A DNA stretch of 64,000 nucleotides from Gammaproteobacteria bacterium. Lineage in GTDB: Bacteria; Pseudomonadota; Gammaproteobacteria; Eutrophobiales; Eutrophobiaceae. The stretch lies in NCBI GenBank assembly GCA_965221695.1, contig OZ244905.1:2701384-2765383 (forward strand), read 5' to 3'. Positions 1 to 64,000 of the stretch are shown here, one piece after another (within the stretch, counting starts at the first letter, position 1; each line of letters begins with the position of its first letter). The translations under genes were made by a program, and so were the position numbers. The notes under the pieces are model-generated. The model worked only from the letters and a program-made list of their open reading frames with translations, had not been told where the DNA came from and ran no database searches.

Positions 1-403
1 GCTGCAGATGGAAACGGAGTTGCGCCCGCAAAAACAGTTGAAACGGCTACGCGCTCGCCTGGCGTTCGATGATACCCCGGTCGAGGGTTACGAGATACAT
101 GCCGGGATCACGCGAGGTAAAGCTCTGCAAAGGCCGGCAGTGCTGTTACCGGACAGGCAGGATGGCGCGATCTCCGAAGACAACAGCATCCTGGGGTGTT
201 ACCTGCATGGCCTGTTCGATGACGACGCGGCTTGTTCAGCTTTACTGCAATGGGCGGGCCTGGAACGGCCACAGGCAACGGATTACCGCGCCATCAGAGA
301 GCAGCAGATCGACCGCCTGGCCGATGTGATAGAAGAAGAGATCGATTTAACAAGATTATTCCCGCTGCCCCATACCATTCCCGCGAAAGCGGGAATCTAC
401 TGA
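1..403 (+). CDS. cobQ: Cobyric acid synthase, C-terminal (glutamine amidotransferase) fragment; 5' end lies outside the window
   Basis: The translation contains GYEIHAGIT...LGCYLHGLFDDDAACSALLQWAGL, typical of the CobQ/CbiP C-terminus. The frame is open to the window edge. The last ~10 codons (HTIPAKAGIY) are encoded by a REP-A repeat. Confidence 0.75.
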   Translation, partial: LQMETELRPQKQLKRLRARLAFDDTPVEGYEIHAGITRGKALQRPAVLLPDRQDGAISEDNSILGCYLHGLFDDDAACSALLQWAGLERPQATDYRAIREQQIDRLADVIEEEIDLTRLFPLPHTIPAKAGIY

Positions 404-470
404 GACAAGGGGTCGCCCTGCGGGCGACACTGAATTTGACTGGACTCCCGCTTTCGCGGGAGTGGTATGG
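369..470. repeat. REP-A element copy (about 100 bp, three consecutive hairpins with terminal inverted repeats)
   Basis: The sequence is ccataccattcccgcgaaagcgggaat...gtcgccctgcgggcgac...actcccgctttcgcgggagtggtatgg. The same unit recurs at 496, 11.8 kb, 17.8 kb and 24.1 kb. Confidence 0.85.
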
Positions 471-495
471 TGGCGGTGTTCACGGACATGCCCCC

Positions 496-650
496 TATCC
501 CATTCCCGTGAAAACGGGAATCCAGTGAGACAAAGAGTCGCCTTTCGGGCGACACTGTATTGACTGGACTCCTGCTCTTGGGGGAGTGATACGAGGGAAT
601 GCCTTGGCCTTAGGCAACAGTTACGTGCAATCGGGGCGTTCGGATCACTG
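496..650. repeat. Second REP-A copy plus a ~50 bp shared extension
   Basis: The core is cccattcccgtgaaaacgggaat...gtcgcctttcgggcgac...ggactcctgctcttgggggagtgatacg. It is followed by ggaatgccttgg..caacagttacgtgcaatcgggg, which also follows the 17.9 kb copy. Confidence 0.8.
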
Positions 651-664
651 AAAAATGGTTTATA

Positions 665-885
665 ATCGCCGCTGTATGCAGGTTTCCACCGGGCAGGTCT
701 GCCGGGTGGATTAACGGGAAGCCTGGTGAGCTTTCACAAGTGATTCCAGCACTGCCCCCGCAACGGTGATCAGCCTTGGTCCCGGACGTTACCACTGTGC
801 ATCGCATGGGAAGGTGTTCGGGACGTTGACTGGCGACAGTCAGCGCTGTCAGTCCGGAGACCGACCTGGATATGCCGGACCGGGA
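665..885 (+). promoter_or_regulatory. Cobalamin (AdoCbl) riboswitch in the btuB leader; a TATAAT hexamer lies at 661-666
   Basis: Conserved riboswitch blocks are visible: ttaacgggaagcctggtga, gcactgcccccgcaacggt, ccactg...gggaaggtg, and the B12-box-like agtccggagaccgacc. The element sits directly upstream of a TonB-dependent receptor and between cob genes. Confidence 0.85.
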
Positions 886-1033
886 CCAGCCCGCGTGACT
901 CACCATCTGGTGTGAAACACGTCTGAAGCCCGGCGCCGTTAATGACATGTTGCGGAGGGCGGCATAGGGCATTCACCTGCTCATTGTTCCCTCTTTGCTG
1001 CTGTCTGAGTTCGAATTCTACGGGAGTGAAGAT

Positions 1034-2854
1034 GTGAACAAAGCAGTTATCCGGGCGCTGCTGGTTTGCGCCGTTCTCTACGGGCCGGTGATCCAGGCAG
1101 CCCAGCAGGAAGAAATTATCGTAACCGGGACGCGCGCGCCCATTGAAGCAAACAGGTTGCCGGCTGCTGTTACCGTGATTGATCGGGCGGAGATCGAGAA
1201 GCGGCAAGTACAGTCCCTGCCTGATCTGTTGCGCGGCATCGCCGGGATAGACGTGGCGGTCAGCGGCGGCTACGGCAAAGCGGCGGCGGTCCGCCTGCGC
1301 GGCACCGAGAACCATCACGCGCTGGTCGTTGTTGATGGCGTCAGGGTTGGCTCGGCAACCCTTGGCTATGCACCCCTTCACCATACCCCCCTGGCGCATG
1401 TGGACCGTATCGAAATCCTGCGCGGTCCCCGTTCCAGTCTCTGGGGGTCTGAGGCGTTGGGCGGCGTGATTCTGATATCCACCCGCAGGGGTTCAGGAGA
1501 AAAGCCCCGTTACAGCCTGGATGCGGGTGGCGGGTCTTACGGCGCCTTCGAAGTTACCGGCGGCGTCAGCGGCGCATACCGGGATTTTGACTACAGCGCT
1601 GCCGTTTCTCGATTTGATACCCGCGGTATCGATGCGAGACAACCTATCAGCGGCCTGTTTGGTGTCGACCAGCCGGATAAAGACGGTTATGACAATCTTT
1701 CCATGCAGTTGCGCGCGGGCTATGAATTCAGCGCTGACGGCAGGATCGAGGCCTTCCTCCTGAGGACGGAAGGTACTACAGAATACGACGGTAACTTCCA
1801 GGATGAGACCGACTACCTGCAACAGGTCGCAGGTGGTTCGCTTTCAATCAGCCCGCTCGAGCGCTGGAACATGTCTTTGCAGTTGTCTGAGTCCCGGGAT
1901 GAAGCAGATAATTTCTCCCCGTCGGGTGGGCGCTCTTCACGCTTCGACAGCCGGCTCCGGCAGTTGTCATGGCAAAACCATATCGCGTTGTTGAATGATA
2001 ATTCATTGACATTCGGTGTGGATTACCGGGAAGACAAGGTCAGCAGTTCCAGCGGCTACGACCGCACCCGTCGAAACAACACTGGCCTGTTCGGACAGTA
2101 CGGCGTGGATTTTCACGGCCACCAGTTACTGGCATCGGTTCGCTGGGACGATGATGGGGTATTTGGCGACAAGACGACAGGGGGAGTGGGTTGGAATTAC
2201 GCCTGGGGTGACGCGCTGCGTGTGTATGCCGCATACGGTACCGCTTACCGGACGCCCACTTTTAATGAGCTGTTTTTTCCTTTTTTCGGTAATCCGGACC
2301 TGCGGCCGGAGACCGCCGATTCCTGGGAAGCGGGACTGGAGGGCCGGCATGCGCGTTTCCGCTGGCATTTGCGGGCGTATCACATGCAGGCGGAGGACCT
2401 CATCGTTACCGTCTGTGACCAGTTTTTCAACTGTGCCCCGGAAAACGCCAACGAGGCTGAAATAACCGGTGTGGAGGGCGAGCTTTACGCGCAATGGAAT
2501 AATTGGGATGCCGTGCTGGCTGTGGAATATCTCGATCCCGAGGATAAAAACACGGGGAACAGGCTGGCACGCCGGGTGAAGCAGCGGTTATCGATTGACC
2601 TCAGACGGGATTTGGGCAGATTCAGCTTCGGCACACGACTGCTTGCCGAAGGGAATCGGTTCGATAATGCCGCCAACACGATCAGGGTCGGCGGGTTCGT
2701 GACGCTGGATTTATCGGCAGAGTACCGTCTAAATGAGCGCCTGACATTACGCGCAAAGGCGGCAAACCTGCTGGACAAGTCGTACCAGACTGTCAATACC
2801 TACAACTCCTTCGATCGGAACTTCTTCTTGTCGTTCCATTATCGAAGCCGATGA
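1034..2854 (+). CDS. btuB: TonB-dependent vitamin B12 receptor
   Basis: A GTG at 1034 gives the signal peptide MNKAVIRALLVCAVLYGPVIQA. A plug-domain motif (IVTGTRAP) and TBDR barrel repeats follow. A B12 riboswitch lies upstream. The track ORF starts at 995. Confidence 0.85.
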   Translation: MNKAVIRALLVCAVLYGPVIQAAQQEEIIVTGTRAPIEANRLPAAVTVIDRAEIEKRQVQSLPDLLRGIAGIDVAVSGGYGKAAAVRLRGTENHHALVVVDGVRVGSATLGYAPLHHTPLAHVDRIEILRGPRSSLWGSEALGGVILISTRRGSGEKPRYSLDAGGGSYGAFEVTGGVSGAYRDFDYSAAVSRFDTRGIDARQPISGLFGVDQPDKDGYDNLSMQLRAGYEFSADGRIEAFLLRTEGTTEYDGNFQDETDYLQQVAGGSLSISPLERWNMSLQLSESRDEADNFSPSGGRSSRFDSRLRQLSWQNHIALLNDNSLTFGVDYREDKVSSSSGYDRTRRNNTGLFGQYGVDFHGHQLLASVRWDDDGVFGDKTTGGVGWNYAWGDALRVYAAYGTAYRTPTFNELFFPFFGNPDLRPETADSWEAGLEGRHARFRWHLRAYHMQAEDLIVTVCDQFFNCAPENANEAEITGVEGELYAQWNNWDAVLAVEYLDPEDKNTGNRLARRVKQRLSIDLRRDLGRFSFGTRLLAEGNRFDNAANTIRVGGFVTLDLSAEYRLNERLTLRAKAANLLDKSYQTVNTYNSFDRNFFLSFHYRSR

Positions 2855-2924
2855 ACTGACAAGGGCGCCGGGCGCGCTGGCGCTCTTTCAACCTGGGATT
2901 GCCGCATGAATACTTGGGCAAGCT

Positions 2925-3113
2925 AAGGAACCTCTGGATTAAGTCAGAGTTTCCCTAAGGAAACTCTGAACAAGTCCATCCTGGACTTGTCAGAGTACGG
3001 AAAGCAAAAATGCGATTTTTGTTTTCCTCACAAAATCAATGTCTTACAGTCATTGATATTGACGATACATCCTTGTATCGTAGGAACCTCTGACTTAATC
3101 AGAGGTTCCCTAA
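2925..3113 (+). repeat. MITE-B element, full copy (five-hairpin structured repeat)
   Basis: Terminal hairpins aggaacctctg(g)attaagtcagag and aggaacctctgacttaatcagaggttcc are present. Internal hairpins are ctctgaacaagtccatcctggacttgtcagag, ggaaagcaaaaatgcgatttttgttttcc, atcaatg..cattgat and acgatacatccttgtatcgt. The copy is near-identical to those at 22.5 kb (inverted) and 60.7 kb. Confidence 0.9.
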
Positions 3114-3211
3114 TATTACAAAGAGTTTTGTTGTCCACTGGATTCCTGCTGTTGCGGTAATGGTATAGATTGGCGGACAATATCAGGTTGAATAACCCAT
3201 GAGATTGAAAG

Positions 3212-3817
3212 ATGACCGACAAGACAATCAGCGCTGACGAGCACAAGCAGAAGATGCAGGAGCAGCAACGCCAGGTGCGCGCCAAGATCGCGGCGGCGAA
3301 AACAAGGCGCGGGATCATCCTCTACCTGTACGGCAACGGCAAGGGAAAAAGCAGTTCGGCATTCGGCACCCTGGCCAGAAGCATTGGTCACGGTAAAAAA
3401 GGCGCGGTGGTGCAATTCATCAAGGGTAAATGGAAGACCGGGGAGCAAGCGATTTTCAAACAACTGGGCGTGAAACACCTGGTTATGGCAACTGGGTTTA
3501 CCTGGGACACCCAGGACCGGGAGAAGGACATCGCCGCCGCGGCAGCGGTCTGGAACGACGCGCTCCCGTTGTTCCGGGACCCTGCTTACGATATTGTGGT
3601 CCTCGATGAAATAACCTACATGTTCAAGTATGGCTACCTGCCGGCAGACGCCGTCTGCGAAGTCCTGCTGGCCCGGCCGGAGAAACAGAACGTGATTATC
3701 ACCGGCAGGGACCCGATCCCGGAATTGCTGGAGATTGCCGATACCATCAGCGAGGTCAAGGAAATCCGCCATGCCTTCCACCAGGGCATCAAGGCACAGA
3801 AAGGCATAGAGTATTAA
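3212..3817 (+). CDS. cobO: Cob(I)yrinic acid a,c-diamide adenosyltransferase
   Basis: P-loop-like GNGKGKSSSAFG and the QFIKGKW motif are typical of CobO/BtuR. The gene sits in a cob/btuB context. Confidence 0.85.
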   Translation: MTDKTISADEHKQKMQEQQRQVRAKIAAAKTRRGIILYLYGNGKGKSSSAFGTLARSIGHGKKGAVVQFIKGKWKTGEQAIFKQLGVKHLVMATGFTWDTQDREKDIAAAAAVWNDALPLFRDPAYDIVVLDEITYMFKYGYLPADAVCEVLLARPEKQNVIITGRDPIPELLEIADTISEVKEIRHAFHQGIKAQKGIEY

Positions 3818-3977
3818 AGAAGCTCTGAACAAGTCCATCCTGGACTTGCCAGAGCACGCACAACAAAAATGCGATTTTGTTGTGCTCACATATTCAATAA
3901 CTTGCAGTCATTGAATATGGCGATACATCCTTGAATCGCAAGAAGCTCTGAACAAGTCCATCCTGGACTTGACAGAG
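3817..3977 (+). repeat. MITE-B element, variant copy
   Basis: The copy starts at the cobO stop codon. It has the same internal hairpins with sequence variants. Both ends carry aagaagctctgaacaagtccatcctggacttg(c/a)cagag as a direct repeat. Confidence 0.85.
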
Positions 3978-3982
3978 ATTAC

Positions 3983-5653
3983 TTAACCGGAACCTGCGAG
4001 CATTTCCCGCGCATGATCACGGGACTGTTGCGATATCCTGATGCCGCCCAGCATGCGGGCGATTTCTTCCACCCGTTGTTCATCCGTCAGCACATCGACC
4101 CGGGTTTCAGTGGTTATACTGTCGGAGGTTTTCGTTACCCTGAAGTGGTTATCGCCCTGCGAGGCTACCTGCGGCAAATGGGTAACGCACAGTACCTGCC
4201 GGCGTTCCGCTAAGCTGTGTAACCGGTTGCCGACGATTTCCGCGATCCCGCCGGCAATTCCCGCGTCCACTTCGTCGAAAATCAACGTCGACGCGCCGCT
4301 GTCCCGGTTTGCGCTGACCTGCAGCGCAAGGCCGATGCGCGACAGTTCACCGCCGGAGGCGACTTTTCTCAGCGGTAACAACGCTTGCCCGGGATTGGTG
4401 GAAACGAGGAATTCCACCTGGTTGTTCCCGTTTCTGTGGGGTTTCAGGTCCGCACCCGGGGTGACATTGATTTGAAATCTCCCTTCAGGCATACCCAGGG
4501 TACGTATTCTGTCGCTGATGTCCGTAGCCATGTCTGCCGCGCACCGGCGCCGGCATTCACCCAGTTCATCTGCGGCCGATCGGTATTCCTCCAGCGCCCG
4601 TTGTTGTTCCTGTTCGAGTTCCGCCTGGCGCGTGCGATTGTGCTCCAGCGTACCCAGTTGCTGCGTTATCAATTGCTGGTGCGCGTAAAGCTGTTGCGGC
4701 TGTACCCGGTGTTTGCGGGCCAAATCGTGCAACTTCCCCATGCGTTGTTCCACCTCACCCAGGCGCGCAGGGTCCTGGTCCAGCTTGCCCAGGTAAGAGC
4801 GCAGTTCGTCGCTGGCCTCGGCAATGTGCAGAGACGCATTCTCCAGCAGTCCGGTTATGGTTGCCAGGGTTGAATCGAAGCGTTCCAGGTCAGCGAGATC
4901 CTTTTTGATGTGGTTGATCCTGTCGTTTGCCGACTTTTCGCCGGTATATAATCCGTCCAGGGCCTGTTGTGCCGTTTCCAGCAAGCTGTGCATGTTGACC
5001 AGACGCTTGTAATCATGTTCCAGCCGTTCCACTTCGTTCTCTTCCACTTCAAGCGCCTGCAGTTCCTCCACCTGGTACCTGAGCAGGGATAATCGTTCAC
5101 CTGCATCTCCGTCAGGTTCGGTGAGTGCACGCAAGGCCCTGTCTATTTCGTCCCAGTGTTCGTATGCCCGACTGACCCGCGCCAGGACCTCGTCATAGTC
5201 CCCGAAGCCGTCCAGCAATTCCCTTTGCGCATCTCTTTTCAACAACTTCTGGTGTTCGTGTTGCCCATGGATATCTATCAGCAGCGCGCCGATGTCGCGC
5301 AGTAACTGCAAGGGGACGGGAGTGGTATCGATATAAGCGCGCGAAGGGCCTTCCCTGTTAACCGCCCGGCGCAACAGCAATTCGTTTTCTGCGCAGGTGA
5401 TGGACTGTTCGTCCAGTAATTGCATCAGCGACTCATTTCCACCCACATCGAACAGCGCGCTGATCTCGGCGCGTGCGCACCCGGTTCGTATCACTGTGGT
5501 ATCCGCCCGGTCGCCCAGCACCAGCCCCAGGGCATCGATCAAAATGGATTTGCCGGCGCCGGTCTCGCCGGTAAGCACCGTCAGGCCCTCACAGAACGAC
5601 AGCTCGAGATTTTCAATTACCGCCAGATTGTTAATACAAAGATGTTTCAGCAT
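3983..5653 (-). CDS. recN: DNA repair protein RecN
   Basis: N-terminal Walker A (LTGETGAGKSIL), long coiled-coil middle, C-terminal SMC signature (SGGELSRI) and Walker B (LIFDEVD). Confidence 0.95.
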   Translation of the reverse strand: MLKHLCINNLAVIENLELSFCEGLTVLTGETGAGKSILIDALGLVLGDRADTTVIRTGCARAEISALFDVGGNESLMQLLDEQSITCAENELLLRRAVNREGPSRAYIDTTPVPLQLLRDIGALLIDIHGQHEHQKLLKRDAQRELLDGFGDYDEVLARVSRAYEHWDEIDRALRALTEPDGDAGERLSLLRYQVEELQALEVEENEVERLEHDYKRLVNMHSLLETAQQALDGLYTGEKSANDRINHIKKDLADLERFDSTLATITGLLENASLHIAEASDELRSYLGKLDQDPARLGEVEQRMGKLHDLARKHRVQPQQLYAHQQLITQQLGTLEHNRTRQAELEQEQQRALEEYRSAADELGECRRRCAADMATDISDRIRTLGMPEGRFQINVTPGADLKPHRNGNNQVEFLVSTNPGQALLPLRKVASGGELSRIGLALQVSANRDSGASTLIFDEVDAGIAGGIAEIVGNRLHSLAERRQVLCVTHLPQVASQGDNHFRVTKTSDSITTETRVDVLTDEQRVEEIARMLGGIRISQQSRDHAREMLAGSG

Positions 5654-5665
5654 CGGGTAACCGGC

Positions 5666-6532
5666 TCAACCCCAATTCAGTTTATCCCTGAGGATCTTGA
5701 AGTGATCATGGTCCGCAGGATGGATCAGCCGTATTTTCTTGTCCTTCTTCTGTATGTTCACCTTGTCGCCGGTAACCAGTTCACAGACGATTTCTCCGTC
5801 GCAGGTCAGGTAAGCGCGATCAATTTGCGGCGTACCGATGATGACTTCCACTACGTTGTTGCCGTCAATGACCACCGGGCGGTTACTCAGGGTATGCGGG
5901 CAGATGGGGACCAGCACCAGCGCGTTCAGCGCGGGATGCAATATCGGGCCTCCACCTGCCAGCGCGTAAGCGGTTGACCCGGTGGGAGAGGAGATGATCA
6001 TGCCGTCGGAACGTTGCCGGTGAAGAAAATTACCGTCAACAAAGGTCTCGAGTTCTATCAGCTTGGCGATATTGCCTTTTTGTATGATGACATCGTTGAA
6101 AGCGTGGCTTTCCATCAGGGTCTTGCTCTGGCTTTCGATTTCGCAGTGTAATTGAAAGCGTTCATCCTCGATGAAGTTACCGCGCAGGATTTCGTCCAGC
6201 CGGCGGACCACCGCATTCGCGGGAATATCTGCCAGGAATCCCAGGCGTCCGCGGTTGATGCCCAGTAACGGCACGTTGTAATCGGCCAACAGGTGAGCGG
6301 CCCGCAACATGGTGCCATCGCCACCTATGGCTATCGCGAGATCGCAGTTCATGCCGAAATATTCCGCATTTCCCTGCGGCAGATTCAGGTTGGGCACCAG
6401 CGTGGTGGAGAACTCATCTAAGATAACTTCCTTTTTATGTTCCTGGAGGTAGTCTATAACTGTCTGTAAAGTATAAATTATTTCAGAAGTGCTATTATTT
6501 GTAATGATAGCTATGGTGTTGAACATGGTCAT
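5666..6532 (-). CDS. nadK: NAD kinase
   Basis: GGDGTML motif, 288 aa, and the conserved position next to recN. Confidence 0.9.
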   Translation of the reverse strand: MTMFNTIAIITNNSTSEIIYTLQTVIDYLQEHKKEVILDEFSTTLVPNLNLPQGNAEYFGMNCDLAIAIGGDGTMLRAAHLLADYNVPLLGINRGRLGFLADIPANAVVRRLDEILRGNFIEDERFQLHCEIESQSKTLMESHAFNDVIIQKGNIAKLIELETFVDGNFLHRQRSDGMIISSPTGSTAYALAGGGPILHPALNALVLVPICPHTLSNRPVVIDGNNVVEVIIGTPQIDRAYLTCDGEIVCELVTGDKVNIQKKDKKIRLIHPADHDHFKILRDKLNWG

Positions 6533-6613
6533 GGTTTATATTGGCCGGTGTCTTGACTCATCATGACTTAGCCGGTGATTTACCCGGTAATTTACCCAGT
6601 AACCGGGCAGGAT

Positions 6614-6640
6614 TTTGCACTGCCATGAATAGAGTGTTAA
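6614..6640 (+). promoter_or_regulatory. CIRCE-like inverted repeat (putative HrcA operator)
   Basis: tttgcactg-N9-gagtgttaa compared with consensus TTAGCACTC-N9-GAGTGCTAA. It lies about 40 bp upstream of the hrcA start. Confidence 0.55.
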
Positions 6641-6678
6641 ATTTTCCATTGAGAAACTTTGCCACATTACACTGAACA

Positions 6679-7737
6679 ATGCCAAAAAATCGTCTGGAAT
6701 CCGTACAGGATTTGAATGAACGCAGTCTGCTTTTGTTCAAATCACTGGTGGAGCATTTCATCCACGATGGTCATCCGGTCGGTTCGCGTACCCTGTCCAG
6801 GGACTCGAACCTGGATCTGAGCCCGGCTACCATCCGCAATGTGATGGCCGACCTGGAGGACATGGGGCTATTGCGTTCTCCCCATACTTCGGCCGGACGC
6901 GTCCCCACGGCGCGCGGCTTCCGCCTGTTCGTTGACAGTCTGCTCAGCGTTGAACAACTGGAAGAACGAACGGTGGAGCGTATGGCGCGGGAGATGGAAG
7001 CGGAAGCCGATCTGCAGCACCTGGTTGTGCGCACGTCAAGCCTGCTGTCCGATATTACCAAGCTGGCCGCTGTGGTCATGCTGCCGCGCGTCAGGCGGAA
7101 TTCGCTCGAACATATCGAATTCATCCCCCTGTCTGAGAATCGAATCCTGGTCATACTGGTGTTGAGTAACAAGGAGATCCAGAACCGGATCATACATACA
7201 GCAAAATCCTACCCGCAATCTGAGTTGCAAAGAACCGCAAACTATCTCAACTCCACCTTTCGCGGCAAGGATCTGGAGACGATTCGCAGCGAGATGCTCA
7301 CCGAGCTGAGAAGGCTTAAGAAAGACGTTAACGATCTGATGCAGACCGCCATCGAAATGGCACAAAAAGCGTTTGTGTCGCCAACCGCGGAGGATGACGT
7401 GGTGATTTCAGGGCATACCAACCTGATGGGAGTGGCGGAACTGGGCGACCTGGAAAAATTGAAACGATTGTTCGAGAGCTTCAACCAGAAACGCGACATT
7501 CTTCACCTGCTGGAGAACGCAATCAGCGCCAAGGGCGTGCAGATATTCATTGGCGAAGAATCCGGCTACGAGGTGCTGGATGATTGCAGTATTGTTACCT
7601 CTCCGTACCAGCGCGAAGGCCAGGTCCTCGGTGTGCTGGGTGTCATCGGGCCCACCCGTATGGATTACGAAAGAGTCATCCCGGTCGTGGATGTGACCGC
7701 AAGAATTCTGGGCTCGGTCTTGAATTCTACGAATTAG
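6679..7737 (+). CDS. hrcA: Heat-inducible transcription repressor HrcA
   Basis: N-terminal winged helix (LLLFKSLVEHFIHDGHPVGSRTL), 352 aa, followed by grpE-dnaK-dnaJ. Confidence 0.9.
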   Translation: MPKNRLESVQDLNERSLLLFKSLVEHFIHDGHPVGSRTLSRDSNLDLSPATIRNVMADLEDMGLLRSPHTSAGRVPTARGFRLFVDSLLSVEQLEERTVERMAREMEAEADLQHLVVRTSSLLSDITKLAAVVMLPRVRRNSLEHIEFIPLSENRILVILVLSNKEIQNRIIHTAKSYPQSELQRTANYLNSTFRGKDLETIRSEMLTELRRLKKDVNDLMQTAIEMAQKAFVSPTAEDDVVISGHTNLMGVAELGDLEKLKRLFESFNQKRDILHLLENAISAKGVQIFIGEESGYEVLDDCSIVTSPYQREGQVLGVLGVIGPTRMDYERVIPVVDVTARILGSVLNSTN

Positions 7738-7822
7738 TCCATATCTTCTTCTACGGGTAACAGGGCGCCGGTTGCGCGCGCCCGGAATTCATTATTATCG
7801 ATCAGGACATAATGGTCTAATC

Positions 7823-8443
7823 ATGATGGTTGAAGAAAAACAAAATGCCGGCAACGGGGCAGAGCCTGTAACAAACGGGGGATCTTCCCCGGCTGAAGCA
7901 CGGTCAGAAGAGGAGATAACCGGAGCGGTACCCCTGGGTCAGGAGGAGGCCGGTGACGACCCGGACAAGATTTCTGAAGAGATTGCCGAACTCCAGCAGG
8001 AAAACGAACGGCTGAACCTGGAAGTCCGGGAACATGCCGACAACGCGTTGCGCGCCTCGGCGGAACTGGAGAATATCCGTAAACGCACTGCGCGCGATGT
8101 TGAGAATGCCCATAAGTACGCGCTGGAGCGCTTCCTTAATGAATTACTGCCGGTTATCGACAGTATGGAATTGGGCATGAACGCATCGCAGTCGGCGGAA
8201 GACATCGAGAGTTTGCGCGAAGGGATGGACCTTACCCTGAAGATGCTGCTCGACTGCCTGGAGAAGTTCGGGGTTAAAGCCATTGATCCGGCCGGTGATA
8301 AATTCGACCCCGAGTGGCATGAGGCCGTCTCCATGCAGGAACTGGAGGGCGCTGATTCAGGCAAGGTCATCAGCGTAATGCAAAAAGGCTATGAACTGAA
8401 CGGGCGACTGGTCAGACCGGCGATGGTAGTGGTTGCGAAATAG
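7823..8443 (+). CDS. grpE: Nucleotide exchange factor GrpE
   Basis: Acidic N-terminus, coiled coil and the RKRTARD motif. The start was taken at the ATG giving MMVEEKQ; the track ORF starts at 7772. Confidence 0.9.
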   Translation: MMVEEKQNAGNGAEPVTNGGSSPAEARSEEEITGAVPLGQEEAGDDPDKISEEIAELQQENERLNLEVREHADNALRASAELENIRKRTARDVENAHKYALERFLNELLPVIDSMELGMNASQSAEDIESLREGMDLTLKMLLDCLEKFGVKAIDPAGDKFDPEWHEAVSMQELEGADSGKVISVMQKGYELNGRLVRPAMVVVAK

Positions 8444-8532
8444 TGGGGTCAGATTATGGGGCCTGGGCAATATCAGTTTGGTATTTCTGGCGATTTCAGC
8501 GTTTCACCGAACCTTGCTGTGTCCCGCGTAAT

Positions 8533-8563
8533 CCTTGAATTTCGGGGTGATAACCCACACTTA
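8533..8563 (+). promoter_or_regulatory. Sigma-32-like heat-shock promoter upstream of dnaK
   Basis: ccttgaa-N14-cccacactta compared with consensus CCCTTGAA-N13-15-CCCCATNTA. Confidence 0.45.
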
Positions 8564-8613
8564 TATCTCTGGTAAGACAATAAAATTCTGAGCAATATAC
8601 AAGAGGCTTGAAC

Positions 8614-10542
8614 ATGAGCAAAATTATCGGCATAGACCTGGGCACGACCAATTCCTGCGTTGCCGTTCTGGAAGGCGGCCAGGCCAGGGTTATTGAGAAC
8701 AGCGAAGGCGGCAGAACCACGCCGTCCATCGTCGCATTTTCCGACGACGATGAAGTTCTGGTAGGGCAGTCGGCCAAGCGCCAGGCGGTCACCAACCCCA
8801 ACAACACCTTGTTTGCGGTCAAACGTTTGATCGGCCGGCGCTATGATGACAATGTTGTGCAGAAGGATATCAACATGGTTCCGTATAAAATCGTCAAGGC
8901 TGACAACGGCGATGCCTGGGTTGATGTAAAAGGTAAGAAGATGGCCCCCCCGGAGGTCTCGGCGCGCGTGCTGATGAAAATGAAGCAGACGGCTGAGGAT
9001 TACCTGGGTGAAAAAGTGACCGAGGCGGTGATTACCGTTCCGGCCTATTTCAATGATTCGCAACGCCAGGCGACCAAGGATGCAGGCAAGATCGCGGGGC
9101 TGGAAGTTCGGCGCATCATCAATGAGCCTACGGCCGCGGCGCTGGCCTATGGCATGGACAAGAAACAGGGCGACTCCAGGATTGCCGTCTATGACCTGGG
9201 CGGCGGCACGTTCGATGTATCCATCATTGAAATTGCCGAAGTGGACGGTGAGCACCAGTTCGAAGTACTCTCCACCAACGGCGATACGTTCCTGGGCGGC
9301 GAGGATTTTGACCTGCGTATCATCGATTTTCTGTGCGACGAATTCAAGAAGGACCAGGGTATCGACCTGCACAATGACCCGCTGGCCTTGCAGCGTTTGA
9401 AAGAGGCTGCGGAAAAGGCCAAGATCGAACTGTCATCCAGCCAGCAGACCGATATCAACCTGCCGTATATCACCGCGGATGCCGGCGGTCCGAAGCATCT
9501 CAACATAAAGATGAGCCGTTCCAAACTTGAATCACTGGTGGAAGACCTCGTTGATCGTACCATAGAGCCTTGCCGCGTAGCCCTGGAGGATGCCGGCTAT
9601 GCTGCAGCGGATATCACTGACGTCATCCTGGTAGGCGGACAGACCCGCATGCCCAAGGTACAGGAGAAGGTCAAGCAGTTTTTCAATAAAGAACCGCGCA
9701 AGGATGTCAACCCGGATGAAGCTGTTGCGGTGGGCGCGGCCATCCAGGCCGGTGTACTCGGCGGTGACGTGAAGGATGTGTTGCTGCTCGATGTCACGCC
9801 TCTCTCGCTGGGCATTGAAACTCTGGGCGGCGTGATGACCCGTCTCATCGAGAAGAATACGACGATCCCGACCAAGGCACAGCAAGTGTTCTCCACCGCG
9901 GATGATAACCAGACAGCGGTGACCGTGCACGTGTTGCAGGGCGAGCGCGAGATGGTCGCGGGCAACAAGTCCCTGGGCCGCTTCGACTTGTCGGACATAC
10001 CGCCTGCGCCCCGCGGCATACCCCAGATCGAGGTAACTTTTGATATCGACGCCAACGGCATCATGAATGTTTCGGCCAAGGACAAGGCCACCGGCAAGGA
10101 ACAATCCATCGTTATCAAGGCTTCCAGCGGGTTGTCGGATGAGGAAATCGAGAACATGGTCAAAGACGCGGAAGCCCATGCCGAGGAAGACCGGCAGGCA
10201 AAGGAATTGGTCGAGGCCCGCAACCTGGCGGAGAACCTGGTGCATTCAACGAAAAAATCCATGGAGGAACTGGGCGACAAGGTTGAAGAACAGGAGAAAA
10301 AAGACATCGAATCTGCAATAGCCGAGGTAGAGGAAACCGTTAAAGGGAATGACAAGGAGGCCATAGAGGAGAAAACCCGGAAACTGACCGAGATCGCGGG
10401 CAAACTTGCGGAGCGTGCATACCAGCAGGCCGCAGCGGCGGGCGCCAACGGTGAGGGCAAGCCCGCGGGCACGGATAACGGACCCGGCGATGAAAATGTC
10501 GTCGATGCAGAATTCGAGGAAGTGGATGACAACAAGAAGTAA
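8614..10542 (+). CDS. dnaK: Molecular chaperone DnaK (Hsp70)
   Basis: [18 protein letters not shown] start, and Hsp70 signatures throughout. Confidence 0.98.
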
Positions 10543-10562
10543 ATCGGCGAGAAATGCAGGTT

Positions 10563-11693
10563 ATGGCCGCAAAACGAGATTACTATGACGTTCTTGGCGT
10601 ATCAAAAAATGCGTCTGACGCCGATATAAAAAAAGCCTTCCGCCGCCTGGCGATGAAGTACCATCCGGATCGCAATCCGGATGACCAGGAAGCGGAGGAA
10701 AAATTCAAGGAGGCCAAGGAGGCAAATGACATCCTCAGCGACCAGCAGAAACGGGCGGCTTACGACCAGTTTGGCCATGCCGGGGTCAGCACTTCGGCCG
10801 GTGGCGCGGACGGCCAGGGTTTCAGCGGCTTCGGCGATATATTCGACAGTGTGTTCGGAGACATATTCGGCGCGCAAGGACGCGGCGGCCAACGCACCCA
10901 GTCCGGCGCTAACCTCCGTTACGACCTGGAATTGAACCTGGAGGAAGCCATTGCCGGCTCCACCATCAAGATACGGGTACCCAGGCTGATAAGCTGTAAT
11001 GACTGTTCAGGCAGCGGCGCCAAACGGGGATCGAGTCCGTCCCAGTGCCCTACCTGCAACGGCGCCGGACAGATCCGTATGCAACAGGGATTTTTCTCGG
11101 TGCAGCAGACCTGTCCCAAATGCCGCGGCAAAGGAAGCATCATCAATGATCCATGCCGCACGTGCAATGGGCAGGGCAGGGTCCGCGACAGCAAGACTAT
11201 TTCCGTAAAAGTCCCGCCCGGTGTCAATACCGGCGACCGGATACGCCTCACCGGCGAGGGTGAAGCCGGCGAGTACGGCGCCCCACCCGGCGATCTTTAC
11301 GTACATGTCATCGTCAAGGATCACGAGATATTTACCCGCGACGGTTCGGACCTGTACTGTGAAGTGCCAATCAGTTTTGCCGCCGCCGCCCTGGGCCGGG
11401 ATATAGAAATACCCACGCTGGACGGCAAAATCAAACTGCGCATCCCGCCGGAAACCCAGAGCGGCAGGTTGTTCCGCCTGCGCGGCAAGGGCGTGCGCTC
11501 GGTGCGTTCGGCTGCAAGAGGCGACCTGTTATGCCGCGTCGCGGTTGAGACTCCGGTAAACCTGAGCAAACAACAGAAAGACATCCTGGAATCCCTTGAG
11601 GATTCCATGGAGAACGATGAATCACGCTTCCGCCCTAAGGCCAGCAAGTGGTTCGACAGCGTGAAGAAATTTTTCGAAAACGCCAACCGCTGA
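10563..11693 (+). CDS. dnaJ: Molecular chaperone DnaJ
   Basis: J domain ([10 protein letters not shown]...HPDRN), G/F-rich region, and four CxxCxGxG zinc-finger repeats. Confidence 0.97.
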
Positions 11694-11724
11694 CCCGCAT
11701 GCTCAAAGCACTGCATGCCCGGGC

Positions 11725-11975
11725 AACAGCAGGAGTCCAGTCATATTACAGTGTAGTCCGGAGAGCTTACCCATATAGAACGTGGGGCAATCCTTTGTTT
11801 CACCGGTTGAAATAGTTGCCACAGACCAGGGCATTCTCCCGTACCACTCCCGCGAAAGCGGGAGTCCAGTAAAATACTATGTCGCCTGAAAGGCGACCCT
11901 TTGTTCCACCGGCCGGAAAAGCTGTATTCCCACCCAAGCGGGAATCCAGTAAAATAACCGTCTCAAAGAGACACC
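11725..11975 (-). repeat. Cluster of two to three REP-A copies (inverted orientation, partly degenerate)
   Basis: gtaccactcccgcgaaagcgggagtccagt...gtcgcctgaaaggcgac...attcccacccaagcgggaatccagt, plus degenerate flanking copies. Confidence 0.75.
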
Positions 11976-11985
11976 TTATTCACCC

Positions 11986-12789
11986 ATGATCAAAACAGCA
12001 ATATGCGGCGCCGCGGGCAGGATGGGAAAAACCATCCTGGAAGTTGTCAGCGAGAGCGAAGGGATCACGGCGGGCGCGGCCATTGAACAACGCGGCTCAC
12101 CGGCGCTAGGCCGGGACGCGGGCGAACAGGCCGGCATCGGCAATCTCGGAGTCAGCGTGACCGATGATATCGAAACCGTCCTGGATGACTTCGATGTGCT
12201 GATAGACTTCACCCGGGCCGATGCGGTGCTCAAAAACCTGGAAGTTTGCCGTGCAGGCAATAAAAAAGTGGTGATCGGTACCACCGGCCTGACCGGTGAG
12301 CAACAACAGACACTGCACAGGGCCAGCGAAGATATCGCGATCGTATTTGCCCCCAACATGAGCGTCGGTGTTAACCTGTGTTTCAAACTGACGGAACTGG
12401 CCGCAAGCATAGTCGGTGACAGCACGGATATCGAGATTATAGAAGCTCACCATAACCGCAAAATCGATGCGCCGTCAGGCACTGCGGTGCGCCTGGGAGA
12501 AATCATCGCGGCGCAATTGGGGCGCGACCTGGCAGAATGCGCGGTTTACGGGCGAGAGGGTATTACCGGCCCGCGCGATCGCAAGACCATCGGCTTTGAG
12601 ACCATACGCGCCGGTGATATTGTGGGTGAGCACACCGTTATGTTCGCCGGCGAGGGCGAACGGGTGGAGATCAAGCATGTCGCCGGCAACCGCAAGACAT
12701 TTGCCGGCGGTGCAGTGCGCGCCGCGCAATGGGTCATGAGCAAGAAAACCGGCCTGTACAGTATGCAGGACGTGCTGGGGTTGCATTGA
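11986..12789 (+). CDS. dapB: 4-hydroxy-tetrahydrodipicolinate reductase
   Basis: N-terminal GAAGRMG Rossmann motif and the EAHHNRKIDAPSGTA active-site block. Confidence 0.95.
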   Translation: MIKTAICGAAGRMGKTILEVVSESEGITAGAAIEQRGSPALGRDAGEQAGIGNLGVSVTDDIETVLDDFDVLIDFTRADAVLKNLEVCRAGNKKVVIGTTGLTGEQQQTLHRASEDIAIVFAPNMSVGVNLCFKLTELAASIVGDSTDIEIIEAHHNRKIDAPSGTAVRLGEIIAAQLGRDLAECAVYGREGITGPRDRKTIGFETIRAGDIVGEHTVMFAGEGERVEIKHVAGNRKTFAGGAVRAAQWVMSKKTGLYSMQDVLGLH

Positions 12790-12791
12790 TT

Positions 12792-13301
12792 ATGCCGATA
12801 GAAGCGCCATTCCGGGCAAACAGGCAACTGATCGTCCCCGAATGGATCGACTACAACGGCCACATGAACGTGACCTACTATGTCCTCGTGTTTGACCGCG
12901 CCACCGACGATTTTTTCGACTTCATGGGGTTGACCGCCGAATACAGGGCCGCCAGCAATCTCTCGGCCTTCACGGCGGAAATGCATGTGAATTATCTCCG
13001 TGAGGTGAAGGAAGGTGACGAAGTATCCGTAACCACCCAATTGCTGGGTTACGATGCCAAACGCTTCCATTATTTTCACCACATGTACCACGCCGAACAA
13101 GGCTACCTGGCCGCCACCAGTGAACTGCTGTGCCTGTTCATGGACATGAACCAGCGACGGGTAACGCAAATTCCACCCCCGATCCAGGACAGACTGGCCG
13201 AAATCAAGCAAAGCCACGCCGCTTTGCCGTTGCCCGAACAGGTCGGCAGCGTGATGCGAGTGAAACCTGCCGCACCAGCCGATAACGCAGATAATCGATA
13301 A
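12792..13301 (+). CDS. Hotdog-fold acyl-CoA thioesterase family protein
   Basis: EWIDYNGHMNVTYY is characteristic of 4HBT-type thioesterases. The ATG lies 3 nt after the dapB stop. The 3' end is duplicated at 15560-15648. Confidence 0.7.
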   Translation: MPIEAPFRANRQLIVPEWIDYNGHMNVTYYVLVFDRATDDFFDFMGLTAEYRAASNLSAFTAEMHVNYLREVKEGDEVSVTTQLLGYDAKRFHYFHHMYHAEQGYLAATSELLCLFMDMNQRRVTQIPPPIQDRLAEIKQSHAALPLPEQVGSVMRVKPAAPADNADNR

Positions 13302-13406
13302 GAAACCTGTGAGCTACCTTCAACAGAGGGTATGCACAAGGAATGCGCCATCAACTGTGAGCATATCCAGACGGTTTCCAAAGGTGGATTAAGCGGATGG
13401 TGAATT
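13224..13406 (+). repeat. Duplicated segments A1 (13224-13312) and B1 (13318-13406)
   Basis: A1 is about 94% identical by eye to 15560-15648. B1 is about 90% identical by eye to 15337-15425. A and B are contiguous here but permuted in the second locus. Confidence 0.85.
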
Positions 13407-13483
13407 CTGCATATATACTGGATTTTTGCGACCTAAGCGCTTAGACTATGATTATACCCCCTGCGGCTTCGACCGCAGGCCGC

Positions 13484-13513
13484 GGGGCCTCTACGGAGGC
13501 CCCTGCTTTTTTT
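13484..13513 (+). terminator. Rho-independent terminator
   Basis: Stem ggggcctc-tacg-gaggcccc followed by tgcttttttt. It is preceded by a second hairpin, ctgcgg-cttcga-ccgcag, at 13461-13478. Confidence 0.7.
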
Positions 13514-13521
13514 GGTGAGAA

Positions 13522-14145
13522 ATGCGCACATACATCTATGTCGATGGTTTTAACCTCTACTATGGCGCGCTGAAAGACACGGCCTGGAAGTGGCTGGATC
13601 TGACCGCTCTATTCGAGAAAGTCCTCCAACCCAAACACGACATCCTGGCCATAAAGTACTTCACGGCTCACGTTTCAAGCACGCCTGCGGACCCGTTGAA
13701 ACCACAACGGCAAGAGGCCTATCTGCGCGCACTTCGGCATTTCCGACCTGAAGTCGACGTGTATTTCGGGCATTTTCTGAGTCATAAAGTCAGGGCGCCG
13801 CTTGCACATCCTGTGGGAAAACAGCGTTCTGCCAAAGTAATCCGAACCGAGGAGAAAGGTTCGGATGTTAACCTTGCCGTACACTTGCTAAATGATAGCT
13901 GGTTGAATGTCTATGATTGTGCAGTTGTCGTTAGCAATGATAGCGATATCGCCGAGGCAATGCGCCTTGTGAGGGAGCATCAAGGCAAGAGGATTGGATT
14001 GGTGACACCGGGAACTGGCCGCCCGTCCAGCCAACTCATGTTACACGCGGATTTTGCGAGACACATCCGACCGAATGCTTTGAGACAATCACAACTTCCG
14101 GACCAAATTCCCAACACCAACATCAGAAAGCCAGCGCGCTGGTAG
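13522..14145 (+). CDS. NYN-domain (LabA/PIN-like) putative ribonuclease
   Basis: N-terminus RTYIYVDGFNLYYG, then EEKGSDVNLAVHLLNDSW and VVSNDSDI, matching NYN-domain acidic motifs. Confidence 0.7.
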   Translation: MRTYIYVDGFNLYYGALKDTAWKWLDLTALFEKVLQPKHDILAIKYFTAHVSSTPADPLKPQRQEAYLRALRHFRPEVDVYFGHFLSHKVRAPLAHPVGKQRSAKVIRTEEKGSDVNLAVHLLNDSWLNVYDCAVVVSNDSDIAEAMRLVREHQGKRIGLVTPGTGRPSSQLMLHADFARHIRPNALRQSQLPDQIPNTNIRKPARW

Positions 14146-14189
14146 GACTATGACATAAGATTCGAGGAACAACCGTTTCAATCAAGAAA

Positions 14190-14330
14190 ATGTCCTCTAA
14201 AGGCCAGATTGTCATCCCTGAGCAAATACGCACGCAAATAGACCTAGAAGCGGGTTTCCAGTTACAGTACGTAGCCTCACCAATGCGCGTTTGCGGGAGA
14301 TTCTATTACAATCACAGTATCAAAGGTTAA
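14190..14330 (+). CDS. Short AbrB/MazE/SpoVT-like antitoxin ORF, probably truncated (46 codons)
   Basis: My own translation is MSSKGQIVIPEQIRTQIDLEAGFQL..., which matches the swapped-hairpin KGQ(I/V)xIPxxIR motif. It is too short for a full domain and has no adjacent toxin. It is absent from the track because it is under 60 aa. Confidence 0.35.
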   Translation: MSSKGQIVIPEQIRTQIDLEAGFQLQYVASPMRVCGRFYYNHSIKG

Positions 14331-14515
14331 ATCCTTAAAGCGGGATTCGCTTACGCCTCCAGATTCTAAGGTTTCCCAAAATTAAGGCTGGATATGGGTG
14401 CCCCAGGACGCTCGTGCTCAGGATACCATGTCATTGAGAAGCACATAACGCTGCAGGGATCGCGTCGAATGTGTATTCCCAAGGGTATTCGAAGGTGTGT
14501 CCTCTGATCACGGCA

Positions 14516-14971
14516 TCAGGTCAATTCTGCGTGGATACTACGCGCGTCCAGAAGTGGCATATCCAACACAGTTTGAACAAAGCCCGGGCCTTTCTCGTGC
14601 TGTTTAAGGTATCGGCGCAAAATGCCAAAGAATGGCGTCTCAAAGGTTTTCTCGACCGTAGTGATATACTCCCGCGCGTCAGGCTTTGCGCGGCTATCGC
14701 CCCTGAAGTTGCCAAACAGCGCTGCGCTGAGGTTGGGATATGCTTTATTGAAATTTGTCACGGCGCCGGGAAATCCCCTGCCAAGGGAGAGTTTTGGTTT
14801 GTTTATCTGCGCCGCATAGTTGTTGACTTGCTTTTCAACTGTATAGGGCGAAATCTTAACTTCGTCTGCCAGAGTGAGAATACGCTCAATTCTCGCTGCG
14901 TTGGTTGATTGCCGGTTGAGAATGGCATAAGCCCGTTTTGCCAATTCATGCGGATACAACAGGTTCGTCAA
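14516..14971 (-). CDS. Hypothetical protein (151 aa), convergent with the NYN gene
   Basis: This is the only long ORF in the segment and I recognise no family. A helix-turn-helix near STNAARIERILTLADEVKISPYTV is possible. The overlapping + strand ORFs look spurious. Confidence 0.45.
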   Translation of the reverse strand: MTNLLYPHELAKRAYAILNRQSTNAARIERILTLADEVKISPYTVEKQVNNYAAQINKPKLSLGRGFPGAVTNFNKAYPNLSAALFGNFRGDSRAKPDAREYITTVEKTFETPFFGILRRYLKQHEKGPGFVQTVLDMPLLDARSIHAELT

Positions 14972-15073
14972 GTTACCAGTTTACTTGCACCTGACACCAA
15001 TGCGTATAAATTTGACCTAAACTGAATATACTCTTACAGTCTGACCAGACAGATCAGAATTGGGTAGACCGCA

Positions 15074-15379
15074 TTGATAAGAGAAACAAAATGGCAATTA
15101 CAGGAAGCCAAGGCGGACCTGAGTGAGCTGGTAAAGTCCGCTCAGAATAACGGACCGCAACAAATCACTGTACACGGCAAGCCTGCCGCTGTTGTCCTTT
15201 CCTGTTACGACTATACCCGGCTTGCCAGGAGTAAGCCGTCATTCGTCGGTCTGATGCGGCAATCTCCGCTCATAGGCGTAGACCTGCAACTTGAGCGGGA
15301 CCAATCGCTGGCACGCGAACAAACCCTGTGTACTATCTTCAACAGAGGGTATGCCGAAGGAATGCGCCATCAACTCTGA
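15074..15379 (+). CDS. Phd/YefM-type (VapB-like) antitoxin lacking a cognate toxin gene
   Basis: WQLQEAKADLSELVKSAQNNGPQQITVHGKPAAVVLS is a typical Phd/YefM N-terminus. The last ~14 codons lie in repeat B2. No PIN toxin follows. Confidence 0.7.
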   Translation: MIRETKWQLQEAKADLSELVKSAQNNGPQQITVHGKPAAVVLSCYDYTRLARSKPSFVGLMRQSPLIGVDLQLERDQSLAREQTLCTIFNRGYAEGMRHQL

Positions 15380-15425
15380 TCACATCCAGACGGTTTCCAA
15401 AGGTAGATTAATCGGATGGTAAATT
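15337..15425 (+). repeat. Duplicated segment B2
   Basis: Matches 13318-13406. Both copies keep the frame ..FNRGYA(E/Q)GMRHQL-stop. Confidence 0.85.
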
Positions 15426-15559
15426 ATTATCACGCTATACACCTGGAAGAAAAACACCGCAAAGGTTACGAATTACAGCCTGTGGGTAATAACGAGTTCG
15501 CTATGTGGGAAGCAGAACAGGATTGGGGAGACAGTTTAACAAGGGAAAGCCAAGCAGAG

Positions 15560-15648
15560 TTGCCGTTGCCCAAACAAGTCGGCAGCGTGATGCAAGTTAA
15601 ACCTGCCGCACCAGCCGATAACGCAGATAATCGATAAGAAACCTGTGA
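15560..15648 (+). repeat. Duplicated segment A2 (second copy of the thioesterase 3' end)
   Basis: Encodes LPLPKQVGSVMQVKPAAPADNADNR-stop, compared with LPLPEQVGSVMRVKPAAPADNADNR-stop at 13224-13312. Confidence 0.85.
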
Positions 15649-15723
15649 TGATTAAGTATTTCTGAGATTCCAACTGTCACTTTTCACTTGTTCGGAATAT
15701 CCGGAGATTGCTATACTTTCTAC

Positions 15724-15963
15724 ATGTCTTATCATGAACGAATTACGGTGGAACCAGGCAAACGGGGAGGCAAACCCTGTATTCGAAGGTTGCGAATTAC
15801 TGTCAATGACGTACTGGAATATCTTGCTTCCGGAATGACAGAGCAAGAAATCCTAGCTGATTTTCCTGATTTAGAACCAGAAGATATCAAAGCATGTTTG
15901 GCATTTGCTGCCGAGCGAAAACGGAAATTCGTATTGGCGCAAAAAAGTGAAACTGCTTGTTGA
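15724..15963 (+). CDS. DUF433-family antitoxin-like protein
   Basis: ITVEPGKRGGKPCIRRLRITVNDVLEYLASGMTEQEILADFPDLEPEDIKACL is the classic DUF433 pattern. Confidence 0.75.
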   Translation: MSYHERITVEPGKRGGKPCIRRLRITVNDVLEYLASGMTEQEILADFPDLEPEDIKACLAFAAERKRKFVLAQKSETAC

Positions 15964-16279
15964 CGAAAACCTGTCACCCCGTCTAACTGGCTTTCTTTCG
16001 ACCAACTTTCCCGGTTCCGCACATGTGCGCGATGTTGGACTGGCCAGAGCCGATGATGAAACTATCTGGGCCTATGCGAAAAACCATGGATTTGTAATTG
16101 TTTCCAAGGGTTCGGATTTTTTCCTCAAAGCAGTCAAGTCAATGCCTCATCCCAAACTGATTTGGATTCAACGTGGTAACTGTAGTACGAGGGAAGTAAG
16201 GACTCTGTTTGAAGATTACCTGCCTGTTCTTCAAAGCTTTGAAAAAAGTACGGATGTATCCTTTCTTAAAATGGTATGA
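15947..16279 (+). CDS. DUF5615 / PIN-like (Mut7-C type) putative toxin, partner of DUF433
   Basis: VKLLVDENLSPRL...DDETIWAYAKNHGFVIVSKGSDF. A GTG start overlaps the DUF433 stop, which is the usual paired arrangement. Confidence 0.65.
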   Translation: MKLLVDENLSPRLTGFLSTNFPGSAHVRDVGLARADDETIWAYAKNHGFVIVSKGSDFFLKAVKSMPHPKLIWIQRGNCSTREVRTLFEDYLPVLQSFEKSTDVSFLKMV

Positions 16280-16281
16280 CT

Positions 16282-16626
16282 TCAACGGTTGATATCATGC
16301 CTGGCTTCAAACTCAGCTGTGAACTCATCAAGTGGCCGGCCTTGTTCAGACAGGGCATGTCTGATAATCCGCACGCTCTCGGCATAGTTTGCCAATACCG
16401 CTATTTTTTCGTAGGTTTCAGAATCCTGGACTACCACAGCAGCGTTGCCATTGACCGTTAGAAGCTCTGGACGTTTGCTTTTGTTCGGTCGTGTAATATG
16501 CGTCGCCGGTTTCCGGCTGAAGTCAGTGACCGATTGTTGTTCAAACGTGAGCGGAGATTTCGTGTAGGCTTCTGCCACTGGAGATCCTCGGTACGCAGGC
16601 AAAAAAAAGCCGCCAAGGTTGCGCAT
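16282..16626 (-). CDS. Phd/YefM-family antitoxin, orphan
   Basis: The central block is PELLTVNGNAAVVVQDSETYEKI. No toxin ORF lies downstream on the minus strand, because the DUF5615 gene abuts it. The exact start is uncertain. Confidence 0.55.
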   Translation of the reverse strand: MRNLGGFFLPAYRGSPVAEAYTKSPLTFEQQSVTDFSRKPATHITRPNKSKRPELLTVNGNAAVVVQDSETYEKIAVLANYAESVRIIRHALSEQGRPLDEFTAEFEARHDINR

Positions 16627-17142
16627 TGTTAAGAGGCGTGACGGCTATGTTACTCATATTATAGTTCCTGCTGGAAACAGATTCAAGAGAGAGATAGTGT
16701 TTTCCATATTAGCGGGAGATTCTGTTAGCAACAAATTGATTTGTCCGCTTTTGTAACAAATCAATTCCTCTTTTATCTTTACACTGACACCGTCAAGATG
16801 TTAGCGGGAGCTTCTTGTAAATCCCTGATATGGTTGTTAAAGTATTTTGCATGGAAAAATTGATCGAAAGAATAAAACTAGGTCTTGAGAAAGGGCATTA
16901 TTCACGCGAAGAACAAGTATGGGGTAGTGGCGCCGAAGTGGAATTTGAAATACCTACACGCACTTAGAGTTCAACAGCCAGTTGACACAGTCGGCTAACC
17001 TGACAAAAAAGCAAACCAACCGTTATCGGTTGAAAAACTAATCTCTGGTTTAGACAGTTGTGAAACCACAATGGAGGGATCGTTGTCCGAGACCGAATGA
17101 ATCATAACGTGGAATACAAGCCGTTTGACAGCGCGTAAAGAA

Positions 17143-17781
17143 ATGACTCCCGGACAACAATTTGTCGAAGCATTGAGCGAACTCGATTTTGAGAATACGT
17201 TTAACCCTTATTCGGATCAATGTTTTGTTCACGACCTGGATGGTGCGCCAGTCTTTCGGTCACACGCATTGCAGGCTATGCTGGATGCGGCAACTGAGCA
17301 GGAAATTGATTCCCTCTGGATTGGGAGAGACCTTGGCTATCGTGGAGGCAGGCGGACTGGATTGGCCCTGACAGATGACGCCCATATTCAGGCCCATGCC
17401 AAACGCTGGAAGCTGTCGATTCAACGGCCAACAAAAGGCGCTCCGGTTACTGAACAAACAGCAGCGGTAACCTGGCGCGTGCTTGCGCAAATTGAATTAT
17501 CCGTTTTCCTGTGGAATGTCTTCCCACTGCATCCTCATGAACCCGATAATCCTTTCAGTAATCGCTCGCATAACGCGCGCGAACGCAGGGCCGGGGAAGA
17601 ATTTCTCTCTGAGCTTATCCTGCTTCTGAAGCCTCGTCGGCTTGTTGCAATCGGCAATGACGCGGCGCAGACGGTAAACCGTCTGAGACATGGGCATGAA
17701 GCCATCAAAATACGGCATCCTGGCCATGGTGGACAAACCCGGTTCCTTGACCAAGTCAGCGCGCTGTACAACCTGCACTGA
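17143..17781 (+). CDS. Uracil-DNA glycosylase superfamily protein, divergent
   Basis: GRDLGYRGGRRTGLALTDD occupies the position of the GEAPG motif-A block. Also present are VTEQTAAVTW, LWNVFPLHPH and a C-terminal IRHPGHGG (motif B-like). Confidence 0.5.
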   Translation: MTPGQQFVEALSELDFENTFNPYSDQCFVHDLDGAPVFRSHALQAMLDAATEQEIDSLWIGRDLGYRGGRRTGLALTDDAHIQAHAKRWKLSIQRPTKGAPVTEQTAAVTWRVLAQIELSVFLWNVFPLHPHEPDNPFSNRSHNARERRAGEEFLSELILLLKPRRLVAIGNDAAQTVNRLRHGHEAIKIRHPGHGGQTRFLDQVSALYNLH

Positions 17782-17828
17782 GATTTTGCTGATATATGCT
17801 GTGTAAATTTTACTAACTGTCCTGCACC

Positions 17829-17980
17829 CCGAACATTCCGGTACGTACAGGAATTCAGTGAAACAAAGGGTCGCCCTCCGGGCGACACAGAATTTGACTG
17901 GACTCCCGCTTTCGCGGGAGTGGTACGGGGGAATACCTTGTTCTGTGCCAACAGTTACATGTAATCGGGGTGTGCAGAGA
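17829..17980 (+). repeat. REP-A copy plus shared extension
   Basis: ...cagtgaaacaaagggtcgccctccgggcgacacagaatttgactggactcccgctttcgcgggagtggtacggggg, followed by gaataccttg..caacagttacatgtaatcgggg. Confidence 0.85.
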
Positions 17981-18124
17981 GCTGATCATAAGGGTTTAGA
18001 GTTTGCAAACAACGTCTCGGATGAGATGACGTAATCAGGTCATGCCTGCTGGCGGTTTCTCCACATAACCGGCAGGGTTGCGACGGCGGGCCAGTAGTTT
18101 GTCAATTTCCCAGCGGGCGGCTGG

Positions 18125-21100
18125 TTAGACATCGGTGAGGCAGGTAGTCACTCCATTCAATTGTTTTGCGACCGGCAAGCCGTTTTTGAACAATATCCTG
18201 TTGGTATGCAAGGCCGGGATGCGGTCGCCGGGCAATATCACGCCTACCAGGTTCAGCGGATCGGTGGCGGAGATGACGACTGGAGGCAGCTCCTGCGTGG
18301 CGTTTTTCTGTTTCCTCAACAAGGCAATCGCCTCCGGTCGGGCAAATTGTTCGCCGGAGCAGCCTTCGACAAAATAACCGCCACGGATCTCGCCTCGCGC
18401 CTCCATGCGCCGGCACATATACAGCAGCTCTCTCCACGGCGGTAAGTCGGGTTCGCGTTCCAGTACCTTGCGGAACAGCACACCATAACGCTTCAGCAGG
18501 GTATCGACAACCGCGCTCAGCGTGTTTTCGTCCGTGCCCGGCCAGGCGCGCTGTTCCGGGGTTTCGGGGTCTTCCGTTGAACTGACAATGGCCGACCAGC
18601 GCCCTGCGGCATCGACGCTGTTCATGCTCGACGCTCGCCGGCGTCGCCTCCCATGGCCGTAGCCGGGGCGCTTGCTCTCCGGTGTGATCAGTGCCCGGAG
18701 CCCTGCGTAGCTGTCTGAGGTGACGGCGCCGCCAGCGGCCAGTTCAGCCAGCGCCGTTTCCACCTGGGTGCGCAGTAAACCGGTCTGTTGCGCCAGGTCC
18801 ATGAAAAATGATGCGCCCTGGCGCCGCAGGGTGTCCAGGGTTTTTGCTGCTGCGGACGATAACTTCCTGCCCTGGATCGCATCCGGCAGCAGAAGTTTCT
18901 GCCACAGGTCAAGGCGTTCACGGTCCAGCAGGGTGATGGGCGTGTTCCTCAGCAATACCGCTTTGCCCGCAGACATTTCATCCGCTGCAGCCCTGTGCCT
19001 GGCAGAACGCAGGCGCGACCAGACGATGCGGCCACTACTGCACAAGCGGTCCAGGGCCGCGCTGGAGTAGTCGTTCAGGCGGGCAGGCAGGATATCCTTT
19101 TCCCACGCAGCCGCGGCAATGGCGTAACCCTCCAGTTTTTCCAGCGCCGCCAGCAGCGCGGCGTCACCCTCGGGTCGTATTTCACCCATACCGTGCCACG
19201 CAAACAGGAAACGCATATAGCCGGCGGCTGTTACCGGTTTGATTTCCTGCCGTAACGATTGAATGGTATAGCGGTGCATCCTGGCGAGCAGGCCGCGCTC
19301 GCACCACTCTGTCTCCACGGCGTCAGGGCTGTACCGGCCCTGCATCGCATAGCCCTCGTTCTGCAATGCCAGCAGGGACGCGTTAACCTCGGTGGCGCTT
19401 GCGTCAAACAGTTCAGCCAACTCGGCTTCGGTCACGGGTCCGCAGCATTCGAGCCGGGCGCGCACAAGTTCGATCAGCGCGGACTCTCTGGCAGGTCTTC
19501 CTGTACCAAGGGCTGCCTCTGGCGGCATCTCGGATAACTGGATTTTTGCTTCCGCCGTGATGGCGGCAGAGGAGCGCCGGGATGGTGGGGAGGCAGCAGT
19601 ATCGATAGAAGAAGCAGGCGCTGGGGGCAAGCCGGCAGCCGCAGTGGTTGGCCCGCCGGCATATACTGCCTGAGCCTGGGGAAGCCGTTCGGCGCAAACC
19701 CATAGGGTCTGTTTGCCGGCGCGCAGCACGGTTGCGCGTTTCTCCTCCATAAGCCGAGGCAACCAGGGGCGACCGTCTGCCAGCGCCGGGTTATCGCCGC
19801 TGCCTTCGCGTGCACTCATCACGCCGGTAAGCATCAGCGCATCATGCAGTTCATCTGCGTCACGGAATGCCGGCCAGGCTTCACTGCGTACCTGGGCGAT
19901 GGCTTCCGGACTCAAGCGGGCAAGGTTTGCGGCGTCGGCCGGGTCCAGGAAGCGCCTGGCAATGACCGCGTTGGTGCGGCGTTCTTCCGCCGGCGCATCA
20001 TCCAGGAATGCATACGGCCGGGCGTTCAGGATTTCCTGTGCCAGCGGAGAGGGCCCGCCCAGGTCGCGGCAATGGAAGCGGATCCGGCCGTTCTCGTATG
20101 CCCGAAGAATTTCTTCCAGTCCGGCAATGTCCATCAGGTCGTTCAGGCAGTCGTTGACGGTCTGTTCTACCAGCGGATGCCGTGGTATTTCCCTTTCTCC
20201 GATGAGATTGTCCTGGCAGGCCAGTTGGTCGGGGAAGACCACCGCCATCAGGTCCTCGGCATCGCTGCGCTGGAACTGTGCGGGCACTTTCTGCCCGCCG
20301 CTGTTGCGCCTGACGGCCAGGGCCGTGGTGGCATTCCAGCGCCAGTGTGTGGGGAACATCGGCGTCGCCAGCAGCGCCTGGGTGACCGCGTCCCTGACGC
20401 TCGCGGAATTAAGGTAGCGGGTCACATCCTCCAGGGGAAAGCTGTGGATCGCGCCCAGGGATATGACAATGCTGTCGTCCAGGGCTGCGGCCTGCAACTC
20501 AAAATTGAACTGCCGGCAGAAGCGCTTGCGCAGGCCCAGGCCCCAGGCGCGGTTGATGCGGGAGCCGTAAGGGCTGTGCAGCACCAGGTGCTGGTCTCCT
20601 GCCTCGTCAAAAAAGCGCTCGAACACGACATCCTGCCGGGTCGGGACGCGTCCCAGGGCGGCGCGCGCGCCGGCCAGGTGATCGGTCAACTGGCGTGCAG
20701 CCGCCTCGTTCAGATTTAATTCGCCAACCAGCCAGTGATATGCGGTATCCCCGCCCTGCGCCAGTTTTTCATCCATGACGCTGCGCAGGCGTGAGACCGC
20801 ACGACTCAGTTCATCGGACCGGCCCGGCGCCTCGCCGAACCAGAACGGAATGTTCGGAGGCTGGCCTTGTGCGTCCGCAACCCGCACTTTGCTCTGTTCG
20901 ACCTTGAGGATGCGATACGAGGTATTGCCCAGTTGGAAGATGTCGCCAGGCAGGCTCTCGAATGCAAAATCTTCGTTCAATGTCCCGATAAAATGGCCCT
21001 CCGGTTCCAACACCACATCGTAATCGAACTGGTCCGGTATCACCCCGCCGTTGGTAACGGCAGTCAGCCTCGCGCTCTTCCTGGGCCGGATGCGCTTGTT

Positions 21101-22516
21101 GACGCTGTCATGGTGGATGTACCGGCTGCGCCGGCCGCGGCGCGTGGAAAACCCCTGCGCCAGCATGCCCAATACCTCCGTGAATTTCTGCCGCGTCAGT
21201 TCCCGGTACGGGTAAGCGTGCGTCACTTGCCGGAACAATTCATCTTCCTGCAACTCCGCGCAGGCAGCCTCCGCGACCAGGTGCTGCGCGAGCACATCCA
21301 GGTGGCCCTCAGGTATGGCGAGCCGGTCCAGCTCGTCACGCCGCGCCGCGTCCAGCAACGCCGCGCATTCCACCAGGTCATCCCGGCTCAGCGGGAACAG
21401 TCGTCCCTTTGGAGTCGCACCCAGGTGGTGGCCGGAACGTCCAACCCGTTGCAGGAACACGGCAATGGATCGGGGCGAGCCAAGCTGGCACACCAGGTCC
21501 ACATCTCCGATGTCGATGCCCAGTTCCAGCGATGCAGTCGCGACCAGCGCCTTGAGTTCTCCCCGTTTCAGCCGTTGTTCCGCATTCAGGCGATGTTCTT
21601 TTGCCAGGCTGCCGTGATGGGCGGTCACATTTTCTTCACCTACCCGTTCCGCCAGCGCGCGCGCGGCCCGTTCGGCCAGGCGGCGGGTATTGACGAAGAT
21701 CAGCGTGGTCCTGTGCTGCCCAATCAGGTCAGCCAGCCGAGCGTACAATTCCAGCCATACCTCGCCGGCCATCACGGCTTCCAAGGGTGAGTCGGTAAGC
21801 GCCAGCGCGATGTCCATACGCCTGGCATGGCCGCGATCCAGGATGTTGCACTGTTGCTCCCGGTTACCGATCAGGAACCGGGCAATCTCTTCTATCGGCC
21901 GTTGAGTCGCAGACAGGCCGATACGCGCGAACGGGCGTCCGGTGAGCGCCTCCAGCCGTTCCAGTGAAAGCGCCAGGTGCGCCCCCCGTTTGTTTGGCGC
22001 CAGGGCATGAATCTCGTCAATGATCACGTTGCGCACGGTTTGCAGCATATTTCTACCGGAACTGCTGGTGAGCAGGATATAAAGGGATTCCGGGGTGGTG
22101 ACCAGGATATGGGGTGGCGTGCGCCGCATACGCTCGCGCGCTGCCTGCGTGGTATCACCGGTTCGCACCAGGGCGCGGATGTCCGCCGTCGCCAAGCCCT
22201 GTGCCTGCATCCTGTCGCGGATGCCTTGCAGCGGTCCCTGCAGGTTCTTCTGTATATCGTTGGACAAGGCCTTCAGAGGAGAGACATACAGGATATACGT
22301 CTCATCAGCAAGCCGGCCGGCCACAGCTTCCCGCACCAGGTCGTCAATGGCCGCGAGGAACGCGGCCAAGGTCTTGCCGCTACCGGTCGGGGCGGCAATC
22401 AGGGCATGTTTGCCCTGTTTTATCGCAGGCCAGGCGTCCTCCTGTACCGGCGTCGGTCCGGCAAATTCACTGTTAAACCAGGACGCGGTCACCGGGTGAA
22501 AAATATCGGTTGACAT
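18125..22516 (-). CDS. lhr: Lhr-family large ATP-dependent DEAD/DEAH helicase (1463 aa)
   Basis: N-terminus PTPVQEDAWPAIKQGKHALIAAPTGSGKTLAAFL, DEIH box, HHGSL motif, and the long Lhr-type C-terminal extension. Confidence 0.9.
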   Translation of the reverse strand: MSTDIFHPVTASWFNSEFAGPTPVQEDAWPAIKQGKHALIAAPTGSGKTLAAFLAAIDDLVREAVAGRLADETYILYVSPLKALSNDIQKNLQGPLQGIRDRMQAQGLATADIRALVRTGDTTQAARERMRRTPPHILVTTPESLYILLTSSSGRNMLQTVRNVIIDEIHALAPNKRGAHLALSLERLEALTGRPFARIGLSATQRPIEEIARFLIGNREQQCNILDRGHARRMDIALALTDSPLEAVMAGEVWLELYARLADLIGQHRTTLIFVNTRRLAERAARALAERVGEENVTAHHGSLAKEHRLNAEQRLKRGELKALVATASLELGIDIGDVDLVCQLGSPRSIAVFLQRVGRSGHHLGATPKGRLFPLSRDDLVECAALLDAARRDELDRLAIPEGHLDVLAQHLVAEAACAELQEDELFRQVTHAYPYRELTRQKFTEVLGMLAQGFSTRRGRRSRYIHHDSVNKRIRPRKSARLTAVTNGGVIPDQFDYDVVLEPEGHFIGTLNEDFAFESLPGDIFQLGNTSYRILKVEQSKVRVADAQGQPPNIPFWFGEAPGRSDELSRAVSRLRSVMDEKLAQGGDTAYHWLVGELNLNEAAARQLTDHLAGARAALGRVPTRQDVVFERFFDEAGDQHLVLHSPYGSRINRAWGLGLRKRFCRQFNFELQAAALDDSIVISLGAIHSFPLEDVTRYLNSASVRDAVTQALLATPMFPTHWRWNATTALAVRRNSGGQKVPAQFQRSDAEDLMAVVFPDQLACQDNLIGEREIPRHPLVEQTVNDCLNDLMDIAGLEEILRAYENGRIRFHCRDLGGPSPLAQEILNARPYAFLDDAPAEERRTNAVIARRFLDPADAANLARLSPEAIAQVRSEAWPAFRDADELHDALMLTGVMSAREGSGDNPALADGRPWLPRLMEEKRATVLRAGKQTLWVCAERLPQAQAVYAGGPTTAAAGLPPAPASSIDTAASPPSRRSSAAITAEAKIQLSEMPPEAALGTGRPARESALIELVRARLECCGPVTEAELAELFDASATEVNASLLALQNEGYAMQGRYSPDAVETEWCERGLLARMHRYTIQSLRQEIKPVTAAGYMRFLFAWHGMGEIRPEGDAALLAALEKLEGYAIAAAAWEKDILPARLNDYSSAALDRLCSSGRIVWSRLRSARHRAAADEMSAGKAVLLRNTPITLLDRERLDLWQKLLLPDAIQGRKLSSAAAKTLDTLRRQGASFFMDLAQQTGLLRTQVETALAELAAGGAVTSDSYAGLRALITPESKRPGYGHGRRRRRASSMNSVDAAGRWSAIVSSTEDPETPEQRAWPGTDENTLSAVVDTLLKRYGVLFRKVLEREPDLPPWRELLYMCRRMEARGEIRGGYFVEGCSGEQFARPEAIALLRKQKNATQELPPVVISATDPLNLVGVILPGDRIPALHTNRILFKNGLPVAKQLNGVTTCLTDV

Positions 22517-22538
22517 AAGAGAACAGTTTATCCGAAAC

Positions 22539-22698
22539 TTAAGGAACCTCTGATTAAGTCAGAGGTTCCTACGATACAAGGATGTATCGTCAATATCAAT
22601 GACTGTAAGGCATTGATATTGTGAGGAAAACAAAAATCGCATTTTTGTTTTCCGTACTCTGACAAGTCCTGGATGGACTTGTTCAGAGTTTTCTTAAG
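22539..22698 (-). repeat. MITE-B element, full copy, inverted orientation
   Basis: Reverse complement of the 60745-60900 copy with few differences. Confidence 0.9.
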
Positions 22699-22845
22699 TT
22701 CCAGGGGGACGGATTTCAAGCATGCCCTGTATGTTGTAAACAGTACGCCGTCCCTGTACATCAAACAGAAACTTAAAAAATTGCCCAAAGGCAGGCTTAA
22801 GCGCAAACATAAGGGCTTGCCGTTGGCAGCGTGAGGATACCTTGA

Positions 22846-23244
22846 ATGAGCGAAGAGCTGCTGACACATAAAGGCGGCTGCCATTGCGGCGCGGTGAAGT
22901 TCGAGGTGGATGCCCCCGCTGCGATCACCGTGATGGACTGTAACTGCTCCATCTGCCGGATGAGCGGCTACTTGCACCTGCAGGTCCCGAGGTCGCGCTT
23001 CCGGCTGCTGCGAGGCAAGGATGCGCTGTCGACCTACACTTTCAATACCGGTGTCGCGCAACACTATTTCTGCGGCGCTTGCGGCGTCAAGTCATTCTAC
23101 GTGCCGCGCTCATTCCCCGAGGGCTACAGCGTCAACCTCAACTGCCTCGACCGGTCACAGGTAATAAACGTTACGGTGGAAAAGTTTGACGGTGACAACT
23201 GGGAAGCGGCATATAACAGAAAAAAACACACGCCGGTTGATTAA
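22846..23244 (+). CDS. GFA / CENP-V family (glutathione-dependent formaldehyde-activating-like) protein
   Basis: GGCHCGAV...CNCSIC...FCGACG cysteine pattern. Confidence 0.8.
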   Translation: MSEELLTHKGGCHCGAVKFEVDAPAAITVMDCNCSICRMSGYLHLQVPRSRFRLLRGKDALSTYTFNTGVAQHYFCGACGVKSFYVPRSFPEGYSVNLNCLDRSQVINVTVEKFDGDNWEAAYNRKKHTPVD

Positions 23245-23275
23245 GAGAACCTCTGAGATTAAGTCAGAGGTTCCT
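23243..23275. repeat. Solo MITE-B terminal hairpin
   Basis: aagagaacctctgagattaagtcagaggttcct lies between two convergent genes and overlaps both stop codons. Confidence 0.75.
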
Positions 23276-23866
23276 GAGCTTCTCCAGGTCGGCGGGCACA
23301 TCAAGGTCAAATTCGGCTTCGGCAAGAGGGAGTGTGCTGACCCGGTCGGCGTTGTTTTTCAGCATTAATTTTGCCCCAGTATCGCCTTTCAGCGCCAGCA
23401 ATTGCGGGTAAAACTCTGCGGGAATGATGGCCGGTGTGCCGATGACGCCGGCGTAGCGGGCGGCTGCTATATCGGACGGGCTGGCAAGCCAAAGGTTGAG
23501 CAGGCTGTTCAGGTGCTGCTGAGTAACCAGCGCCTGGTCGCACAAGGTAATCATCACGGCCGGACAGTCCGGCTCAAGACTGCGCACTCCTGCTTGAACA
23601 GAGGATGCCAGCCCCTGGCGCCAATCCTTGTTGAGCGCTATGTTGACTCCCAGGTCGTCGACAGCTTGTGCGACGGCCTCCGAGTTGGCGCCGACGACCA
23701 CATTGATCCGGCCGGGCGCGAACAGCGCCAGGAGCTTGTTCACGGCAAGCCGCACCAGGCTGGAACCCTTTATTTCAACCAGTTGTTTACACTGGCCGTA
23801 CCTGCTTGAACCTCCCGCCGCCAGAACTACCGCGGCCGCATTTTGCTCCAGGTTTGACGTCTTCAC
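23264..23866 (-). CDS. MobA/MocA-like nucleotidyltransferase (molybdenum cofactor cytidylyltransferase family)
   Basis: N-terminus AVVLAAGGSSRYGQCKQL matches the LAAGxSxRxGxxK signature. Length 200 aa. Confidence 0.7.
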   Translation of the reverse strand: MKTSNLEQNAAAVVLAAGGSSRYGQCKQLVEIKGSSLVRLAVNKLLALFAPGRINVVVGANSEAVAQAVDDLGVNIALNKDWRQGLASSVQAGVRSLEPDCPAVMITLCDQALVTQQHLNSLLNLWLASPSDIAAARYAGVIGTPAIIPAEFYPQLLALKGDTGAKLMLKNNADRVSTLPLAEAEFDLDVPADLEKLRNL

Positions 23867-24039
23867 GGTTTCAGCCTCTACTGGACTCGCTTAAGGTTAA
23901 TTTGCAAGCGCTGTGCCGGAAAGTTATTGGTGTTAAGCTTACATTGCGCTCCCAGGCTAATGCCGCGCTATGCAGGCCGGAAGCCGACCTCAGCCGTCAG
24001 AGCCAGTGCGGGGAGGCTCAGCGGTGGTAGGCGTCAGTA

Positions 24040-24161
24040 TAGCACAGGCCAAGGTATTGCCCCGTACCACTCCCGCAACAGCGGGAGTCCAGTCAAATAA
24101 GTGTCGCCCGCAGGGCGACTCATCTGTTTACTGGATTCCCGTTTTCACGGGAATGGTACGG
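24040..24161 (-). repeat. REP-A copy (inverted) with part of the extension
   Basis: ccaaggtattgccccgtaccactcccgcaacagcgggagtccagt...gtcgcccgcagggcgac...attcccgttttcacgggaatggtacgg. Confidence 0.85.
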
Positions 24162-24340
24162 AGCGCACGTCAGTTAGTAAAACGTACACAAAAAACCAAT
24201 CGACACCGAAGCCCTTGATTTAGTACACTGTACCATGTTGGTAGACGGGAGTAATCGGAAGATTGCTCCCGTTTTATATGTGTATTGCTATAGCCTGAAT
24301 TTTCTATCAGTTGATGCGAAGTTCGGGTGAATGGAGGAAT

Positions 24341-25474
24341 TTGTTGGGTCATACGGCTTTACTTGCGCTGGCGGATGGCAGTCTCTTCTACGGCGATTCC
24401 ATCGGCGTTGACGGTGCGGCCGTGGGGGAAGTGGTGTTCAATACCTCAATGACGGGCTACCAGGAGATTCTGACGGACCCATCCTACTGCCGCCAAATCA
24501 TTACGTTTACCCAACCGCAGATCGGCAATGTGGGCGTCAATTCGGAAGATATGGAGTCCGCCCGGGTATACGCGTCCGGCATGATCATCAAGCAGGCGCC
24601 CTATCTGCCGAGCAACTGGCGCAACGAGCAATCCCTCACCGACTACCTGGTTGCCAACGAAGTCGTCGCTATTGCGAATATCGATACCCGGCGCCTGACC
24701 CGGCTGTTGCGGGACCAGGGCGCACAAAGCGGTTGCATTGTAGCCGGCGAGCGGCCGGAGGCCGAGCGCGCGCTGGCGCTGGCCCGGGACTTCCCCGGAC
24801 TCAAAGGCATGGACCTCGCCCGTGAAGTCACGACTGCGCAAAACTACCGCTGGCAAGAGGGTGTCTGGTCGTTGGGAGAAGGCCACCGGCGACCGGAGAC
24901 GGCGCGCAAGAAAAAGGTTGTCGCCTATGATTTCGGTGTGAAAAAGAACATCTTGCGCATTCTCTGCGACCTGGGCTGTGAACTGGACGTGGCGCCGGCG
25001 ACCACGAGCGCGCAACAGACGTTGTCCAGTGCGCCTGACGGCGTATTTTTATCCAACGGTCCCGGCGACCCCGAGCCTTGTGATTATGCGATAAACGCGA
25101 TCAGGGAGATTGTGGACGCGGGAATCCCCACCTTCGGTATTTGCCTGGGACACCAGTTGCTGGGGTTGGCCTGCGGCGCGGAAACGGTGAAAATGAAGTT
25201 CGGCCATCATGGCGGTAACCACCCGGTGCAGGAACTGGCGACCGGCAGGGTGATGATCACCAGCCAGAACCACGGTTTTACCGTTGCGGAAGATTCCATC
25301 CCGGACACTTTGACGGTCACGCACCGGTCATTGTTCGACGATACGGTACAGGGCATCCATCACCGGGAACTCCCGGCGTTCGGTTTCCAGGGCCACCCTG
25401 AAGCCAGCCCCGGTCCCCATGACCTCAAGCCGTTGTTCGACCACTTCATGGACCTGATGGAAGCAAACAAATGA
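24341..25474 (+). CDS. carA: Carbamoyl-phosphate synthase small subunit
   Basis: [14 protein letters not shown]-terminus and the GICLGHQ glutaminase site. The start is probably a TTG near 24341-24344, after a GGAGG; the track ORF starts at 24311. Confidence 0.95.
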
Positions 25475-25505
25475 AATCGCTGTGTCCTCTGTGGCTGACA
25501 GATAC

Positions 25506-28715
<3,210 letters not shown>

Positions 28716-28722
28716 CAACAAA

Positions 28723-29199
28723 ATGAACAGAATGCCAATGACAGCTATAGGCGCCGAGCGTTTACGCCGCCAGTTGCACACATTGAAAACGGTAGAGCGC
28801 CCCGGAATCATCCAGTCCCTGGCGGAGGCCAGGGCGCATGGAGACCTTAGCGAAAATGCCGAATATCATGCCGCGCGCGAACGTCAGAGTTTTATTGAAG
28901 GTCGCATCGCGACCATAGAAGAGGCGCTAGCCGTCGCGGAAATCATTGACGTGACGAAAATCGACGCGGACGGTAAAATCGTTTTCGGCGCAACGGCAGA
29001 ATTACTTAATCTTGATACAGAACAAGAAGCCCGTTACCAGATTGTGGGGGAGATGGAAGCGGATATTGACCAGGGACTGCTGTCCGTAAATGCCCCGATA
29101 GCCCGGGCCATGATTGGCAAGGAAGAGGGTGATATCATTCAGGTCGATGCGCCTGGAGGTGTGGTCGAATACGAGATCCTGTCGGTTGCGTATATTTGA
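28723..29199 (+). CDS. greA: Transcription elongation factor GreA
   Basis: The ATG at 28723 gives 158 aa. The sequence contains [15 protein letters not shown]. Confidence 0.95.
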
Positions 29200-29251
29200 C
29201 GTCACAGGGACGGTATGCGGCGCGCTTCCCGCGCGCTAATAATGTCGAGAT

Positions 29252-29866
29252 ATGTCTAAAAGTTCCAAACGCTGGCTGCAGGAACATAACCGGGATAGGT
29301 ACGTTAACCTGGCCCGGAGCCGGCGACTGCGTTCTCGCGCGGTGTTCAAACTTGAGGAGTTGGACCGGCGTCACAGACTGTTCCGCCCGGGACAGACGGT
29401 GCTTGACCTGGGCGCGGCGCCGGGTAGCTGGTCAGCCTACGTGGCTGAAAAGGTTAGGCCCGACGGCAAAGTCATCGCGGTCGACTTGCTGGCGATGCGG
29501 CCTATTGCCGATGTGATCTTCCTGCAAGCTGACCTGAGCAATGCAGCCAACCTGCAGAATTGTATCGCCCGGCTGAGCGAATACCGCGTTGACCTTGTAA
29601 TTTCTGATATGGCCCCCAATTTATCAGGCATAGCTGCCGCGGATCAGGCCAACAGTCTGAAACTGGCGGAAACCGCTCTCCGAATAGCCTGTTCGGCGCT
29701 GCGCGGTAACGGGCATTTTCTGGTCAAGCTGTTTCAAGGAGCTGACAGCGACGCATTCAGAAAGCAATTGACGGAGAAATTTGCTAAAGTATCAGTGAGC
29801 AAGCCGAAGGCGTCGAGGACGAACTCCAGTGAGGTATACATCCTGGCAAAAGGTTATGAGGTTTAA
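29252..29866 (+). CDS. rlmE: 23S rRNA (uridine2552-2'-O)-methyltransferase RlmE/FtsJ
   Basis: SKRWLQEH..., the DLGAAPGSWS SAM motif, and the conserved position before ftsH. Confidence 0.95.
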   Translation: MSKSSKRWLQEHNRDRYVNLARSRRLRSRAVFKLEELDRRHRLFRPGQTVLDLGAAPGSWSAYVAEKVRPDGKVIAVDLLAMRPIADVIFLQADLSNAANLQNCIARLSEYRVDLVISDMAPNLSGIAAADQANSLKLAETALRIACSALRGNGHFLVKLFQGADSDAFRKQLTEKFAKVSVSKPKASRTNSSEVYILAKGYEV

Positions 29867-29902
29867 GAAAGCTTTGAACAAGTCCATCGTTGATCTGTCA
29901 GG
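29866..29902 (+). repeat. MITE-B fragment (degenerate first hairpin)
   Basis: aagaaagctttgaacaagtccatcgttgatctgtcagg lies directly after the rlmE stop. Confidence 0.55.
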
Positions 29903-29984
29903 TGATGCAAACAATGTAAGTGATAGGATGTATGCTGGCAGGCGCTCGTCCGTTTGTTGAGATAAAGCTCAGGCATAAGGCGTT

Positions 29985-31910
29985 ATGATAAAAAGTATAT
30001 TATTGTGGGTAGTCATCGCCCTGGTCATGATGATGGTATTTCAGAATTTTGGGGCCCGGCCCATCGATACCACCATTCCCTATTCGCAGTTTATTCTGGA
30101 TGTAAAAACAGGCAAAGTGCTCTCCGTCATTATCGAGGGCAACACCATCTCCGGCAACCTGGCGGATGGGTCCCGGTTCAACACGTACAGTCCGGAAACC
30201 AGCAATGATGCCCTGATTGGCACCCTGCTGGATAATAACGTGGAGGTGCTGGGCGCCGAGCCCAATAAGAATTCGTTTTGGGCGCACGCTTTTATCTCCT
30301 GGTTTCCTATCTTACTGTTACTGGGCATTTGGATTTACTTCATGCGCCAGATGCAGGGTGGCGGCGGCCGCGGCGCGCTATCGTTTGGCAAGAGCCGGGC
30401 GCGACTGTTGAATGAAGACCAGGTGAAGATTACATTTAACGATGTTGCCGGCGTTGAGGAGGCGAAAGAAGAAGTCGTCGAGCTGGTTGAATTCCTGCGC
30501 GATCCGGGCAAGTTCCAGAAACTGGGAGGTAAGATTCCACGGGGCGTATTGATGGTAGGCTCACCGGGCACAGGCAAGACCCTACTGGCGAAAGCGATAG
30601 CCGGTGAGGCGCAGGTTCCGTTTTTTACCATTTCCGGTTCGGATTTCGTGGAAATGTTCGTCGGCGTAGGCGCCTCGAGGGTGCGCGACATGTTTGAACA
30701 GGCGAAAAAACACGCGCCCTGTATCATCTTCATTGATGAAATCGATGCGGTAGGACGCCACCGCGGCGCTGGTCTTGGCGGCGGTCATGATGAACGTGAA
30801 CAGACACTCAACCAGCTTCTGGTTGAAATGGATGGGTTTGAAGGCAACGAAGGCATTATCGTCATAGCCGCGACCAACCGGCCCGATGTGCTGGATCCGG
30901 CTTTGCTGCGCCCTGGGCGGTTTGACCGGCAAGTGGTCGTCCCATTGCCGGATATCCGGGGGCGTGAACAGATTCTCAAGGTGCATTTGCGCAAGGTCGC
31001 ATTAGCCGATGATGTTGATCCCTCTATCATCGCGCGCGGCACGCCCGGGTTTTCCGGAGCGGACCTGGCCAACCTGATTAACGAAGCGGCGCTGTTCGCG
31101 GCGCGGGCCAACAAGGAACAGGTTGACATGGAGGAGTTTGAACGGGCTAAGGATAAGGTGATGATGGGCGCCGAGCGGCGTTCCATGGTGATGACTGATG
31201 AGGAAAAGAAACTCACTGCCTACCACGAAGCTGGTCATGCCATTGTCGGACGGCTTGTTCCCAATCATGATCCAGTCTACAAGGTTACTATTATTCCGCG
31301 CGGACGCGCCCTGGGTGTCACCATGTTCCTGCCGGAACAGGACAGGTTGAGCTATTCCCGAGAGTTTTTGCAGAGCCAAATCTGTTCCCTGTTCGGCGGC
31401 CGTATCGCCGAGAGCCTGATTTTCGGAGAAGATGCCGTCACAACAGGGGCGAGCAACGATATAGAGCGCGCCACGCTGCTGGCAAGAAACATGGTAACCA
31501 AATGGGGGCTGTCCGAAAAAATGGGACCGCTCGCCTACCAGGAGGATGAAGGAGAAGTCTTCCTGGGACATTCCGTGACCAAGCACTCAACTGTTTCCGC
31601 TGCCACACAGAATGATATTGACGCAGAGGTAAGGCGCATCATTGATTTGAACTATCAGCGCGCAAAAGAGTTGCTTGAAGCAAACATGGAGAAGCTGCAC
31701 ATGATGGCGGAGGCCCTGGTCAAGTATGAAACCATCGATACCGGTCAGATTGACAGCATCATGGAAGGCAAGGAGCCCGGACCGCCGGCTGATTGGCGCA
31801 ATAATCATAAGACGCGTGGCACACAGTCCGGACCTGATGAAACACAGCAGAAAACCGATGATGAGCCAGTTGAAGGCCCTGCCATGGACGGGCCGGCCCG
31901 TCCAGCCTGA
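29985..31910 (+). CDS. ftsH: ATP-dependent zinc metalloprotease FtsH
   Basis: Two N-terminal TM helices, the AAA module (GPPGTGKT-like [11 protein letters not shown]) and the HEAGH zinc site. Confidence 0.98.
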
Positions 31911-31979
31911 AGTATAACCTCTCAGCCACGGAACAGGTTGTCCCGGGTTTTCTTGCCGCCAGCAACAATTCTCTATCGT

Positions 31980-33317
31980 ATGCAGGTTAATTCACGCAAA
32001 TACTTCGGCACCGACGGCATTCGCGGCAAGGTGGGCGAGGAACCCGTCACGCCCGATTTTGTCATGAAATTGGGCTGGGCTATTGGCAAGGCGCTGCATA
32101 AAAACAACGCAGGGCCCATTCTTATCGGCAAAGATACTCGGGTGTCCGGTTATATGTTTGAATCGGCGCTGGAAGCGGGACTGTCTGCCGCAGGCGTTGA
32201 TATTCGCCTGCTTGGCCCAACGCCGACGCCGGCCGTAGCCTACCTGACAAAAAATACCCGCGCCGAGGCAGGTATAGTGATCAGCGCTTCCCACAACCCC
32301 TATTTTGACAATGGCATCAAGATCTTTTCCAGAAACGGCAGGAAACTGCCGGATGCTGTCGAATTATTGATAGAAGAGCATCTGGCGAGTTCCATTGAGG
32401 TTGTGGAACCGAACAAGCTGGGCAAGGCGCGCCGGATTACGGACGCGGCGCGCAGGTATATAGAGTACTGCAAAAGCAGGATCGACTGTGACCTGAACGG
32501 TATTCGTATGGTGGTCGATTGCGCTAACGGCGCAGCCTACAGGATTGCGCCCAAGGTGTTTGAGGAATTGGGCGCCACGGTCAATGCGATAGGTGTGGAA
32601 CCGGATGGCTTAAATATAAACAACGGCTGCGGCGCCACCAAACCGGCAGTTTTGCAACAGACCGTGCTGGAATGCCAGGCGGATGTCGGCATCTCGCTGG
32701 ATGGTGATGGCGACCGCTTGATTATGGTCGATCATAAGGGCCAACTGGTGGATGGCGACGAGTTGCTCTACATCATTGCAAATCACCAACGAAAGACGCT
32801 CAATGGGGGCGTTGTGGGCACGCAGATGAGCAACCTGGGACTGGAGCAAGCGCTGAGGGATATGGGATTTGAGTTTTACCGGTCGCAGGTGGGAGACCGA
32901 TATGTCGCGGAAATGCTGGATGAAAAAAATCTGACGCTGGGAGGTGAACAATCGGGCCATATCGTAAACAGGAATTTTTCGGATACGGGTGATGGCATCA
33001 TTTCCGCGCTACAAGTATTGAAAGCTATGTTGGACACCGGAGAGAATTTGTGTGCCTTAAAAAGTGGCATGAAAAAATTTCCACAGGCGTTATTGAATAT
33101 AGTCCTGCGCAAACCTGTGCGGCTTCAGGATTATCCGGAGATCGACGGCATGGTGAGAGAAGTTGAAAAACAGCTCGATGACCTGGGACGGGTGTTGTTG
33201 CGCTGTTCGGGTACCGAGCCTGTGTTGCGGGTAATGGTGGAAGGCCGGGATGCCGGTAAAGTGCACAAGCTGACGCGCAAACTGGCCGGGGACATTGATG
33301 AGTTGATCAGTGGTTAA
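31980..33317 (+). CDS. glmM: Phosphoglucosamine mutase
   Basis: KYFGTDGIRGKVG N-terminus and the SASHNP phosphoserine loop. The start was taken at the ATG at 31980. Confidence 0.95.
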   Translation: MQVNSRKYFGTDGIRGKVGEEPVTPDFVMKLGWAIGKALHKNNAGPILIGKDTRVSGYMFESALEAGLSAAGVDIRLLGPTPTPAVAYLTKNTRAEAGIVISASHNPYFDNGIKIFSRNGRKLPDAVELLIEEHLASSIEVVEPNKLGKARRITDAARRYIEYCKSRIDCDLNGIRMVVDCANGAAYRIAPKVFEELGATVNAIGVEPDGLNINNGCGATKPAVLQQTVLECQADVGISLDGDGDRLIMVDHKGQLVDGDELLYIIANHQRKTLNGGVVGTQMSNLGLEQALRDMGFEFYRSQVGDRYVAEMLDEKNLTLGGEQSGHIVNRNFSDTGDGIISALQVLKAMLDTGENLCALKSGMKKFPQALLNIVLRKPVRLQDYPEIDGMVREVEKQLDDLGRVLLRCSGTEPVLRVMVEGRDAGKVHKLTRKLAGDIDELISG

Positions 33318-34911
33318 AGAGAACCGGCAGAAACGCATACTGGTAGCCGACAGGATTTCGCCTGAAGGCAAGGAATTCCTTGACGGCCAGGAGAATTTCA
33401 TCACAGATCATATCACCGGACTTGATGAGGCCGGGTTATGTGAGAAAATCGGCGCGTACCATGCGGTAATCGTGCGCAGCGCCACGACGATATCGGCGCC
33501 AGTCCTGGACGCGGCCGGCAGGCTTGAAGTAATCGGCAGGGCCGGCATTGGTGTCGATAATATTGACGTCAACCATGCCACGGGCAAAGGCGTTGTGGTG
33601 CTCAACACCCCGGACGCGAACGTAACGACAACGGCGGAACTGACGTTGGCGCATCTTTTTTCCCTGAGTCGAAACCTGCCCCAGGCCGACTCTTCAGTGA
33701 AAGCAGGAGAATGGAAGCGCGCCCGCTTCATGGGTGTGGAACTGAGCGGCAAGACCCTGGGCATCATCGGCTACGGGCATATCGGCAGGATTGTGGCAGC
33801 CAAGGCGCTGGCCCTGGAAATGCTGGTAATCGCCCATGATCCGTTTGTTACCGAAGAAAAGTTTCTCGCCGACGGCGTTACCGGCGTCGGTCTCGATGAA
33901 CTGCTCAGCGAGGCGGATTTTGTCAGCGTGCATTGCCCGTTGAATGACAAGACCCGTAACATCATCAATGCCGACCGGCTCAAGACAATGAAACGCGGCG
34001 CGCGGCTGATCAACTGCGCCCGCGGCGGGCTCGTCGACGAAACCGCGTTATATGAAGCGCTCAAGAGCGGGCAATTGTCCGGCGCGGCGCTGGATGTATT
34101 TTCCCGCGAGCCTCCGGATGGTTCTCCCCTGTTGGAACTCGATAACGTATTGCTGACGCCGCACCTTGGCGCATCGACCCGGGAAGCACAGGCTGCGGCC
34201 GGCATCGAGATAGCACAGCAGGTCAGCATTTACCTGAAGACCGGTGAACCCATTAACGCGATCAACCTGCCGGCGGTATCATCGGAGGAACTGGTGAAGC
34301 TGCAGCCGTACATGGCGCTGGCGAGACGCCTGGGAAACCTGCTCGGTCTTATGATTCCGGACTCCATACACCGGCTGGAAGTGTCCCTGTTTGGCGAAGC
34401 CGCAGAGCGGGACATGAGCAGCATCGCCACGGAGGGGTTGGTGGGGTTATTGGGTGTCCATATGTCAACCGAGGTAAACCGGGTGAACGCAAAACATATC
34501 GCCGAGCAACAGGGTTTGAGCCTGGTGGAGGCCCGTGGTGGCGAACATCCGGATTACCATTCAGCGGTCAGCCTTTCGGTGCATAACGGTGAAGGCGAAA
34601 CGCGGGTTGTCGGGACACTGTTCCAAAGAAGATACCCGCGCCTGATCAGGATCAACGATTACGAGATAGAAGCCGTGCTGGAAGGACACCTGCTGGTTAC
34701 CAGGCATAATGATCAACCCGGCGTGATCGCCGCCATCAGCAACCTGCTGGCAGGTGAAAAGATCAACATTTCGCGTATGCAACTGGGGATCGTATCCGGC
34801 AGCGACAAAGCGGTCGCGGTGATTGGCGTGTCGACCCCGCTGAACAATGAACTGATGAAGGAACTGGCTCAAATCGAGGCGATAAACAAGGTGATACAGG
34901 TCAGCCTGTAA
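33310..34911 (+). CDS. serA: D-3-phosphoglycerate dehydrogenase (long form with C-terminal ACT domain)
   Basis: GIIGYGHIGR NAD motif. The 533 aa length fits a C-terminal ASB/ACT region. The GTG start overlaps the glmM end by 8 nt. Confidence 0.9.
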   Translation: MVKENRQKRILVADRISPEGKEFLDGQENFITDHITGLDEAGLCEKIGAYHAVIVRSATTISAPVLDAAGRLEVIGRAGIGVDNIDVNHATGKGVVVLNTPDANVTTTAELTLAHLFSLSRNLPQADSSVKAGEWKRARFMGVELSGKTLGIIGYGHIGRIVAAKALALEMLVIAHDPFVTEEKFLADGVTGVGLDELLSEADFVSVHCPLNDKTRNIINADRLKTMKRGARLINCARGGLVDETALYEALKSGQLSGAALDVFSREPPDGSPLLELDNVLLTPHLGASTREAQAAAGIEIAQQVSIYLKTGEPINAINLPAVSSEELVKLQPYMALARRLGNLLGLMIPDSIHRLEVSLFGEAAERDMSSIATEGLVGLLGVHMSTEVNRVNAKHIAEQQGLSLVEARGGEHPDYHSAVSLSVHNGEGETRVVGTLFQRRYPRLIRINDYEIEAVLEGHLLVTRHNDQPGVIAAISNLLAGEKINISRMQLGIVSGSDKAVAVIGVSTPLNNELMKELAQIEAINKVIQVSL

Positions 34912-34921
34912 ATTCCCAATA

Positions 34922-36166
34922 ATGTTAATCAAGGCTTTCAGAGGTTATCGCCCCGACAGGGACAGGGTTGCCAGGGTTGCATCAAGACCGTATGACGTGA
35001 TCACAACGGAAGAAGCCAGGGAGGAAGCAGCCGGCAACCCGTATTCCTTCCTGAACATCGTCAAACCGGAGATCGGTTATCCCGCCGGCACAGAACCCGG
35101 TGACCCGGAAATGTACCGTGCCGCGGCGGCAAACTTCCAAGCCTTGGTCGATAGCGGGACATTTGTCCGGGATGAACAGGAATGCCTGTATATCTATGAA
35201 CTAAGTGTGAACCGGCGTCCGAGGACGGGCATTGTCGCCGCCGCCGCTGTGGACGATTACCTGGACGGCCGTATCAGGAAACACGAATTGACCCGGTTTG
35301 ACAAGGAGGCGGACCGGGCGAACCATATTCGTACAACAATGCTCAACGTGGAGCCGGTGATGTTTGCCTATCGCGATGACCGGCGAATGGGCGATCTTGT
35401 AGATTCAATCAAATCGGGGCAACCGGAGTACGACTTCGTTGACGAGGACTCGGTGCAGCACAGGTTCTGGATCGTCAATGAGCCTGGGACCGTTGCTGCG
35501 ATTATCCGCGCATTTGCCGGCATCCCCGCAACTTACGTGGCTGACGGTCACCACCGCACCGCTGCTGCCGCGATCGTCAGCCAGCAACTGGACAGTGAAG
35601 GCCAAAAGAGCAATGCGGATCAGGGACATCATTTCTTTCTGGCTGTACATTTTCCCGACAGCGAACTGGAAATTCTCGATTACAACCGGCTGGTCACCGA
35701 CCTCAACGCTCTTGAACAAGATGAATTCCTGCGCGAGTTGGGGCTGGCGTTCGTAGTTGAGAGGACTGGAGGGCGGCCCGTAAGACCGAAGCAACCCGGC
35801 GTCATGGGCATGTACCTCGCAGGCAGTTGGTACCGCCTGAGCGCGCGGCCCGGTACGTATAATCCCGATGATGTGATGTCGGCGCTGGGCGTCAGCATCC
35901 TGTCCGACCTGATCCTGGCGCCCATACTGGGCATTCACGACCAGAGGACCGACCCGCGCATAATCTATGTCGGTGGCGTGAGCGGCACAGAGAAGCTCCA
36001 GGAGAGGGTGGACAGCGGCGAAATGGCTGTTGCCTTCACTCTGCACCCGGTATCGATACAGGAACTGATGGCCATCGCTGACTCCGGCAGGATTATGCCA
36101 CCCAAGGCCACCTGGTTTGAACCGAAACTGCGCAGCGGCCTTGTAGTCTACAGTCTTAAGGACTAA
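34922..36166 (+). CDS. DUF1015 domain-containing protein
   Basis: MLIKAFRGYRP...ASRPYDVI N-terminus and ADGHHR motif. This family commonly sits next to serA. Confidence 0.8.
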   Translation: MLIKAFRGYRPDRDRVARVASRPYDVITTEEAREEAAGNPYSFLNIVKPEIGYPAGTEPGDPEMYRAAAANFQALVDSGTFVRDEQECLYIYELSVNRRPRTGIVAAAAVDDYLDGRIRKHELTRFDKEADRANHIRTTMLNVEPVMFAYRDDRRMGDLVDSIKSGQPEYDFVDEDSVQHRFWIVNEPGTVAAIIRAFAGIPATYVADGHHRTAAAAIVSQQLDSEGQKSNADQGHHFFLAVHFPDSELEILDYNRLVTDLNALEQDEFLRELGLAFVVERTGGRPVRPKQPGVMGMYLAGSWYRLSARPGTYNPDDVMSALGVSILSDLILAPILGIHDQRTDPRIIYVGGVSGTEKLQERVDSGEMAVAFTLHPVSIQELMAIADSGRIMPPKATWFEPKLRSGLVVYSLKD

Positions 36167-36260
36167 TTCCGCAGCTTTGCCAACCGTTCTATGCGGTTGC
36201 CCTGCGCAGCGATGCAGGGATAATGTGCTGTACCGCATAATCAGCTACAATAACCAGCCC

Positions 36261-36347
36261 GGAGAGGTGCCAGAGTGGTTGAATGGGGCAGACTCGAAAT
36301 CTGTTGTACGCGTCAGCGTACCGTGGGTTCGAATCCCACCCTCTCCG
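36261..36347 (+). tRNA. tRNA-Ser (anticodon CGA)
   Basis: ggagaggtgccagagtggttgaatggg...gactCGAaatc..., a long variable arm (gtacgcgtcagcgtac), T arm gtgggttcgaatcccac, and an acceptor pairing GGAGAGG/CCTCTCC with discriminator G. No CCA is encoded. Confidence 0.9.
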
Positions 36348-36701
36348 TAACATTCATGCCACAGGCGCATCTGGCGCCTGTGGCATGAATGTTGATGCAA
36401 TGGGGTTCGAACCCACGGTAATTAAATACGGGTTCGACAAATTCGCTGGGAGCGAATTTGAACAGCGTAGCTGGCCCCGGAGGGGCAAACTACATGGATG
36501 TAGTTTGTAATCCCACCCTCTCCGTAACATTCATGGCACAGGCGCTTCTGTCGCCTGTGCCATGAATGTTGATGCAATGGGGTTCGAACCCACGGTAATT
36601 AAATACGGGTTCGACAAATTCGCTGGGAGCGAATTTGAACAGCGTAGCTGGCCCCGGAGGGGCAAACTACATGGATGTAGTTTGTAATCCCACCCTCTCC
36701 G
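36332..36701 (+). repeat. Two tandem 177-bp units, each bounded by the 16-nt tRNA-Ser 3' end (three copies: 36332, 36509, 36686)
   Basis: aatcccaccctctccg occurs three times with an exact 177-bp period. Each unit starts with a 20-bp-stem hairpin (36349-36393; 36526-36570). Confidence 0.9.
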
Positions 36702-36705
36702 CCAT

Positions 36706-37896
36706 CTAATAGTCCGGTAAAGTCCGGAGTCTTCCAAGCGCTTCAATGAAATGTGCTAGTGACAGGATGGTTGTGTCCTGGCTGCCGGGGAATGTATCTT
36801 CGCCAGTGTAAACAACAAATTTCTGTTTTACCTTTAAGTCTTCACAGGCCATGTGAAAGCCTTTTTTCAAGGTTGGAGTTCGGCTTGCTTTGATCTCAAC
36901 GGCCCAGTATTCATCAAGACCAAACTCAATTACCAAATCAATTTCTGCCCCAGCAGATGTGCGATAGAAAAACGGATGAGCGCTTGAAGGTAAGGCGTTA
37001 ATAATGGTCTCAATGACAAACCCCTCCCAGCTTTTTCCGAATATAGGATGCCCCAACAAAGCTTCATAATTCGGAATTTGCAGCAAGGCATGCACAAGAC
37101 CGCTATCGCGTACATAGGTACGTGGTGATTTCACCAGCCGTTTTTTGACGTTCCCATGCCAAGGCTCTAGCCTGCGAACCAATAACAAATCAACCATGAG
37201 GTCCAGATATCGACTAACGGTGACACTCTCTACGCCAAGAGAGCTTGCGAGTTTTGACGCGTTCAGTAGTTCACCTTGTGTATGGGCAAGCATGGTCCAA
37301 AAGCGCATCAAGGTCGTTGCTGGAATTCTTGGTCCTAGCTGAGGGATGTCTCGTTCCAGATAGGTGCGAATAAAATTCTGCCGCCACTGGTGACTGGCCG
37401 CATCATCTTCAGCGGCATAGCTGTCGGGAAACCCACCACGTATCCAGAGCTTTTGTAAGGGCTCTCCGGATGTTTCTTCAATTTCAAAAAGGTTTAAGCC
37501 AGTCAGTTCAGAGTAATGAATGCGGCCAGCAAGGCTCTCAGAGCTTTGTTTTAGCAACTCATTGGTTGCCGATCCTAAAACAAGAAAGCGTCCGTTTCCG
37601 CGCCCCTCACGACGTCTGGCATCAATGATTCCGCGCAGTGACATAAACAAATCAGGGTAGCGTTGGACCTCATCGAGAATGACCAGCTTATCTGCATGTA
37701 GTTCTAGATAGTGGGCAGGGTCTTTGAGCTTTTGGAAATCCTCTGGGTTCTCGAGATCCAAATAAACAGATGGTTGCCCTTTGGCGATCTCATGGGCAAG
37801 CGTTGTCTTGCCAATCTGGCGCGGGCCAAGAATGGCAACAGCCGGATTTTGACTGAGACTTTTGATGATTTTCTGTGTAAGCTCTCTTTCATACAT
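36706..37896 (-). CDS. AAA-family ATPase with C-terminal DUF4143-type domain
   Basis: MYERELTQKI...VAILGPRQIGKTTLAHEIA (Walker A), VILDEVQ (Walker B), about 396 aa. The track ORF extends to 37971. Confidence 0.75.
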   Translation of the reverse strand: MYERELTQKIIKSLSQNPAVAILGPRQIGKTTLAHEIAKGQPSVYLDLENPEDFQKLKDPAHYLELHADKLVILDEVQRYPDLFMSLRGIIDARRREGRGNGRFLVLGSATNELLKQSSESLAGRIHYSELTGLNLFEIEETSGEPLQKLWIRGGFPDSYAAEDDAASHQWRQNFIRTYLERDIPQLGPRIPATTLMRFWTMLAHTQGELLNASKLASSLGVESVTVSRYLDLMVDLLLVRRLEPWHGNVKKRLVKSPRTYVRDSGLVHALLQIPNYEALLGHPIFGKSWEGFVIETIINALPSSAHPFFYRTSAGAEIDLVIEFGLDEYWAVEIKASRTPTLKKGFHMACEDLKVKQKFVVYTGEDTFPGSQDTTILSLAHFIEALGRLRTLPDY

Positions 37897-38276
37897 GCTA
37901 GCAATACTAACACAAAATATTAAATATGCAAGGTAAATGTTTTTGTGGTGATCTGTTTCCAATGAAGGCAAAGCGGGATTAGAACCCGCGATACGGTACC
38001 GTGTTCACAACAAAAACCGGCGCTTGGCGAGGAAGGTGTACAGGCGGGTGGTGAACAAGTCGCCGGTACGGCGAACTTTGCGAGGCACAAACCTCTTATC
38101 ACCCAATGTAATTCGGTTTGTATAGTCCGCAACATCCGTAATTGGTTTTGAAAATCCTGTGTCTATGGACAACCCCCCCATACTTGATTAGCATAAGTCA
38201 TAAGGAGGACCTATCGTGAACGTTGATTTCGTGACAAAGCGCCAGTCTGACAATCTCATGCAAATGCCGACCATCC

Positions 38277-38684
38277 ATGTCCAGGATTCGTTGTTATAGT
38301 ATCGGTCGAGACCCCTCCGCATCCATCGTACTGCGTCATGAGACGGTGTCGCGCAGGCATGCAGAGTTGATTCCCGTATCCGGCGGGCAGGTATACGTCA
38401 CGGATTGCGCCAGCGCCTGCGGGACTTTCATCGATAAGGGCAGGCGCTGGGAGAGGCTTACCCAGGATTTCGTCGGCGCAGGCGGCAGGGTGCGTTTCGG
38501 CGAGGTTGAGGTCAGCGTGCAGAGTCTGCTGGCGGACATTGCCCGCTTGCCTGCCGGCGGTGGAACGGGTCCCGGCGGTTCGGCGGAGCCCGGCGGTACC
38601 CCAGGCGCCGATAAGAAGAAACATGTGGATGCCGGCCGCGGGGTCATGCGCGACCCGGAAACGGGCGAGCCGATTCCCATGTAA
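38277..38684 (+). CDS. Small FHA-domain protein with Gly/Pro-rich tail (operon gene 1)
   Basis: YSIGRDPSASIVLRHETVSRRHAEL...VTDCASACGTFI carries the FHA G-R...S-R-x-H...GT pattern. Confidence 0.75.
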   Translation: MSRIRCYSIGRDPSASIVLRHETVSRRHAELIPVSGGQVYVTDCASACGTFIDKGRRWERLTQDFVGAGGRVRFGEVEVSVQSLLADIARLPAGGGTGPGGSAEPGGTPGADKKKHVDAGRGVMRDPETGEPIPM

Positions 38685-38699
38685 TCGGACAGACAGACC

Positions 38700-39473
38700 A
38701 TGAACCAGAGAATGAGGATATTCATAGGGGCGCTGGGCGCGGGCGTGATCTTCATCGGCCTGCTCAGCCTGTTTTTCTCCGAAGGTTTCTTCGCCGACTT
38801 CCTGCTGGACCGGAATTCGAAGTTCATGCCCTACCCGGTCACGATACAGAATATCATGTGGCTGGTGTTCTTCATCGGGGCGGGAGAATTGCTGTCGCGC
38901 TACCTGCAGACGGACCGGGAAATCAGCCAGATCCGCCTGGGACTGTTGCCGGAGGACAGCACAACCCTATTGCGCAAGCAAGATCTGGGCGGCGTGTACC
39001 AGCGCGTCAAGGAAACCATGCACCCGGCGCCGGGCGCTGCGGAGGATTCCTATTTCCTGCAACGCCTGCTGTCCCGTTGTATCCTGCAGTTCCAGGTCAG
39101 CGGCGCCATTGATAAGGCAAACAACATGTTCAACTCCAGCCTGGAGTTGTTCCAGCACGAGGTCGAGCTGAGGTACAATGCCATTCGCTATATCGTCTGG
39201 CTGATCCCGACCCTGGGGTTCATCGGCACCGTGGTCGGCATCGCGCTGGCGCTCAGCAACGCCGGCAGCGTCGACAACTTCCAGGACCCCACCTTGCTGA
39301 AACAGCTTACCCAGAGTCTCGGCGTAGCGTTCTTTACCACCTTGCTGGCCTTGCTGCAATCCGCGGCGCTGATGTTCGCGCTGCATGTCGTACAAGGACA
39401 GGAGGAAGCGTCGCTGAACCGGATAGGGCAGTATTGCCTGGATAACCTGATTAACCGGTTGTACGAGACTTGA
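38700..39473 (+). CDS. MotA/TolQ/ExbB-family proton-channel-like membrane protein (operon gene 2)
   Basis: Predicted TM helices are present. The C-terminal block IPTLGFIGTVVGIALAL...LGVAFFTTLLALLQSAALMF matches the MotA_ExbB signature PxLGxxGTVxG...AxxTTxxGL. Confidence 0.7.
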   Translation: MNQRMRIFIGALGAGVIFIGLLSLFFSEGFFADFLLDRNSKFMPYPVTIQNIMWLVFFIGAGELLSRYLQTDREISQIRLGLLPEDSTTLLRKQDLGGVYQRVKETMHPAPGAAEDSYFLQRLLSRCILQFQVSGAIDKANNMFNSSLELFQHEVELRYNAIRYIVWLIPTLGFIGTVVGIALALSNAGSVDNFQDPTLLKQLTQSLGVAFFTTLLALLQSAALMFALHVVQGQEEASLNRIGQYCLDNLINRLYET

Positions 39474-39715
39474 TGGGGGTCGCCTGCGCGAGACAAATCG
39501 GCAGGACAGCCGATTTGCGCAGCGACTGCTGCCCGCAGGGTTGTATCCAGGGAAGGATGCAATGAGTGACGGAAGGAGAGAGGAATGACGGGTGGGTTCA
39601 AGAATGACGGTTAAGGGGCGAAGGGAGGTGTCGGCAAGTGGGTGTCGGCAAGTTGAACGCAGGGTGGTTTTCTGTTAAATTTTCATCAACCGCAACACCA
39701 GAAGGGGAGGACATC

Positions 39716-40375
39716 ATGCCGGTAAAACGCGATGCGGACGGGAACATCATAAAGGAACAGACAAGAACTACCGGAGTGGGTGATCCGGTGTTGCCGACCT
39801 TGGGGCGCTCCACTGTCGGCGCCACGGTCGGCCCCGGCAGGTCTCCCGAGACCAACCCCGGCCAGTCATCGGGTTATGAGGCCCAGACGGTGCTGGCAGG
39901 TTCGCCCCGTGTCGCGGAAGGGGAAGCCAGGACCCGGATCTACCGGCCCGGCAGGACGGGGCGGCAACAGCCGGAGACACCGGCTCCAGGTACGGGCGCT
40001 GAGGACGCGACGTCCTCTGCCATGGACGACCCGCCCGTAGGCTGGCTGGTCGTCGTCAGTGGGCCGGGACAGGGGAACTACATGGCCGTCGGCAACGGTT
40101 CGAATTCAGTCGGACGCGATGAGCGCGAGCGAGTGCGCGTGGATTTCGGTGACGAGTTGATCTCCCGCAGCGACCATTCAACGATCACCTACGATCCCAG
40201 GGGTAAGAAGTTTTACCTGCAGCACGGCGCCGGAAAAAACCTCACTTACCTGGAAGGCAAACCTGTCCTGGCGCCGACCGAACTGCCCGGGTTTTCCCGG
40301 ATCACGATTGGGAACACCGAATTGCTGTTCATCCCGCTCTGTTGCGATCAGTTTGACTGGGACGACTACACGTAA
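39716..40375 (+). CDS. FHA-domain protein with Thr/Pro/Gly-rich disordered N-terminus (operon gene 3)
   Basis: The ATG at 39716 is preceded by gaaggggagga. The C-terminus reads GWLVVVSGPGQGNYMAVGNGSNSVGRD...ISRSDHSTITYD...NLTYLEGKPV...ITIGNTELLF. Confidence 0.8.
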   Translation: MPVKRDADGNIIKEQTRTTGVGDPVLPTLGRSTVGATVGPGRSPETNPGQSSGYEAQTVLAGSPRVAEGEARTRIYRPGRTGRQQPETPAPGTGAEDATSSAMDDPPVGWLVVVSGPGQGNYMAVGNGSNSVGRDERERVRVDFGDELISRSDHSTITYDPRGKKFYLQHGAGKNLTYLEGKPVLAPTELPGFSRITIGNTELLFIPLCCDQFDWDDYT

Positions 40376-40384
40376 CAGGTCGTT

Positions 40385-41368
40385 ATGAATGCCCTCAAGC
40401 AGTGGGTGTCGGGAGAGCAGATCCAGGGAGACCGAAATTACCAGGAAGACTATTTCTCGCTCAGCCTGCTTTCCCAGGGCCGGGAACCTCCGGATGAAGA
40501 CTGCCTGCTGCTCGTGCTGGCCGACGGCATGGGCGGACATGCCGGCGGCGCCGTTGCCAGCGAGACGGTAGTCAAGGCATTCCAGGAGGGCTTCAACCGC
40601 GATGCAACCGGGATCGCAGAGCGTTTCAGCGCCGGCATCGACACCGCCAACAACGCCGTCAGGGAAAAACAACAGGCCGATCCGGAACTGTCCGAGATGG
40701 GTTGCACCCTGGTGGCCGCGCTGGTGGTCGGGTCGACCCTTTACTGGACCAGCGTCGGCGATTCCATACTGTGGCTGTGCCGGCAGGGACATTTGCAGAG
40801 ATTGAATGCGGACCATTCCATGAAACCGCTGTTGCTGGACCTGGTCGAATTGGGCAGGATGACCGAAGAAGAGGCGCTGAGCGATTACCGGATCAACCAG
40901 CTACGCTCGGCCATTTTCGGCGAGGAGGTTCAGCTGATTGACATGAACGCGGACGGTTTCCAACTGGAGAGTGGTGATCTCGTTTTACTGGCCAGCGACG
41001 GCCTGGAAACCCTGTCCGGGCAAAGCATGACAGATGTCATCGAGGCCCGCGCGGACGATGCCGATGAGATAGTGAACGCCCTGCTTGACGCAGTTGCCAT
41101 GGCGGGGGTGCGCGGGCAGGACAATACTACGGCGCTGGCGTACCGGGTCGGCCAGGGGCATGATTCACTGCACGGCGTACTGGCGGGCATCAGCACAGAT
41201 GACAAGGATGCCGTATTCGAGCAGCAAGTGAAACCCTCCCGAACCTGCGAGTTGCGCCCGGCACAGGAACAGGAAGCGCCGGCAAAGCGGCCCGGCATCT
41301 TCGCCCGAGCCATACATGCCTTCTCCGGTAGACCGGCGCGTCAAGACACTCGTGACGGGAAGCAATGA
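40385..41368 (+). CDS. PP2C-family Ser/Thr protein phosphatase (operon gene 4)
   Basis: RNYQEDY, LADGMGGHAGG, LASDGL and GQDNTTA motifs. Confidence 0.85.
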   Translation: MNALKQWVSGEQIQGDRNYQEDYFSLSLLSQGREPPDEDCLLLVLADGMGGHAGGAVASETVVKAFQEGFNRDATGIAERFSAGIDTANNAVREKQQADPELSEMGCTLVAALVVGSTLYWTSVGDSILWLCRQGHLQRLNADHSMKPLLLDLVELGRMTEEEALSDYRINQLRSAIFGEEVQLIDMNADGFQLESGDLVLLASDGLETLSGQSMTDVIEARADDADEIVNALLDAVAMAGVRGQDNTTALAYRVGQGHDSLHGVLAGISTDDKDAVFEQQVKPSRTCELRPAQEQEAPAKRPGIFARAIHAFSGRPARQDTRDGKQ

Positions 41369-43104
41369 CAGCAATACGAGCATTGATGTTGTGTGCGCTT
41401 CTGGTGTACCTGCCGGCAGGCAACAGCCAGACGACCGGTGATGACGCAGAAGCGCCGGCTGTTTCCTCTGCCACTGCACCCGCTGTGCCTGCTGATACGC
41501 CCGTGACAACGGAGGACCCAGCGCAAATAGCCGCCCCCTCAGCGGATACAGCCACGGCGATTGCCGCGGTTGTGCAGGTTCCCGAACCCGTAGATTTCAG
41601 TGCGGTGCGGCCCCACCTGGTGGTCATAAGAGAAGGGATGGACGCCGCCGCACGTCGCACGCCGGGATTCAGCATCAGCGACCAGGGCCATATCCTGACT
41701 TATTCCGGAGAATTACGCGCCCGGGAGTACTACCTTGTCTCGGTTGCAGGCGGTCAGGTCTTTACTGCTGCGCTGCTTGATGAAGATGAAGACACCGGCC
41801 TCATGCTACTGAGGATCGCAGGAGAAGGGCACGGCCTCACCGCCCTGAAGTTTGCCAGAACGACGCTGGAAGCCGCGGTGCCGCTCTATGCAGTACGGTT
41901 CGACCCGGTGCGGGCGGAGCCGTTCGTGCCCGTTCCCGGCACGGTCACGCGGTTGCCTGCAACGGATGAGGAGACACCGGCAATCGTGCATAATGCCCTG
42001 TTCAATACGGCGGCCGCCGGGACGCCCTTGTTCAACCGTTGTTACCAGGCGGTCGGTGTCAGCGTGCTGCAAAGGAAGGGCTTCCCGCCGAGAACTCTCG
42101 ATCCCCAACAACAGGGTAGCGCCATCTCCCTGGCGGCCTACTCGTTGAGCGTGATCCTGGCGTCGGCCAACCTGACCCTGCCCATCGCTGAGGCGGAGTG
42201 CCAGAGTGCGGAGGAGGAGGCGCGACTGCGGCTGGAACAACTTCAGCAGGAAAAAGAGGCGGAGCGGGCAAATGCCGAAGCCCTGGCCCTTGCCGCCGCG
42301 GAGGAAGCGCTGCGCAGGGAGGCGGTAATGAACCTGGAGCGGGAAGCAGCGCAACAGCAGCTTGAACAGGCGCGCCAAGAGAAAGAAGCGGCCCTGCAGG
42401 CGGAGCGGGCAAGTGCCGAAGCCGATAAGCGCCGTTTGGAAGAAGAAGCGCAGCAACAACTTGAACAGGCGCAGCAGGAGAAGGAACAGGCCCTGCAGGC
42501 ACAACAGCAGGAGAATGAACAGGCTCTGCAGGTGGAGCGGCAGGAGACCGAACAGGCCCGGCGGGAAGCCCGGCAGGCGACGCATACGGGGAAACAGATC
42601 CTGCTGTTATCGCTAGCGGTCGTCTTCGTCCTGGCGCTGGTCTTCTTCCTGGTCCTGCGCGCCAGGCGTAAACACCTGCAACGCGTGGAACAGGAAAAAC
42701 AGCAGTTCGCCCAGGACCTGGACAGGGCAGAGGCAGACCTGTCAGACGCCTCCGAGAGGGAGCAGCTACGCGCCGGCGCCCCCGACGTGTTTATCGAGGG
42801 TGTCACGCCGCAGAACGAGCGCATCGCCCTGAAAATACCCGGCGCCTCACTGGTCAAACCCTCAGGTGTCACGGTAGGCAGGAGTCCCTCCGAATCCGAG
42901 TTCGTCATCAATCACGAACAGGTCTCCCGCCGCCATTTCCGCCTCATGCTGGTGTCTGGGCAGGTGATGATCGAAGATATGGGCTCGACCAATGGGACCG
43001 TCGTGAACGGCGTGCCCCTCAGTCCCGGCGCCCGGCAGACGCTGGGCGACGGCAGCCGCATGCAGGTCGGGCGCGTGACGATGACGGTGCGGATAGGTCT
43101 CTGA
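41365..43104 (+). CDS. Bitopic membrane protein: signal peptide, trypsin-like (apparently inactive) periplasmic domain, repetitive coiled coil, TM helix, cytoplasmic FHA domain (operon gene 5)
   Basis: Signal MTAIRALMLCALLVYLPAGNSQ. The HtrA-like layout (GFSISDQGHILTY...DTGLMLLRI...AAAGTPLF) lacks an obvious His or Ser. QQLEQAxQEKExALQA repeats follow, then TM ILLLSLAVVFVLALVFFLVL. The FHA region reads VTVGRSPSESEFVINHEQVSRRHFRL...STNGTVVNG. Confidence 0.65.
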   Translation: MTAIRALMLCALLVYLPAGNSQTTGDDAEAPAVSSATAPAVPADTPVTTEDPAQIAAPSADTATAIAAVVQVPEPVDFSAVRPHLVVIREGMDAAARRTPGFSISDQGHILTYSGELRAREYYLVSVAGGQVFTAALLDEDEDTGLMLLRIAGEGHGLTALKFARTTLEAAVPLYAVRFDPVRAEPFVPVPGTVTRLPATDEETPAIVHNALFNTAAAGTPLFNRCYQAVGVSVLQRKGFPPRTLDPQQQGSAISLAAYSLSVILASANLTLPIAEAECQSAEEEARLRLEQLQQEKEAERANAEALALAAAEEALRREAVMNLEREAAQQQLEQARQEKEAALQAERASAEADKRRLEEEAQQQLEQAQQEKEQALQAQQQENEQALQVERQETEQARREARQATHTGKQILLLSLAVVFVLALVFFLVLRARRKHLQRVEQEKQQFAQDLDRAEADLSDASEREQLRAGAPDVFIEGVTPQNERIALKIPGASLVKPSGVTVGRSPSESEFVINHEQVSRRHFRLMLVSGQVMIEDMGSTNGTVVNGVPLSPGARQTLGDGSRMQVGRVTMTVRIGL

Positions 43105-43818
43105 ATGAACCGTTCATTGTGGTGCGGTTTGATATTTCTCAGCCTCTGGGGTCTGAGTTACCAGGGTGGCGCGGATATTGATGACCAGGAAGAACATTTC
43201 AGGGAGGAGCAGGGGGCGCAACAGGATCAGGAAGCCGCGCGACGGGAACGCAAGCGTGCCCGACAGGCAGAACAGGAGGCGCTCCGGCAACAGGAAGCGG
43301 CGCGCCAGCGCGTGGTTCAGCAAAATCTGTTCGTAACCTTGCTGGCTCTGTTGACCCTGCTGGCCTTGATACTGGCCTTGAGAAAACCCCGGCAGGCCAT
43401 TGTTTGGGCCGCCGGCCACGCAATCGAACCACTCAGTCGGCGCTTCAAACCGGCAGGGCGCTTGCCCGCGCCGGGCGCAGCCCGCGCCGGGACGGCAAAC
43501 GTCGTACTTACGGGCTTTGACAGCCGGGGCAAACCGGTGAATATCCCGTTGCCGGAGGAGGAACTGGATCGGAAACGGGGCGGTTTCACCCTGGGGCGCC
43601 ATCACCTGCTGGTCGATACGGCGCTGGACGATGACCGGATATCGAAGCGCCATGCCCGGTTCACCCGCAACGGTCACGGCTATTTTATCGAAGACCTCAA
43701 TTCGAGAAACGGCACTGTGATCAACGGTGAGCAACCCTGCGCGCCGTTCAAACCCATGCGAATCAGGCCCGGCGACACGGTGCGGCTAGGCGGCATGGAG
43801 TTGCTCGTATCGGCCTGA
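43105..43818 (+). CDS. Membrane-anchored FHA-domain protein (operon gene 6)
   Basis: N-terminal hydrophobic segment, a charged E/Q/R-rich stretch, TM LFVTLLALLTLLALILAL, and a C-terminal FHA (FTLGRHHLLVDTALDDDRISKRHARF...SRNGTVING). The ATG abuts the gene 5 stop. Confidence 0.75.
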   Translation: MNRSLWCGLIFLSLWGLSYQGGADIDDQEEHFREEQGAQQDQEAARRERKRARQAEQEALRQQEAARQRVVQQNLFVTLLALLTLLALILALRKPRQAIVWAAGHAIEPLSRRFKPAGRLPAPGAARAGTANVVLTGFDSRGKPVNIPLPEEELDRKRGGFTLGRHHLLVDTALDDDRISKRHARFTRNGHGYFIEDLNSRNGTVINGEQPCAPFKPMRIRPGDTVRLGGMELLVSA

Positions 43819-43831
43819 TTCGGAAGCGCCC

Positions 43832-44635
43832 GTGAGGCTACGCAGCAAGGAGATCAATGTCTTCAACATGTCCGCGCTGGACCTGTTCGCCTCCGCGCTG
43901 GGTGCGTTTATCCTTATTTCCGTGGTCTTGTTTCCCTATTTTCCCAACACCGGCGATTCCCAGGAACGGGTGGACGAGGTCAAGGCGCAACTGGCTGAGG
44001 CCAATGCGCGATTGGAGGAAACCAGCGCCGAACTGGAGCAGGTCCGCGCCCGGTTGAACCCCGCCCTGGAACAAGAACTGCAGGTCGCACGAGAACAACT
44101 CGGCGCGTGCCAGGCCCGACTCCGGGAGGCAGAGGCCGCGCTAAACGCCTGCCAGGTTGAACAGCGAGAAGTTGCATCATTGGATTCCGCGCTGGGCGCC
44201 TGCGAGAACCGCAACCGGCAGATGCAACAGGAACTGCAATCCTGCGAGAATGAATTGCGCAAGAAATTCGTGCTGGTCGTGATCAGCTGGGGCACGCCGG
44301 ACGATATCGACCTGCACGTGATCGATCCGCAAGGCCGGGAGTTCTTCTACGGGCGCAAACACATCCCCGGTTCCCTGGCAAAACTGGAAGAGGACAACAC
44401 CAGAGGTCCCGGCAATGAGATCTGGCTGCACCCGGCCGCGGAGCCGGGCGCCTACGAGGTTTACTACAAATATTACGATGGATCAACCGGCAACGTGCAG
44501 GTGCGCGGCGCGGCGCTGACGCCCCGCGGCAGGACGGAGTTGCCGGACATCACTCTGCGGTACGTGGGTGAGAAGCCCCTGGTGGCAACCATTTTCGTCA
44601 ATGAGGATGGCAACGCTGAGGTGAGGGCATGGTAA
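43832..44635 (+). CDS. Bitopic protein with MotB/ExbD/TolR-like Asp-containing TM helix, Cys-bearing coiled coil and C-terminal DUF2135 (YfaP)-like domain (operon gene 7)
   Basis: N-terminus MRLRSKEINVFNMSALDLFASALGAFILISVVLF (compare TolR SEINIVPLLDVLLVLLLIF and MotB ADFMTAMMAFFLV). The coiled coil has four xAC(Q/E)/SCE motifs. The C-terminus reads VISWGTPDDIDLHVIDPQGREFFYG...EEDNTRGPGNEIW...PGAYEVYYKYY. Confidence 0.6.
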   Translation: MRLRSKEINVFNMSALDLFASALGAFILISVVLFPYFPNTGDSQERVDEVKAQLAEANARLEETSAELEQVRARLNPALEQELQVAREQLGACQARLREAEAALNACQVEQREVASLDSALGACENRNRQMQQELQSCENELRKKFVLVVISWGTPDDIDLHVIDPQGREFFYGRKHIPGSLAKLEEDNTRGPGNEIWLHPAAEPGAYEVYYKYYDGSTGNVQVRGAALTPRGRTELPDITLRYVGEKPLVATIFVNEDGNAEVRAW

Positions 44636-44660
44636 CGCGGCGGGAGGGGAATTTTCCGCA

Positions 44661-44690
44661 TTGACACGATTTCCCAGGCCCCCTTAGAAT
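44661..44690 (+). promoter_or_regulatory. Sigma-70-like promoter candidate upstream of the kinase gene
   Basis: TTGACA (44661-44666), an 18-nt spacer, then TAGAAT (44685-44690). A perfect 9-bp inverted repeat, ccggtgaca-N11-tgtcaccgg, follows at 44700-44728. Confidence 0.4.
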
Positions 44691-44766
44691 ACGGTTTAAC
44701 CGGTGACACAATTTAATTCTGTCACCGGATTTACGGGGCAAACATAACAAACAAAGACGGCCTTCC

Positions 44767-47373
44767 ATGAACTCCGACCACCTGCATGCCCTACCGCCCG
44801 GCACGCGCCTTGAAGAATTTCGGCTGGAGGCGCAGGTGGGCGCCGGCGGGTTCAGCATCACCTATCGGGCCTATGACGAATTACTGGACAAGGTGGTGGC
44901 CGTCAAGGAATACCTGCCGCGGGATTTCGCCACCCGCACCGCCGGCAATACAGTGGCGCCCATATCCGATGCGGACGCCCGGGATTACCAGTGGGGCCTG
45001 ACCCGGTTCCTGGACGAGGCCCGCACGCTGGCCAGGTTCGACCATCCGCATCTCAACAAGGTGCGTCGTTTCTTCGAGGCCAACGGCACGGCCTACATGG
45101 CGCTGGAGCATATCCATGGCGAGACCCTGGCTACCCGGTTAAGCCGCGAGCGGCGCTTGCCGGAAACGGACCTGCTGCGCCTGCTGGAGGAAGTGTTATC
45201 GGGACTTGCTGTGATTCACGAGGCTGGCTACGTGCACCGGGACATCAAACCGGGCAACCTGATGCTGCGCGAGGAAGACGACAGCATAGTGCTGCTGGAC
45301 TTCGGCGCCGCGCGCCAGGCAGTGGGCCAGAGTTCCAAGTCAATCACCAGCATCCTGACACCGGGCTATGCCCCGATAGAGCAGTACGAAAGCAAAGCGG
45401 ACGCCGTCGGACCGTGGAGTGATATCTATGCATTGGGGATGGTGGCGTACAAGTGCATCAGCGGCGCGGGTGACGGGGAGTTGCCCGATGCCGTGACCCG
45501 GGCCCGCTCCCAACGCAAAGGGGGTAAGGACCTGGCGATGGCGGCGGAGGTGGGCCAGAGCAGGTACAGTGCGAAGCTGCTGGCGGCGATAGACTGGGCC
45601 ATCGAGGTGGATGAGGAGTCCCGGCCGCAGGGGGTGGGTGAGTGGAGTGAGGCGCTGGTGGGGAGCGGGAGCAAGCAACGAGCCGCCAAACCGGCGCCTA
45701 ATACAACGGCACGGTCTGCAAAGGCTCCGGCCACCGAGCGCCAGGGTATGAATTGGTACAGCATGGCCCTGACCGCGGTGATAGTGGTGTTACTGGGAGC
45801 GAGCGCCTGGCAGGGCTGGCGGCTGTATCAGGGGATGCCCGGGCTTGGCGTAGACGGCGCCGCCACGGCAGTTGAGTCGCAGGCAAACGCACAGGGCAAA
45901 GCAGAGTTAGCAGCAGAACCCTATGCACAAACACCAACGGTAACGCCAGAACAAGGCTCCGGGCCTGACGCGCCCACACTGGCCGCGCCGGTTGAGGAAG
46001 ACGAAGTCGCCCGGCTGCTGGCTGCAGCCGAAGCCGACTTGGAGGCAAGACGCCTGACCAGTCCGCAGGGGAACAACGCCTGGGAGAAGTACCGGCGGGT
46101 ATTGGGTTTATCCTCCGCGCACCCCGAGGCCATAGCGGGGATGGAGCGGGTGATCGGGAGTTACATGGACCTGTTCGGCGCTGTTCTGGAGCAGGAGGAT
46201 TTTGACCAGGCGGAGGGGTATCTCTCACGCATCCGCGACCTGCACCCGGATTCGCCACTCTTGTTGACGGGGAAAGAACGTTTGGAACAAGCCCGGCAGG
46301 CTCATGTCGAGCGGTTGGCGGAAGAAGAGCGCCTGCGCCAGGCCGAGGAAGCGGCGCGCCAGGCGGAACAGGAGCGCCAGCGAATAGCACAGGAAATCGA
46401 GAGACACTGGCAGTCCTTTGAGACGGCAATGCAGCAAGACAAATTGGACCGGGCGGAAGACAGTCTCAACCTCGTGCGGGAGTTGGACTCGGACGCGCCG
46501 GGGTTAGCGGATGCGGAACGACGCCTGTCACAGGCGCGGGAAGCATCCCGGCAGAAGGCGCTGCAGTATGCCGGTGAGATGGTCTCCATCCCTGCCGGCA
46601 GTTTCCGCATGGGGGACCTGACAGGCGCTGACGCTGAGAAACCGGTCCACAGTGTGCGAGTCGCGGCCTTCAGCATGGGCAAGTATGAGGTAACGGTGGG
46701 CCAGTTCCAGCGGTTTGTGGAGGCGACGGGGTACCTCACGGATGCGGAGCGTTATACGGACGGCAAAGCAGGTTGTTCTGTCTATACAACAAAAAGATGG
46801 AAGTACACCGAGGGCAAGAGTTGGCGCAATCCGGGGTTTTCAGTCGGAGACAAGCACCCGGTGGTGTGCGTGAACTGGAATGATGTGCAGGCGTTCGTGA
46901 AGTGGCTGAACGGCAATACCGATGGGGATTTCCGCTTGCCGACCGAGGCGGAGTGGGAGTATGCGGTGCGCGCCGGGAGCAGTACGAAGTATCATTTCGG
47001 CAATGATGAGTCACAACTGTGCCGGTTTGCCAGCCATGCGGACAGCGGGACGGATATTGATTGGAAAAACAAGTCCTGCTCGGACGGTGTGGGCGAACGC
47101 ACCGCCGAAGTGGGCCGTTACCAGCCGAACAGTTTCGGGCTGTATGACATGCACGGCAATGTCTGGGAGTGGGTGACAGATTGCTGGAATGAGAGTTATG
47201 TGGGCGCCCCGACAGACGGTAGCGCCTGGACGAATGGGGACTGCAGCCGGCGCGTCATTCGGGGCGGGGCCTGGGACAGCTCACCGTGGAACCTGCGTTC
47301 CGCGCACCGTTACGGGAGCTCCCGTTCGAATCACAGCTCTTATCTGGGCTTTCGCTTGGCCCGGGACAACTGA
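44767..47373 (+). CDS. Transmembrane Ser/Thr protein kinase fused to a C-terminal FGE-sulfatase (SUMF1/formylglycine-generating enzyme family) domain (operon gene 8)
   Basis: Kinase motifs GAGGFSITY, VAVKEY, HRDIKPGNLML, DFGAAR and TPGYAPIEQY. TM WYSMALTAVIVVLLGASAW. A helical/coiled periplasmic linker follows. The FGE domain reads MVSIPAGSFRMGD...FRLPTEAEWEYAVRAG...GLYDMHGNVWEWV...RVIRGGAWDS...LRSAHR. Confidence 0.85.
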   Translation: MNSDHLHALPPGTRLEEFRLEAQVGAGGFSITYRAYDELLDKVVAVKEYLPRDFATRTAGNTVAPISDADARDYQWGLTRFLDEARTLARFDHPHLNKVRRFFEANGTAYMALEHIHGETLATRLSRERRLPETDLLRLLEEVLSGLAVIHEAGYVHRDIKPGNLMLREEDDSIVLLDFGAARQAVGQSSKSITSILTPGYAPIEQYESKADAVGPWSDIYALGMVAYKCISGAGDGELPDAVTRARSQRKGGKDLAMAAEVGQSRYSAKLLAAIDWAIEVDEESRPQGVGEWSEALVGSGSKQRAAKPAPNTTARSAKAPATERQGMNWYSMALTAVIVVLLGASAWQGWRLYQGMPGLGVDGAATAVESQANAQGKAELAAEPYAQTPTVTPEQGSGPDAPTLAAPVEEDEVARLLAAAEADLEARRLTSPQGNNAWEKYRRVLGLSSAHPEAIAGMERVIGSYMDLFGAVLEQEDFDQAEGYLSRIRDLHPDSPLLLTGKERLEQARQAHVERLAEEERLRQAEEAARQAEQERQRIAQEIERHWQSFETAMQQDKLDRAEDSLNLVRELDSDAPGLADAERRLSQAREASRQKALQYAGEMVSIPAGSFRMGDLTGADAEKPVHSVRVAAFSMGKYEVTVGQFQRFVEATGYLTDAERYTDGKAGCSVYTTKRWKYTEGKSWRNPGFSVGDKHPVVCVNWNDVQAFVKWLNGNTDGDFRLPTEAEWEYAVRAGSSTKYHFGNDESQLCRFASHADSGTDIDWKNKSCSDGVGERTAEVGRYQPNSFGLYDMHGNVWEWVTDCWNESYVGAPTDGSAWTNGDCSRRVIRGGAWDSSPWNLRSAHRYGSSRSNHSSYLGFRLARDN

Positions 47374-47463
47374 AACGAAGGCATTATAAAGACTCTATAC
47401 ACAGGACTATCCGGCTGGATTCCCTTTTCCCCTTCTATCTCATCGGCAATCGCCTGGCGAACT

Positions 47464-49089
47464 TCACCGCATCGATTTTTGCAGTACCGAGAAGTTTCTT
47501 ACCCAAGGCTCTAGTTTGCGTATTTCATCGGGCAAATCATCTATAGCTCTTTCGGCAAGCTCATAGTCATGGTACAGACCATAAAACACGCGATAGTAAG
47601 TTATCTGCTCGATCTCGATCCTGATATAGGCAATCTGCTGTGTCAGGTTATTCTGTTTGAGGAAATTTAGCACACGTTCTTCACTGGAAAAGCTGGCCAG
47701 TTGCAAAGTGTAGTGATACGGAGATTGTGCGGCGACCCAGTCTTCCCGCCTGATAGCGGTCTCACCGGCGTCAGAGGCATCCTCGCCAGCCAACTCATCT
47801 TCATCGGAAATGACCTCGCTGGTGGTCGCAACCAGATCGGAAATGGCCTCTGGTACAGCCGCAATGTATTCCGCTGTCGCTGGTACAGGGCTGGTGTCCG
47901 CGGTCTCTGCAACAGTCTCCGGCGTTTCCTCCTCCGCGGCGTTCAGCGCGATCTCGGCGGTGTCCTCATCCGTCTGAGCAGCTACGATGGTCGGCGTTTC
48001 TTCGACAGCAGGCGCTGTGTCTTCTGCTTCAGTTGCCTCAGCAGCAGTTTGAGCAAGGCTGGTCTCCGCGGTCTCTGCAACGATCTCCGGCGCTTCCTTC
48101 TCCGCATCGAACAGTGCGGTCTCGGCTGTGTCTTCGTCCGACTGAGCGGCTATGGTCGGCGCTTCCTCCTGCGTGACGCTCAGTGCGGTCTCGGCAGCGT
48201 CCTCATCCGGCTGAGCAGCTATAATCGGTGTTTCCTCGACGGCAGGTACCGTATCTTCTTCAGTTGCCTGCGCAAAGGGTTCTGTTGTTTCCTGCATTGC
48301 AGGCGCTTGCGATACGGTCGTGTCCTCTTCAATATCGACATAAGCAAGTCTTTGTAAGCTTTCTTCTGCCTGTTGCAGACCCCCGGCGGCCGCGCGTTGA
48401 TACCATTTTTTCGCCTCCACCAGGTCCTTTTCTACCGCGTAACCATTTTCATAGTACACGCCCATGTTGAATTGCGCCTGTGGGACATCGGCGTCAGCGG
48501 CTTTTCTGAACCAGAGTAGCGCTACATCATAGTCCTGGTCGACGCTGTAACCGAAGGCGTACATGACAGCCAGGCTGTATTGCGCATTTCCGTTTCCCTG
48601 CTCTGCTGCTTGGCGGAAAAGCCGGGTGGCTGTTTCATAATCCCGGGTAATCTGCTCACTGCCGTTGAAGTACAAAAGGCCAAGGTTGAACAGCGCATCC
48701 GATTGCCCGGCCGCCGCGGCCAGCTTCCACCATTGCATGACTTTAGACGGGTCTTTTGTGACACCATCACCGTGCAAGTACTTGACGCCGAGCTCGAATT
48801 GGGCGTCGGGGTGCCCTTGATCCGCCGCAAGCAAGTACCATTTTACTGCTTCGGCAGAATCTGCGTTAACGCCATGGCCATAGTCATACATGAGGCCAAG
48901 CATTCTTTGCGCATCCGAGTTGCCGTCCTCAGCCAGTGGTTGCAGTATTTCGTAGGCTTTTTCGTAGTCTTTGGCCAGGTAGGCCTGTCTCGCCGTTTCA
49001 AAAGATTGCGCCAGCACAGGGCCGGAAAATACCAACCCCAATAACAGGAAAGGAATTAACTTGGTCAGCATAAACCGTATCTTTGACAT
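47464..49089 (-). CDS. Exported Sel1-repeat protein with acidic repetitive linker and C-terminal SPOR domain
   Basis: Signal-like N-terminus, about five Sel1 repeats (DAQxxLGxxYxxGxGVxxDxxxAxxWY), an E/T/A/D-rich repeat region, and the C-terminal YTLQLASFSSEERVLNFL...YYRVFYGLY. Confidence 0.75.
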   Translation of the reverse strand: MSKIRFMLTKLIPFLLLGLVFSGPVLAQSFETARQAYLAKDYEKAYEILQPLAEDGNSDAQRMLGLMYDYGHGVNADSAEAVKWYLLAADQGHPDAQFELGVKYLHGDGVTKDPSKVMQWWKLAAAAGQSDALFNLGLLYFNGSEQITRDYETATRLFRQAAEQGNGNAQYSLAVMYAFGYSVDQDYDVALLWFRKAADADVPQAQFNMGVYYENGYAVEKDLVEAKKWYQRAAAGGLQQAEESLQRLAYVDIEEDTTVSQAPAMQETTEPFAQATEEDTVPAVEETPIIAAQPDEDAAETALSVTQEEAPTIAAQSDEDTAETALFDAEKEAPEIVAETAETSLAQTAAEATEAEDTAPAVEETPTIVAAQTDEDTAEIALNAAEEETPETVAETADTSPVPATAEYIAAVPEAISDLVATTSEVISDEDELAGEDASDAGETAIRREDWVAAQSPYHYTLQLASFSSEERVLNFLKQNNLTQQIAYIRIEIEQITYYRVFYGLYHDYELAERAIDDLPDEIRKLEPWVRNFSVLQKSMR

Positions 49090-49262
49090 TGTTTATCTCA
49101 CAGTCATTCTACCTGCTTCACCATTATGGCAAGGATTTTATAACACGCTACAACAGGTGAATACGTTGCATAGCATATCATTTCTTAGAATAAATGACAC
49201 TCTCGTCAGGACTGAAAAATATTCAATCCGTTGAATACCTGACAGCCTCCAAACTCAAATAC

Positions 49263-49312
49263 TGGGAGCGCGGGCGTTCCGCCCGCAGGCAGGCGAGACG
49301 CCCGCGCTCCCA
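49263..49312 (-). terminator. Long GC-rich hairpin just downstream of the enolase-family gene stop (putative terminator)
   Basis: The 14-bp arms are tgggagcgcgggcg / cgcccgcgctccca. On the minus strand they are followed by a moderately U-rich tract (gtatttgagttt). Confidence 0.45.
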
Positions 49313-49314
49313 GG

Positions 49315-50520
49315 CTAGGCCTTGGAAACCCGCACGCTGGCATCGTCCCGTTTGTGCAGGTCCGGCAGCAGGTCAATACCGATCCCCGGGTCCGGGTCCA
49401 GCGTGACCATGCCGTTTTCCACGACCGGCAGTTTGGTCGTCACGTCCTTGTACCAGCCGGTGTACAAGGCCCGGACCGATTCCTGGAATATCGCGTTAAC
49501 CGCGTTAAGCGACAGGTGTACGGATGCCGCCCATACCACGGGGCCGGTGCAGTCGTGCGGCGCCACCGGAAGTCCGTAAACCTCGGCCAGGCTGGCAATG
49601 TGTTTGGCTTCGGTTATGCCGCCGACCCAGCCGATATCCGGCATCGCAAAATCGGTGGCGCGCTGCTCAAACAGGTCCCGATAACCCCAGCGCGTTGCCA
49701 CCGTCTCACTCGCACAAACAGGGATGGATGCGCGCGCGCGAAACTCGGCCAGGTTTTCCAGGCTGTCCGACTTCACGGGGTCTTCAATGAAATAAGGCTG
49801 GTACGGTTCCAGCGCATGGGAAATAGCGATTGCGGTGGTCAGGTTCCAGAGCGAGTGGCACTCGACCATGATGTCCATCCGGTCGCCCGCGGCGGCGCGG
49901 ATTTTCTCAAATGGCTCCAACGCCGCGTCAAGTTCCGCGGCGCTTATTCTGTTGCCCAGGTTGCGTTCTGCGGCGAAGTCGAAAGGCCAGATTTTCATCG
50001 CGCTAATGCCTTCCTCCAGCAGGCTGAGCGCCAGTTCGTCAGCGCGGTTCAGGAACGCGTCCAGGTCTTCATAGGGTCCGTGTTCCGTGCCTATGCCCCA
50101 GTTCGATGTCTTCTGCCCTTCGGTGGAACGGATGTAGGTATAACCGGCGCAGGTATTGTAAACCCGGATGGCATCCCGCGACCTGCCGCCCAGCAAGTCA
50201 TACAGCGGCTGTCCTGTAAGCCGGCCCCAGAGGTCCCATAGCGCCATGTCAATCGCGGACAGCGCCCGCATCTCTGCGCCCGTGCTTCTGAAGCCCAGGT
50301 AGCCCCGCAGTTGCTTCCAGTGCAAGTCCCGTTGCAACGGGTTTTTCCCCAGCAGGTATGGCGCAATGGTTTCGTGGATATGCGCCTCGACGGACTCGGC
50401 GCCCAGAAAAGTCTCGCCCAGGCCGTAGACGCCCTGGTCCGAATGTACCTTGACCCAGACCAGGTTGCCGTAGGAACTGAGGCGCAGGGTTTCTATGCGG
50501 GTAATTGTGATGTTGTTCAT
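49315..50520 (-). CDS. Enolase-superfamily enzyme (mandelate racemase / muconate lactonizing family, acid-sugar dehydratase-like)
   Basis: N-terminal capping domain ITRIETLRL...VWVKVHSDQGVYGLGE, barrel residues (MVECH, EDP), 401 aa. Confidence 0.75.
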   Translation of the reverse strand: MNNITITRIETLRLSSYGNLVWVKVHSDQGVYGLGETFLGAESVEAHIHETIAPYLLGKNPLQRDLHWKQLRGYLGFRSTGAEMRALSAIDMALWDLWGRLTGQPLYDLLGGRSRDAIRVYNTCAGYTYIRSTEGQKTSNWGIGTEHGPYEDLDAFLNRADELALSLLEEGISAMKIWPFDFAAERNLGNRISAAELDAALEPFEKIRAAAGDRMDIMVECHSLWNLTTAIAISHALEPYQPYFIEDPVKSDSLENLAEFRARASIPVCASETVATRWGYRDLFEQRATDFAMPDIGWVGGITEAKHIASLAEVYGLPVAPHDCTGPVVWAASVHLSLNAVNAIFQESVRALYTGWYKDVTTKLPVVENGMVTLDPDPGIGIDLLPDLHKRDDASVRVSKA

Positions 50521-50563
50521 AGCGTCGGGTTTCCTTTAATTCAGGTAGGGACGGTTTTACGCG

Positions 50564-50601
50564 CTCTGACAAGTCCAGGATGGACGTGTTCAGAGTTTCC
50601 C
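50564..50601 (-). repeat. MITE-B fragment (first hairpin only)
   Basis: ctctgacaagtccaggatggacgtgttcagagtttccc. Confidence 0.6.
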
Positions 50602-50676
50602 AAAATCATAAAATGTTGACATAGATTACAAAAACACGGCATTATCTGCTTACTATTTTATGGGGGTGTTATAAAA

Positions 50677-52950
50677 ATGAAAAATTTCTTTCATTGTACA
50701 TTGCTGTTGCTATTCTTCAGTTCCAGTATCTCCTCTGCCGCCGTCCTTGAAGAAATCATCGTCACCGCCACCAAGCGTGAGGAAAGTTTACAGGATGTGC
50801 CGGTATCCGTATCGGTTATGGACGGCGTGGCGCTGGACAACGCTTCGATAAACAGTCTTGATGAACTGACATTGCGCATGCCATCGGTGATGATGACCGA
50901 AGCTCAGGCGGCAACCAATATTTTTATCCGCGGCGTCGGTTCGGGGCAGAACTACGGTTTTGAACAGTCCGTCGGCATGTTCATAGACGGCGCCTATTTC
51001 AGTCGCAGCCGCGCCTTTCGCAACCCCTTCTTTGATGTGCAACGTGTGGAAGTCCTTAAGGGCCCGCAGACCGTGCTGTTCGGCAAGAATGTCGTTGCCG
51101 GCGCGTTCAATATTGAAACCCGGCGTCCGACCGAGGAATGGGAAAACAGTATCAGCGCCTACTGGGATCCGGAGTATGACGGCAAGGAGTTCACTGCAGT
51201 CGTATCCGGTCCGCTCAGCGACAACGTGGGTATTCGTCTCGCCGGCAAATACTACGATGTCGATGGCTATATCGAAAATTCGCTCCCCGGTGTGCCCGAC
51301 CCGTACCAACGCGAGCATTATCTCATCCGCGGCACCATCCAGTGGGATATCACTCCTGATTTCAGCGCTACCCTGAAAGGGGAATTCGGCGCCTATGACG
51401 TGACCGGCGGTTACCATACCCAGCCGCAGTTCCTGTCGGCCAATCACCTGGCGCTGACGCAGGCCAATGACCCGCAGGCGGAAGCTGCATTCGATTACCG
51501 GGTCTCCATCCCGGCGCCCCCGGGCGATCCGTTTTTTGACGGTCTGTTCAATGATACCAACATGGAAAATGTGACCCTGACCCTGGACTGGAACGCCGGC
51601 GGTCACCAGGTTAAGTCCATCACCAGCTATGTCGCCTTCGATTTTGAGGCATTGACCAATAATGATCACACCAACCTCAGGATAGTTGCCGGACCGCAAC
51701 GGCAGGATTCGGAGACCATCTCTCAGGAGCTCCGCATCACCTCGCCGCAGGACCAGTTCATCGAATATATTATTGGGGCCTATTATGCCGATGATAAATA
51801 TCGAACCCGTCTGCAAGCGTCTCTTGACCTGGGTCAGTCCGCATTGGCCGCGGTATTTCCCATCGTGCGCCTCGGCAGGAACCAGCAGACCCGGCAGGAT
51901 GGCGAGACCTGGGCGGTATTCGGCGAGGCCACGATGAATTTCACGGACCGGGTGCGCTTGATCCTGGGCGCCCGTTATACGGAGGACCGCAAAACGGCTG
52001 ACAAACGGCTCTGGTATTCCGATGTGTCTACATTGGACAATGCCGTGCCGGATCCGGCCATCGCTGCAATCTATAACGGCGTTATCGGTGTGGAACATGA
52101 CCTCCGGGGCGTGAAACGCAAGACCGATGACGTCCCATTTGCCGTGACCGGTGAATTTGATGCAAGTGATGACCTGATGGTCTATGTAACCTATAGAGAA
52201 GGGTTCAAGGCCGGCGGGTTTGATGAGGACTTTAATTCCGGCGTGTTCTCGGAATATGAATTTGAAGACGAGCAGGTGGAGTCGTTTGCATACGGCGCCA
52301 AGATGACACTGGCGGACGGCAGGGCGTATATCAATGCCGAATATTTCCACTCGGAATACAGCAACCTACAGGTCTCAACCTTCTCCGTCGCCAGTTTCCT
52401 GGTAGGCAATGCAGCCTCGGCCACCACCCAGGGGCTGGATGTAGACGCACGTTGGCTGGTCACGGATCAATTCAGTGTAGGCGGCGCGTTTGTCTGGTTG
52501 GACGCCGAATACGATAACTACGAATCCGGCCCCTGCTTGCTTGACGCTGCCGGCAACGAAATCGCGGACTTTTGTGACCTGTCGGGTCGCCCGCTGCAAT
52601 ACGCGCCTGATATCGAATTCAATATCTACGCGGATCTGGTCGTGCCTGTCTACCAGGGCTGGGAACTTGGGCTGACCGGCGATCTCACCTATTCGGATGA
52701 CTTCTACCTGGCAGGCGATCTCGATCCGGACTATGTGCAGGAAGACTATGCCAAGCTCAATGCCACCCTGAGCCTGGCCTCACCCGACGGCAGGTACCGC
52801 TTTTCTGTCATCGGCAAGAATCTGACCGACAAGCAGACTTCGCACCAGCAGAATGATATTCCGCTGGCAGGTTTGTATGGCGGCAAGGCCGGTTCGGCAT
52901 TCTCCGACCCGCCGCGCGTCGTCGCACTGCAGGCAGAGGTTAAATTCTGA
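50677..52950 (+). CDS. TonB-dependent receptor
   Basis: Signal peptide, plug motif LEEIIVTATKREESLQDVPVSVSV, 757 aa, terminal ...LQAEVKF. Confidence 0.9.
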   Translation: MKNFFHCTLLLLFFSSSISSAAVLEEIIVTATKREESLQDVPVSVSVMDGVALDNASINSLDELTLRMPSVMMTEAQAATNIFIRGVGSGQNYGFEQSVGMFIDGAYFSRSRAFRNPFFDVQRVEVLKGPQTVLFGKNVVAGAFNIETRRPTEEWENSISAYWDPEYDGKEFTAVVSGPLSDNVGIRLAGKYYDVDGYIENSLPGVPDPYQREHYLIRGTIQWDITPDFSATLKGEFGAYDVTGGYHTQPQFLSANHLALTQANDPQAEAAFDYRVSIPAPPGDPFFDGLFNDTNMENVTLTLDWNAGGHQVKSITSYVAFDFEALTNNDHTNLRIVAGPQRQDSETISQELRITSPQDQFIEYIIGAYYADDKYRTRLQASLDLGQSALAAVFPIVRLGRNQQTRQDGETWAVFGEATMNFTDRVRLILGARYTEDRKTADKRLWYSDVSTLDNAVPDPAIAAIYNGVIGVEHDLRGVKRKTDDVPFAVTGEFDASDDLMVYVTYREGFKAGGFDEDFNSGVFSEYEFEDEQVESFAYGAKMTLADGRAYINAEYFHSEYSNLQVSTFSVASFLVGNAASATTQGLDVDARWLVTDQFSVGGAFVWLDAEYDNYESGPCLLDAAGNEIADFCDLSGRPLQYAPDIEFNIYADLVVPVYQGWELGLTGDLTYSDDFYLAGDLDPDYVQEDYAKLNATLSLASPDGRYRFSVIGKNLTDKQTSHQQNDIPLAGLYGGKAGSAFSDPPRVVALQAEVKF

Positions 52951-53002
52951 CTTGCATAATCGGTAACTGCCCGGCGAAAGAGCGGCTGGTACGGTTCCTC
53001 TT

Positions 53003-54784
53003 TTGGTGATGCGAACCGGTTGCAAAGCGGGAACGCCTTTTTACAGCACGCTGTTGGTCGTGGCGATGCTGTCAGTTATTGTGCCCGGGGCGCCTGCGCG
53101 TGATACCAGCCTGTACTGGGGTGACACCCATTTACACACGAACAACTCACCCGACGCATCGCTGAACGGCAACATTCGCATTGGTCCGGAAGAGGCGTTC
53201 CGTTTCGCCCGCGGCGAAGCCGTCGAAGGCCACAGCGGCGCACCGGCAAAACTGGAAAGGCCGCTGGACTTTCTGGTGGTAAGTGACCATGCTGAATATC
53301 TCGGCTTGCTGCCGAGAATACGCGATGGCGATACGCTGGTATTGAAAAATGCTGTGACCCGGCGCTGGCGCGACATGATAGACAGCGGTGATGGGGAACA
53401 GACCTGGAAAGCGATGTTTGAAGTCCTGGAGGACATTGAGACGAACAACCCGAGTTTCGATGATACGGATATAAGGCATTCCACCTGGGGGCGCTTTATC
53501 GAACTTGCCGACAGATATAACGAACCGGGCAGGTTTACCGCATTCATCGGTTTTGAGTGGACCTCGATGCCGGACGGGAACAACCTGCACAGGGTGGTCA
53601 TTTTCCGGGACGGCGCCGCAAAGGCAGGAACGGTATTGCCGTTCTCGGCGTTTGACGGCGATGACCCGGAACAACTCTGGGCGTTCCTGGAGAATTACGA
53701 GACGGACACGGGGGGCAGGGCGCTTGCCATTCCCCACAACGGTAATATGAGCAACGGTCGCATGTTCCCGGAAACAGACTTCGAGGGTAGACCGATCGAC
53801 GGGGATTACGCTCGCGCCAGGTCCCGCTGGGAACCCCTGTATGAAGTCACCCAGATCAAGGGTGACGCGGAGACACATCCGCAATTATCTCCCCGGGACC
53901 TTTTTGCCGATTTCGAGAACTGGGACAGGGGCAACATCACTGCAACAGCGCTGAAACAGACCGGGATGCTCAAGGCCGAATATGCGCGCGCGGCGCTGCA
54001 GACGGGCCTGGGACTCGAACGGCAGGTCGGCGCCAATCCGTACCGTTTCGGACTGATCGGCAGTTCGGATGCGCATACCGGATTTGCCGCCGTGGCTGAG
54101 CGGAACTTCTGGGGCAAGTTTTCCGTGTACGAGCCTGGTTTGCACCGCCTGACACACCACTCGGTTGTGAAGGGCAGGCAGGGGAAGACATACGATATCT
54201 GGGCTTACGAGATGGTTGCCTCGGGTTATGCCGCGGTCTGGGCAACGGAAAATACCCGCGCCGCGCTGTTCGATGCCATGCAACGCAGAGAAGTTTACGC
54301 CACCACCGGCTCGCGTATCAGGCTACAGTATTTTGCGGGCTGGGATTTCCTGCCCGAGGATGCAAACGGCGACGATTTTGCCGCCAATGGTTATCGAAAC
54401 GGCGTGCCCATGGGCGGCACACTGAGCGCCGCCCCGGCAAACTCCGGGCCGGCGTTCATCATCAATGCGCTCAAGGACCCGGCCGGCGTTTCGCTTGAAC
54501 GGGTCCAGGTCATCAAGGGATGGGTCGATGAAAATGGAGACACTCATGAAATCATCCATGATGCAGCCGTTGCGGAAAACGGCGCAGTCGGTTTCCACAC
54601 CTATTGGCAAGACCCGGATTTTGATCCCCGGCAGCATGCCTTTTATTACCTGAGGGTCCTTGAGATACCCAAACCCCGCTGGACGACACTGGAGGCTCGG
54701 CGGCTGAATACGGCTCTGCCGGAACAGGTACCTGCGCAGATACAGGACAGGGCATACAGCAGTCCCGTCTGGTACAGTCCGTGA
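53003..54784 (+). CDS. DUF3604 domain-containing protein (PHP-like metal-dependent hydrolase fold), exported
   Basis: Signal-like N-terminus and SLYWGDTHLHTNNSPDAS, typical of DUF3604. 593 aa. Confidence 0.75.
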   Translation: MVMRTGCKAGTPFYSTLLVVAMLSVIVPGAPARDTSLYWGDTHLHTNNSPDASLNGNIRIGPEEAFRFARGEAVEGHSGAPAKLERPLDFLVVSDHAEYLGLLPRIRDGDTLVLKNAVTRRWRDMIDSGDGEQTWKAMFEVLEDIETNNPSFDDTDIRHSTWGRFIELADRYNEPGRFTAFIGFEWTSMPDGNNLHRVVIFRDGAAKAGTVLPFSAFDGDDPEQLWAFLENYETDTGGRALAIPHNGNMSNGRMFPETDFEGRPIDGDYARARSRWEPLYEVTQIKGDAETHPQLSPRDLFADFENWDRGNITATALKQTGMLKAEYARAALQTGLGLERQVGANPYRFGLIGSSDAHTGFAAVAERNFWGKFSVYEPGLHRLTHHSVVKGRQGKTYDIWAYEMVASGYAAVWATENTRAALFDAMQRREVYATTGSRIRLQYFAGWDFLPEDANGDDFAANGYRNGVPMGGTLSAAPANSGPAFIINALKDPAGVSLERVQVIKGWVDENGDTHEIIHDAAVAENGAVGFHTYWQDPDFDPRQHAFYYLRVLEIPKPRWTTLEARRLNTALPEQVPAQIQDRAYSSPVWYSP

Positions 54785-56997
54785 TGCCGAAGAATGCCGA
54801 TAAATTCAGGCATTGTCCCGGTCTCCTCCTGTGTTTGTGCATAGCCCTGACGGCCTGTGCCGAACCGGATGTTCCCGCGGATGGCGTGCTGACCGCGACC
54901 AACGGGGAAGCGGAGTTTGGTCAGATCGATGACGAGCGCATACTGAACCATGCGGATGACCCCGACAACTGGCTGGCCCATGGGCGTGATTACAGTGAGA
55001 AGCGGTTTTCACCTCTCAGTGAGATAAACAAGTCCAATGTATCCGGACTGGGTCTGGCGTGGGCGCTCGATATGGGCACGAACCGGGCGCAGGAGGCAAC
55101 GCCCATCGTCGTGGACGATACACTTTTTCTCACCAGCGCCTGGAGCCGCGTGTTCGCCATTGATGCCCGCACGGGTTCAATACGCTGGAAATACGATCCG
55201 CAAGTGCCCGGCGCCTGGTCGCGGCGCGCCTGTTGCGACGTGGTCAACCGCGGCGTTGCCGTATACCGCGGGCGCGTCTATGTGGGCAGTCTTGACGGTC
55301 GCCTGATAGCTTTGGACGCGGCGACCGGCGCAGAGGTTTGGCAAGTGGACACGCTCATCGATCGGGACCGGTTTTACACCATCACCGGCGCGCCTCGGGC
55401 CGCCCGCGGCAAAGTTTACATTGGCAATGGCGGCGCAGAGTTCGGCGTGAGGGGATATGTGTCGGCCTACGATGCGGATACGGGCAAACTTGCGTGGCGT
55501 TTTTATACCGTTCCCGGCGATCCTTCGCAACCCTACGAACATCCCGAACTGGAACTGGCCGTTGCCACCTGGAGTGGTAATGAATGGTGGAAATACGGAG
55601 GCGGCGGGACAGTATGGAATTCGATCGTGTACGACGCCGAATTCAATCATCTTTATATCGGCGTCGGTAACGGTTCCCCCTGGGCGCGCGCGATACGCTC
55701 ACCGGGCGGCGGCGACAACCTGTTTCTGTCCTCAATCGTAGCCCTGGATGCCGACAGCGGCAGGATGAAATGGTATTACCAGACCACACCGGCGGATAAC
55801 TGGGACTATACCGCGGTGCAGGACATGGCCCTGGCGGAGCTGGAAGTCGGCGGGGAACTGCGCAAGGTATTGTTGCAGGCGCCGAAGAACGGGTTTTTCT
55901 ACGTGCTTGATCGCAGTGACGGTGAATTGCTGCGCGCGCACCCATACAGCGCAGTGAACTGGGCAACCCATGTCGACCTGGAAACCGGGCGGCCCGTGGA
56001 AAACCCTGATCTGGATTATCTCGAACAGGAAAAATGGGTGCTGCCGGGTTCCGCAGGCGCCCATGGCTGGCAGGCCATGTCCGTCGATGAAATGAGCGGC
56101 CTGGTGTATATCCCCACCCAGGAAAGTCCTCTTATCTTTGCCATGGCCGATGAATGGAAACAGAGCGGGCGCTTCGAGAGAAACCCCGGCAGATGGAATA
56201 TCGGCCTTGAGGTCGGGCGCCTGGCGCAGTTGTTTGTTGATAATGTTGCGACCCAACCGGCGCCGGCAGGCGCGCTGAAGGCATTCGACCCCATCAGTGG
56301 AGAGACCCGCTGGGAGGTGCGCAATCCCTATTACTGGAACGGCGGGGTACTGGCCACACAGGGCGGCCTGGTATTCCAGGGGGATGCCAACGGTGTCTTG
56401 TCTGCCTACGACAAGGAAAACGGCGACAGCTTATGGCAGTTCAATACCTGGACATCCATACTTGCGCCGCCGGTCACCTACAGCATCGACGGCACGCAAT
56501 ATGTTGCGTTGCTGACCGGTGGCGGCGGCGCCGACCTGTTCGGCGGCGAAGCGGACACGGCTACGAGCAAATACGGGAACAGGGGACAACTGCTGGCATT
56601 TCGCCTCGGTGGAGATGCGCTGCTGCCCGAACCCGAGCCGTTGGACAAGCGCATACCGGAACAGCCCGCGGTAACGGTGGACAGCATGGTGATTGCGCAG
56701 GGAGAACTGCTGTATAACAACTTCTGCGCCACGTGCCATGGCCTGTTGGCGCGCTCGGGTGGGTCTATCCCTGACCTGAGACTGATGTCCGACCAAAGCC
56801 ATGCCCTGTTCCATGATATCGTCAGTGATGGGATCCTGTCCGCGAACGGCATGGCGGGATTCGGGGATATCCTGACTACGGCTGAAGTTGAAAAAATTCA
56901 CCACTATGTGCGCGCGCGGGCCTCGGAAGACAGGGCCGTGGCAACAGGCGATAAGCAACAGGCGACACTGACCTGGCTGTCGCCGCCGGAAGAGTAA
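54781..56997 (+). CDS. PQQ-dependent dehydrogenase, quinohemoprotein type (C-terminal cytochrome c domain)
   Basis: PQQ beta-propeller repeats (W-rich, DAxTGxxxW motifs) and a C-terminal CATCHG heme-binding site. The GTGATG start overlaps the DUF3604 stop. Confidence 0.85.
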   Translation: MMPKNADKFRHCPGLLLCLCIALTACAEPDVPADGVLTATNGEAEFGQIDDERILNHADDPDNWLAHGRDYSEKRFSPLSEINKSNVSGLGLAWALDMGTNRAQEATPIVVDDTLFLTSAWSRVFAIDARTGSIRWKYDPQVPGAWSRRACCDVVNRGVAVYRGRVYVGSLDGRLIALDAATGAEVWQVDTLIDRDRFYTITGAPRAARGKVYIGNGGAEFGVRGYVSAYDADTGKLAWRFYTVPGDPSQPYEHPELELAVATWSGNEWWKYGGGGTVWNSIVYDAEFNHLYIGVGNGSPWARAIRSPGGGDNLFLSSIVALDADSGRMKWYYQTTPADNWDYTAVQDMALAELEVGGELRKVLLQAPKNGFFYVLDRSDGELLRAHPYSAVNWATHVDLETGRPVENPDLDYLEQEKWVLPGSAGAHGWQAMSVDEMSGLVYIPTQESPLIFAMADEWKQSGRFERNPGRWNIGLEVGRLAQLFVDNVATQPAPAGALKAFDPISGETRWEVRNPYYWNGGVLATQGGLVFQGDANGVLSAYDKENGDSLWQFNTWTSILAPPVTYSIDGTQYVALLTGGGGADLFGGEADTATSKYGNRGQLLAFRLGGDALLPEPEPLDKRIPEQPAVTVDSMVIAQGELLYNNFCATCHGLLARSGGSIPDLRLMSDQSHALFHDIVSDGILSANGMAGFGDILTTAEVEKIHHYVRARASEDRAVATGDKQQATLTWLSPPEE

Positions 56998-57001
56998 TAC
57001 C

Positions 57002-58126
57002 ATGCAGATAACAGATGTGCGCCTGCGCCGTTTACGGGTCATCGAGGAAGTGGGGACGGTGCAACTGGCCTGGAGTCCGGGCGATCAGATGCTGATCCAA
57101 AAAGGGGGCGGCGGTTTTGTTGAAGTTCTGACTGATGAAGGTATTGCCGGAATTGGTCCGGAGGTGGATGACCGCTTCATCCCGGTGTTGAAGAAGATAC
57201 TCATCGGCAGGGACCCCATGGAAGTGGAAAAGCTCAGCGCGATGCTGGAGTATTACCTTCAGGCAGGGACCCATTACCAACATGTGGCCGGAGTGGATAT
57301 CGCGCTGTGGGATATCGTGGGCAAGGCCAGGGGCTTGCCCCTGTATAAACTATGGGGCGGAAGTAAGGATCGTATTGTGCCCTATGCCGCAATGATCATG
57401 TTGTCCACGCCTGAGGAAAGGGCGGATATGGCGCGCCGGCTCAGGGATCAGGGCTGGCAGGCAATAAAGCTGCGTCTGCACCATGAGACCATGGCGGAAG
57501 ATATCCGCACGGTGGCCAAGGTCAGGGACGCAGTGGGCAGCGATATGCGCATCATGGTGGATGCCAACCAGGCACAATCCAAGGGTGACTGGCAACCGGG
57601 GGTGAGATGGGACTACCGGCGCGCGTACGACACCGCGCTGGAATTGCAACAGCTTGACTGCGTATGGCTGGAGGAGCCCAGGCCGCGCTATGCATTCGAG
57701 GAGCTGGCCAGGCTGAATGATTCGGTGGAGATAGACCTGGCAGGCGGTGAAAATGCCGCTGTCCTTTACGAGTTTCAACAGATGTGCGAACTGGGCGCCT
57801 ACAGCATATTGCAACCGGAATGCCTGGTATTGACCGGGATCACCGAAACCCTGAAGGTGGGGGAGATTGCAAAAAAATACGGCAAACAGGTTGCCCCCCA
57901 TAACGGCTACGTGAAACTCGGGTTGATCGCCCATATGCACATGGTGGCAAGCTGGCCGCACGCACCGTACCTGGAGCTGATCCACGACCCACCCGTCGGC
58001 GATTACCGCAATTTTTTTGCGTTGATGGATAATCCACCCCTGGTTGATGAACACGGGTGCATGACCGTACCGTCAGCGCCCGGCCTCGGCGTGGATATAG
58101 CCCCGGACCTGATCATCCCTGACTGA
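57002..58126 (+). CDS. Enolase-superfamily enzyme (mandelate racemase / muconate lactonizing family), paralog 2
   Basis: DIALWDIVGKARGLPLYKLWGG, MVDANQA and LEEP motifs. Confidence 0.8.
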   Translation: MQITDVRLRRLRVIEEVGTVQLAWSPGDQMLIQKGGGGFVEVLTDEGIAGIGPEVDDRFIPVLKKILIGRDPMEVEKLSAMLEYYLQAGTHYQHVAGVDIALWDIVGKARGLPLYKLWGGSKDRIVPYAAMIMLSTPEERADMARRLRDQGWQAIKLRLHHETMAEDIRTVAKVRDAVGSDMRIMVDANQAQSKGDWQPGVRWDYRRAYDTALELQQLDCVWLEEPRPRYAFEELARLNDSVEIDLAGGENAAVLYEFQQMCELGAYSILQPECLVLTGITETLKVGEIAKKYGKQVAPHNGYVKLGLIAHMHMVASWPHAPYLELIHDPPVGDYRNFFALMDNPPLVDEHGCMTVPSAPGLGVDIAPDLIIPD

Positions 58127-58163
58127 GCAACCCCTGTCCTGATCGCCGGTCGTGATCCCAAAC

Positions 58164-58196
58164 AAGGGGACCTCTGATTAAGTCTCAGAGTTTCCC
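58164..58196. repeat. MITE-B terminal-hairpin fragment
   Basis: aaggggacctctgattaagtctcagagtttccc. Confidence 0.6.
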
Positions 58197-58277
58197 AAGA
58201 TATCTATTCAGGGACCCTGTTCAACAATTTGTGTTACTCTGCGGTGAAATAAAAGCGAATAACATCGGGAGAACCCT

Positions 58278-59387
58278 ATGCACGTACATGCACTGGCGGC
58301 CGTTGCGCGGTCGCCCGAGGCGCCGTTTGATTTTCGCGAAATGGAACTGCTGCCACCGCGCAGTAACGAAGTACAGGTCAGGATTGCGGCGACCGGTATC
58401 TGCCATACGGATATTGCAGTCAAAGAACAGGCATTTCCATTGCCCTTGCCCATGGTGCTGGGCCATGAAGGCGCCGGGGTTGTCGAGGCGGTAGGTGAAG
58501 AAGTCACCCATCTACAGGTCGGGGACCATGTCGTGTTATGTGGCGATTCCTGTGGTAGGTGCGGTAATTGCCACCAGGGGTTGCCGTTTTACTGCCGCGA
58601 ATTCCCGGAGCGCAACCTGAGTGGCCTGCGCACTGACGGCAGCACCAGCCTGGTGTGCGATGGAGAGCCGATGCGGGGACGGTTTGTCGCCCAGTCGTCA
58701 TTTTCCACCCGGGTGATCGGCGCCGCAAGAGGCGCAATAAAAGTCCCCGGCGATTTACCCCTTGAATTGTTGGGGCCGCTGGGCTGTGGACTTGCCACCG
58801 GCGTGGGCACGGTGATGAATGCGCTGCGTCCGAGCGCCGGTTCAAGTATCGCGATTTTCGGCGCCGGAACCGTAGGGCTTGCCGCGGTGATGGGCGCGCG
58901 CCTTTCGGGTTGTACCTGCATAATCGTTACCGACATCCGGCCCGCGCGGCTTGAAATGGCGCGCGAACTGGGCGCGACCCATGTGCTTGATGCCGGTACG
59001 GAGGATGTGGTTGACGCGATCCATTCCATTACCGGCGGCGGCGCCAATTATGCGGTCGAATGCACGGGTGTACCCGAAGTCGTTATCCAGTCGGTCAACT
59101 GCCTTGCCCCGCCCGGCTGGTGTGCGCAGGTTGGGGTGACGCCTGCCGCCGCCACCGTGCCCCTGGAAATGGACCAGGTGATTTTCGGGCGCGGCCTGCG
59201 CGGTGTGGTGATGGGCGAAGCGAATGTGCAGGTCTTTGTACCGTTCCTGGCCGACCTGTTCAGGCAGGGGCGGCTCCCCTATGACCGCTTCGTCAAGTTC
59301 TATGACTTTGCCGATATCGACCGGGCAGTACATGACAGCGCCGTCACCGGCGAGGTGATCAAGCCGATCCTGCGCATGCCGGAATAG
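58278..59387 (+). CDS. Zinc-dependent NAD(P) alcohol dehydrogenase (aryl/benzyl-alcohol dehydrogenase-like)
   Basis: GICHTDIAV, GHEGAGVVEAVG, the structural-zinc cysteines CGRCGNC, and GAGTVGLAA. Confidence 0.85.
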   Translation: MHVHALAAVARSPEAPFDFREMELLPPRSNEVQVRIAATGICHTDIAVKEQAFPLPLPMVLGHEGAGVVEAVGEEVTHLQVGDHVVLCGDSCGRCGNCHQGLPFYCREFPERNLSGLRTDGSTSLVCDGEPMRGRFVAQSSFSTRVIGAARGAIKVPGDLPLELLGPLGCGLATGVGTVMNALRPSAGSSIAIFGAGTVGLAAVMGARLSGCTCIIVTDIRPARLEMARELGATHVLDAGTEDVVDAIHSITGGGANYAVECTGVPEVVIQSVNCLAPPGWCAQVGVTPAAATVPLEMDQVIFGRGLRGVVMGEANVQVFVPFLADLFRQGRLPYDRFVKFYDFADIDRAVHDSAVTGEVIKPILRMPE

Positions 59388-59433
59388 GTTAGTCCCTTTT
59401 CCTTTTAATTCTGATTATGTTCAGAGCAAAGCC

Positions 59434-60747
59434 GTGGCGTCAAGACAAGGCTCAGTCCGCAGTCCGGTGAATAGTCTGAATCCCTCCCTGCGGGAATACT
59501 GGCCCCGGCGTTACACGCTGACCGGCCTGGCGGTTATCGCGATGTTCATCTGCTACATGGACCGGGTGAACATTTCCATTGCCATCATACCGATGGCTGA
59601 CGACATGGGTTGGCAGCCGGAACAACAGGGCATGGTATTGTCGTCTTTTTTTCTCGGTTACCTGTTAACCCAGGTCCTCGGTGGCCGCCTGGCGGATCGC
59701 CATGGCGGCAAGCTTGTGCTGGGAGTTGCGGTACTGGTCTGGTCGTTGTTCACGTTTGTCACACCCGTAGCTGCAATGGCCGGTTTCGGCGCACTGCTCC
59801 TGGCGCGTATCGGTATGGGCGCAGGCGAAGGCGTGGCGTTGCCGGCCGTTTACAGTCTCTACGGTCGCTGGTTGCCGCGTCATGAGTTTTCCCGCGCCAT
59901 TGGCGCTACCTTTTCTGCGATGACCCTGGGGATTGTTTTCGGCATGGCAGCCACGCCCTGGATCATCGTCAATTTCGGTTGGCACTGGGCATTTTATTCA
60001 TTCGGTCTCGCCGGTTTTGCCTGGTTCATCTTCTGGCACAAAAGCGCTGCGTCGCATCCTGACCTGCATTCGGGTATCAGCGAGCAAGAGCGCGCGCTGA
60101 TACGCAGGGATGCGGCGCCGGTCACGGCAACACAGGCGCCGCCCTGGGGCCAGTTGTTAACCACACCGGCCGTCTGGGCTATCATCGTGGCCCATTTCTG
60201 TTCCAACTGGGGTGTGTACGTGCTGCTGGCGTGGATGCCCACCTATATCAACAAGGGGTTGCAGGTTGATTTCAATGCGGTGGGCTTGTATGCAATGATC
60301 CCCTACATCGCCGCCTTCCTGTTCTTTAACATAGCCGGCGCGCTCGCAGACAGACTGGCCATGCGTGGTTGGGAGACAATAAAAATCCGCAAGTTGATGC
60401 AAGTCATCGGTTTTGGCGGACCGGCGCTGATCCTGATGTTCGTCGGTAATGTCGATAATGCAGAAGCCGCGATTGCATTGATGACACTGGCCAATATTTT
60501 TATAGCCTTCAATGCGGGCGCTTTCATCGTCAACCACCTGGACATAGCCCCGAAATACGCCGGCGTTTTGATGGGCCTGTCGAACACGGCAGGCACAATA
60601 CCGGGTATCATAGGCGTTTATGTCAGCGGAATGATACTGGGGCTGACTGGTTCGTGGACGCTGGTGTTTCAGCTCGCAGCGCTGGTATACCTGCTGGGGC
60701 TGGTATTCTACCTGGCGTTCGCATCGGGCAAACGCCTGTTTGATTAG
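59434..60747 (+). CDS. MFS transporter (anion:cation symporter-like)
   Basis: About 12 predicted TM helices and GGRLADRHGGK (MFS loop 2-3 motif). The GTG start is uncertain. Confidence 0.8.
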   Translation: MASRQGSVRSPVNSLNPSLREYWPRRYTLTGLAVIAMFICYMDRVNISIAIIPMADDMGWQPEQQGMVLSSFFLGYLLTQVLGGRLADRHGGKLVLGVAVLVWSLFTFVTPVAAMAGFGALLLARIGMGAGEGVALPAVYSLYGRWLPRHEFSRAIGATFSAMTLGIVFGMAATPWIIVNFGWHWAFYSFGLAGFAWFIFWHKSAASHPDLHSGISEQERALIRRDAAPVTATQAPPWGQLLTTPAVWAIIVAHFCSNWGVYVLLAWMPTYINKGLQVDFNAVGLYAMIPYIAAFLFFNIAGALADRLAMRGWETIKIRKLMQVIGFGGPALILMFVGNVDNAEAAIALMTLANIFIAFNAGAFIVNHLDIAPKYAGVLMGLSNTAGTIPGIIGVYVSGMILGLTGSWTLVFQLAALVYLLGLVFYLAFASGKRLFD

Positions 60748-60900
60748 GGAAACTCTGAACAAGTCCATCCTGGACTTGTCAGAGTACGGAAAACAAAAAT
60801 GCGATTTTTGTTTTCCTCACAATATCAATGCCTTACAGACATTGATATTGACGATACATCCTTGTATCGTAGGAACCTCTGACTTAATCAGAGGTTCCTT
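60745..60900 (+). repeat. MITE-B element, full copy
   Basis: The copy starts at the MFS stop codon. All five hairpins are intact. Confidence 0.9.
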
Positions 60901-60917
60901 AGTTTTGGAGACAACTT

Positions 60918-61778
60918 ATGCAATGGCAAATAGGCAAGGTAAAAATAACCCGTGTGGTTGAGTTGGTCGTCAGCGGAGACAACGAATTTGTGTTGCCGGA
61001 CGCGCAAAACGAAAAGTGCCTGGCATACGACTGGATGCAGCCGCACTTCATGGATGAAAAAGGGTTTCTTCTTTTCAGCGTGCATGGTCTGATTGTCGAT
61101 ACCGGCGCCCACAAGGTCATGGTCGACACCTGTATCGGCAATGACAAGCAGTTGGCGGTTCCCACCTGGAATAATATGCAGACGAACTTTCTGGAAGACA
61201 TGAAGGCCGCCGGGTATGCGCGGGAGGATATCGATACGGTGCTGTGCACGCATCTTCACGTCGACCATGTGGGTTGGAATACCATGCTGGTGGACGGTAA
61301 ATGGACGCCAACCTTCAACAACGCCCGCTACCTGGTGGCGAAATCAGAGTGGGAGCACTGGGATGCCCATGAGGAGGAGATTGAGATAGGCCCGGTCATG
61401 CAGCAGTCCGTCCGGCCTGTAGTAGAGGCGGGGTTGATGGAACTGGTTGATCAGGATTACAGGGTCTGTCCCGAAATTAGACTGATACCGACACCCGGCC
61501 ATACTCCGGGTCATGTGAGCGTGCTGATCTCGTCCGAAGACAACCAGGCGCTGATTACCGGCGATTTTATCCACCACCCGGTACAGATGACACGGCCTGA
61601 TTGGTGCAGTTCGGCAGATTCCGACTCCGCGCAAGGCCTGCTCACCAGGAAGGAGATCCTGGAACGGTATGCCGCCACCGAGGTCCTGATTATCGGCAGC
61701 CATTTCCCCACACCGACCGCCGGTTATATCAAGCCCATGAGTAACGGTGATAATTACTGGCTGGACGTGAATGATTGA
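60918..61778 (+). CDS. MBL-fold metallo-hydrolase
   Basis: CTHLHVDHVGWN (HxHxDH motif) and the downstream TPGHTPGH. Confidence 0.8.
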   Translation: MQWQIGKVKITRVVELVVSGDNEFVLPDAQNEKCLAYDWMQPHFMDEKGFLLFSVHGLIVDTGAHKVMVDTCIGNDKQLAVPTWNNMQTNFLEDMKAAGYAREDIDTVLCTHLHVDHVGWNTMLVDGKWTPTFNNARYLVAKSEWEHWDAHEEEIEIGPVMQQSVRPVVEAGLMELVDQDYRVCPEIRLIPTPGHTPGHVSVLISSEDNQALITGDFIHHPVQMTRPDWCSSADSDSAQGLLTRKEILERYAATEVLIIGSHFPTPTAGYIKPMSNGDNYWLDVND

Positions 61779-61790
61779 CCGGAGTTTCTT

Positions 61791-62969
61791 ATGACCCGTA
61801 TCAAGTCGGTGGCCCTGACGGAATTTGAGTTTGGCGTGGACAACATAGGGCTGGAGACCGCGGCTGCCGGTGTCGGCAACATGGCCTATGTCAAGGGCAA
61901 CCGGTTCAAGGCCAGGCGCTGGGCCGTAAGCATCAGCGCCGACGAAGGCGCAACAGGTGAATATGTGACCAACTGGGTGGGAACGCCGTCATCGTTCGGC
62001 CAGGCATCCATGCTGGCGCCGTTGCTCGTCGGGCGTGACCCCGAACACAGGGAACAGATCTACAACGACCTGAAATGGGAAATACGGGCCTATGACCACA
62101 TGGGGCACGGCCCATTGGATATTGCCTTGTGGGACCTGGCAGGCAAGCTCCACGGCGTATCCATCAAGAGCATGCTTGGCGGCTACCGTGACAGGTTGCC
62201 GGTCTACGCGAGCACCTACGGGGGCCAGGAAAGCCCGGGCGGGTTGCACACGCCGGCGGATTTTGCCGACTATGCCGAACACTGCCTCGCTGCCGGTTTC
62301 CACGGCTTCAAGATCCACGGCTGGCGCAACAGCATACTGGCGCGTGAGATGGAAAACCTGCGCGGCGTGCGGGACAGGGTGGGAGATGATTACCCGGTGA
62401 TGATTGATCCGGCCTGCATGCTGGAAACCTGGATGGATGCCCTGGAACTGGGCAGGGTAGCCGACGAGGTCGGTTGCCTCTGGTATGAAGACCCCTACAA
62501 GGACGCGTCGGTCTCCGCGTTCGCGCACAGCCGCCTGCGGGAAAAACTGAAAACGCCGTTACTGGTCAGCGAGCATGTGCGCGGCCTGGAACAGAAAGCG
62601 TCCTTTCTGGTCAACGGCGGGTGCGACATGATCCATGCAGACCCGGAATACGATATGGGCATCACGGGCGTAATGAAAATAGCCCATTTCTGCGAAGCCA
62701 TGGGACTGGATGTGCAGATTCATGCTGTCGGCCCCGCCCATCGCCTGTGCATGTCGGCGATGCGCAACACCCTGATGTATGAAATGGCGCTGGTCGGCCC
62801 GGACATGCCCAACATCGTAGCGCCGGTATATACCTGTGGCTACTCGGATCGGGCGGAGGACCTGCCCGCCGACGGATTTCTGCCCGTTCCCGACGGCCCC
62901 GGCCTGGGCGTCAGCTATGACTGGGACTATATAAATGCCCACCAGACCAGGCGCCTGGTGTTTGAGTAA
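61791..62969 (+). CDS. Enolase-superfamily enzyme (mandelate racemase / muconate lactonizing family), paralog 3
   Basis: DIALWDLAGKLHGVSIKSMLGG, MIDPA and YEDP motifs. 392 aa. Confidence 0.75.
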   Translation: MTRIKSVALTEFEFGVDNIGLETAAAGVGNMAYVKGNRFKARRWAVSISADEGATGEYVTNWVGTPSSFGQASMLAPLLVGRDPEHREQIYNDLKWEIRAYDHMGHGPLDIALWDLAGKLHGVSIKSMLGGYRDRLPVYASTYGGQESPGGLHTPADFADYAEHCLAAGFHGFKIHGWRNSILAREMENLRGVRDRVGDDYPVMIDPACMLETWMDALELGRVADEVGCLWYEDPYKDASVSAFAHSRLREKLKTPLLVSEHVRGLEQKASFLVNGGCDMIHADPEYDMGITGVMKIAHFCEAMGLDVQIHAVGPAHRLCMSAMRNTLMYEMALVGPDMPNIVAPVYTCGYSDRAEDLPADGFLPVPDGPGLGVSYDWDYINAHQTRRLVFE

Positions 62970-63067
62970 CGGAGGTCAGCAGGCAAAGACCCAGGGCAGG
63001 CCGGCAGCAATCCGGAAACAGCGAACCGCCGGTTGAACCTCAGAAGCCCCCTGGTCCGGTCTCGCTT

Positions 63068-64000
63068 TTACCAGTTATAACCGACTTCAACGCCATAGGT
63101 GCGCGGCGGTCCTTGCATCTGATGGGCAAATCCCAGGGCCGAAATAATATCCTGGCCGGAGGACATGTACTTTGCGTTAGTGAGATTCATGACCCACACC
63201 GCTGCGTCCCAGTTGCCGTTATCCTGTTGGAAACTAAGACGCCCGTTCAGTAGGAAGTAGCCGTCTTCTTCCAGGATCAGGCGGTTGTTGGGTTCCAGGA
63301 AATGCTCGTCGACATACTTGAAGTCAGCCTGGAGGTAAGGACGAACTCCTCCCATCATGGGCAACTCGTAACGCGCTCTCCCATTGAAGGACCAGTCGGG
63401 CGCGTTGGTAATTTCATTACCCTTGATGGTTGAGGCTGGTCCGCCTGCCAACGAAGACAGGACCACATCGGTCTTGACGATCTCGTTATCCAGCCAGCTT
63501 AAGCCGACATCAATATAGAGCCGGTCAGTCATCAGCCATTGCAGAGAACCCTCGGCCCCGAAGATTTCCACATCGCCGGCGTTCTGTAGGCGGGCGCTCA
63601 CCTCGGTACCGCGCACGAAGGTAGCCTGGTACCCTTCAAAGTCATAGAAGAATCCGCTGCCGTTGAACTGCATGCGTCCGTCCAGCAAGGTCCACTTGAA
63701 GCCGCCCTCGTAGGCTCGCAGGGATTCGACGCCGAACGGCTGCAACGACGGCTGGGAAAAAATTACCGCGCCGGAATACCCACCACTGCGGAAACCTTCG
63801 CTGACTGATATATACCACATCATATCGTCGGTCGGGCTGTATTTGAGTGCGACACGGAAGTCCACGTTTTCCTCTTCCTGTTTGTTGTCGAAATCCAAGG
63901 GGCCGCCAGGCATAAACCCGTCGCAAGTGCCGCCTGCTGTAATAGGCAAGGCTGACAATGGACAAGGTGTGAAACCGGGAGTTGTCAGGGAAGTAAAAGC
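63068..64000 (-). CDS. TonB-dependent receptor, C-terminal barrel portion (5' end beyond the window)
   Basis: Barrel repeats and the terminal ...YGVEVGYNW. By my own translation, the reading frame stays open from 63958 to the window edge. Confidence 0.8.
   Translation of the reverse strand, partial: AFTSLTTPGFTPCPLSALPITAGGTCDGFMPGGPLDFDNKQEEENVDFRVALKYSPTDDMMWYISVSEGFRSGGYSGAVIFSQPSLQPFGVESLRAYEGGFKWTLLDGRMQFNGSGFFYDFEGYQATFVRGTEVSARLQNAGDVEIFGAEGSLQWLMTDRLYIDVGLSWLDNEIVKTDVVLSSLAGGPASTIKGNEITNAPDWSFNGRARYELPMMGGVRPYLQADFKYVDEHFLEPNNRLILEEDGYFLLNGRLSFQQDNGNWDAAVWVMNLTNAKYMSSGQDIISALGFAHQMQGPPRTYGVEVGYNW

What the first reader, a model, noticed from the sequence alone, without database searches (positions are those of the whole stretch)
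13224..15648. Thioesterase gene 3' end duplicated 2.3 kb downstream, with a second repeat in permuted order, flanking an AT-richer insert
Segment A is 89 bp and encodes LPLP(E/K)QVGSVM(R/Q)VKPAAPADNADNR-stop plus 9 nt. It occurs at 13224-13312 as the real end of the thioesterase gene and again at 15560-15648.

Segment B is 89 bp. It follows A after 5 bp in the first locus (13318-13406). In the second locus it precedes A by 134 bp (15337-15425). Both B copies keep an open frame ending FNRGYA(E/Q)GMRHQL-stop.

A gene 3' end repeated on both sides of foreign-looking DNA is the signature of an element that integrated into the gene while supplying a replacement end. The permuted B copy indicates an additional rearrangement or a second event. 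No recombinase is present.
Basis: seen in the sequence. Interest (0 to 1): 0.55.

Follow-up and report, generated by a model that had tools for sequence, protein, structure and literature searches.

The report
Gene-fragment scars in a toxin-antitoxin hotspot
The two repeats are real, but they are dead gene fragments (a thioesterase end and a piece of a PemK/MazF toxin gene) left as nested duplications in a fast-changing, recombinase-free toxin-antitoxin islet between two core genes; this is an ordinary kind of genome scar, not a new mobile element.

Summary
Repeat A is 13210-13312 / 15546-15648 (103 nt, 92%). Repeat B is 13303-13406 / 15322-15425 (104 nt, 88%). Neither is expected by chance.

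A1 is the genuine 3' end of a 4HBT_2 thioesterase, and A2 is a decaying copy. B is an internal fragment of a PemK/MazF toxin gene, not the end of an FNRGYA... ORF. The 120 nt between B2 and A2 is the 3' piece of the cognate RHH antitoxin. The 73-aa ORF across B2-x-A2 is a chimera and is frameshifted in a sister strain.

The "permuted order" is simply two nested direct-repeat pairs: A1 B1 [cargo] B2 x A2.

The whole 13.3-18.1 kb stretch is a variable islet between convergent thioesterase and lhr genes:
- It is empty in at least four relatives (a fifth holds only one small ORF).
- Other relatives carry other toxin-antitoxin pairs or Zorya there.
- A sister strain lacks exactly 13313-15648 at this junction.

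No recombinase occurs in any occupied relative. Duplication length varies (103, about 125, at least 207 bp) or is absent. Foreign DNA continues past A2, and the copies show gene conversion.

Best reading: scars of homologous or illegitimate recombination at an integrase-free hotspot. Low novelty.

The parts
12792..13301 (+). Intact thioesterase gene (169 aa, 4HBT_2 family). It is the core gene on the left edge of the hotspot.
   Evidence: Pfam PF13279, E=1e-36. There are 1562 homologues at E<=1e-20, and the C-terminal LPLPEQVGSVM(K/R)VK peptide is conserved in nearly all of the 120 listed.
13210..13312 (+). A1: the outer direct repeat, left copy. It comprises the real thioesterase 3' end (aa 140-169), the stop codon and the 11-nt motif O (GAAACCTGTGA).
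13303..13406 (+). B1: the inner direct repeat, left copy. It is an internal fragment of a PemK/MazF toxin gene (coding remnant about 13314-13400, ...STEGMHKECAINCEHIQTVSKGGL...). It joins A1 through the shared 10-nt motif O.
   Evidence: tblastn with the PemK of L089 gives E=1e-5 for this copy. Frames.
13484..13513 (+). Strong intrinsic-terminator-like hairpin (8 bp stem with 7 GC pairs, then a T-run) lying between B1 and the NYN gene. It sits inside segment 'C' (13407-13580).
   Evidence: Diverged second copies of C (82-84% identity) lie elsewhere in the islets of L003 and L006.
13522..14145 (+). NYN-domain protein gene (207 aa), cargo of the inner insertion.
   Evidence: Pfam PF01936, E=3e-9.
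14190..14330 (+). AbrB/MazE-type antitoxin fragment. Only about 21 residues match the family.
   Evidence: Pfam PF04014 E=0.003, and TIGR01439 E=2e-5.
14516..14971 (-). C-terminal remnant (151 aa) of a 380-aa XRE-HTH plus ImmA/IrrE-like (HELGH) gene. The window has lost 718 bp of it at a 3-nt microhomology (GTT).
   Evidence: The full-length gene is present in L003 and L006. Junction sequences; colinearity.
15074..15379 (+). Orphan Phd/YefM antitoxin ORF with no toxin partner. Its homologue in L006 stops at a TGA inside motif O' (equivalent to window position about 15331). In the window it reads on into B2.
   Evidence: Pfam PF02604 E=4e-13. L006 ORF 13005-13262. Frames.
15322..15425 (+). B2: the inner direct repeat, right copy. 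It is the same PemK/MazF internal fragment, with the same left and right breakpoints as B1.
   Evidence: BLASTP to L089 PemK aa 53-78: 62% identity, E=9e-12. tblastn E=7e-9.
15426..15545 (+). x: 3' fragment of the RHH (CopG-type) antitoxin that partners this PemK family.
   Evidence: 85% identity over 27 aa to P0124 (E=3e-14). BLASTP gives 68% over 34 aa, E=3e-17. P0124 lies directly upstream of a PemK gene in L089 and matches RHH_1.
15546..15648 (+). A2: the outer direct repeat, right copy. It is a thioesterase 3'-end pseudogene fragment plus motif O.
   Evidence: It has substitutions at conserved E and R/K positions, and it is frameshifted in L006 (P0123).
15416..15637 (+). 'ORF73': a chimeric reading frame stitched from the end of B2, the RHH fragment and A2. 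It is not a real gene.
   Evidence: Only 4 proteins match in 5.8 billion: itself, two sister strains (one frameshifted to 61 aa), and the RHH antitoxin P0124. No Pfam or NCBIfam hit.
15650..15671 (+). n: GATTAAGTATTTCTGAGATTCC, the sequence that follows A-O wherever B is absent. This holds for window A2 and for L003 A1 and A2. It marks the pre-insertion junction.
15688..16279 (+). DUF433 / DUF5615 (PIN-like) gene pair, apparently intact. In L003 its first 400 bp follow A1 directly.
   Evidence: Pfam PF04255 E=3e-25 and PF18480 E=6e-29. Colinearity with L003.
16282..18124 (.). The rest of the variable islet. It holds a Phd-like ORF on the minus strand (16282-16626) with an abiF RNA motif at 16608-16645(-), a UDG-superfamily ORF (17125-17781), and a roughly 95-150-bp dispersed repeat (17850-18000). 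It ends at the stop codon of lhr (18125).
   Evidence: In the empty-site relatives the thioesterase stop is 80-230 bp from lhr.

Best explanation
The two repeat pairs are non-functional scars: nested segmental duplications inside a small, rapidly turning-over accessory islet. The islet (13.3-18.1 kb) sits between the convergent core genes for a thioesterase and the Lhr helicase.

The outer pair (A-O) is the thioesterase 3' end plus 11 nt. The inner pair (O-B) is an internal fragment of a dead pemK/mazF toxin gene. Between B2 and A2 lies a fragment of that toxin's RHH antitoxin.

Reading left to right the structure is: thioesterase-A1 | B1 | terminator, NYN, AbrB fragment, truncated HTH-ImmA gene, orphan Phd | B2 | RHH fragment | A2 | n, DUF433/DUF5615 ... 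lhr.

Shown:
- Relative to a sister strain, 13313-15648 is a clean 2,336-bp insertion whose right end repeats the 103 bp that precede it.
- The spot is empty in several relatives and carries unrelated toxin-antitoxin or defence cargo in others.
- No recombinase accompanies any version.
- The copies exchange sequence by gene conversion.

Inferred mechanism:
- Cargo enters and is reshuffled by the host's own recombination. This is homologous recombination anchored in the conserved flanks or in fragments already resident (A-O-n, B, the HTH and Phd genes).
- The other end is joined illegitimately at microhomology, that is, homology-facilitated illegitimate recombination or Campbell-type insertion of a circle that carries a short homologous segment.
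- The A1|B1 junction sits on a 9-10-nt microhomology (AAACC(C)TGTG) shared with the sequence preceding B2. The 718-bp deletion in the HTH gene sits on a 3-nt microhomology.
- Toxin-antitoxin genes then erode, toxin first, leaving orphan antitoxins and fragments.
- The thioesterase survives because its end was duplicated, not replaced by an element-specific att arm.
For: Repeats and chance test.

A1 is the native gene end and A2 is decayed.

B is a PemK fragment and x is an RHH antitoxin fragment from the same kind of operon.

ORF73 is frameshifted in L006.

Empty sites: L005, L087, L170, L007. L086 is nearly empty.

Other cargo at the same spot:
- Zorya in L088.
- MazE-Fic in L173.
- A PIN-containing islet in L171.
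- BrnT plus a 74-aa thioesterase fragment in L004.
- ParE/Phd and a SACS/NOV_C giant gene in L003 and L006.

L003 is colinear with window 12701-13312 + 15649-16047.

No recombinase in any locus.

Variable or absent duplication.

Microhomology junctions.

Gene conversion:
- Both A copies carry CACCAG in the window but CATCTG in L003.
- L006 B2 carries B1-type patches.
- 50 nt are identical at the 3' end of window A1 and A2.

Literature on the known pattern:
- Toxin-antitoxin systems cluster in small high-turnover spots and are often pseudogenised, toxin first (PMC13617665).
- Core defence hotspots have been described in Pseudomonas aeruginosa and defence islands mapped across the Escherichia coli pan-genome (PMC10250203, PMC10121019; titles and abstract starts only).
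Against: The order of events cannot be reconstructed. L003 shares the block HTH-Phd-B-x-A-O-n but has no B1 and places it downstream of the DUF433 fragment, so at least three further events separate the strains.

It is not settled whether A2 arose by in-situ duplication or arrived as a passenger on donor DNA.

A 9-10-nt microhomology is long for a chance junction, and the same motif O ends both A copies. A short specific site therefore cannot be formally excluded.

Only about 13 related loci were examined, and all are metagenome assemblies.

No experimental evidence for any recombination pathway exists for this uncultured organism.
Confidence: 0.68

Rival explanations
1. This is a decayed site-specific integrative element (genomic islet, IME or satellite). 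Its att site would be the thioesterase 3' end plus motif O. It would have brought a replacement gene end, and its integrase has been lost or acts in trans.
For: Direct repeats of a gene's 3' end flank AT-richer cargo, and an 'empty' allele exists.

L003 has A-O-n repeated around different cargo.

L004 shows an analogous arrangement. There the intact gene has a different tail (VKPYSTVDDAD*) from the displaced fragment (VKR*), as expected if an incoming arm replaced the end.

Motif O is exact at both A ends.
Against: No tyrosine, serine or DDE recombinase was seen in the window islet or in the other six occupied relatives.

The duplicated length differs between events (103, about 125, at least 207 bp). 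Three occupied sites have no duplication at all.

Left breakpoints scatter over about 50 bp of the gene tail.

Accessory DNA continues 2.5 kb beyond A2.

The alternative tail also occurs at empty sites (L005, L087), so it is not element-borne.

The inner repeat B is a pseudogene fragment, which no integrase model predicts.
Confidence: 0.15
2. This is purely local duplication, with no foreign-DNA step for the repeats. Replication slippage, unequal sister-chromatid exchange or template switching copied about 100-bp patches (A-O, O-B) within an already existing islet. B1 would be a templated patch copied from the B2 locus 2 kb away.
For: Both junctions of B1 coincide with those of B2, so B was copied as an already-truncated unit.

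There is microhomology at A1|B1.

Gene conversion between copies shows that they interact.
Against: The copies differ by 8-12%, against 1.4-2.7% for the flanking core DNA of the sister strains, so the copying is not recent.

This model does not explain why cargo differs completely between strains and relatives at the same spot.

It overlaps with the best explanation rather than excluding it.
Confidence: 0.12
3. The repeated segments are functional. ORF73 would be a real small protein reusing the thioesterase tail, or B would be a regulatory RNA or promoter module placed in front of cassettes.
For: ORF73 was called as a gene in the assemblies where it is intact (the window's own locus and L003). 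B ends with a Shine-Dalgarno-like AAGGTGGA followed by an ATG.
Against: ORF73 is frameshifted in L006. It has no homologues beyond sister strains and the RHH antitoxin it was cut from.

There is no Rfam hit in B. RNA folding of B on either strand is not better than shuffles (z = -1.5 to +0.15).

No promoter-like site was found in B.
Confidence: 0.03
4. The structure is an assembly artefact of a metagenome-assembled genome.
For: The source is a MAG, and repeats can be mis-joined.
Against: The same A1-B1...B2-x-A2 arrangement occurs in an independent ENA contig at 99.6% identity and in a second MAG at 97-98.6% identity with its own substitutions.
Confidence: 0.02

Closest known systems
Integrase-free variable 'spots' or core hotspots between conserved genes that accumulate toxin-antitoxin and anti-phage systems. 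Examples are the toxin-antitoxin spots of Photorhabdus (PMC13617665), the core defence hotspots of Pseudomonas aeruginosa (PMC10250203) and the E. coli defence-island map (PMC10121019).
   Same: The flanking core genes are conserved (dapB-thioesterase and lhr) in 12 relatives. Empty alleles exist. Cargo is unrelated from genome to genome (Zorya, MazE-Fic, PIN, BrnT, ParE/Phd, DUF433/DUF5615). Pseudogenisation is frequent, with orphan antitoxins. No mobile-element genes are present.
   Different: This spot has not been described, and the host is an uncultured gammaproteobacterium. Here the debris includes duplicated pieces of the flanking core gene itself, and nested ~100-bp repeats that undergo gene conversion.
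Genomic islands, ICEs and prophages that integrate into the 3' end of a tRNA or protein gene and restore it with an element-borne copy (attL/attR direct repeats). This comparison rests on my own knowledge, for example ICESt1/St3 in fda and P4-type islands in tRNA genes.
   Same: A gene 3' end is repeated on both sides of accessory DNA and the gene is left intact. An allele lacking the segment exists.
   Different: There is no recombinase, no fixed crossover point and variable repeat length. The repeats do not bound the accessory region, and a second, nested repeat pair is made of a toxin pseudogene.
PemIK / MazEF-type type II toxin-antitoxin operons (RHH or AbrB antitoxin followed by a PemK/MazF endoribonuclease).
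   Same: B matches PemK residues 53-78, including the conserved ...C.IN.DHIQTVSKG.. block. x matches residues 39-72 of the RHH antitoxin encoded immediately upstream of that PemK in L089.
   Different: Only fragments remain. They are in the order toxin-piece then antitoxin-piece, the reverse of the operon. The toxin piece is present twice.
Homology-facilitated illegitimate recombination and Campbell-type insertion through short homology. The mechanism is known from natural transformation studies (own knowledge; the term appears in PMC6382021).
   Same: One junction lies in a homologous anchor and the other at 3-10-nt microhomology. Short segments next to the anchor are duplicated or deleted.
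   Different: This is inferred from junction anatomy only. No transformation or recombination data exist for this organism.

Membership tests
Site-specific integrative element (island / IME / prophage remnant) | Encodes, or lies next to, a tyrosine, serine or DDE recombinase. | tested here: not met
   Pfam and NCBIfam scans of all islet ORFs and precomputed Pfam for genes in 13 related loci. No integrase or transposase family was seen.
Site-specific integrative element (island / IME / prophage remnant) | Direct repeats (attL/attR) mark the two ends of the accessory DNA. | tested here: not met
   A1 and A2 bound only 13313-15648. The low-GC variable DNA continues to 18.1 kb, and the empty-site relatives lack all of it.
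Site-specific integrative element (island / IME / prophage remnant) | Independent insertions use the same crossover position and the same repeat. | tested here: not met
   The repeat is 103 bp (window), about 125 bp (L003) or at least 207 bp (L004), and there is none in L171, L173 or L088. Left breakpoints are scattered in the gene tail.
Integron cassette array (attC-bounded cassettes) | Imperfect inverted-repeat attC sites at cassette boundaries, and an intI gene or its remnant. | tested here: not met
   No inverted repeat was found in or around A or B. B does not fold better than shuffles on either strand. There is no integrase. A formal attC covariance model was not run.
PemK/MazF toxin (PF02452) | A full-length domain of about 100-110 aa in one open frame. 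| tested here: not met
   Only about 26-28 residues align, to PemK aa 53-78. Pfam does not score the fragment. It is a pseudogene fragment derived from the family, not a member gene.
RHH/CopG antitoxin of a PemK pair | An N-terminal ribbon-helix-helix DNA-binding domain. | tested here: not met
   x matches only aa 39-72 of P0124. The RHH part (aa 7-41 in P0124) is missing.
4HBT_2 thioesterase | A complete hot-dog domain with the conserved C-terminal LPLPEQVGSVM(K/R)VK. | tested here: met
   Met for 12792-13301. A2 covers only aa 138-169, carries non-conservative changes, and is a fragment.
Integrase-free variable hotspot between core genes | The same two conserved flanking genes across relatives, with both empty and occupied alleles. 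| tested here: met
   The order hrcA-grpE-dnaK-dnaJ-dapB-thioesterase ... lhr holds in L004(left side), L005, L007, L086, L087, L170, L171 and L173. The site is empty in L005, L087, L170 and L007.
Integrase-free variable hotspot between core genes | Unrelated cargo in different genomes, enriched in toxin-antitoxin or defence genes. | tested here: met
   Zorya (L088), MazE-Fic (L173), PIN and DUF genes (L171), BrnT (L004), ParE/Phd and SACS/NOV_C (L003, L006), and NYN, Phd and DUF433/DUF5615 (window).
Homology-facilitated illegitimate recombination / Campbell-type insertion | Dependence on RecA and on an anchor of homology, demonstrated by genetics. | not testable with these tools
   Only junction anatomy is available: microhomologies of 9-10 nt and 3 nt, and gene conversion between copies.

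The most novel reading that the evidence does not exclude
The ~100-bp repeats are not mere debris. They would act as portable 'homology handles'.

A cassette block that carries a copy of the core gene's end (A-O-n) could loop out by RecA recombination between the repeats. The window copies share 50 identical nt. The circle could then move as DNA and re-insert by a Campbell-type crossover into any relative that has the thioesterase end. The block HTH-Phd-B-x-A-O-n sits at two different positions in the window and in L003.

That would give a recombinase-free way for toxin-antitoxin cassettes to home to this hotspot.
Probability: 0.1. Interest if true: 0.45.

Novelty: new member of a known kind. 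Interest (0 to 1): 0.15.

Why it matters
The practical value is annotation hygiene. ORF73, the 151-aa ORF at 14516-14971 and the extended Phd ORF are pseudogene chimeras and should not be treated as genes. The A1/A2 repeat should not be annotated as att sites of a mobile element.

Biologically, this is one more example, from an uncultured gammaproteobacterial lineage, of a recombinase-free hotspot between core genes. Toxin-antitoxin and defence systems (including Zorya in a relative) are swapped there and then erode.

The nested duplications and within-genome gene conversion give a readable record of how host recombination, rather than an element-encoded enzyme, reshapes such spots. This supports existing models and does not change them.

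Tried and rejected
- **Structured RNA in B.** Rfam on 13000-18200 gave nothing in A, B or x, only an abiF motif elsewhere. RNA folds of B on both strands were no better than shuffles. Rejected.
- **Integron attC or Xer/dif-like site at O.** There are no inverted repeats. By eye I found no convincing match to RYYYAAC/GTTRRRY or to a dif-type 11-6-11 site. O occurs only at the two A ends. Rejected; a formal attC model was not run.
- **'n' and the end of B as native thioesterase downstream sequence.** This idea came from by-eye alignment with L004, L005 and L087 tails. I dropped it for B once B proved to be PemK coding sequence.
- **A PemK remnant in the 'empty' intergenic of L170.** A local alignment gave 17/21 matches (p about 0.005 by shuffling). 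It was not supported by BLAST or tblastn across 10 relatives. Treated as chance.
- **x as a diverged thioesterase body.** No DNA or protein similarity beyond aa 138. Rejected; x is the RHH fragment.
- **GTDB genome scan and JGI metagenome scan with the thioesterase**. These returned one same-species genome (L006) and otherwise relatives at 72% identity or less, so they were of little use for junction comparison. Close relatives came only from exact-protein look-ups in ENA assemblies (all 12 look-ups used).
- **A recombinase elsewhere in the window.** The ORF next to tRNA-Ser (36706-37971) is a DUF4143 AAA ATPase, not an integrase.
- **A full event-by-event history of window, L003 and L006.** Not achievable with three strains.

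Full report
**1. Observation**

The repeats are real.
- The repeat finder reports A at 13210-13312 / 15546-15648 (103 nt, 92%) and B at 13303-13406 / 15322-15425 (104 nt, 88%) (alignment).
- Cores of 18-23 nt from each occur exactly twice in the window, against 0.00-0.05 expected from shuffles.
- In locus 1, A and B are contiguous and share a 10-nt overlap, GAAACCTGTG (motif O). In locus 2, B2 lies 120 nt upstream of A2.
- The same arrangement is present in an independent ENA contig (99.6% identity) and in a second MAG of the same species (L006, 97-98.6% identity). It is therefore not an assembly artefact.

**2. What the pieces are**

*Repeat A.*
- The gene at 12792-13301 is a 4HBT_2 thioesterase. 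It lies in the conserved run hrcA-grpE-dnaK-dnaJ-dapB-thioesterase.
- Nearly all of the 120 listed homologues end in LPLPEQVGSVM(K/R)VK. Most stop at VKR*, and a subclade carries short extra tails (VKPYSSADDAD*; here VKPAAPADNADNR*).
- A1 is therefore the genuine gene end. A2 is a fragment covering aa 138-169, with changes at conserved residues.

*Repeat B.*
- B is not the end of an 'FNRGYA...' ORF. In another frame both copies read ...STEGM(H/P)KECAIN(C/S)(E/D)HIQTVSKG(G/R)L...
- This aligns with residues 53-78 of a PemK/MazF toxin (62% identity, E=9e-12; tblastn E=7e-9 for B2 and 1e-5 for B1).

*Segment x (the 120 nt between B2 and A2).*
- It encodes HLEEKHRKGYELQPVGNNEFAMWEAEQ, which is 85% identical to the C-terminal part of a 77-aa RHH antitoxin, P0124 (E=3e-14).
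- P0124 sits immediately upstream of that very PemK in locus L089.

*ORF73 (15416-15637).*
- It is a chimera of the end of B, the antitoxin fragment and the thioesterase fragment.
- It has no homologues other than two sister-strain copies and P0124. In L006 it is frameshifted to 61 aa.

*The Phd ORF upstream of B2.*
- In L006 it stops at a TGA inside O'. The window's read-through into B is therefore accidental.

*The rest of the A1-A2 interval.*
- It holds a terminator-like hairpin, a NYN gene and an AbrB/MazE fragment.
- It also holds the C-terminal 151 codons of a 380-aa HTH-ImmA-like gene. That gene is intact in L003 and L006 but has lost 718 bp here at a GTT microhomology.

**3. Geometry**

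The order A1 B1 ... B2 x A2 is not a permutation that needs a separate rearrangement. It is two nested pairs of direct repeats.
- The inner pair (O-B) brackets 13407-15321.
- The outer pair (A-O) brackets everything from B1 to x.
- Both copies of B have the same left and right breakpoints. B was therefore copied as an already truncated fragment.
- The A1|B1 join lies on the 9-10-nt motif AAACC(C)TGTG, which also precedes B2.

**4. Context in relatives**

The whole interval from the thioesterase stop to the lhr stop (13302-18124) is lower in GC (0.41-0.53 vs 0.55-0.65) and is variable.

| Allele | Loci |
|---|---|
| Empty: thioesterase abuts lhr | L005, L087, L170, L007 |
| Nearly empty | L086 |
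| ZorABCD | L088 |
| Single MazE-Fic pair | L173 |
| PIN-containing islet | L171 |
| BrnT plus other genes | L004 |
| ParE/Phd pairs and an 1,800-aa SACS/NOV_C gene | L003, L006 |

No integrase or transposase family appears in any of these loci or in the window islet.

Sister strain L003 (98% identical in the thioesterase) is colinear with window 12701-13312 followed directly by 15649-16047. At this junction it lacks exactly the 2,336 bp 13313-15648. Yet L003 carries the block HTH-Phd-B-x-A-O-n further downstream, inside the DUF5615 region, and has no B1. L006 matches the window through A1-B1-NYN but lacks DUF433/DUF5615. The three strains therefore differ by several events.

**5. Site-specific or not**

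The features that would define an integrative element were tested and not met.
- There is no recombinase.
- The repeats do not bound the accessory DNA.
- The duplicated length differs: 103 bp in the window, about 125 bp (A-O-n) in L003, and at least 207 bp in L004.
- L171, L173 and L088 have cargo with no duplication at all.
- In L004 the intact gene has the extended tail and the displaced fragment ends VKR*, which looks like end replacement. However, the same extended tail occurs at the empty sites of L005 and L087, so it is lineage sequence and not an element arm.
- Left breakpoints of the variable region scatter over the last ~50 bp of the gene.

**6. Evidence that host recombination acts on the repeats**
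- Within each genome the two A copies share strain-specific variants: CACCAG in both window copies and CATCTG in both L003 copies.
- L006 B2 carries B1-type patches.
- The last 50 nt of window A1 and A2 are identical, although the copies differ by 8% overall.
- This is the signature of gene conversion. By my own knowledge, an identical tract of that length is long enough for RecA-dependent recombination.

**7. Best explanation**

The repeats are scars of serial acquisition and reshuffling at an integrase-free toxin-antitoxin/defence hotspot. Host homologous recombination, anchored in the flanks or in resident fragments, is combined with illegitimate joining at microhomology. Erosion of the toxin-antitoxin genes then follows.

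The literature describes this pattern. Toxin-antitoxin systems cluster in small high-turnover spots and are frequently pseudogenised, with toxin loss first (PMC13617665). Core defence hotspots have been described in Pseudomonas aeruginosa and defence islands mapped across the E. coli pan-genome (PMC10250203, PMC10121019; only titles and abstract starts were seen).

Which steps are inferred:
- The recombination pathway itself.
- Whether A2 was duplicated in place or imported with donor DNA.
- The order of events.

**8. Verdict**

The novelty category is a new member of a known kind, and interest is low (0.15).

The most novel reading not excluded is that the repeats serve as homology handles for recombinase-free cassette homing (probability about 0.1).

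Noticed in passing
window 16608-16645 (-): An abiF RNA motif (Rfam RF03085, 40.2 bits against a gathering score of 37, E=6e-5). It lies at the 5' end of the Phd-like minus-strand ORF 16282-16626. A -10/-35-like site lies just upstream, at 16686-16658.
   Followed up: no
window 2955-3113, 3815-3951, 22539-22696 (-), 60745-60901; partial copy at 50556-50600: A dispersed ~155-bp repeat family. Three copies are 96% identical and a fourth is 83%. It is REP/MITE-like and its function is unknown.
   Followed up: partly
window 17850-18000, 11815-11909 (-), 392-473, 517-662, 24042-24139 (-): A second dispersed repeat of about 95-150 bp (78-89% identity). One copy lies between dnaJ and dapB. An inverted copy lies at the right edge of the islet next to lhr, so the pair brackets dapB-thioesterase-islet. 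It contains a terminator-like hairpin at 17886-17870.
   Followed up: partly
window 14965/14967; L006 12174-12892: A 718-bp deletion removes the N-terminal 60% of a 380-aa XRE-HTH + ImmA/IrrE-like (HELGH) gene, with a 3-nt microhomology (GTT) at the junction. The 151-aa ORF called here is the remnant.
   Followed up: yes
L004 8001-8504 and 9178-9402: An independent duplication of the thioesterase 3' part (aa 87-158, 91% identical to the resident gene, with the first 41 nt identical) flanks a BrnT toxin gene. The intact gene ends VKPYSTVDDAD* and the fragment ends VKR*.
   Followed up: partly
L088 10580-20495: A relative carries a Zorya system (ZorA-like, OmpA/ZorB, EH_Signature/ZorC, SNF2-Mrr/ZorD) at the same thioesterase-downstream spot.
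   Followed up: no
window 13260-13301 and homologues: The thioesterase C-terminal tail beyond ...VK is hypervariable among close relatives (VKR*, VKPYSSADDAD*, VKSYSS*, VKPAAPADNADNR*). It is built from short tandem motifs (CGCAGAT / GATAA repeats). The 8-mer GAAACCTG occurs both at the VKP codons and just after the stop.
   Followed up: partly
window 13407-13580; L003 4885-5040; L006 13757-13915: Segment C comprises a terminator hairpin plus the first 53 nt of the NYN gene. A diverged second copy (82-84% identity) lies at the far side of the islet in L003 and L006, next to the dispersed repeat. It is another gene-start fragment left behind by turnover.
   Followed up: partly
L087 8237-9984; L086 9294-9958; L004 7560-7922; L171 1813-2175: The dapB-thioesterase junction is a second, smaller variable point. 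Relatives carry 1-2 extra ORFs there with no Pfam hit (432+150 aa, 88+71 aa, 120 aa), which are absent from the window.
   Followed up: no
window 36260-36348 and 36706-37971 (-): tRNA-Ser(CGA) is followed by a DUF4143/AAA_14 ATPase gene, not an integrase. This was checked only to exclude a nearby recombinase.
   Followed up: partly

What the first reader, a model, noticed from the sequence alone, without database searches (positions are those of the whole stretch)
36261..36705. tRNA-Ser 3' end present three times, bounding two 177-bp tandem units with a covarying 20-bp hairpin
The last 16 nt of tRNA-Ser(CGA), aatcccaccctctccg, recur at exactly +177 and +354 bp. Each 177-bp unit begins with a long hairpin (aacattcatgCcacaggcgc-atctg-gcgcctgtgGcatgaatgtt). 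In the second unit the C and G are swapped on both arms (catgGcac / gtgCcatg), so pairing is preserved.

Each unit also contains a T-arm-like ggggttcgaaccc and two more hairpins. Repetition of a tRNA 3' end is the classic scar of integrase-mediated insertion (attL/attR). Here, however, the inserts are only 177 bp and carry no genes. They could be remnants of serial integration and excision, miniature non-autonomous integrative elements, or a structured RNA co-transcribed with the tRNA.
Basis: seen in the sequence. Interest (0 to 1): 0.6.

Follow-up and report, generated by a model that had tools for sequence, protein, structure and literature searches.

The report
tRNA-linked repeat array after tRNA-Ser
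Two 177-bp copies of a "tRNA-linked repeat", a poorly understood structured element first seen beside E. coli tRNA-Tyr and 5S rRNA genes, follow a serine tRNA gene here, and its four-hairpin core turns out to be widespread in metagenomes.

Summary
tRNA-Ser(CGA) (36261-36347) is followed by two 177-bp units, and its last 16 nt occur three times. Two other assemblies reproduce the array. A sister strain has a different copy number.

It is not best read as an integrase scar. Each unit has the layout of the E. coli tRNA-linked repeats (TLRs; tyrT 178-bp repeats/rtT, and rrA/rrB/rrF after 5S rRNA):
- the gene's 3' end;
- a long hairpin in the terminator position;
- an antisense T-arm-like piece;
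- a T-arm 5' half;
- a 75-nt four-hairpin module;
- the T-loop 3' half and acceptor strand.

A covariance model built only from metagenome copies hits both window units (E~5e-14) and E. coli rrB (E~5e-15). It also hits a third, tRNA-independent copy at 39492-39566. Across 122 distinct copies, 23 of 26 base pairs show compensatory changes. No Rfam family covers this module.

The likely mode of action is inferred, not shown: co-transcription with the tRNA, processing into small RNAs, and GGA hairpin loops of the kind through which E. coli RrB binds CsrA. How the family spreads is unknown.

Verdict: a new member of a known but obscure family. The family's breadth is the interesting part.

The parts
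36197..36224 (+). Promoter-like site (TTGCCC, 16-nt spacer, GATAAT) upstream of the tRNA
   Evidence: Consensus scan only; function not shown.
36261..36347 (+). tRNA-Ser(CGA) gene, no CCA encoded
   Evidence: ARAGORN; Rfam RF00005, 58.6 bits.
36332..36347 (+). 16-mer copy 1: T-loop 3' half, T-stem 3' strand, acceptor 3' strand and discriminator of the tRNA
36348..36524 (+). TLR unit 1 (177 bp)
   Evidence: TRF period 177; unit comparison.
36349..36393 (+). Long hairpin of unit 1 (20 bp, loop ATCTG). It sits where TLRs of E. coli and many metagenome copies carry terminator T1; here there is no T-run.
   Evidence: I1; no terminator call; layout comparison.
36401..36416 (+). TGGGGTTCGAACCCAC: an antisense-like copy of the T-arm. 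Its TCGAACCC (36407-36414) pairs with GGGTTCGA (36430-36437) to form helix P0.
   Evidence: I11; MFE fold. Equivalent GAGAACCC...GGGTTCGA in metagenome and E. coli units.
36436..36511 (+). Four-hairpin core module of unit 1. P1 36438-36460, P2 36463-36473, P3 36474-36486, P4 36486-36507. GGA lies in the loops of P1, P3 and P4.
   Evidence: CM R1, 70.7 bits, E 5.6e-14; inverted repeats I4 and I6.
36509..36524 (+). 16-mer copy 2
36525..36701 (+). TLR unit 2 (177 bp). It differs from unit 1 only at hairpin positions 12, 22, 27 and 36.
36526..36570 (+). Long hairpin of unit 2 (19 bp, 7-nt loop; G..C where unit 1 has C..G)
   Evidence: I2.
36613..36688 (+). Four-hairpin core module of unit 2
   Evidence: CM R1, 70.7 bits, E 5.6e-14.
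36686..36704 (+). 16-mer copy 3 followed by CCA. CCATCTAATAG resembles the flank after the tRNA in relatives (L004 CCAATATAAT, L009 TAATATAATAG), so this is probably the ancestral tRNA 3' end.
   Evidence: the ancestry is an inference.
36706..37971 (-). Convergent AAA_14/DUF4143 ATPase ORF (neighbour, not part of the repeat). It is absent from sister strain L008, where the join falls at the 6-nt microhomology CCTGTG (unit hairpin 3' arm / window 38156-38161).
   Evidence: Pfam; BLAST and sequences.
39492..39566 (+). Third, tRNA-independent copy of the core module. It lies between the MotA/ExbB-like and FHA ORFs, and its P1 has compensatory changes (CAAATCGGC/GCCGATTTG).
   Evidence: CM R1, 52.4 bits, E 7e-10; sequence. 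The ortholog in L008 differs by 1 nt.

Best explanation
The two 177-bp units are tRNA-linked repeats (TLRs). This family was first described at E. coli tyrT (178 bp, 3.14 copies; rtT/RttR). It also occurs after 5S rRNA in rrnA, rrnB and rrnD (rrA, rrB, rrF).

Anatomy (shown). A unit is a partial, interrupted copy of the 3' end of the upstream stable-RNA gene. In order it contains:
- the last 16 nt of the tRNA;
- a long hairpin in the position of terminator T1;
- an antisense T-arm-like segment that pairs (P0) with a T-arm 5' half;
- a 75-nt module of four hairpins (P1-P4) sitting exactly between the two halves of the T-loop;
- the T-loop 3' half and acceptor 3' strand.

The module is itself a dispersed, structurally constrained element with many copies in other bacteria.

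Mode of action (inferred):
1. The array is transcribed from the tRNA promoter, because no terminator intervenes.
2. The transcript is probably cut by the enzymes that mature the tRNA 3' end, since each unit ends in the same 16 nt. This would release structured RNAs of about 177 nt.
3. Their P4 loop (C-A-N-GGA-U-G), P1 loop and P3 loop present GGA motifs. E. coli RrB binds CsrA through motifs of this kind. The array may therefore titrate a CsrA/RsmA-type protein in proportion to tRNA transcription. My estimate for this last step is about 0.35-0.4.

Copy number changes by unequal recombination between units. How the first unit arose is unknown.
For: Membership:
- The layout is identical to the E. 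coli tyrT units: GGATGAGAA..GGTTCGA, then hairpins, then CCCGAAGGGCGAAG.., then GAGTAATCC and the tRNA 3' end (period 178).
- The layout also matches rrnB: 5S 3' end, T1, spacer, module, repeated 5S 3' end, T2.
- CM R1 was built from 23 metagenome copies only. It scores the window modules at 70.7 bits (E 5.6e-14) and E. coli rrB at 68.7 bits (E 4.7e-15).
- The published family definition is met: the 3'-terminal 18-19 bp equal the 3' end of the upstream tRNA/rRNA gene, with 1-5 units per locus (PMC8144298). Here 16 bp are shared, which equals 19 minus the unencoded CCA, and there are 2 units.

Family-wide pattern:
- More than 120 metagenome contigs carry hairpin P1.
- CM R1 gives 125 hits at E<1e-4.
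- 55 copies lie within 400 nt of a same-strand tRNA or tmRNA, against 1 on the opposite strand. The genes are Ser, Gln, Glu, Arg, Pro, Thr and tmRNA.
- Array periods of 177-189 bp recur.

Structure under selection:
- 90.6% of cells are paired.
- 23 of 26 pairs have double changes.
- The covariation score is 0.378, against 0.03-0.06 when partners are slid, and 0 of 500 shuffles reach it.
- G.U pairs outnumber A.C pairs 74 to 33 on the tRNA-sense strand.

Local constraint: the 131 non-hairpin nt are identical in all four full units of two strains whose flanks differ by 1.2-2%.

Transcription: there is a promoter-like site upstream, and no terminator-like site on the + strand before 36776.

CsrA: RrB binds CsrA in EMSA, and a GGA-to-UUU mutant loses binding (PMC8144298). 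C-A-N-GGA-N-G is nearly invariant in P4.
Against: - There are no expression or processing data for this organism.
- The module CM does not reach significance on the tyrT-type TLRs (7-8 bits, E about 0.2-3), although those matches are in register. The link to rtT therefore rests on layout and shared blocks. Rfam RtT does not hit the window.
- Many family members carry a canonical intrinsic terminator between the tRNA and the module (L113, L026, L014, L093). Co-transcription there needs read-through.
- Dispersed copies show no clear orientation bias relative to flanking ORFs, and some sit inside an IS91-like transposase gene. This fits a selfish DNA repeat as well as an RNA gene.
- The E. coli study found only modest phenotypes. 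The algorithm it used gave the 19 tRNA-operon TLRs a CsrA-binding score below 0.01.
- CsrA was not found in the window, and the rest of the genome could not be searched.
- The CM-fitted alignment leans towards the model structure.
Confidence: 0.72

Rival explanations
1. Selfish structured DNA repeat. The 75-nt module is a REP/MITE-like mobile element. Its hairpins are needed for its own propagation, for example as single-stranded DNA, and it prefers loop sequences such as GGTTCGA|A (T-loop) and GGTYGA|A (D-loop) in dispensable partial gene copies. The array has no host function. The units are kept alike by gene conversion or recent amplification. This is compatible with TLR membership but denies an RNA function.
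For: - The module is multi-copy and dispersed: a third copy in the window, up to 8 copies per locus, and module-only tandems of 71-75 bp.
- It appears in either orientation relative to neighbouring ORFs: upstream ORF 23 same vs 15 opposite, downstream ORF 20 same vs 26 opposite.
- It is inserted in an IS91-like transposase gene in several contigs.
- The insertion points are recurrent: after the first 22 nt (D-loop) or 56-73 nt (T-loop) of the tRNA.
- A second mosaic repeat family is in the same window.
Against: - No transposase or RAYT-type gene is associated, and no terminal inverted repeats or consistent target duplication were seen.
- The excess of G.U over A.C pairs on one strand points to a strand-specific structured molecule. 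So does the near-invariant CANGGANG apex.
- E. coli RrB is a detected, processed RNA.
- The non-hairpin part of the units is more conserved than the flanks.
Confidence: 0.3
2. Integrase scars or miniature integrative elements. Each 161-bp insert is a gene-less remnant or non-autonomous element (CIME-like). It would have integrated by a tyrosine recombinase whose attP carries the tRNA's last 16 nt, and serial integration would give the tandem.
For: - The 16-mer starts in the T-loop and ends at the discriminator, a typical integrase sublocation (established knowledge).
- The distal copy keeps the CCA and the ancestral-looking flank.
- Every relative diverges immediately after the tRNA and carries different defence or toxin-antitoxin genes there.
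- L009 has an AbiE island bracketed by two tRNA-Ser copies.
- Family members sit at classic integrase targets (tRNA-Ser, Gln, Arg, Thr, Pro and tmRNA).
- Copy number differs between strains.
Against: - None of the nine larger ORFs flanking the array that were scanned matched an integrase family.
- The repeat is really 8 + 16 nt interrupted by the module, not a simple core.
- The same architecture follows 5S rRNA in E. coli, which is not a known integrase target.
- The distance from tRNA to module is constant at 68-96 nt, and unit length is 177-189 bp, at different tRNAs in unrelated contigs. Random deletion remnants would not give this.
- The module occurs without any tRNA.
- No viral or plasmid copy was found.
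Confidence: 0.12
3. Cis-acting 3' trailer. The hairpin and module serve only the upstream tRNA, in termination, protection from 3' exonucleases or guidance of 3' processing. The tandem is a neutral slippage duplication.
For: - The hairpin sits where T1 sits in other members.
- Each unit repeats the processing-relevant 3' end.
- Rfam classes RtT as cis-regulatory.
Against: - Close relatives (81-83% identical neighbouring DUF1015 protein) have the same tRNA with no unit downstream.
- The module also lies upstream of tRNAs and in non-tRNA sites.
- The window hairpin has no T-run.
Confidence: 0.1

Closest known systems
E. coli TLRs rrA/rrB/rrF (RrA, RrB, RrF small RNAs between terminators T1 and T2 of rrnA, rrnB, rrnD; Stenum et al. 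2021, PMC8144298)
   Same: - The same 75-nt four-hairpin core: CM R1 gives 68.7 bits and E 4.7e-15 on rrB, against 70.7 bits on the window.
- The same order of parts: gene 3' end, hairpin, spacer, module, repeated gene 3' end.
- GGA in the loops of P1, P3 and P4.
   Different: - The upstream gene is 5S rRNA, not a tRNA.
- There is a single unit of about 150 bp flanked by two true terminators. The window has two 177-bp units, a hairpin without a T-run, and the T-arm-derived P0.
- Binding to CsrA and Hfq and processing are shown only for E. coli.
E. coli tyrT/tyrV 178-bp repeats (Egan & Landy 1978 and Rudd 1999, as cited in PMC8144298; rtT/RttR; Rfam RF00391 RtT)
   Same: - A tandem array directly after a tRNA gene with an almost identical period (178 vs 177).
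- Each unit ends with the tRNA sequence from AATCC in the T-loop to the 3' end.
- The T-arm 5' half (GGTTCGA) precedes the hairpin block.
- Shared blocks: GATGAGAA, CCCGAAGGG(C)G and GAGTAATCC.
   Different: - P1 has a different sequence, and P4 has no GGA loop.
- RF00391 scores the E. coli units at 133-137 bits but does not hit the window.
- R1 scores the tyrT units at only 7-8 bits.
- CCA is encoded in E. coli, giving a 19-nt repeat; here the repeat is 16 nt without CCA.
CsrB/CsrC and RsmX/Y/Z sponge RNAs
   Same: Several hairpins present GGA in their loops. The P4 apex CA(N)GGAUG resembles the CsrA/RsmE optimum (from memory: RUACARGGAUGU and CANGGANG). Tandem units multiply the number of sites.
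   Different: - There is no sequence relationship.
- Those RNAs have their own GacA/UvrY-dependent promoters and many more sites.
- Binding was not tested here.
attL/attR duplications and CIME-type non-autonomous integrative elements at tRNA genes
   Same: A direct repeat of the tRNA 3' end brackets an insert. The locus is a hotspot for variable DNA. Tandem accretion is possible.
   Different: - There is no integrase.
- The insert size is constant and small.
- The repeat is interrupted by a conserved module.
- The family also occurs at 5S rRNA and at non-tRNA sites.
REP/BIME, ERIC and other mosaic intergenic repeats
   Same: Short, dispersed, hairpin-rich, multi-copy elements, sometimes in tandem or combined with other repeats (in L003 the module is directly followed by the second repeat family).
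   Different: - The module has four hairpins in a fixed order, with one sequence-invariant hairpin (P1) and covarying others.
- About a third to a half of copies are fused to fragments of stable-RNA genes.

Membership tests
tRNA-linked repeats (TLR; Egan & Landy 1978, Rudd 1999, Stenum 2021) | Located immediately downstream of a tRNA or rRNA gene, on the same strand | tested here: met
   The units start 1 nt after tRNA-Ser(CGA) on the same strand.
tRNA-linked repeats (TLR; Egan & Landy 1978, Rudd 1999, Stenum 2021) | The 3'-terminal 18-19 bp of each unit are identical to the 3' end of the upstream gene | tested here: met
   16 bp are identical, running from AATCC in the T-loop to the discriminator. 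This is the same start point as the 19 bp at tyrT; the 3-nt difference is the CCA not encoded here.
tRNA-linked repeats (TLR; Egan & Landy 1978, Rudd 1999, Stenum 2021) | One to five units of roughly 150-180 bp per locus | tested here: met
   2 units of 177 bp in the window; at least 2.2 in strain L008.
tRNA-linked repeats (TLR; Egan & Landy 1978, Rudd 1999, Stenum 2021) | Sequence and structure similarity to recognised E. coli TLRs | tested here: met
   CM R1 hits rrB at E 4.7e-15 and the window at E 5.6e-14. The tyrT subtype shows only block and layout similarity.
tRNA-linked repeats (TLR; Egan & Landy 1978, Rudd 1999, Stenum 2021) | Transcribed with the upstream gene and processed to discrete RNAs (shown for rrA/B/F and rtT) | not testable with these tools
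   The only indication is a scan showing no terminator-like site between the tRNA and the units.
Rfam RF00391 RtT | Score at or above the gathering threshold of 45 bits | tested here: not met
   No hit, even at E<=10, on 36150-36800. Positive control: the E. coli units score 133-137 bits.
Integrase-generated attL/attR (integrative element or CIME) | A tyrosine or serine recombinase gene in or next to the insert, or a cognate full-length element elsewhere | tested here: not met
   - None of the nine larger ORFs scanned (29985-36163 and 36709-43101) matched an integrase family.
- No copy in viral contigs or plasmids.
- The genome scan found only the orthologous locus.
- The rest of this genome could not be searched.
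Integrase-generated attL/attR (integrative element or CIME) | An uninterrupted direct repeat of the tRNA 3' segment bounding unrelated element DNA | tested here: inconclusive
   A 16-bp direct repeat is present. However, the distal copies are preceded by GGGTTCGA plus a conserved module, so they form an interrupted T-arm.
CsrA/RsmA-sequestering small RNAs | Multiple GGA motifs exposed in hairpin loops | tested here: met
   There are 3 per unit, in the loops of P1, P3 and P4 of the consensus structure.
CsrA/RsmA-sequestering small RNAs | Demonstrated binding and titration of CsrA/RsmA | not testable with these tools
   Shown in vitro only for the E. coli homologue RrB. No csrA gene lies in the 64-kb window.

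The most novel reading that the evidence does not exclude
The RrB-type TLR core is not an enterobacterial curiosity. It would be a widespread, mobile, structurally constrained element of about 75 nt, absent from Rfam, that colonises the T-loop or D-loop of partial tRNA, tmRNA and 5S gene copies as well as other intergenic sites. Its transcripts would act as CsrA/RsmA-type protein sponges whose dose follows stable-RNA transcription. The window's array would then be a growth-rate-coupled regulator made by amplifying such units.
Probability: 0.25. Interest if true: 0.75.

Novelty: new member of a known kind. Interest (0 to 1): 0.45.

Why it matters
TLRs have been known since 1978 and still have no accepted function or origin. 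The published conservation is limited to Enterobacterales (PMC8144298).

This locus and the related loci it led to add four things:
- **Breadth.** The family exists in an unrelated uncultured gammaproteobacterium and in more than 100 metagenome contigs with 39-67% G+C.
- **Structure.** Its core is a four-hairpin structure with strong compensatory variation and an invariant GGA-bearing apex.
- **Architectures.** It takes three recurrent forms: downstream units, upstream T-loop-split pseudo-tRNAs and upstream D-loop-split units.
- **Independent copies.** The core also occurs away from stable-RNA genes.

Together these give a comparative data set for building an RNA family. They also make two open questions testable: whether TLR RNAs are protein sponges, and how an element comes to be bracketed by the 3' end of a stable-RNA gene.

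Tried and rejected
- **Phage or plasmid origin.** Three exact-pattern scans of viral contigs found nothing. A distant BLAST of a canonical module against plasmids also found nothing.
- **Any Rfam family for the units.** There were no matches beyond the tRNA at gathering score. At E<=10 there were only a sub-threshold sX4 match driven by the tRNA part (32 bits; gathering score 70) and chance miRNA-like hairpin matches.
- **Hidden tRNA or tmRNA genes in the units.** ARAGORN finds only the one tRNA.
- **Hammerhead-like core in GGATGAGAAC.** I considered this from memory of the CUGAUGA motif. The sequence does not fit the conserved core, and I dropped the idea without a formal test.
- **IS200/IS605-type or IS91-type miniature element.** The two end hairpins (P1, P4) are unlike each other. 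Non-tRNA copies have no common GTTC/CTTG or other fixed target. This was a judgement by eye, with no formal test.
- **Inversion of the palindrome as the source of the C/G swap.** The reverse complement of the segment keeps the same bases at positions 12 and 36, so two substitutions are required. Hairpin-templated correction could have copied the second one.
- **Literal literature search for the P1 sequence.** No hits.
- **Rudd 1999.** The paper is not held in the library.
- **CsrA or Hfq genes in the window.** None found.
Full report
**1. The observation**

The window carries one tRNA gene, tRNA-Ser(CGA), at 36261-36347. It does not encode CCA and is followed by TAA.

Its last 16 nt, AATCCCACCCTCTCCG, occur at 36332, 36509 and 36686 and nowhere else in the 64 kb, even with two mismatches. 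Shuffles give 0.07 matches. Tandem Repeats Finder reports period 177, 2.1 copies and 97% identity.

Each unit opens with TA and a long hairpin: 20 bp at 36349-36393 and 19 bp at 36526-36570. The units differ at four positions only, all in that hairpin:
- a C:G to G:C swap at unit positions 12 and 36;
- two changes (positions 22 and 27) that open the loop-closing pair.

The unit folds much better than shuffled sequence (z = -9.5).

The same array, base for base, is in two independent ENA assemblies (L001 and L002), so it is not an assembly artefact.

**2. Close relatives**

The only genome hit for the hairpin in the GTDB species set is the orthologous locus of a sister strain, L008, labelled 'MAG: Gammaproteobacteria bacterium'. 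Its flanks differ from the window by 1.2-2%.
- It has two full units and the first 35 nt of a third.
- The third unit is cut in its hairpin at a 6-nt microhomology, CCTGTG, with window 38156-38161. That join removes the AAA_14/DUF4143 gene.
- Copy number therefore differs between the two strains.

All differences among the five hairpin copies lie in the hairpin. L008 units 2 and 3 carry an uncompensated T>A. The other 131 nt are identical in all four full units. About 4 differences would be expected there from the flank divergence, and none is seen. About 1.4 would be expected in the hairpins, and 5 are seen.

The 'covariation' is thus one compensated event. In a perfect DNA palindrome, hairpin-templated correction could also produce it.

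More distant relatives (neighbouring DUF1015 protein 74-83% identical) keep the tRNA with the same 3' end. Their sequence diverges immediately after the discriminator base into different defence or toxin-antitoxin genes, and no unit lies downstream.

The third 16-mer in the window is followed by CCATCTAATAG. This resembles the flank directly after the tRNA in L004 (CCAATATAAT) and L009 (TAATATAATAG). I infer that the distal copy is the ancestral tRNA 3' end.

**3. The lead that changed the picture**

L003, L004 and L009 carry a second copy upstream of their true tRNA-Ser. It holds the first 72 nt of the tRNA up to GGGTTCGA in the T-loop, then an insert of about 85 nt made of hairpins, then AGTCCCACCCTC.

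The 3' half of the window unit is the same thing: GGGTTCGA | CAAATTCGCTGGGAGCGAATTTG ... GTAGTTTGT | AATCCCACCCTCTCCG.

So the repeated '16-mer' is the distal part of an interrupted T-arm, not a simple att core.

**4. A large family**

The copies share a fixed plan:
- **P1:** invariant in sequence.
- **P2:** a variable hairpin.
- **P3:** a small CCCG-NAG-GGG hairpin.
- **P4:** a 9-bp hairpin that varies in sequence, with a near-invariant apex C-A-N-GGA-N-G.
- **Tail:** YAA.

I built covariance model R1 from 23 of these copies. It found 125 copies at E<1e-4 in 92 sources.

On that alignment:
- 90.6% of cells pair.
- 23 of 26 pairs show changes on both sides.
- The covariation score is 0.378, against 0.03-0.06 with slid partners.
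- No shuffle out of 500 reaches it.
- Caveat: the alignment is fitted to the model.

G.U pairs outnumber A.C pairs 74 to 33 on the tRNA-sense strand, with the same caveat.

R1 scores the two window modules at 70.7 bits (E about 5e-14). It also reveals a third copy in the window at 39492-39566, between the MotA/ExbB-like and FHA ORFs and far from any tRNA.

**5. Context of family members**

- 55 copies lie within 400 nt of a tRNA or tmRNA on the same strand, against 1 on the opposite strand.
- The partner genes are tRNA-Ser (all isoacceptors), Gln, Glu, Arg, Pro and Thr, plus one tmRNA.

Downstream copies have the window's layout:
- the tRNA;
- a long hairpin, often a canonical terminator and often extended by an antisense copy of the tRNA 3' end;
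- GAGAACCC...GGGTTCGA (helix P0);
- the module;
- AATCC... to the tRNA 3' end, with an exact run of 8-22 nt.

Upstream copies carry either the first 22 nt of the tRNA (a break in the D-loop) or the first 56-73 nt (a break in the T-loop) before the module.

Arrays with periods of 177-189 bp recur in L033, L073, L083, L113, L117 and L118. The host contigs span 39-67% G+C.

Copies not linked to tRNAs show no clear orientation bias relative to neighbouring ORFs. One group sits inside an IS91-like transposase gene.

**6. Identification**

From memory, I recalled the E. coli tyrT locus as a tRNA followed by 178-bp repeats that end in the tRNA's last 19 nt. The K-12 sequence confirms this. The period is 178 with 3.1 copies, and each unit reads GGGGAAGGATGAGAAGCTTCGACCAAGGTTCGA, then hairpins, then CCCGAAGGGCGAAG..GAGTAATCC, then TTCCCCCACCACCA. 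Several metagenome units share this order and these blocks.

The literature names the family tRNA-linked repeats (TLRs) (PMC8144298):
- There are 22 in ten E. coli K-12 loci, with one to five per locus.
- They are defined by 18-19 bp at their 3' end being identical to the 3' end of the upstream tRNA or rRNA gene.
- They have no known function in general.
- Three of them, rrA, rrB and rrF, lie between terminators T1 and T2 after 5S rRNA.
- Those three are transcribed by read-through and processed to about 173 and 115 nt.
- They bind Hfq and CsrA in vitro, and a GGA-to-UUU mutant loses CsrA binding.
- Their reported conservation is within Enterobacterales.

R1, which contains no E. coli sequence, hits rrB at 68.7 bits (E 4.7e-15). 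The window module is therefore the RrB-type TLR core.

The tyrT-type units score only 7-8 bits with R1, although the matches are in register. In the other direction, Rfam RtT (RF00391) scores the tyrT units at 133-137 bits but hits neither rrB nor the window. The RrB-type core has no Rfam family.

**7. How it most likely works**

Shown: the anatomy, the family membership, the structural constraint on the module, the copy-number difference between strains, and the conservation of the non-hairpin part.

Inferred:
- **(a) Co-transcription.** The array is transcribed from the tRNA promoter-like site at 36197-36224, because no terminator-like site follows on the + strand until 36776.
- **(b) Processing.** Because each unit ends in the tRNA's own 3' segment, the transcript is cut at each repeat by the tRNA 3'-maturation machinery. 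This follows the E. coli TLR RNAs by analogy.
- **(c) Protein binding.** The three loop GGAs per unit may bind a CsrA/RsmA-type protein. P4 reads CUACAUGGAUGUAG, close to the CsrA optimum as I recall it. My estimate for this step is 0.35-0.4.
- **(d) Copy-number change.** Unit number changes by unequal recombination.

The origin of the first unit is unresolved. The bracket of stable-RNA 3' ends also occurs at 5S rRNA and tmRNA. This argues for a property of the element rather than of one tRNA-specific integrase. Integrase involvement is not excluded.

**8. Verdict**

- The interpretation as an integrase scar is not supported.
- The feature is a new member of a known but obscure kind.
- The most interesting result is family-level: the breadth, the covarying four-hairpin core, the absence from Rfam, and the three recurrent architectures.

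Noticed in passing
window 2956-3113, 3815-3951, 22539-22696 (-), 60745-60901; partial copies at 50554-50604 and 3942-3977: A second dispersed repeat family: a mosaic of about 158 nt made of five hairpins, with copies 82-96% identical. On one strand a hairpin reads CGATACAAGGATGTATCG, a GGA loop close to the CsrA SELEX optimum as I recall it. In L003 this element directly follows a TLR-type module (720-794, then 795-892).
   Followed up: partly
L003 8096-8260, L004 8096-8260, L009 9986-10151: A pseudo-tRNA-Ser lies upstream of the true tRNA-Ser(CGA). Its 5' part (the first 72-73 nt, exact in L003 and L004) is followed by the TLR module in the T-loop and a degenerate acceptor 3' strand (CCCTCGTTG). 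It is conserved in three genomes. About 24 nt of upstream leader are duplicated as well.
   Followed up: partly
L009 7163-10436: An AbiEi/AbiEii island plus a fragment of the SDR gene is bracketed by two full tRNA-Ser(CGA) copies and the pseudo-tRNA. It looks like an insertion into this hotspot that regenerated an intact tRNA.
   Followed up: no
window 36706-37971 (-) and 38156-38161; L008 5725-5730: The AAA_14/DUF4143 ATPase gene next to the array is missing in the sister strain. The junction is a 6-nt microhomology (CCTGTG) between the TLR hairpin and DNA 1.6 kb downstream. The palindrome therefore seems to act as a deletion end point.
   Followed up: partly
L083 (oriented minus strand), about 880-1650 of the locus: Three tandem units of 177-179 bp lie upstream of tRNA-Ser(GCT). 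Each consists of the leader, the first 22 nt of the tRNA, the module inserted in the D-loop, and a degenerate anticodon arm. The same D-loop break occurs in L060, L098, L117 and L128.
   Followed up: partly
L046, L048, L015, L067, L106, L116 (module flanks): The module is inserted at the same place in what looks, from memory of the C-terminal motif, like an IS91-family transposase gene on the opposite strand. The arrangement is shared by several contigs. The gene identity was not checked.
   Followed up: no
L095 4555-5067: A TLR-type unit lies 76 nt downstream of a tmRNA gene (tag ANNDNYALAA). It ends in a 17-nt exact copy of the tmRNA 3' end (CCGGCCGCCTCCACCAA).
   Followed up: partly
L117 2417-3424; L110 2141-2286; L018 137-446: Head-to-tail arrays of the module alone (period 71-75 nt), with up to 8 copies in one 4-kb locus.
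   Followed up: no
window 36246-36410: A sub-threshold match to Rfam sX4 (a Xanthomonas small RNA; 32 bits against a gathering score of 70). Its model consists of a tRNA-Ser plus the start of the downstream region and ends in ..GGGGGGUGAGA. That ending resembles the antisense-acceptor/GATGAGAA block of TLR units, so sX4 may itself overlap a TLR.
   Followed up: no
window 663-883 (+) and 16608-16645 (-): A cobalamin riboswitch (86.7 bits) and an abiF RNA motif (40.2 bits; gathering score 37). Neither is related to the finding.
   Followed up: no

What the first reader, a model, noticed from the sequence alone, without database searches (positions are those of the whole stretch)
36261..49089. 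The signalling-motor operon sits in a tRNA-Ser-proximal accessory segment without an integrase
Synteny up to serA-DUF1015-tRNA-Ser is housekeeping. Directly after the att-like repeats come a DUF4143 AAA ATPase (a family often seen in mobile or accessory contexts), a ~380-bp non-coding gap, the 8-gene operon and a convergent Sel1/SPOR gene.

This placement suggests horizontal acquisition at the tRNA. I found no integrase and no fourth copy of the 16-nt att core between 36.7 and 49.3 kb, so the right boundary is undefined. Whether the ATPase or the Sel1/SPOR protein belongs functionally to the operon is open.
Basis: inference. Interest (0 to 1): 0.45.

Follow-up and report, generated by a model that had tools for sequence, protein, structure and literature searches.

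The report
Composite variable region downstream of tRNA-Ser
The stretch after tRNA-Ser is not one island: it is a small recently inserted ATPase gene next to an older, species-fixed signalling operon, both at a site that differs in every related species.

Summary
The segment has four parts with different histories.

1. Repeats (36348-36701): 177-nt tandem repeats derived from the tRNA 3' end, present as 1 or 2 copies among conspecific strains.

2. ATPase cassette (36702-38155): 1,454 bp carrying only the DUF4143/AAA_14 ATPase, with foreign composition. It starts exactly after the third repeat core and is absent from three conspecific assemblies, which are true empty sites.

3. The 8-gene operon (38277-47373): present with its own promoter in all five conspecific assemblies that cover the site. 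Its tetranucleotide signature is host-like. It belongs to a widespread FHA / TolQ-ExbB-like / PP2C / protease / kinase gene neighbourhood found in many different contexts.

4. Sel1/SPOR: an unrelated, fast-diverging neighbour.

In nine related species, synteny stops at DUF1015/tRNA-Ser and is followed by nine different contents, including toxin-antitoxin, restriction, GmrSD and IS elements. The site is therefore a hotspot.

Recent insertion at the tRNA-derived core is shown only for the ATPase. The operon is older and has no detectable right-hand att site or integrase.

In a sister lineage the operon's kinase is an active target of a diversity-generating retroelement (DGR). Here the homologous region has no DGR in the window and is invariant among strains.

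The parts
36260..36348 (+). tRNA-Ser (anticodon CGA). Its last 16 nt (36332-36347) are the repeat core.
   Evidence: ARAGORN; Rfam tRNA 58.6 bits. The same tRNA follows DUF1015 in L001, L003, L005, L006, L092 and L173.
36348..36701 (+). Two tandem 177-nt units. Each ends in the tRNA 3'-end core AATCCCACCCTCTCCG (copies at 36509 and 36686). Each contains a perfect 19-20-bp hairpin, an antisense copy of the tRNA T-arm, and two further palindromes. Copy number varies between strains (1 or 2).
   Evidence: the repeat finder D3/D7 and I5-I10. Core counts in conspecific loci: L081 and L090 have one unit; L091, L088 and the window have two. The unit was not found outside this species, neither in the 172 loci then held nor in viral contigs.
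36702..38155 (-). Strain-specific 1,454-bp insertion (the ATPase cassette). The left end lies exactly after core copy 3. The right end lies at a 6-bp microhomology (CCTGTG, 38156-38161). It replaces 29 nt (TAACATTCATGGCACAGGCGCATCTGGCG) that are present in the empty-site strains.
   Evidence: Alignment with L081; BLAST breakpoints at 36701 and 38156 for L081, L090 and L091; sequences. The same insertion is in L088. GC 0.47, tetranucleotide z = 2.7, r = 0.36.
36706..37971 (-). AAA_14 + DUF4143 ATPase. The likely true start is near 37895.
   Evidence: Pfam DUF4143 1.9e-46 and AAA_14 1.9e-25. PADLOC candidate family PDC-S01, 3.1e-95. 376 plasmid records hold homologues, all but one below 60% identity. 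No match in the PDB by sequence or in viral contigs.
37973..38004 (-). tRNA-like T-arm / variable-arm fragment inside the cassette, just upstream of the ATPase gene and on the same strand as it.
   Evidence: Weak Rfam hit to a family that is essentially antisense tRNA-Ser (19.1 bits, E 0.93). The stem GCGGG-TTCTAAT-CCCGC is seen. Tentative.
38166..38194 (+). Promoter-like site (TGGACA-17-TAGCAT) for the operon. It lies to the right of the cassette junction, in sequence shared with the empty-site strains.
   Evidence: Consensus scan; conserved in L081, L090 and L091. A consensus match only.
38277..38684 (+). Operon gene 1: small cytoplasmic FHA protein.
   Evidence: Pfam FHA 3.2e-13.
38700..39473 (+). 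Operon gene 2: TolQ/ExbB/MotA-like proton-channel subunit with 3 transmembrane (TM) segments.
   Evidence: Pfam MotA_ExbB 1.1e-10. AlphaFold model pLDDT 84.7. The top Foldseek PDB hits are almost all TolQ, ExbB, MotA or ZorA, prob 1.00, TM 0.35-0.64. More than 2,300 homologues.
39638..40375 (+). Operon gene 3: FHA protein.
   Evidence: Pfam FHA 4.4e-06.
40385..41368 (+). Operon gene 4: PP2C Ser/Thr phosphatase.
   Evidence: Pfam PP2C_2 2.7e-13; NCBIfam Stp1_PP2C 7.4e-41, below cut-off.
41365..43104 (+). Operon gene 5: signal peptide, trypsin-like domain, Q/E/A-rich coiled coil, TM segment, C-terminal FHA.
   Evidence: Pfam Trypsin_2 3.1e-06 and FHA 2e-16; hydrophobic segments at 1-19 and 412-430.
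43105..43818 (+). Operon gene 6: membrane-anchored FHA protein.
   Evidence: Pfam FHA 3.2e-17; TM 74-92.
43832..44635 (+). Operon gene 7: N-terminal TM segment containing an Asp, then a coiled coil and a C-terminal beta-rich domain. Candidate MotB/ExbD/ZorB-like partner of gene 2.
   Evidence: TM 11-29 (FNMSALDLFASALGAFILI). Weak ZorB N-terminal match, E 3.8e-4. In distant variants this gene directly follows the MotA-like gene. Inference.
44767..47373 (+). Operon gene 8: Hanks-type Ser/Thr kinase, TM segment, periplasmic region, FGE-sulfatase (C-type-lectin fold) domain.
   Evidence: Pfam Pkinase 1.7e-31 and FGE-sulfatase 1.1e-67; TM 330-348.
47250..47362 (+). Region homologous to the DGR variable region (VR) of the sister-lineage kinases. 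No cognate template was found in the window, and the region is invariant in three strains.
   Evidence: BLAST to the L083 template repeat gives 15 mismatches at template adenines and 14 elsewhere. The last 259 nt of the gene are identical in the window, L090 and L091. No RT or Avd was found in the window.
47464..49089 (-). Convergent Sel1-repeat / acidic linker / SPOR protein. Not part of the operon family.
   Evidence: Pfam Sel1 6.7e-47 and SPOR 1.8e-12. Not seen in this convergent downstream position in the other operon loci. Only 83-87% nt identity to L090 and L091, against 98-99% for the operon.

Best explanation
The segment is a composite that sits at a long-standing variable site downstream of tRNA-Ser(CGA).

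1. **Repeats.** The tRNA 3' end has been duplicated into 177-nt tandem units. These are scars of earlier recombination at the tRNA, now expanding and contracting by unequal crossing-over (inferred).

2. **ATPase cassette.** A foreign element entered at the third core copy. Later an internal deletion ending at a CCTGTG microhomology removed most of it. What remains is a 1.45-kb relic carrying a single DUF4143/AAA_14 ATPase gene and no integrase. The insertion and its borders are shown. The deletion scenario is inferred.

3. **Operon.** The 8-gene operon was already in place. It has its own promoter to the right of the junction, is fixed in the species and is compositionally native.

The operon belongs to a widespread family that sits in different places in different genomes, so its arrival here predates the species. 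It may have come by transfer or by relocation.

**How the operon most likely works (inferred from domains and topology).**
- A periplasmic C-type-lectin domain on the kinase binds a ligand.
- The cytoplasmic Hanks kinase then phosphorylates threonines, which are read by five FHA domains.
- Two of the FHA proteins are membrane-anchored, and one of these carries a periplasmic trypsin-like protease.
- The FHA proteins couple the signal to a TolQ/ExbB-like proton-driven motor and its single-TM partner.
- The PP2C phosphatase resets the system.

The ATPase and Sel1/SPOR are bystanders.
For: **Empty sites**
- L081, L090 and L091 are about 98% identical to the window outside the divergent 28.0-33.3 kb block and the Sel1/SPOR gene.
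- They join the core plus 29 nt directly to CCTGTGTCTATGG..., the operon leader.
- Their DUF1015-to-FHA gaps are 509, 509 and 686 bp.
- L088 carries the cassette, as the window does.

**Composition**
- ATPase region: tetranucleotide z = 2.7, r = 0.36. This matches the toxin-antitoxin islet at 14-18 kb.
- Operon: r 0.80-0.90 and z from -0.01 to 2.4. The peak falls on the coiled-coil repeats.
- GC3 is 0.45 for the ATPase, 0.70-0.82 for operon genes and 0.61-0.70 for the housekeeping genes.
- The operon's GC follows the host's in 12 other loci. It exceeds the upstream flank by 4-5.5 points in four of them.

**Hotspot**
- Nine species each have different content after DUF1015/tRNA-Ser.
- In L001 and L092, AT-rich DNA starts immediately after the tRNA.

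**Operon as an independent unit**
- The same eight genes, 57-92% identical, sit in four other contexts: L083, L085, L086 and L087.
- Dozens of the 80 metagenome loci carry variants of it.

**Motor and topology**
- The gene 2 fold matches TolQ/ExbB/MotA/ZorA.

**Mobility genes**
- No integrase and no fourth core copy were found (and the Pfam calls).
Against: - The relic-of-an-island story for the cassette rests on one exact border, one microhomology and a 51-codon open frame running off the right border. That frame has no detectable homologue.
- The tRNA-like fragment inside the cassette is a weak match (E 0.93).
- Whether the operon came by transfer or by rearrangement cannot be decided. I could not link the operon-bearing contigs of other species to their housekeeping genes, so operon divergence and core divergence could not be compared in the same genomes.
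- The operon GC is about 5 points above its flanks. Taken alone, that would fit a foreign origin.
- One other operon locus (L095) also lies about 450 bp downstream of a tRNA-Ser, with anticodon TGA. This may hint at a real association with tRNA-Ser genes.
- The functional model is based on domains only.
Confidence: 0.7

Rival explanations
1. The whole 36.3-49.1 kb stretch is one genomic island captured at tRNA-Ser by a tyrosine integrase that was later lost.
For: - The segment lies next to the tRNA and has triplicated tRNA 3'-end cores.
- Synteny with all related species ends at this point.
- Operon GC is 0.616 against about 0.56-0.58 in the flanks.
- Defence-type cargo follows the same tRNA in L001 and L092.
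Against: - The ATPase varies in presence independently of the operon within the species.
- The two parts have opposite compositional deviations, GC3 0.45 against 0.70-0.82.
- All core copies lie to the left of both parts, and there is none to the right in 27 kb.
- The operon's tetranucleotide signature is host-like.
- The operon's GC offset also appears in several other hosts.
- Sel1/SPOR does not travel with the operon elsewhere.
Confidence: 0.1
2. The operon is ancestral, vertically inherited core DNA of this lineage. Only its neighbours change, through rearrangement and hotspot turnover next to the tRNA.
For: - Its oligonucleotide signature is native.
- Homologue identities form a smooth gradient (99, 92, 91, 90, 87, 86, 83 ... 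55%) across more than 2,300 proteins.
- Operon protein identity to L083 (68-92%) is in the same range as housekeeping identity to the nearest species (77-94%).
- The operon is fixed in all conspecific assemblies.
Against: - None of nine related species has it at this site within 10 kb.
- The four closest non-conspecific operons each have different flanks.
- It was not possible to show that the related genomes carry the operon at all.
Confidence: 0.3
3. The ATPase insertion and the varying repeat number are assembly artefacts of metagenome-assembled genomes.
For: - All the sequences are MAG or metagenome contigs.
- L089 breaks inside the repeat array.
- L088 has only about 2x coverage, judging by its record name.
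Against: - The cassette has identical junctions in the window and in L088, which is a separate contig record.
- The empty site is identical in three contigs from two samples, including Mb-scale contigs at 25x coverage.
- The junctions are clean and lie at a repeat core.
Confidence: 0.05

Closest known systems
tRNA-linked genomic islands and integration hotspots (textbook; own knowledge)
   Same: The region sits immediately 3' of a tRNA gene. The tRNA 3' end is duplicated as direct repeats. The cargo is strain-variable and compositionally foreign (the ATPase). Different defence, toxin-antitoxin or IS cargo follows the same tRNA in sister species.
   Different: There is no integrase and no flanking attR. 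All core copies lie on one side. The cargo of the variable part is a single gene of 1.45 kb. The large operon next to it is not variable within the species and is not compositionally foreign.
DGR-diversified Ser/Thr kinase-C-type-lectin variable proteins (Wu et al. 2018, PMC5758913, category b12; Vallota-Eastman et al. 2020, PMC7517822)
   Same: The kinase has the same architecture, with a kinase domain N-terminal to an FGE-sulfatase/CLec domain. In the sister lineage (L082-L084) a 115-nt template matches the C-terminal variable regions of three such kinases, with 10-22 mismatches, essentially all at template adenines. bAvd and RT genes lie directly downstream.
   Different: The 64-kb window has no RT, Avd or template. 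The VR-like stretch is identical in three strains. The described cases are mostly cyanobacterial. I found no paper describing the kinase embedded in this FHA / PP2C / TolQ-like operon.
Threonine-phosphorylation modules built from a Hanks kinase, a PP2C phosphatase and FHA proteins, such as PpkA-PppA-Fha1 of the Pseudomonas H1-T6SS or PknB-PstP-FhaA/B of actinobacteria (own knowledge)
   Same: A membrane kinase with an extracytoplasmic sensor domain, a PP2C phosphatase and FHA-domain phosphothreonine readers are encoded together.
   Different: No type VI secretion or cell-wall synthesis genes are present. There are five FHA domains, a periplasmic trypsin-like protease and a TolQ/ExbB-like channel instead.
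Proton-driven 5:2 motors: TolQR, ExbBD, MotAB and the anti-phage ZorAB
   Same: Gene 2 has the MotA_ExbB domain and the TolQ/ExbB fold. Gene 7 has a single N-terminal TM segment containing an Asp and a long coiled coil, reminiscent of ZorB or of the ZorA tail.
   Different: Gene 7 has no OmpA-like or peptidoglycan-binding domain. There is no ZorC/D, TonB or TolA partner. The PADLOC and NCBIfam Zor hits are far below family level (E 7.5e-6 and 9.4e-4). The motor is here linked to Ser/Thr phospho-signalling.

Membership tests
Integrase-mediated tRNA genomic island | Lies directly 3' of a tRNA gene | tested here: met
   The tRNA ends at 36348. The repeats start at once and the cassette starts at 36702.
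Integrase-mediated tRNA genomic island | Direct repeats of the tRNA 3' end on BOTH sides of the inserted DNA (attL and attR) | tested here: not met
   The three cores at 36332, 36509 and 36686 all lie to the left of the ATPase and the operon. There is no other copy in the 64 kb with up to 3 mismatches.
Integrase-mediated tRNA genomic island | Encodes a site-specific recombinase | tested here: not met
   No recombinase Pfam hit in any ORF of at least 100 aa in the window.
Integrase-mediated tRNA genomic island | Presence/absence polymorphism among close relatives, with an identifiable empty site | tested here: met
   Met for the ATPase cassette only: L081, L090 and L091 are empty, while the window and L088 are occupied. 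For the operon, differences are seen only between species.
Integrase-mediated tRNA genomic island | Composition differs from that of the host | tested here: inconclusive
   Clear for the ATPase (z = 2.7, r = 0.36). For the operon the signature is host-like (r 0.80-0.90), and its +5 GC points recur in several other hosts of this operon family.
DGR variable protein | C-terminal C-type-lectin/FGE-sulfatase domain ending in a VR-type sequence | tested here: met
   FGE-sulfatase 1.1e-67. Positions 47250-47362 align with the VRs and the template of L083.
DGR variable protein | A cognate template repeat that differs from the VR only at adenines | tested here: not met
   No second copy in the window. 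Against the L083 template there are 14 non-adenine mismatches. The rest of the genome could not be searched.
DGR variable protein | Reverse transcriptase and Avd accessory gene | tested here: not met
   tblastn with the L083 RT/bAvd and the L087 bAvd found nothing in the window. Both genes are present directly downstream of the operon in L082-L084, and bAvd is in L087.
DGR variable protein | VR differs between closely related genomes | tested here: not met
   The last 259 nt of the gene are identical in the window, L090 and L091. By contrast, the VRs differ among the co-occurring haplotypes L082, L083 and L084.
TolQ/ExbB/MotA/ZorA 5:2 motor family (gene 2) | MotA_ExbB domain and fold | tested here: met
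   Pfam 1.1e-10, above cut-off. Foldseek prob 1.00 to TolQ, ExbB, MotA and ZorA.
TolQ/ExbB/MotA/ZorA 5:2 motor family (gene 2) | Partner protein with one TM segment carrying the protonatable Asp | tested here: inconclusive
   Gene 7 has a TM segment at 11-29 containing an Asp and a weak ZorB N-terminal match, E 3.8e-4. It is adjacent to the MotA-like gene in distant variants. No structure or complex model was made.
Zorya anti-phage system | ZorA and ZorB at family level plus ZorC/D or ZorE | tested here: not met
   Only weak partial hits (ZorA2 7.5e-6; NCBIfam ZorA_4 18 bits against a 500-bit cut-off). No ZorC/D/E hits.
PADLOC candidate PDC-S01 (the ATPase) | Match to the family HMM | tested here: met
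   PDLC04790, 3.1e-95. This is a candidate family. No defence function has been tested here or, to my knowledge, elsewhere.
Kinase / PP2C / FHA threonine-phosphorylation module | Hanks kinase, PP2C phosphatase and FHA reader encoded together | tested here: met
   Pkinase 1.7e-31, PP2C_2 2.7e-13, and five FHA domains from 4.4e-06 to 3.2e-17.

The most novel reading that the evidence does not exclude
The FHA / TolQ-ExbB-like / PP2C / periplasmic protease / kinase-lectin operon may be an undescribed envelope surveillance system.

In this reading, a ligand-binding lectin on a Ser/Thr kinase gates a proton-powered motor and a protease through phosphothreonine-FHA links. In some lineages that lectin is reprogrammed by a DGR acting on several paralogous kinases at once. 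This would be a Zorya-like or receptor-like sensing device for phage, host or neighbour recognition.

In the window's species the receptor would have been frozen after loss of the DGR.
Probability: 0.25. Interest if true: 0.7.

Novelty: new member of a known kind. Interest (0 to 1): 0.38.

Why it matters
**For the question asked.** The result separates a real, recent, tRNA-core-targeted insertion (one orphan ATPase gene) from a much older resident operon. It also shows that the site after tRNA-Ser(CGA) is a turnover hotspot across a whole group of uncultured Gammaproteobacteria. That is ordinary island biology, but it is now documented with real empty sites.

**The more interesting by-product.** The operon is a conserved, widespread and, as far as I could find, undescribed signalling cassette. 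Its sensor kinase is actively hypermutated by a DGR in a sister lineage. This gives natural DGR-plus and DGR-minus versions of the same system for comparison.

Tried and rejected
- **Sel1/SPOR homologue search, meant to find the right boundary.** Repeat-driven hits dominated. The best full-length match is only 36% identical and no orthologue in a close relative could be identified, so the right boundary stays undefined.
- **Weak Sel1 and TonB-receptor matches downstream in L003 and L005.** At 28-45% identity they are at paralogue level, and I rejected them as synteny.
- **The 51-codon open frame at the cassette's right end.** No Pfam or plasmid match, so the 'truncated gene' remains a guess.
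- **Linking the L083 genome to its DUF1015 locus through P0178.** This returned a different genome, which still served as one more hotspot example.
- **Viral contig scans** for the 177-nt unit, the ATPase and the MotA-like protein all found nothing.
- **PDB sequence searches** for the MotA-like protein and the ATPase found no match. The search for gene 7 returned only insignificant coiled-coil matches.
- **Literature searches** for the operon's domain combination found only the known kinase-lectin DGR targets and unrelated papers.
- **A fuzzy-regex VR search timed out.** I replaced it with BLAST.
- **GC skew** shows no discontinuity at the segment borders beyond the strand switch at Sel1/SPOR.
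Full report
**1. What is in the sequence**

- ARAGORN finds one tRNA in the window: tRNA-Ser(CGA) at 36260-36348.
- Its last 16 nt, AATCCCACCCTCTCCG, recur exactly at 36509 and 36686. These mark the ends of two 177-nt tandem units that are 95% identical to each other.
- There is no further copy anywhere in the 64 kb, even with three mismatches.
- Each unit holds a perfect 19-20-bp hairpin, an antisense copy of the tRNA T-arm, and two more palindromes.
- Five bases after the third core lies the stop codon of a minus-strand AAA_14/DUF4143 ATPase, 36706-37971.

Eight co-directional genes follow, with short or no spacers:

| Gene | Coordinates | Product |
|---|---|---|
| 1 | 38277-38684 | FHA |
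| 2 | 38700-39473 | MotA/ExbB-like |
| 3 | 39638-40375 | FHA |
| 4 | 40385-41368 | PP2C |
| 5 | 41365-43104 | trypsin-like, coiled coil, FHA |
| 6 | 43105-43818 | FHA |
| 7 | 43832-44635 | coiled-coil protein |
| 8 | 44767-47373 | Ser/Thr kinase fused to an FGE-sulfatase domain |

- A convergent Sel1/SPOR gene lies at 47464-49089.
- Upstream is a housekeeping block, carA/B-greA-ftsJ-ftsH-glmM-serA-DUF1015.
- Downstream is a catabolic cluster: racemases, TonB-dependent receptors, a PQQ dehydrogenase and an MFS transporter.
- No ORF of at least 100 aa in the window hits a recombinase family.

**2. Relatives of other species**

I scanned one genome per species with the DUF1015 protein. This returned six Gammaproteobacteria MAGs, L001-L006, with DUF1015 70-81% identical.
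- All six keep carB...ftsH-glmM-serA-DUF1015.
- Four of them also keep tRNA-Ser(CGA).
- Nothing downstream matches the window, apart from paralogue-level Sel1 and TonB-receptor hits.

Two more species came from protein look-ups: L092 (83% identical) and L173 (72%). A further locus, L095, came from the metagenome scan. It carries the operon next to a different tRNA-Ser and is discussed in section 5.

The content after DUF1015/tRNA-Ser differs in every species:

| Locus | Content after DUF1015/tRNA-Ser |
|---|---|
| L001 | AbiEi/AbiEii, Fic |
| L002 | RTX protein |
| L003 | low-GC dehydrogenase, RelE |
| L004 | Eco57I-type restriction-modification enzyme |
| L005 | MFS transporter, 5'-nucleotidase, sulfatase |
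| L006 | 3,263-aa ORF with GC 0.66 |
| L092 | GmrSD, SLFN/AlbA_2, IS, group II intron |
| L173 | unknown proteins, AAA_15 ATPase, transposases |

In L001 and L092, AT-rich DNA starts right at the tRNA end.

The site is a synteny break and a turnover hotspot.

**3. Conspecific assemblies give real empty sites, but only for the ATPase**

Look-ups by protein identity found five contigs of the same species.
- L088 is identical to the window and carries the ATPase.
- L089 breaks inside the repeat array.
- L081, L090 (a 3.5-Mb contig) and L091 (679 kb) are about 98% identical to the window outside the divergent 28.0-33.3 kb block and the Sel1/SPOR gene.
- These three go from DUF1015 to the first FHA gene in 509, 509 and 686 bp, with no ATPase.

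The junctions are as follows.
- Empty-site strains read: core, then TAACATTCATGGCACAGGCGCATCTGGCG, then CCTGTGTCTATGGACAACC...
- The window reads: core, then 1,454 bp (36702-38155), then CCTGTGTCTATGGACAACC...
- The left border is therefore exactly the end of the tRNA-derived core.
- The right border is a 6-bp microhomology, and 29 nt of a partial repeat unit are missing.
- Repeat number is 1 in L081 and L090, and 2 in L091, L088 and the window.
- A promoter-like site at 38166-38194 lies to the right of the junction, so the operon keeps its own upstream region.

**4. Composition**

*ATPase*
- The gene has GC 0.466 and GC3 0.448. Neighbouring housekeeping genes have GC3 of 0.61-0.70.
- Its 2-kb window lies 2.7 sd from the window-wide tetranucleotide profile, with r = 0.36.
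- That is the same order as a toxin-antitoxin islet at 14-18 kb, which has z of 2.4-3.6.

*Operon*
- It has GC 0.616 and GC3 0.70-0.82.
- Its tetranucleotide correlation is 0.80-0.90, no different from the flanks.
- The only z above 2 falls on the Q/E/A-rich coiled-coil repeats at 41-43 kb.
- In 12 other loci carrying the operon, operon GC follows host GC from 0.44 to 0.69. It exceeds the upstream flank by 4-5.5 points in four of them.

The ATPase is clearly foreign. The operon is not distinguishable as recent foreign DNA.

**5. The operon is an independent, widespread unit**

- The MotA-like protein has more than 2,300 homologues, with a smooth identity gradient of 99, 92, 91, 90, 87, 86, 83 ... 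55%.
- The same eight genes, 57-92% identical, occur with four different sets of flanks in L083, L085, L086 and L087.
- A metagenome scan returned 80 loci. Dozens of them carry recognisable variants of the FHA / MotA-like / FHA / PP2C ... coiled-coil / kinase neighbourhood.
- In the more distant variants the coiled-coil gene directly follows the MotA-like gene.
- None of these loci has the ATPase next to the operon. None shows a Sel1/SPOR gene in the convergent downstream position seen here.
- Of 28 non-conspecific loci scanned, only L095 has a tRNA. Curiously it is a tRNA-Ser(TGA), about 450 bp upstream of the first gene. This may be chance.
- Neither the operon nor the ATPase was found on viral contigs.

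**6. How the operon probably works (inference from domains and topology)**

- The kinase has a cytoplasmic Hanks domain, one TM segment and a periplasmic FGE-sulfatase (C-type-lectin) domain.
- The trypsin-like protein has a signal peptide, a periplasmic protease domain, a TM segment and a cytoplasmic FHA domain.
- Gene 6 is a membrane-anchored FHA protein.
- Genes 1 and 3 and the PP2C phosphatase are cytoplasmic.
- Gene 2 folds as TolQ/ExbB/MotA/ZorA: pLDDT 84.7, with almost all top Foldseek hits from that family at probability 1.00.
- Gene 7 has an N-terminal TM segment containing an Asp and a weak ZorB N-terminal match.

The likeliest reading runs as follows. The lectin domain binds a ligand. 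The kinase then phosphorylates threonines, and the FHA proteins couple that signal to a proton-driven motor and a periplasmic protease. The PP2C phosphatase resets the system.

It is not Zorya. There is no ZorC/D and the Zor hits are only weak.

**7. An unexpected link to diversity-generating retroelements (DGRs)**

- In L082-L084, three co-occurring haplotypes of a sister lineage, bAvd and RT genes follow the operon.
- One 115-nt template repeat matches the C-terminal ends of three kinase-lectin paralogues, including the operon kinase.
- In eight of the nine template-VR pairs there are 10-22 mismatches at template adenines and 0-1 elsewhere.
- The ninth pair, the third paralogue in L082, has 20 adenine-site mismatches and 6 other differences, including indels.
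- The variable regions differ among the three haplotypes.
- L087 also has bAvd after the kinase.

In the window the situation is different.
- The homologous stretch, 47250-47362, has as many non-adenine as adenine differences from that template.
- No RT, Avd or template is present in the 64 kb.
- The stretch is identical in the window, L090 and L091.

Kinase-lectin DGR targets are known from surveys (PMC5758913, PMC7517822). I found no description of them embedded in this operon.

**8. Verdict**

- The ATPase is a recent, foreign, strain-variable insertion at the tRNA-derived core. It is most simply the relic of a larger element.
- The operon is an older resident of a hotspot. It is fixed in the species and compositionally native, with no attR or integrase. 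Its mode of arrival is unresolved.
- Neither the ATPase nor Sel1/SPOR belongs to the operon.

As an island finding this is ordinary. The conserved operon family and its DGR link are the parts that deserve follow-up.

Noticed in passing
L082-L084 (for example L083: VRs at 2411-2525, 9097-9211 and 18643-18758; template 20329-20443; bAvd 18897-19250; RT 19254-20336). Window counterpart at 47250-47362.: In a sister lineage the operon is followed by a DGR. One template targets three kinase-lectin paralogues with adenine-only changes, and the VRs differ among three co-occurring haplotypes. The window's kinase keeps a VR-like end, but no DGR is in the window and that end is invariant among strains.
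   Followed up: yes
window 28000-33300: Against the ATPase-less strains (L081, L090, L091), identity drops from about 98% to 73-88% across greA-ftsJ-ftsH-glmM only, then returns to 98-99% from serA onwards. This looks like a 5.3-kb homologous-recombination import of housekeeping genes from another species into one of the two strain clades.
   Followed up: partly
window 47464-49089: The Sel1/SPOR gene is only 83-87% identical between strain clades and differs in length (541 against 561 aa). The adjacent kinase gene is 98-99% identical. This gives a sharp divergence step at the operon's right end.
   Followed up: partly
window ~13000-17800: A low-GC islet (GC 0.44-0.52, tetranucleotide z up to 3.6) with an NYN-domain protein, two Phd/YefM antitoxin-like genes, DUF5615 and a UDG-like gene. 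It sits between dapB and a 1,463-aa Lhr-type helicase and is a second accessory patch in the window.
   Followed up: partly
window 38216-38299: A 27-codon ORF (GTG start, strong AAGGAGGA Shine-Dalgarno 7 nt upstream) overlaps the start of the first FHA gene in another frame. It is conserved with two amino-acid changes in L081, L090 and L091. It may be a leader peptide.
   Followed up: no
window 36401-36420, 36578-36597 and 37973-38004: Antisense tRNA T-arm-like fragments occur inside each 177-nt unit and again just upstream of the ATPase gene. A 51-codon open frame on the minus strand runs off the cassette's right border (about 38005-38155) and has no detectable homologue.
   Followed up: partly
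L095 2343-2430: A distant copy of the operon (MotA-like protein 63% identical) also lies about 450 bp downstream of a tRNA-Ser, here with anticodon TGA. It is the only tRNA found in 28 other operon loci.
   Followed up: no
L088 versus window 31500-32500: L088 is 100% identical to the window everywhere except about 1 kb at the ftsH-glmM junction and the start of glmM (86-88% identity, with indels). This is either a short recombination tract or errors in a 2x-coverage contig.
   Followed up: no
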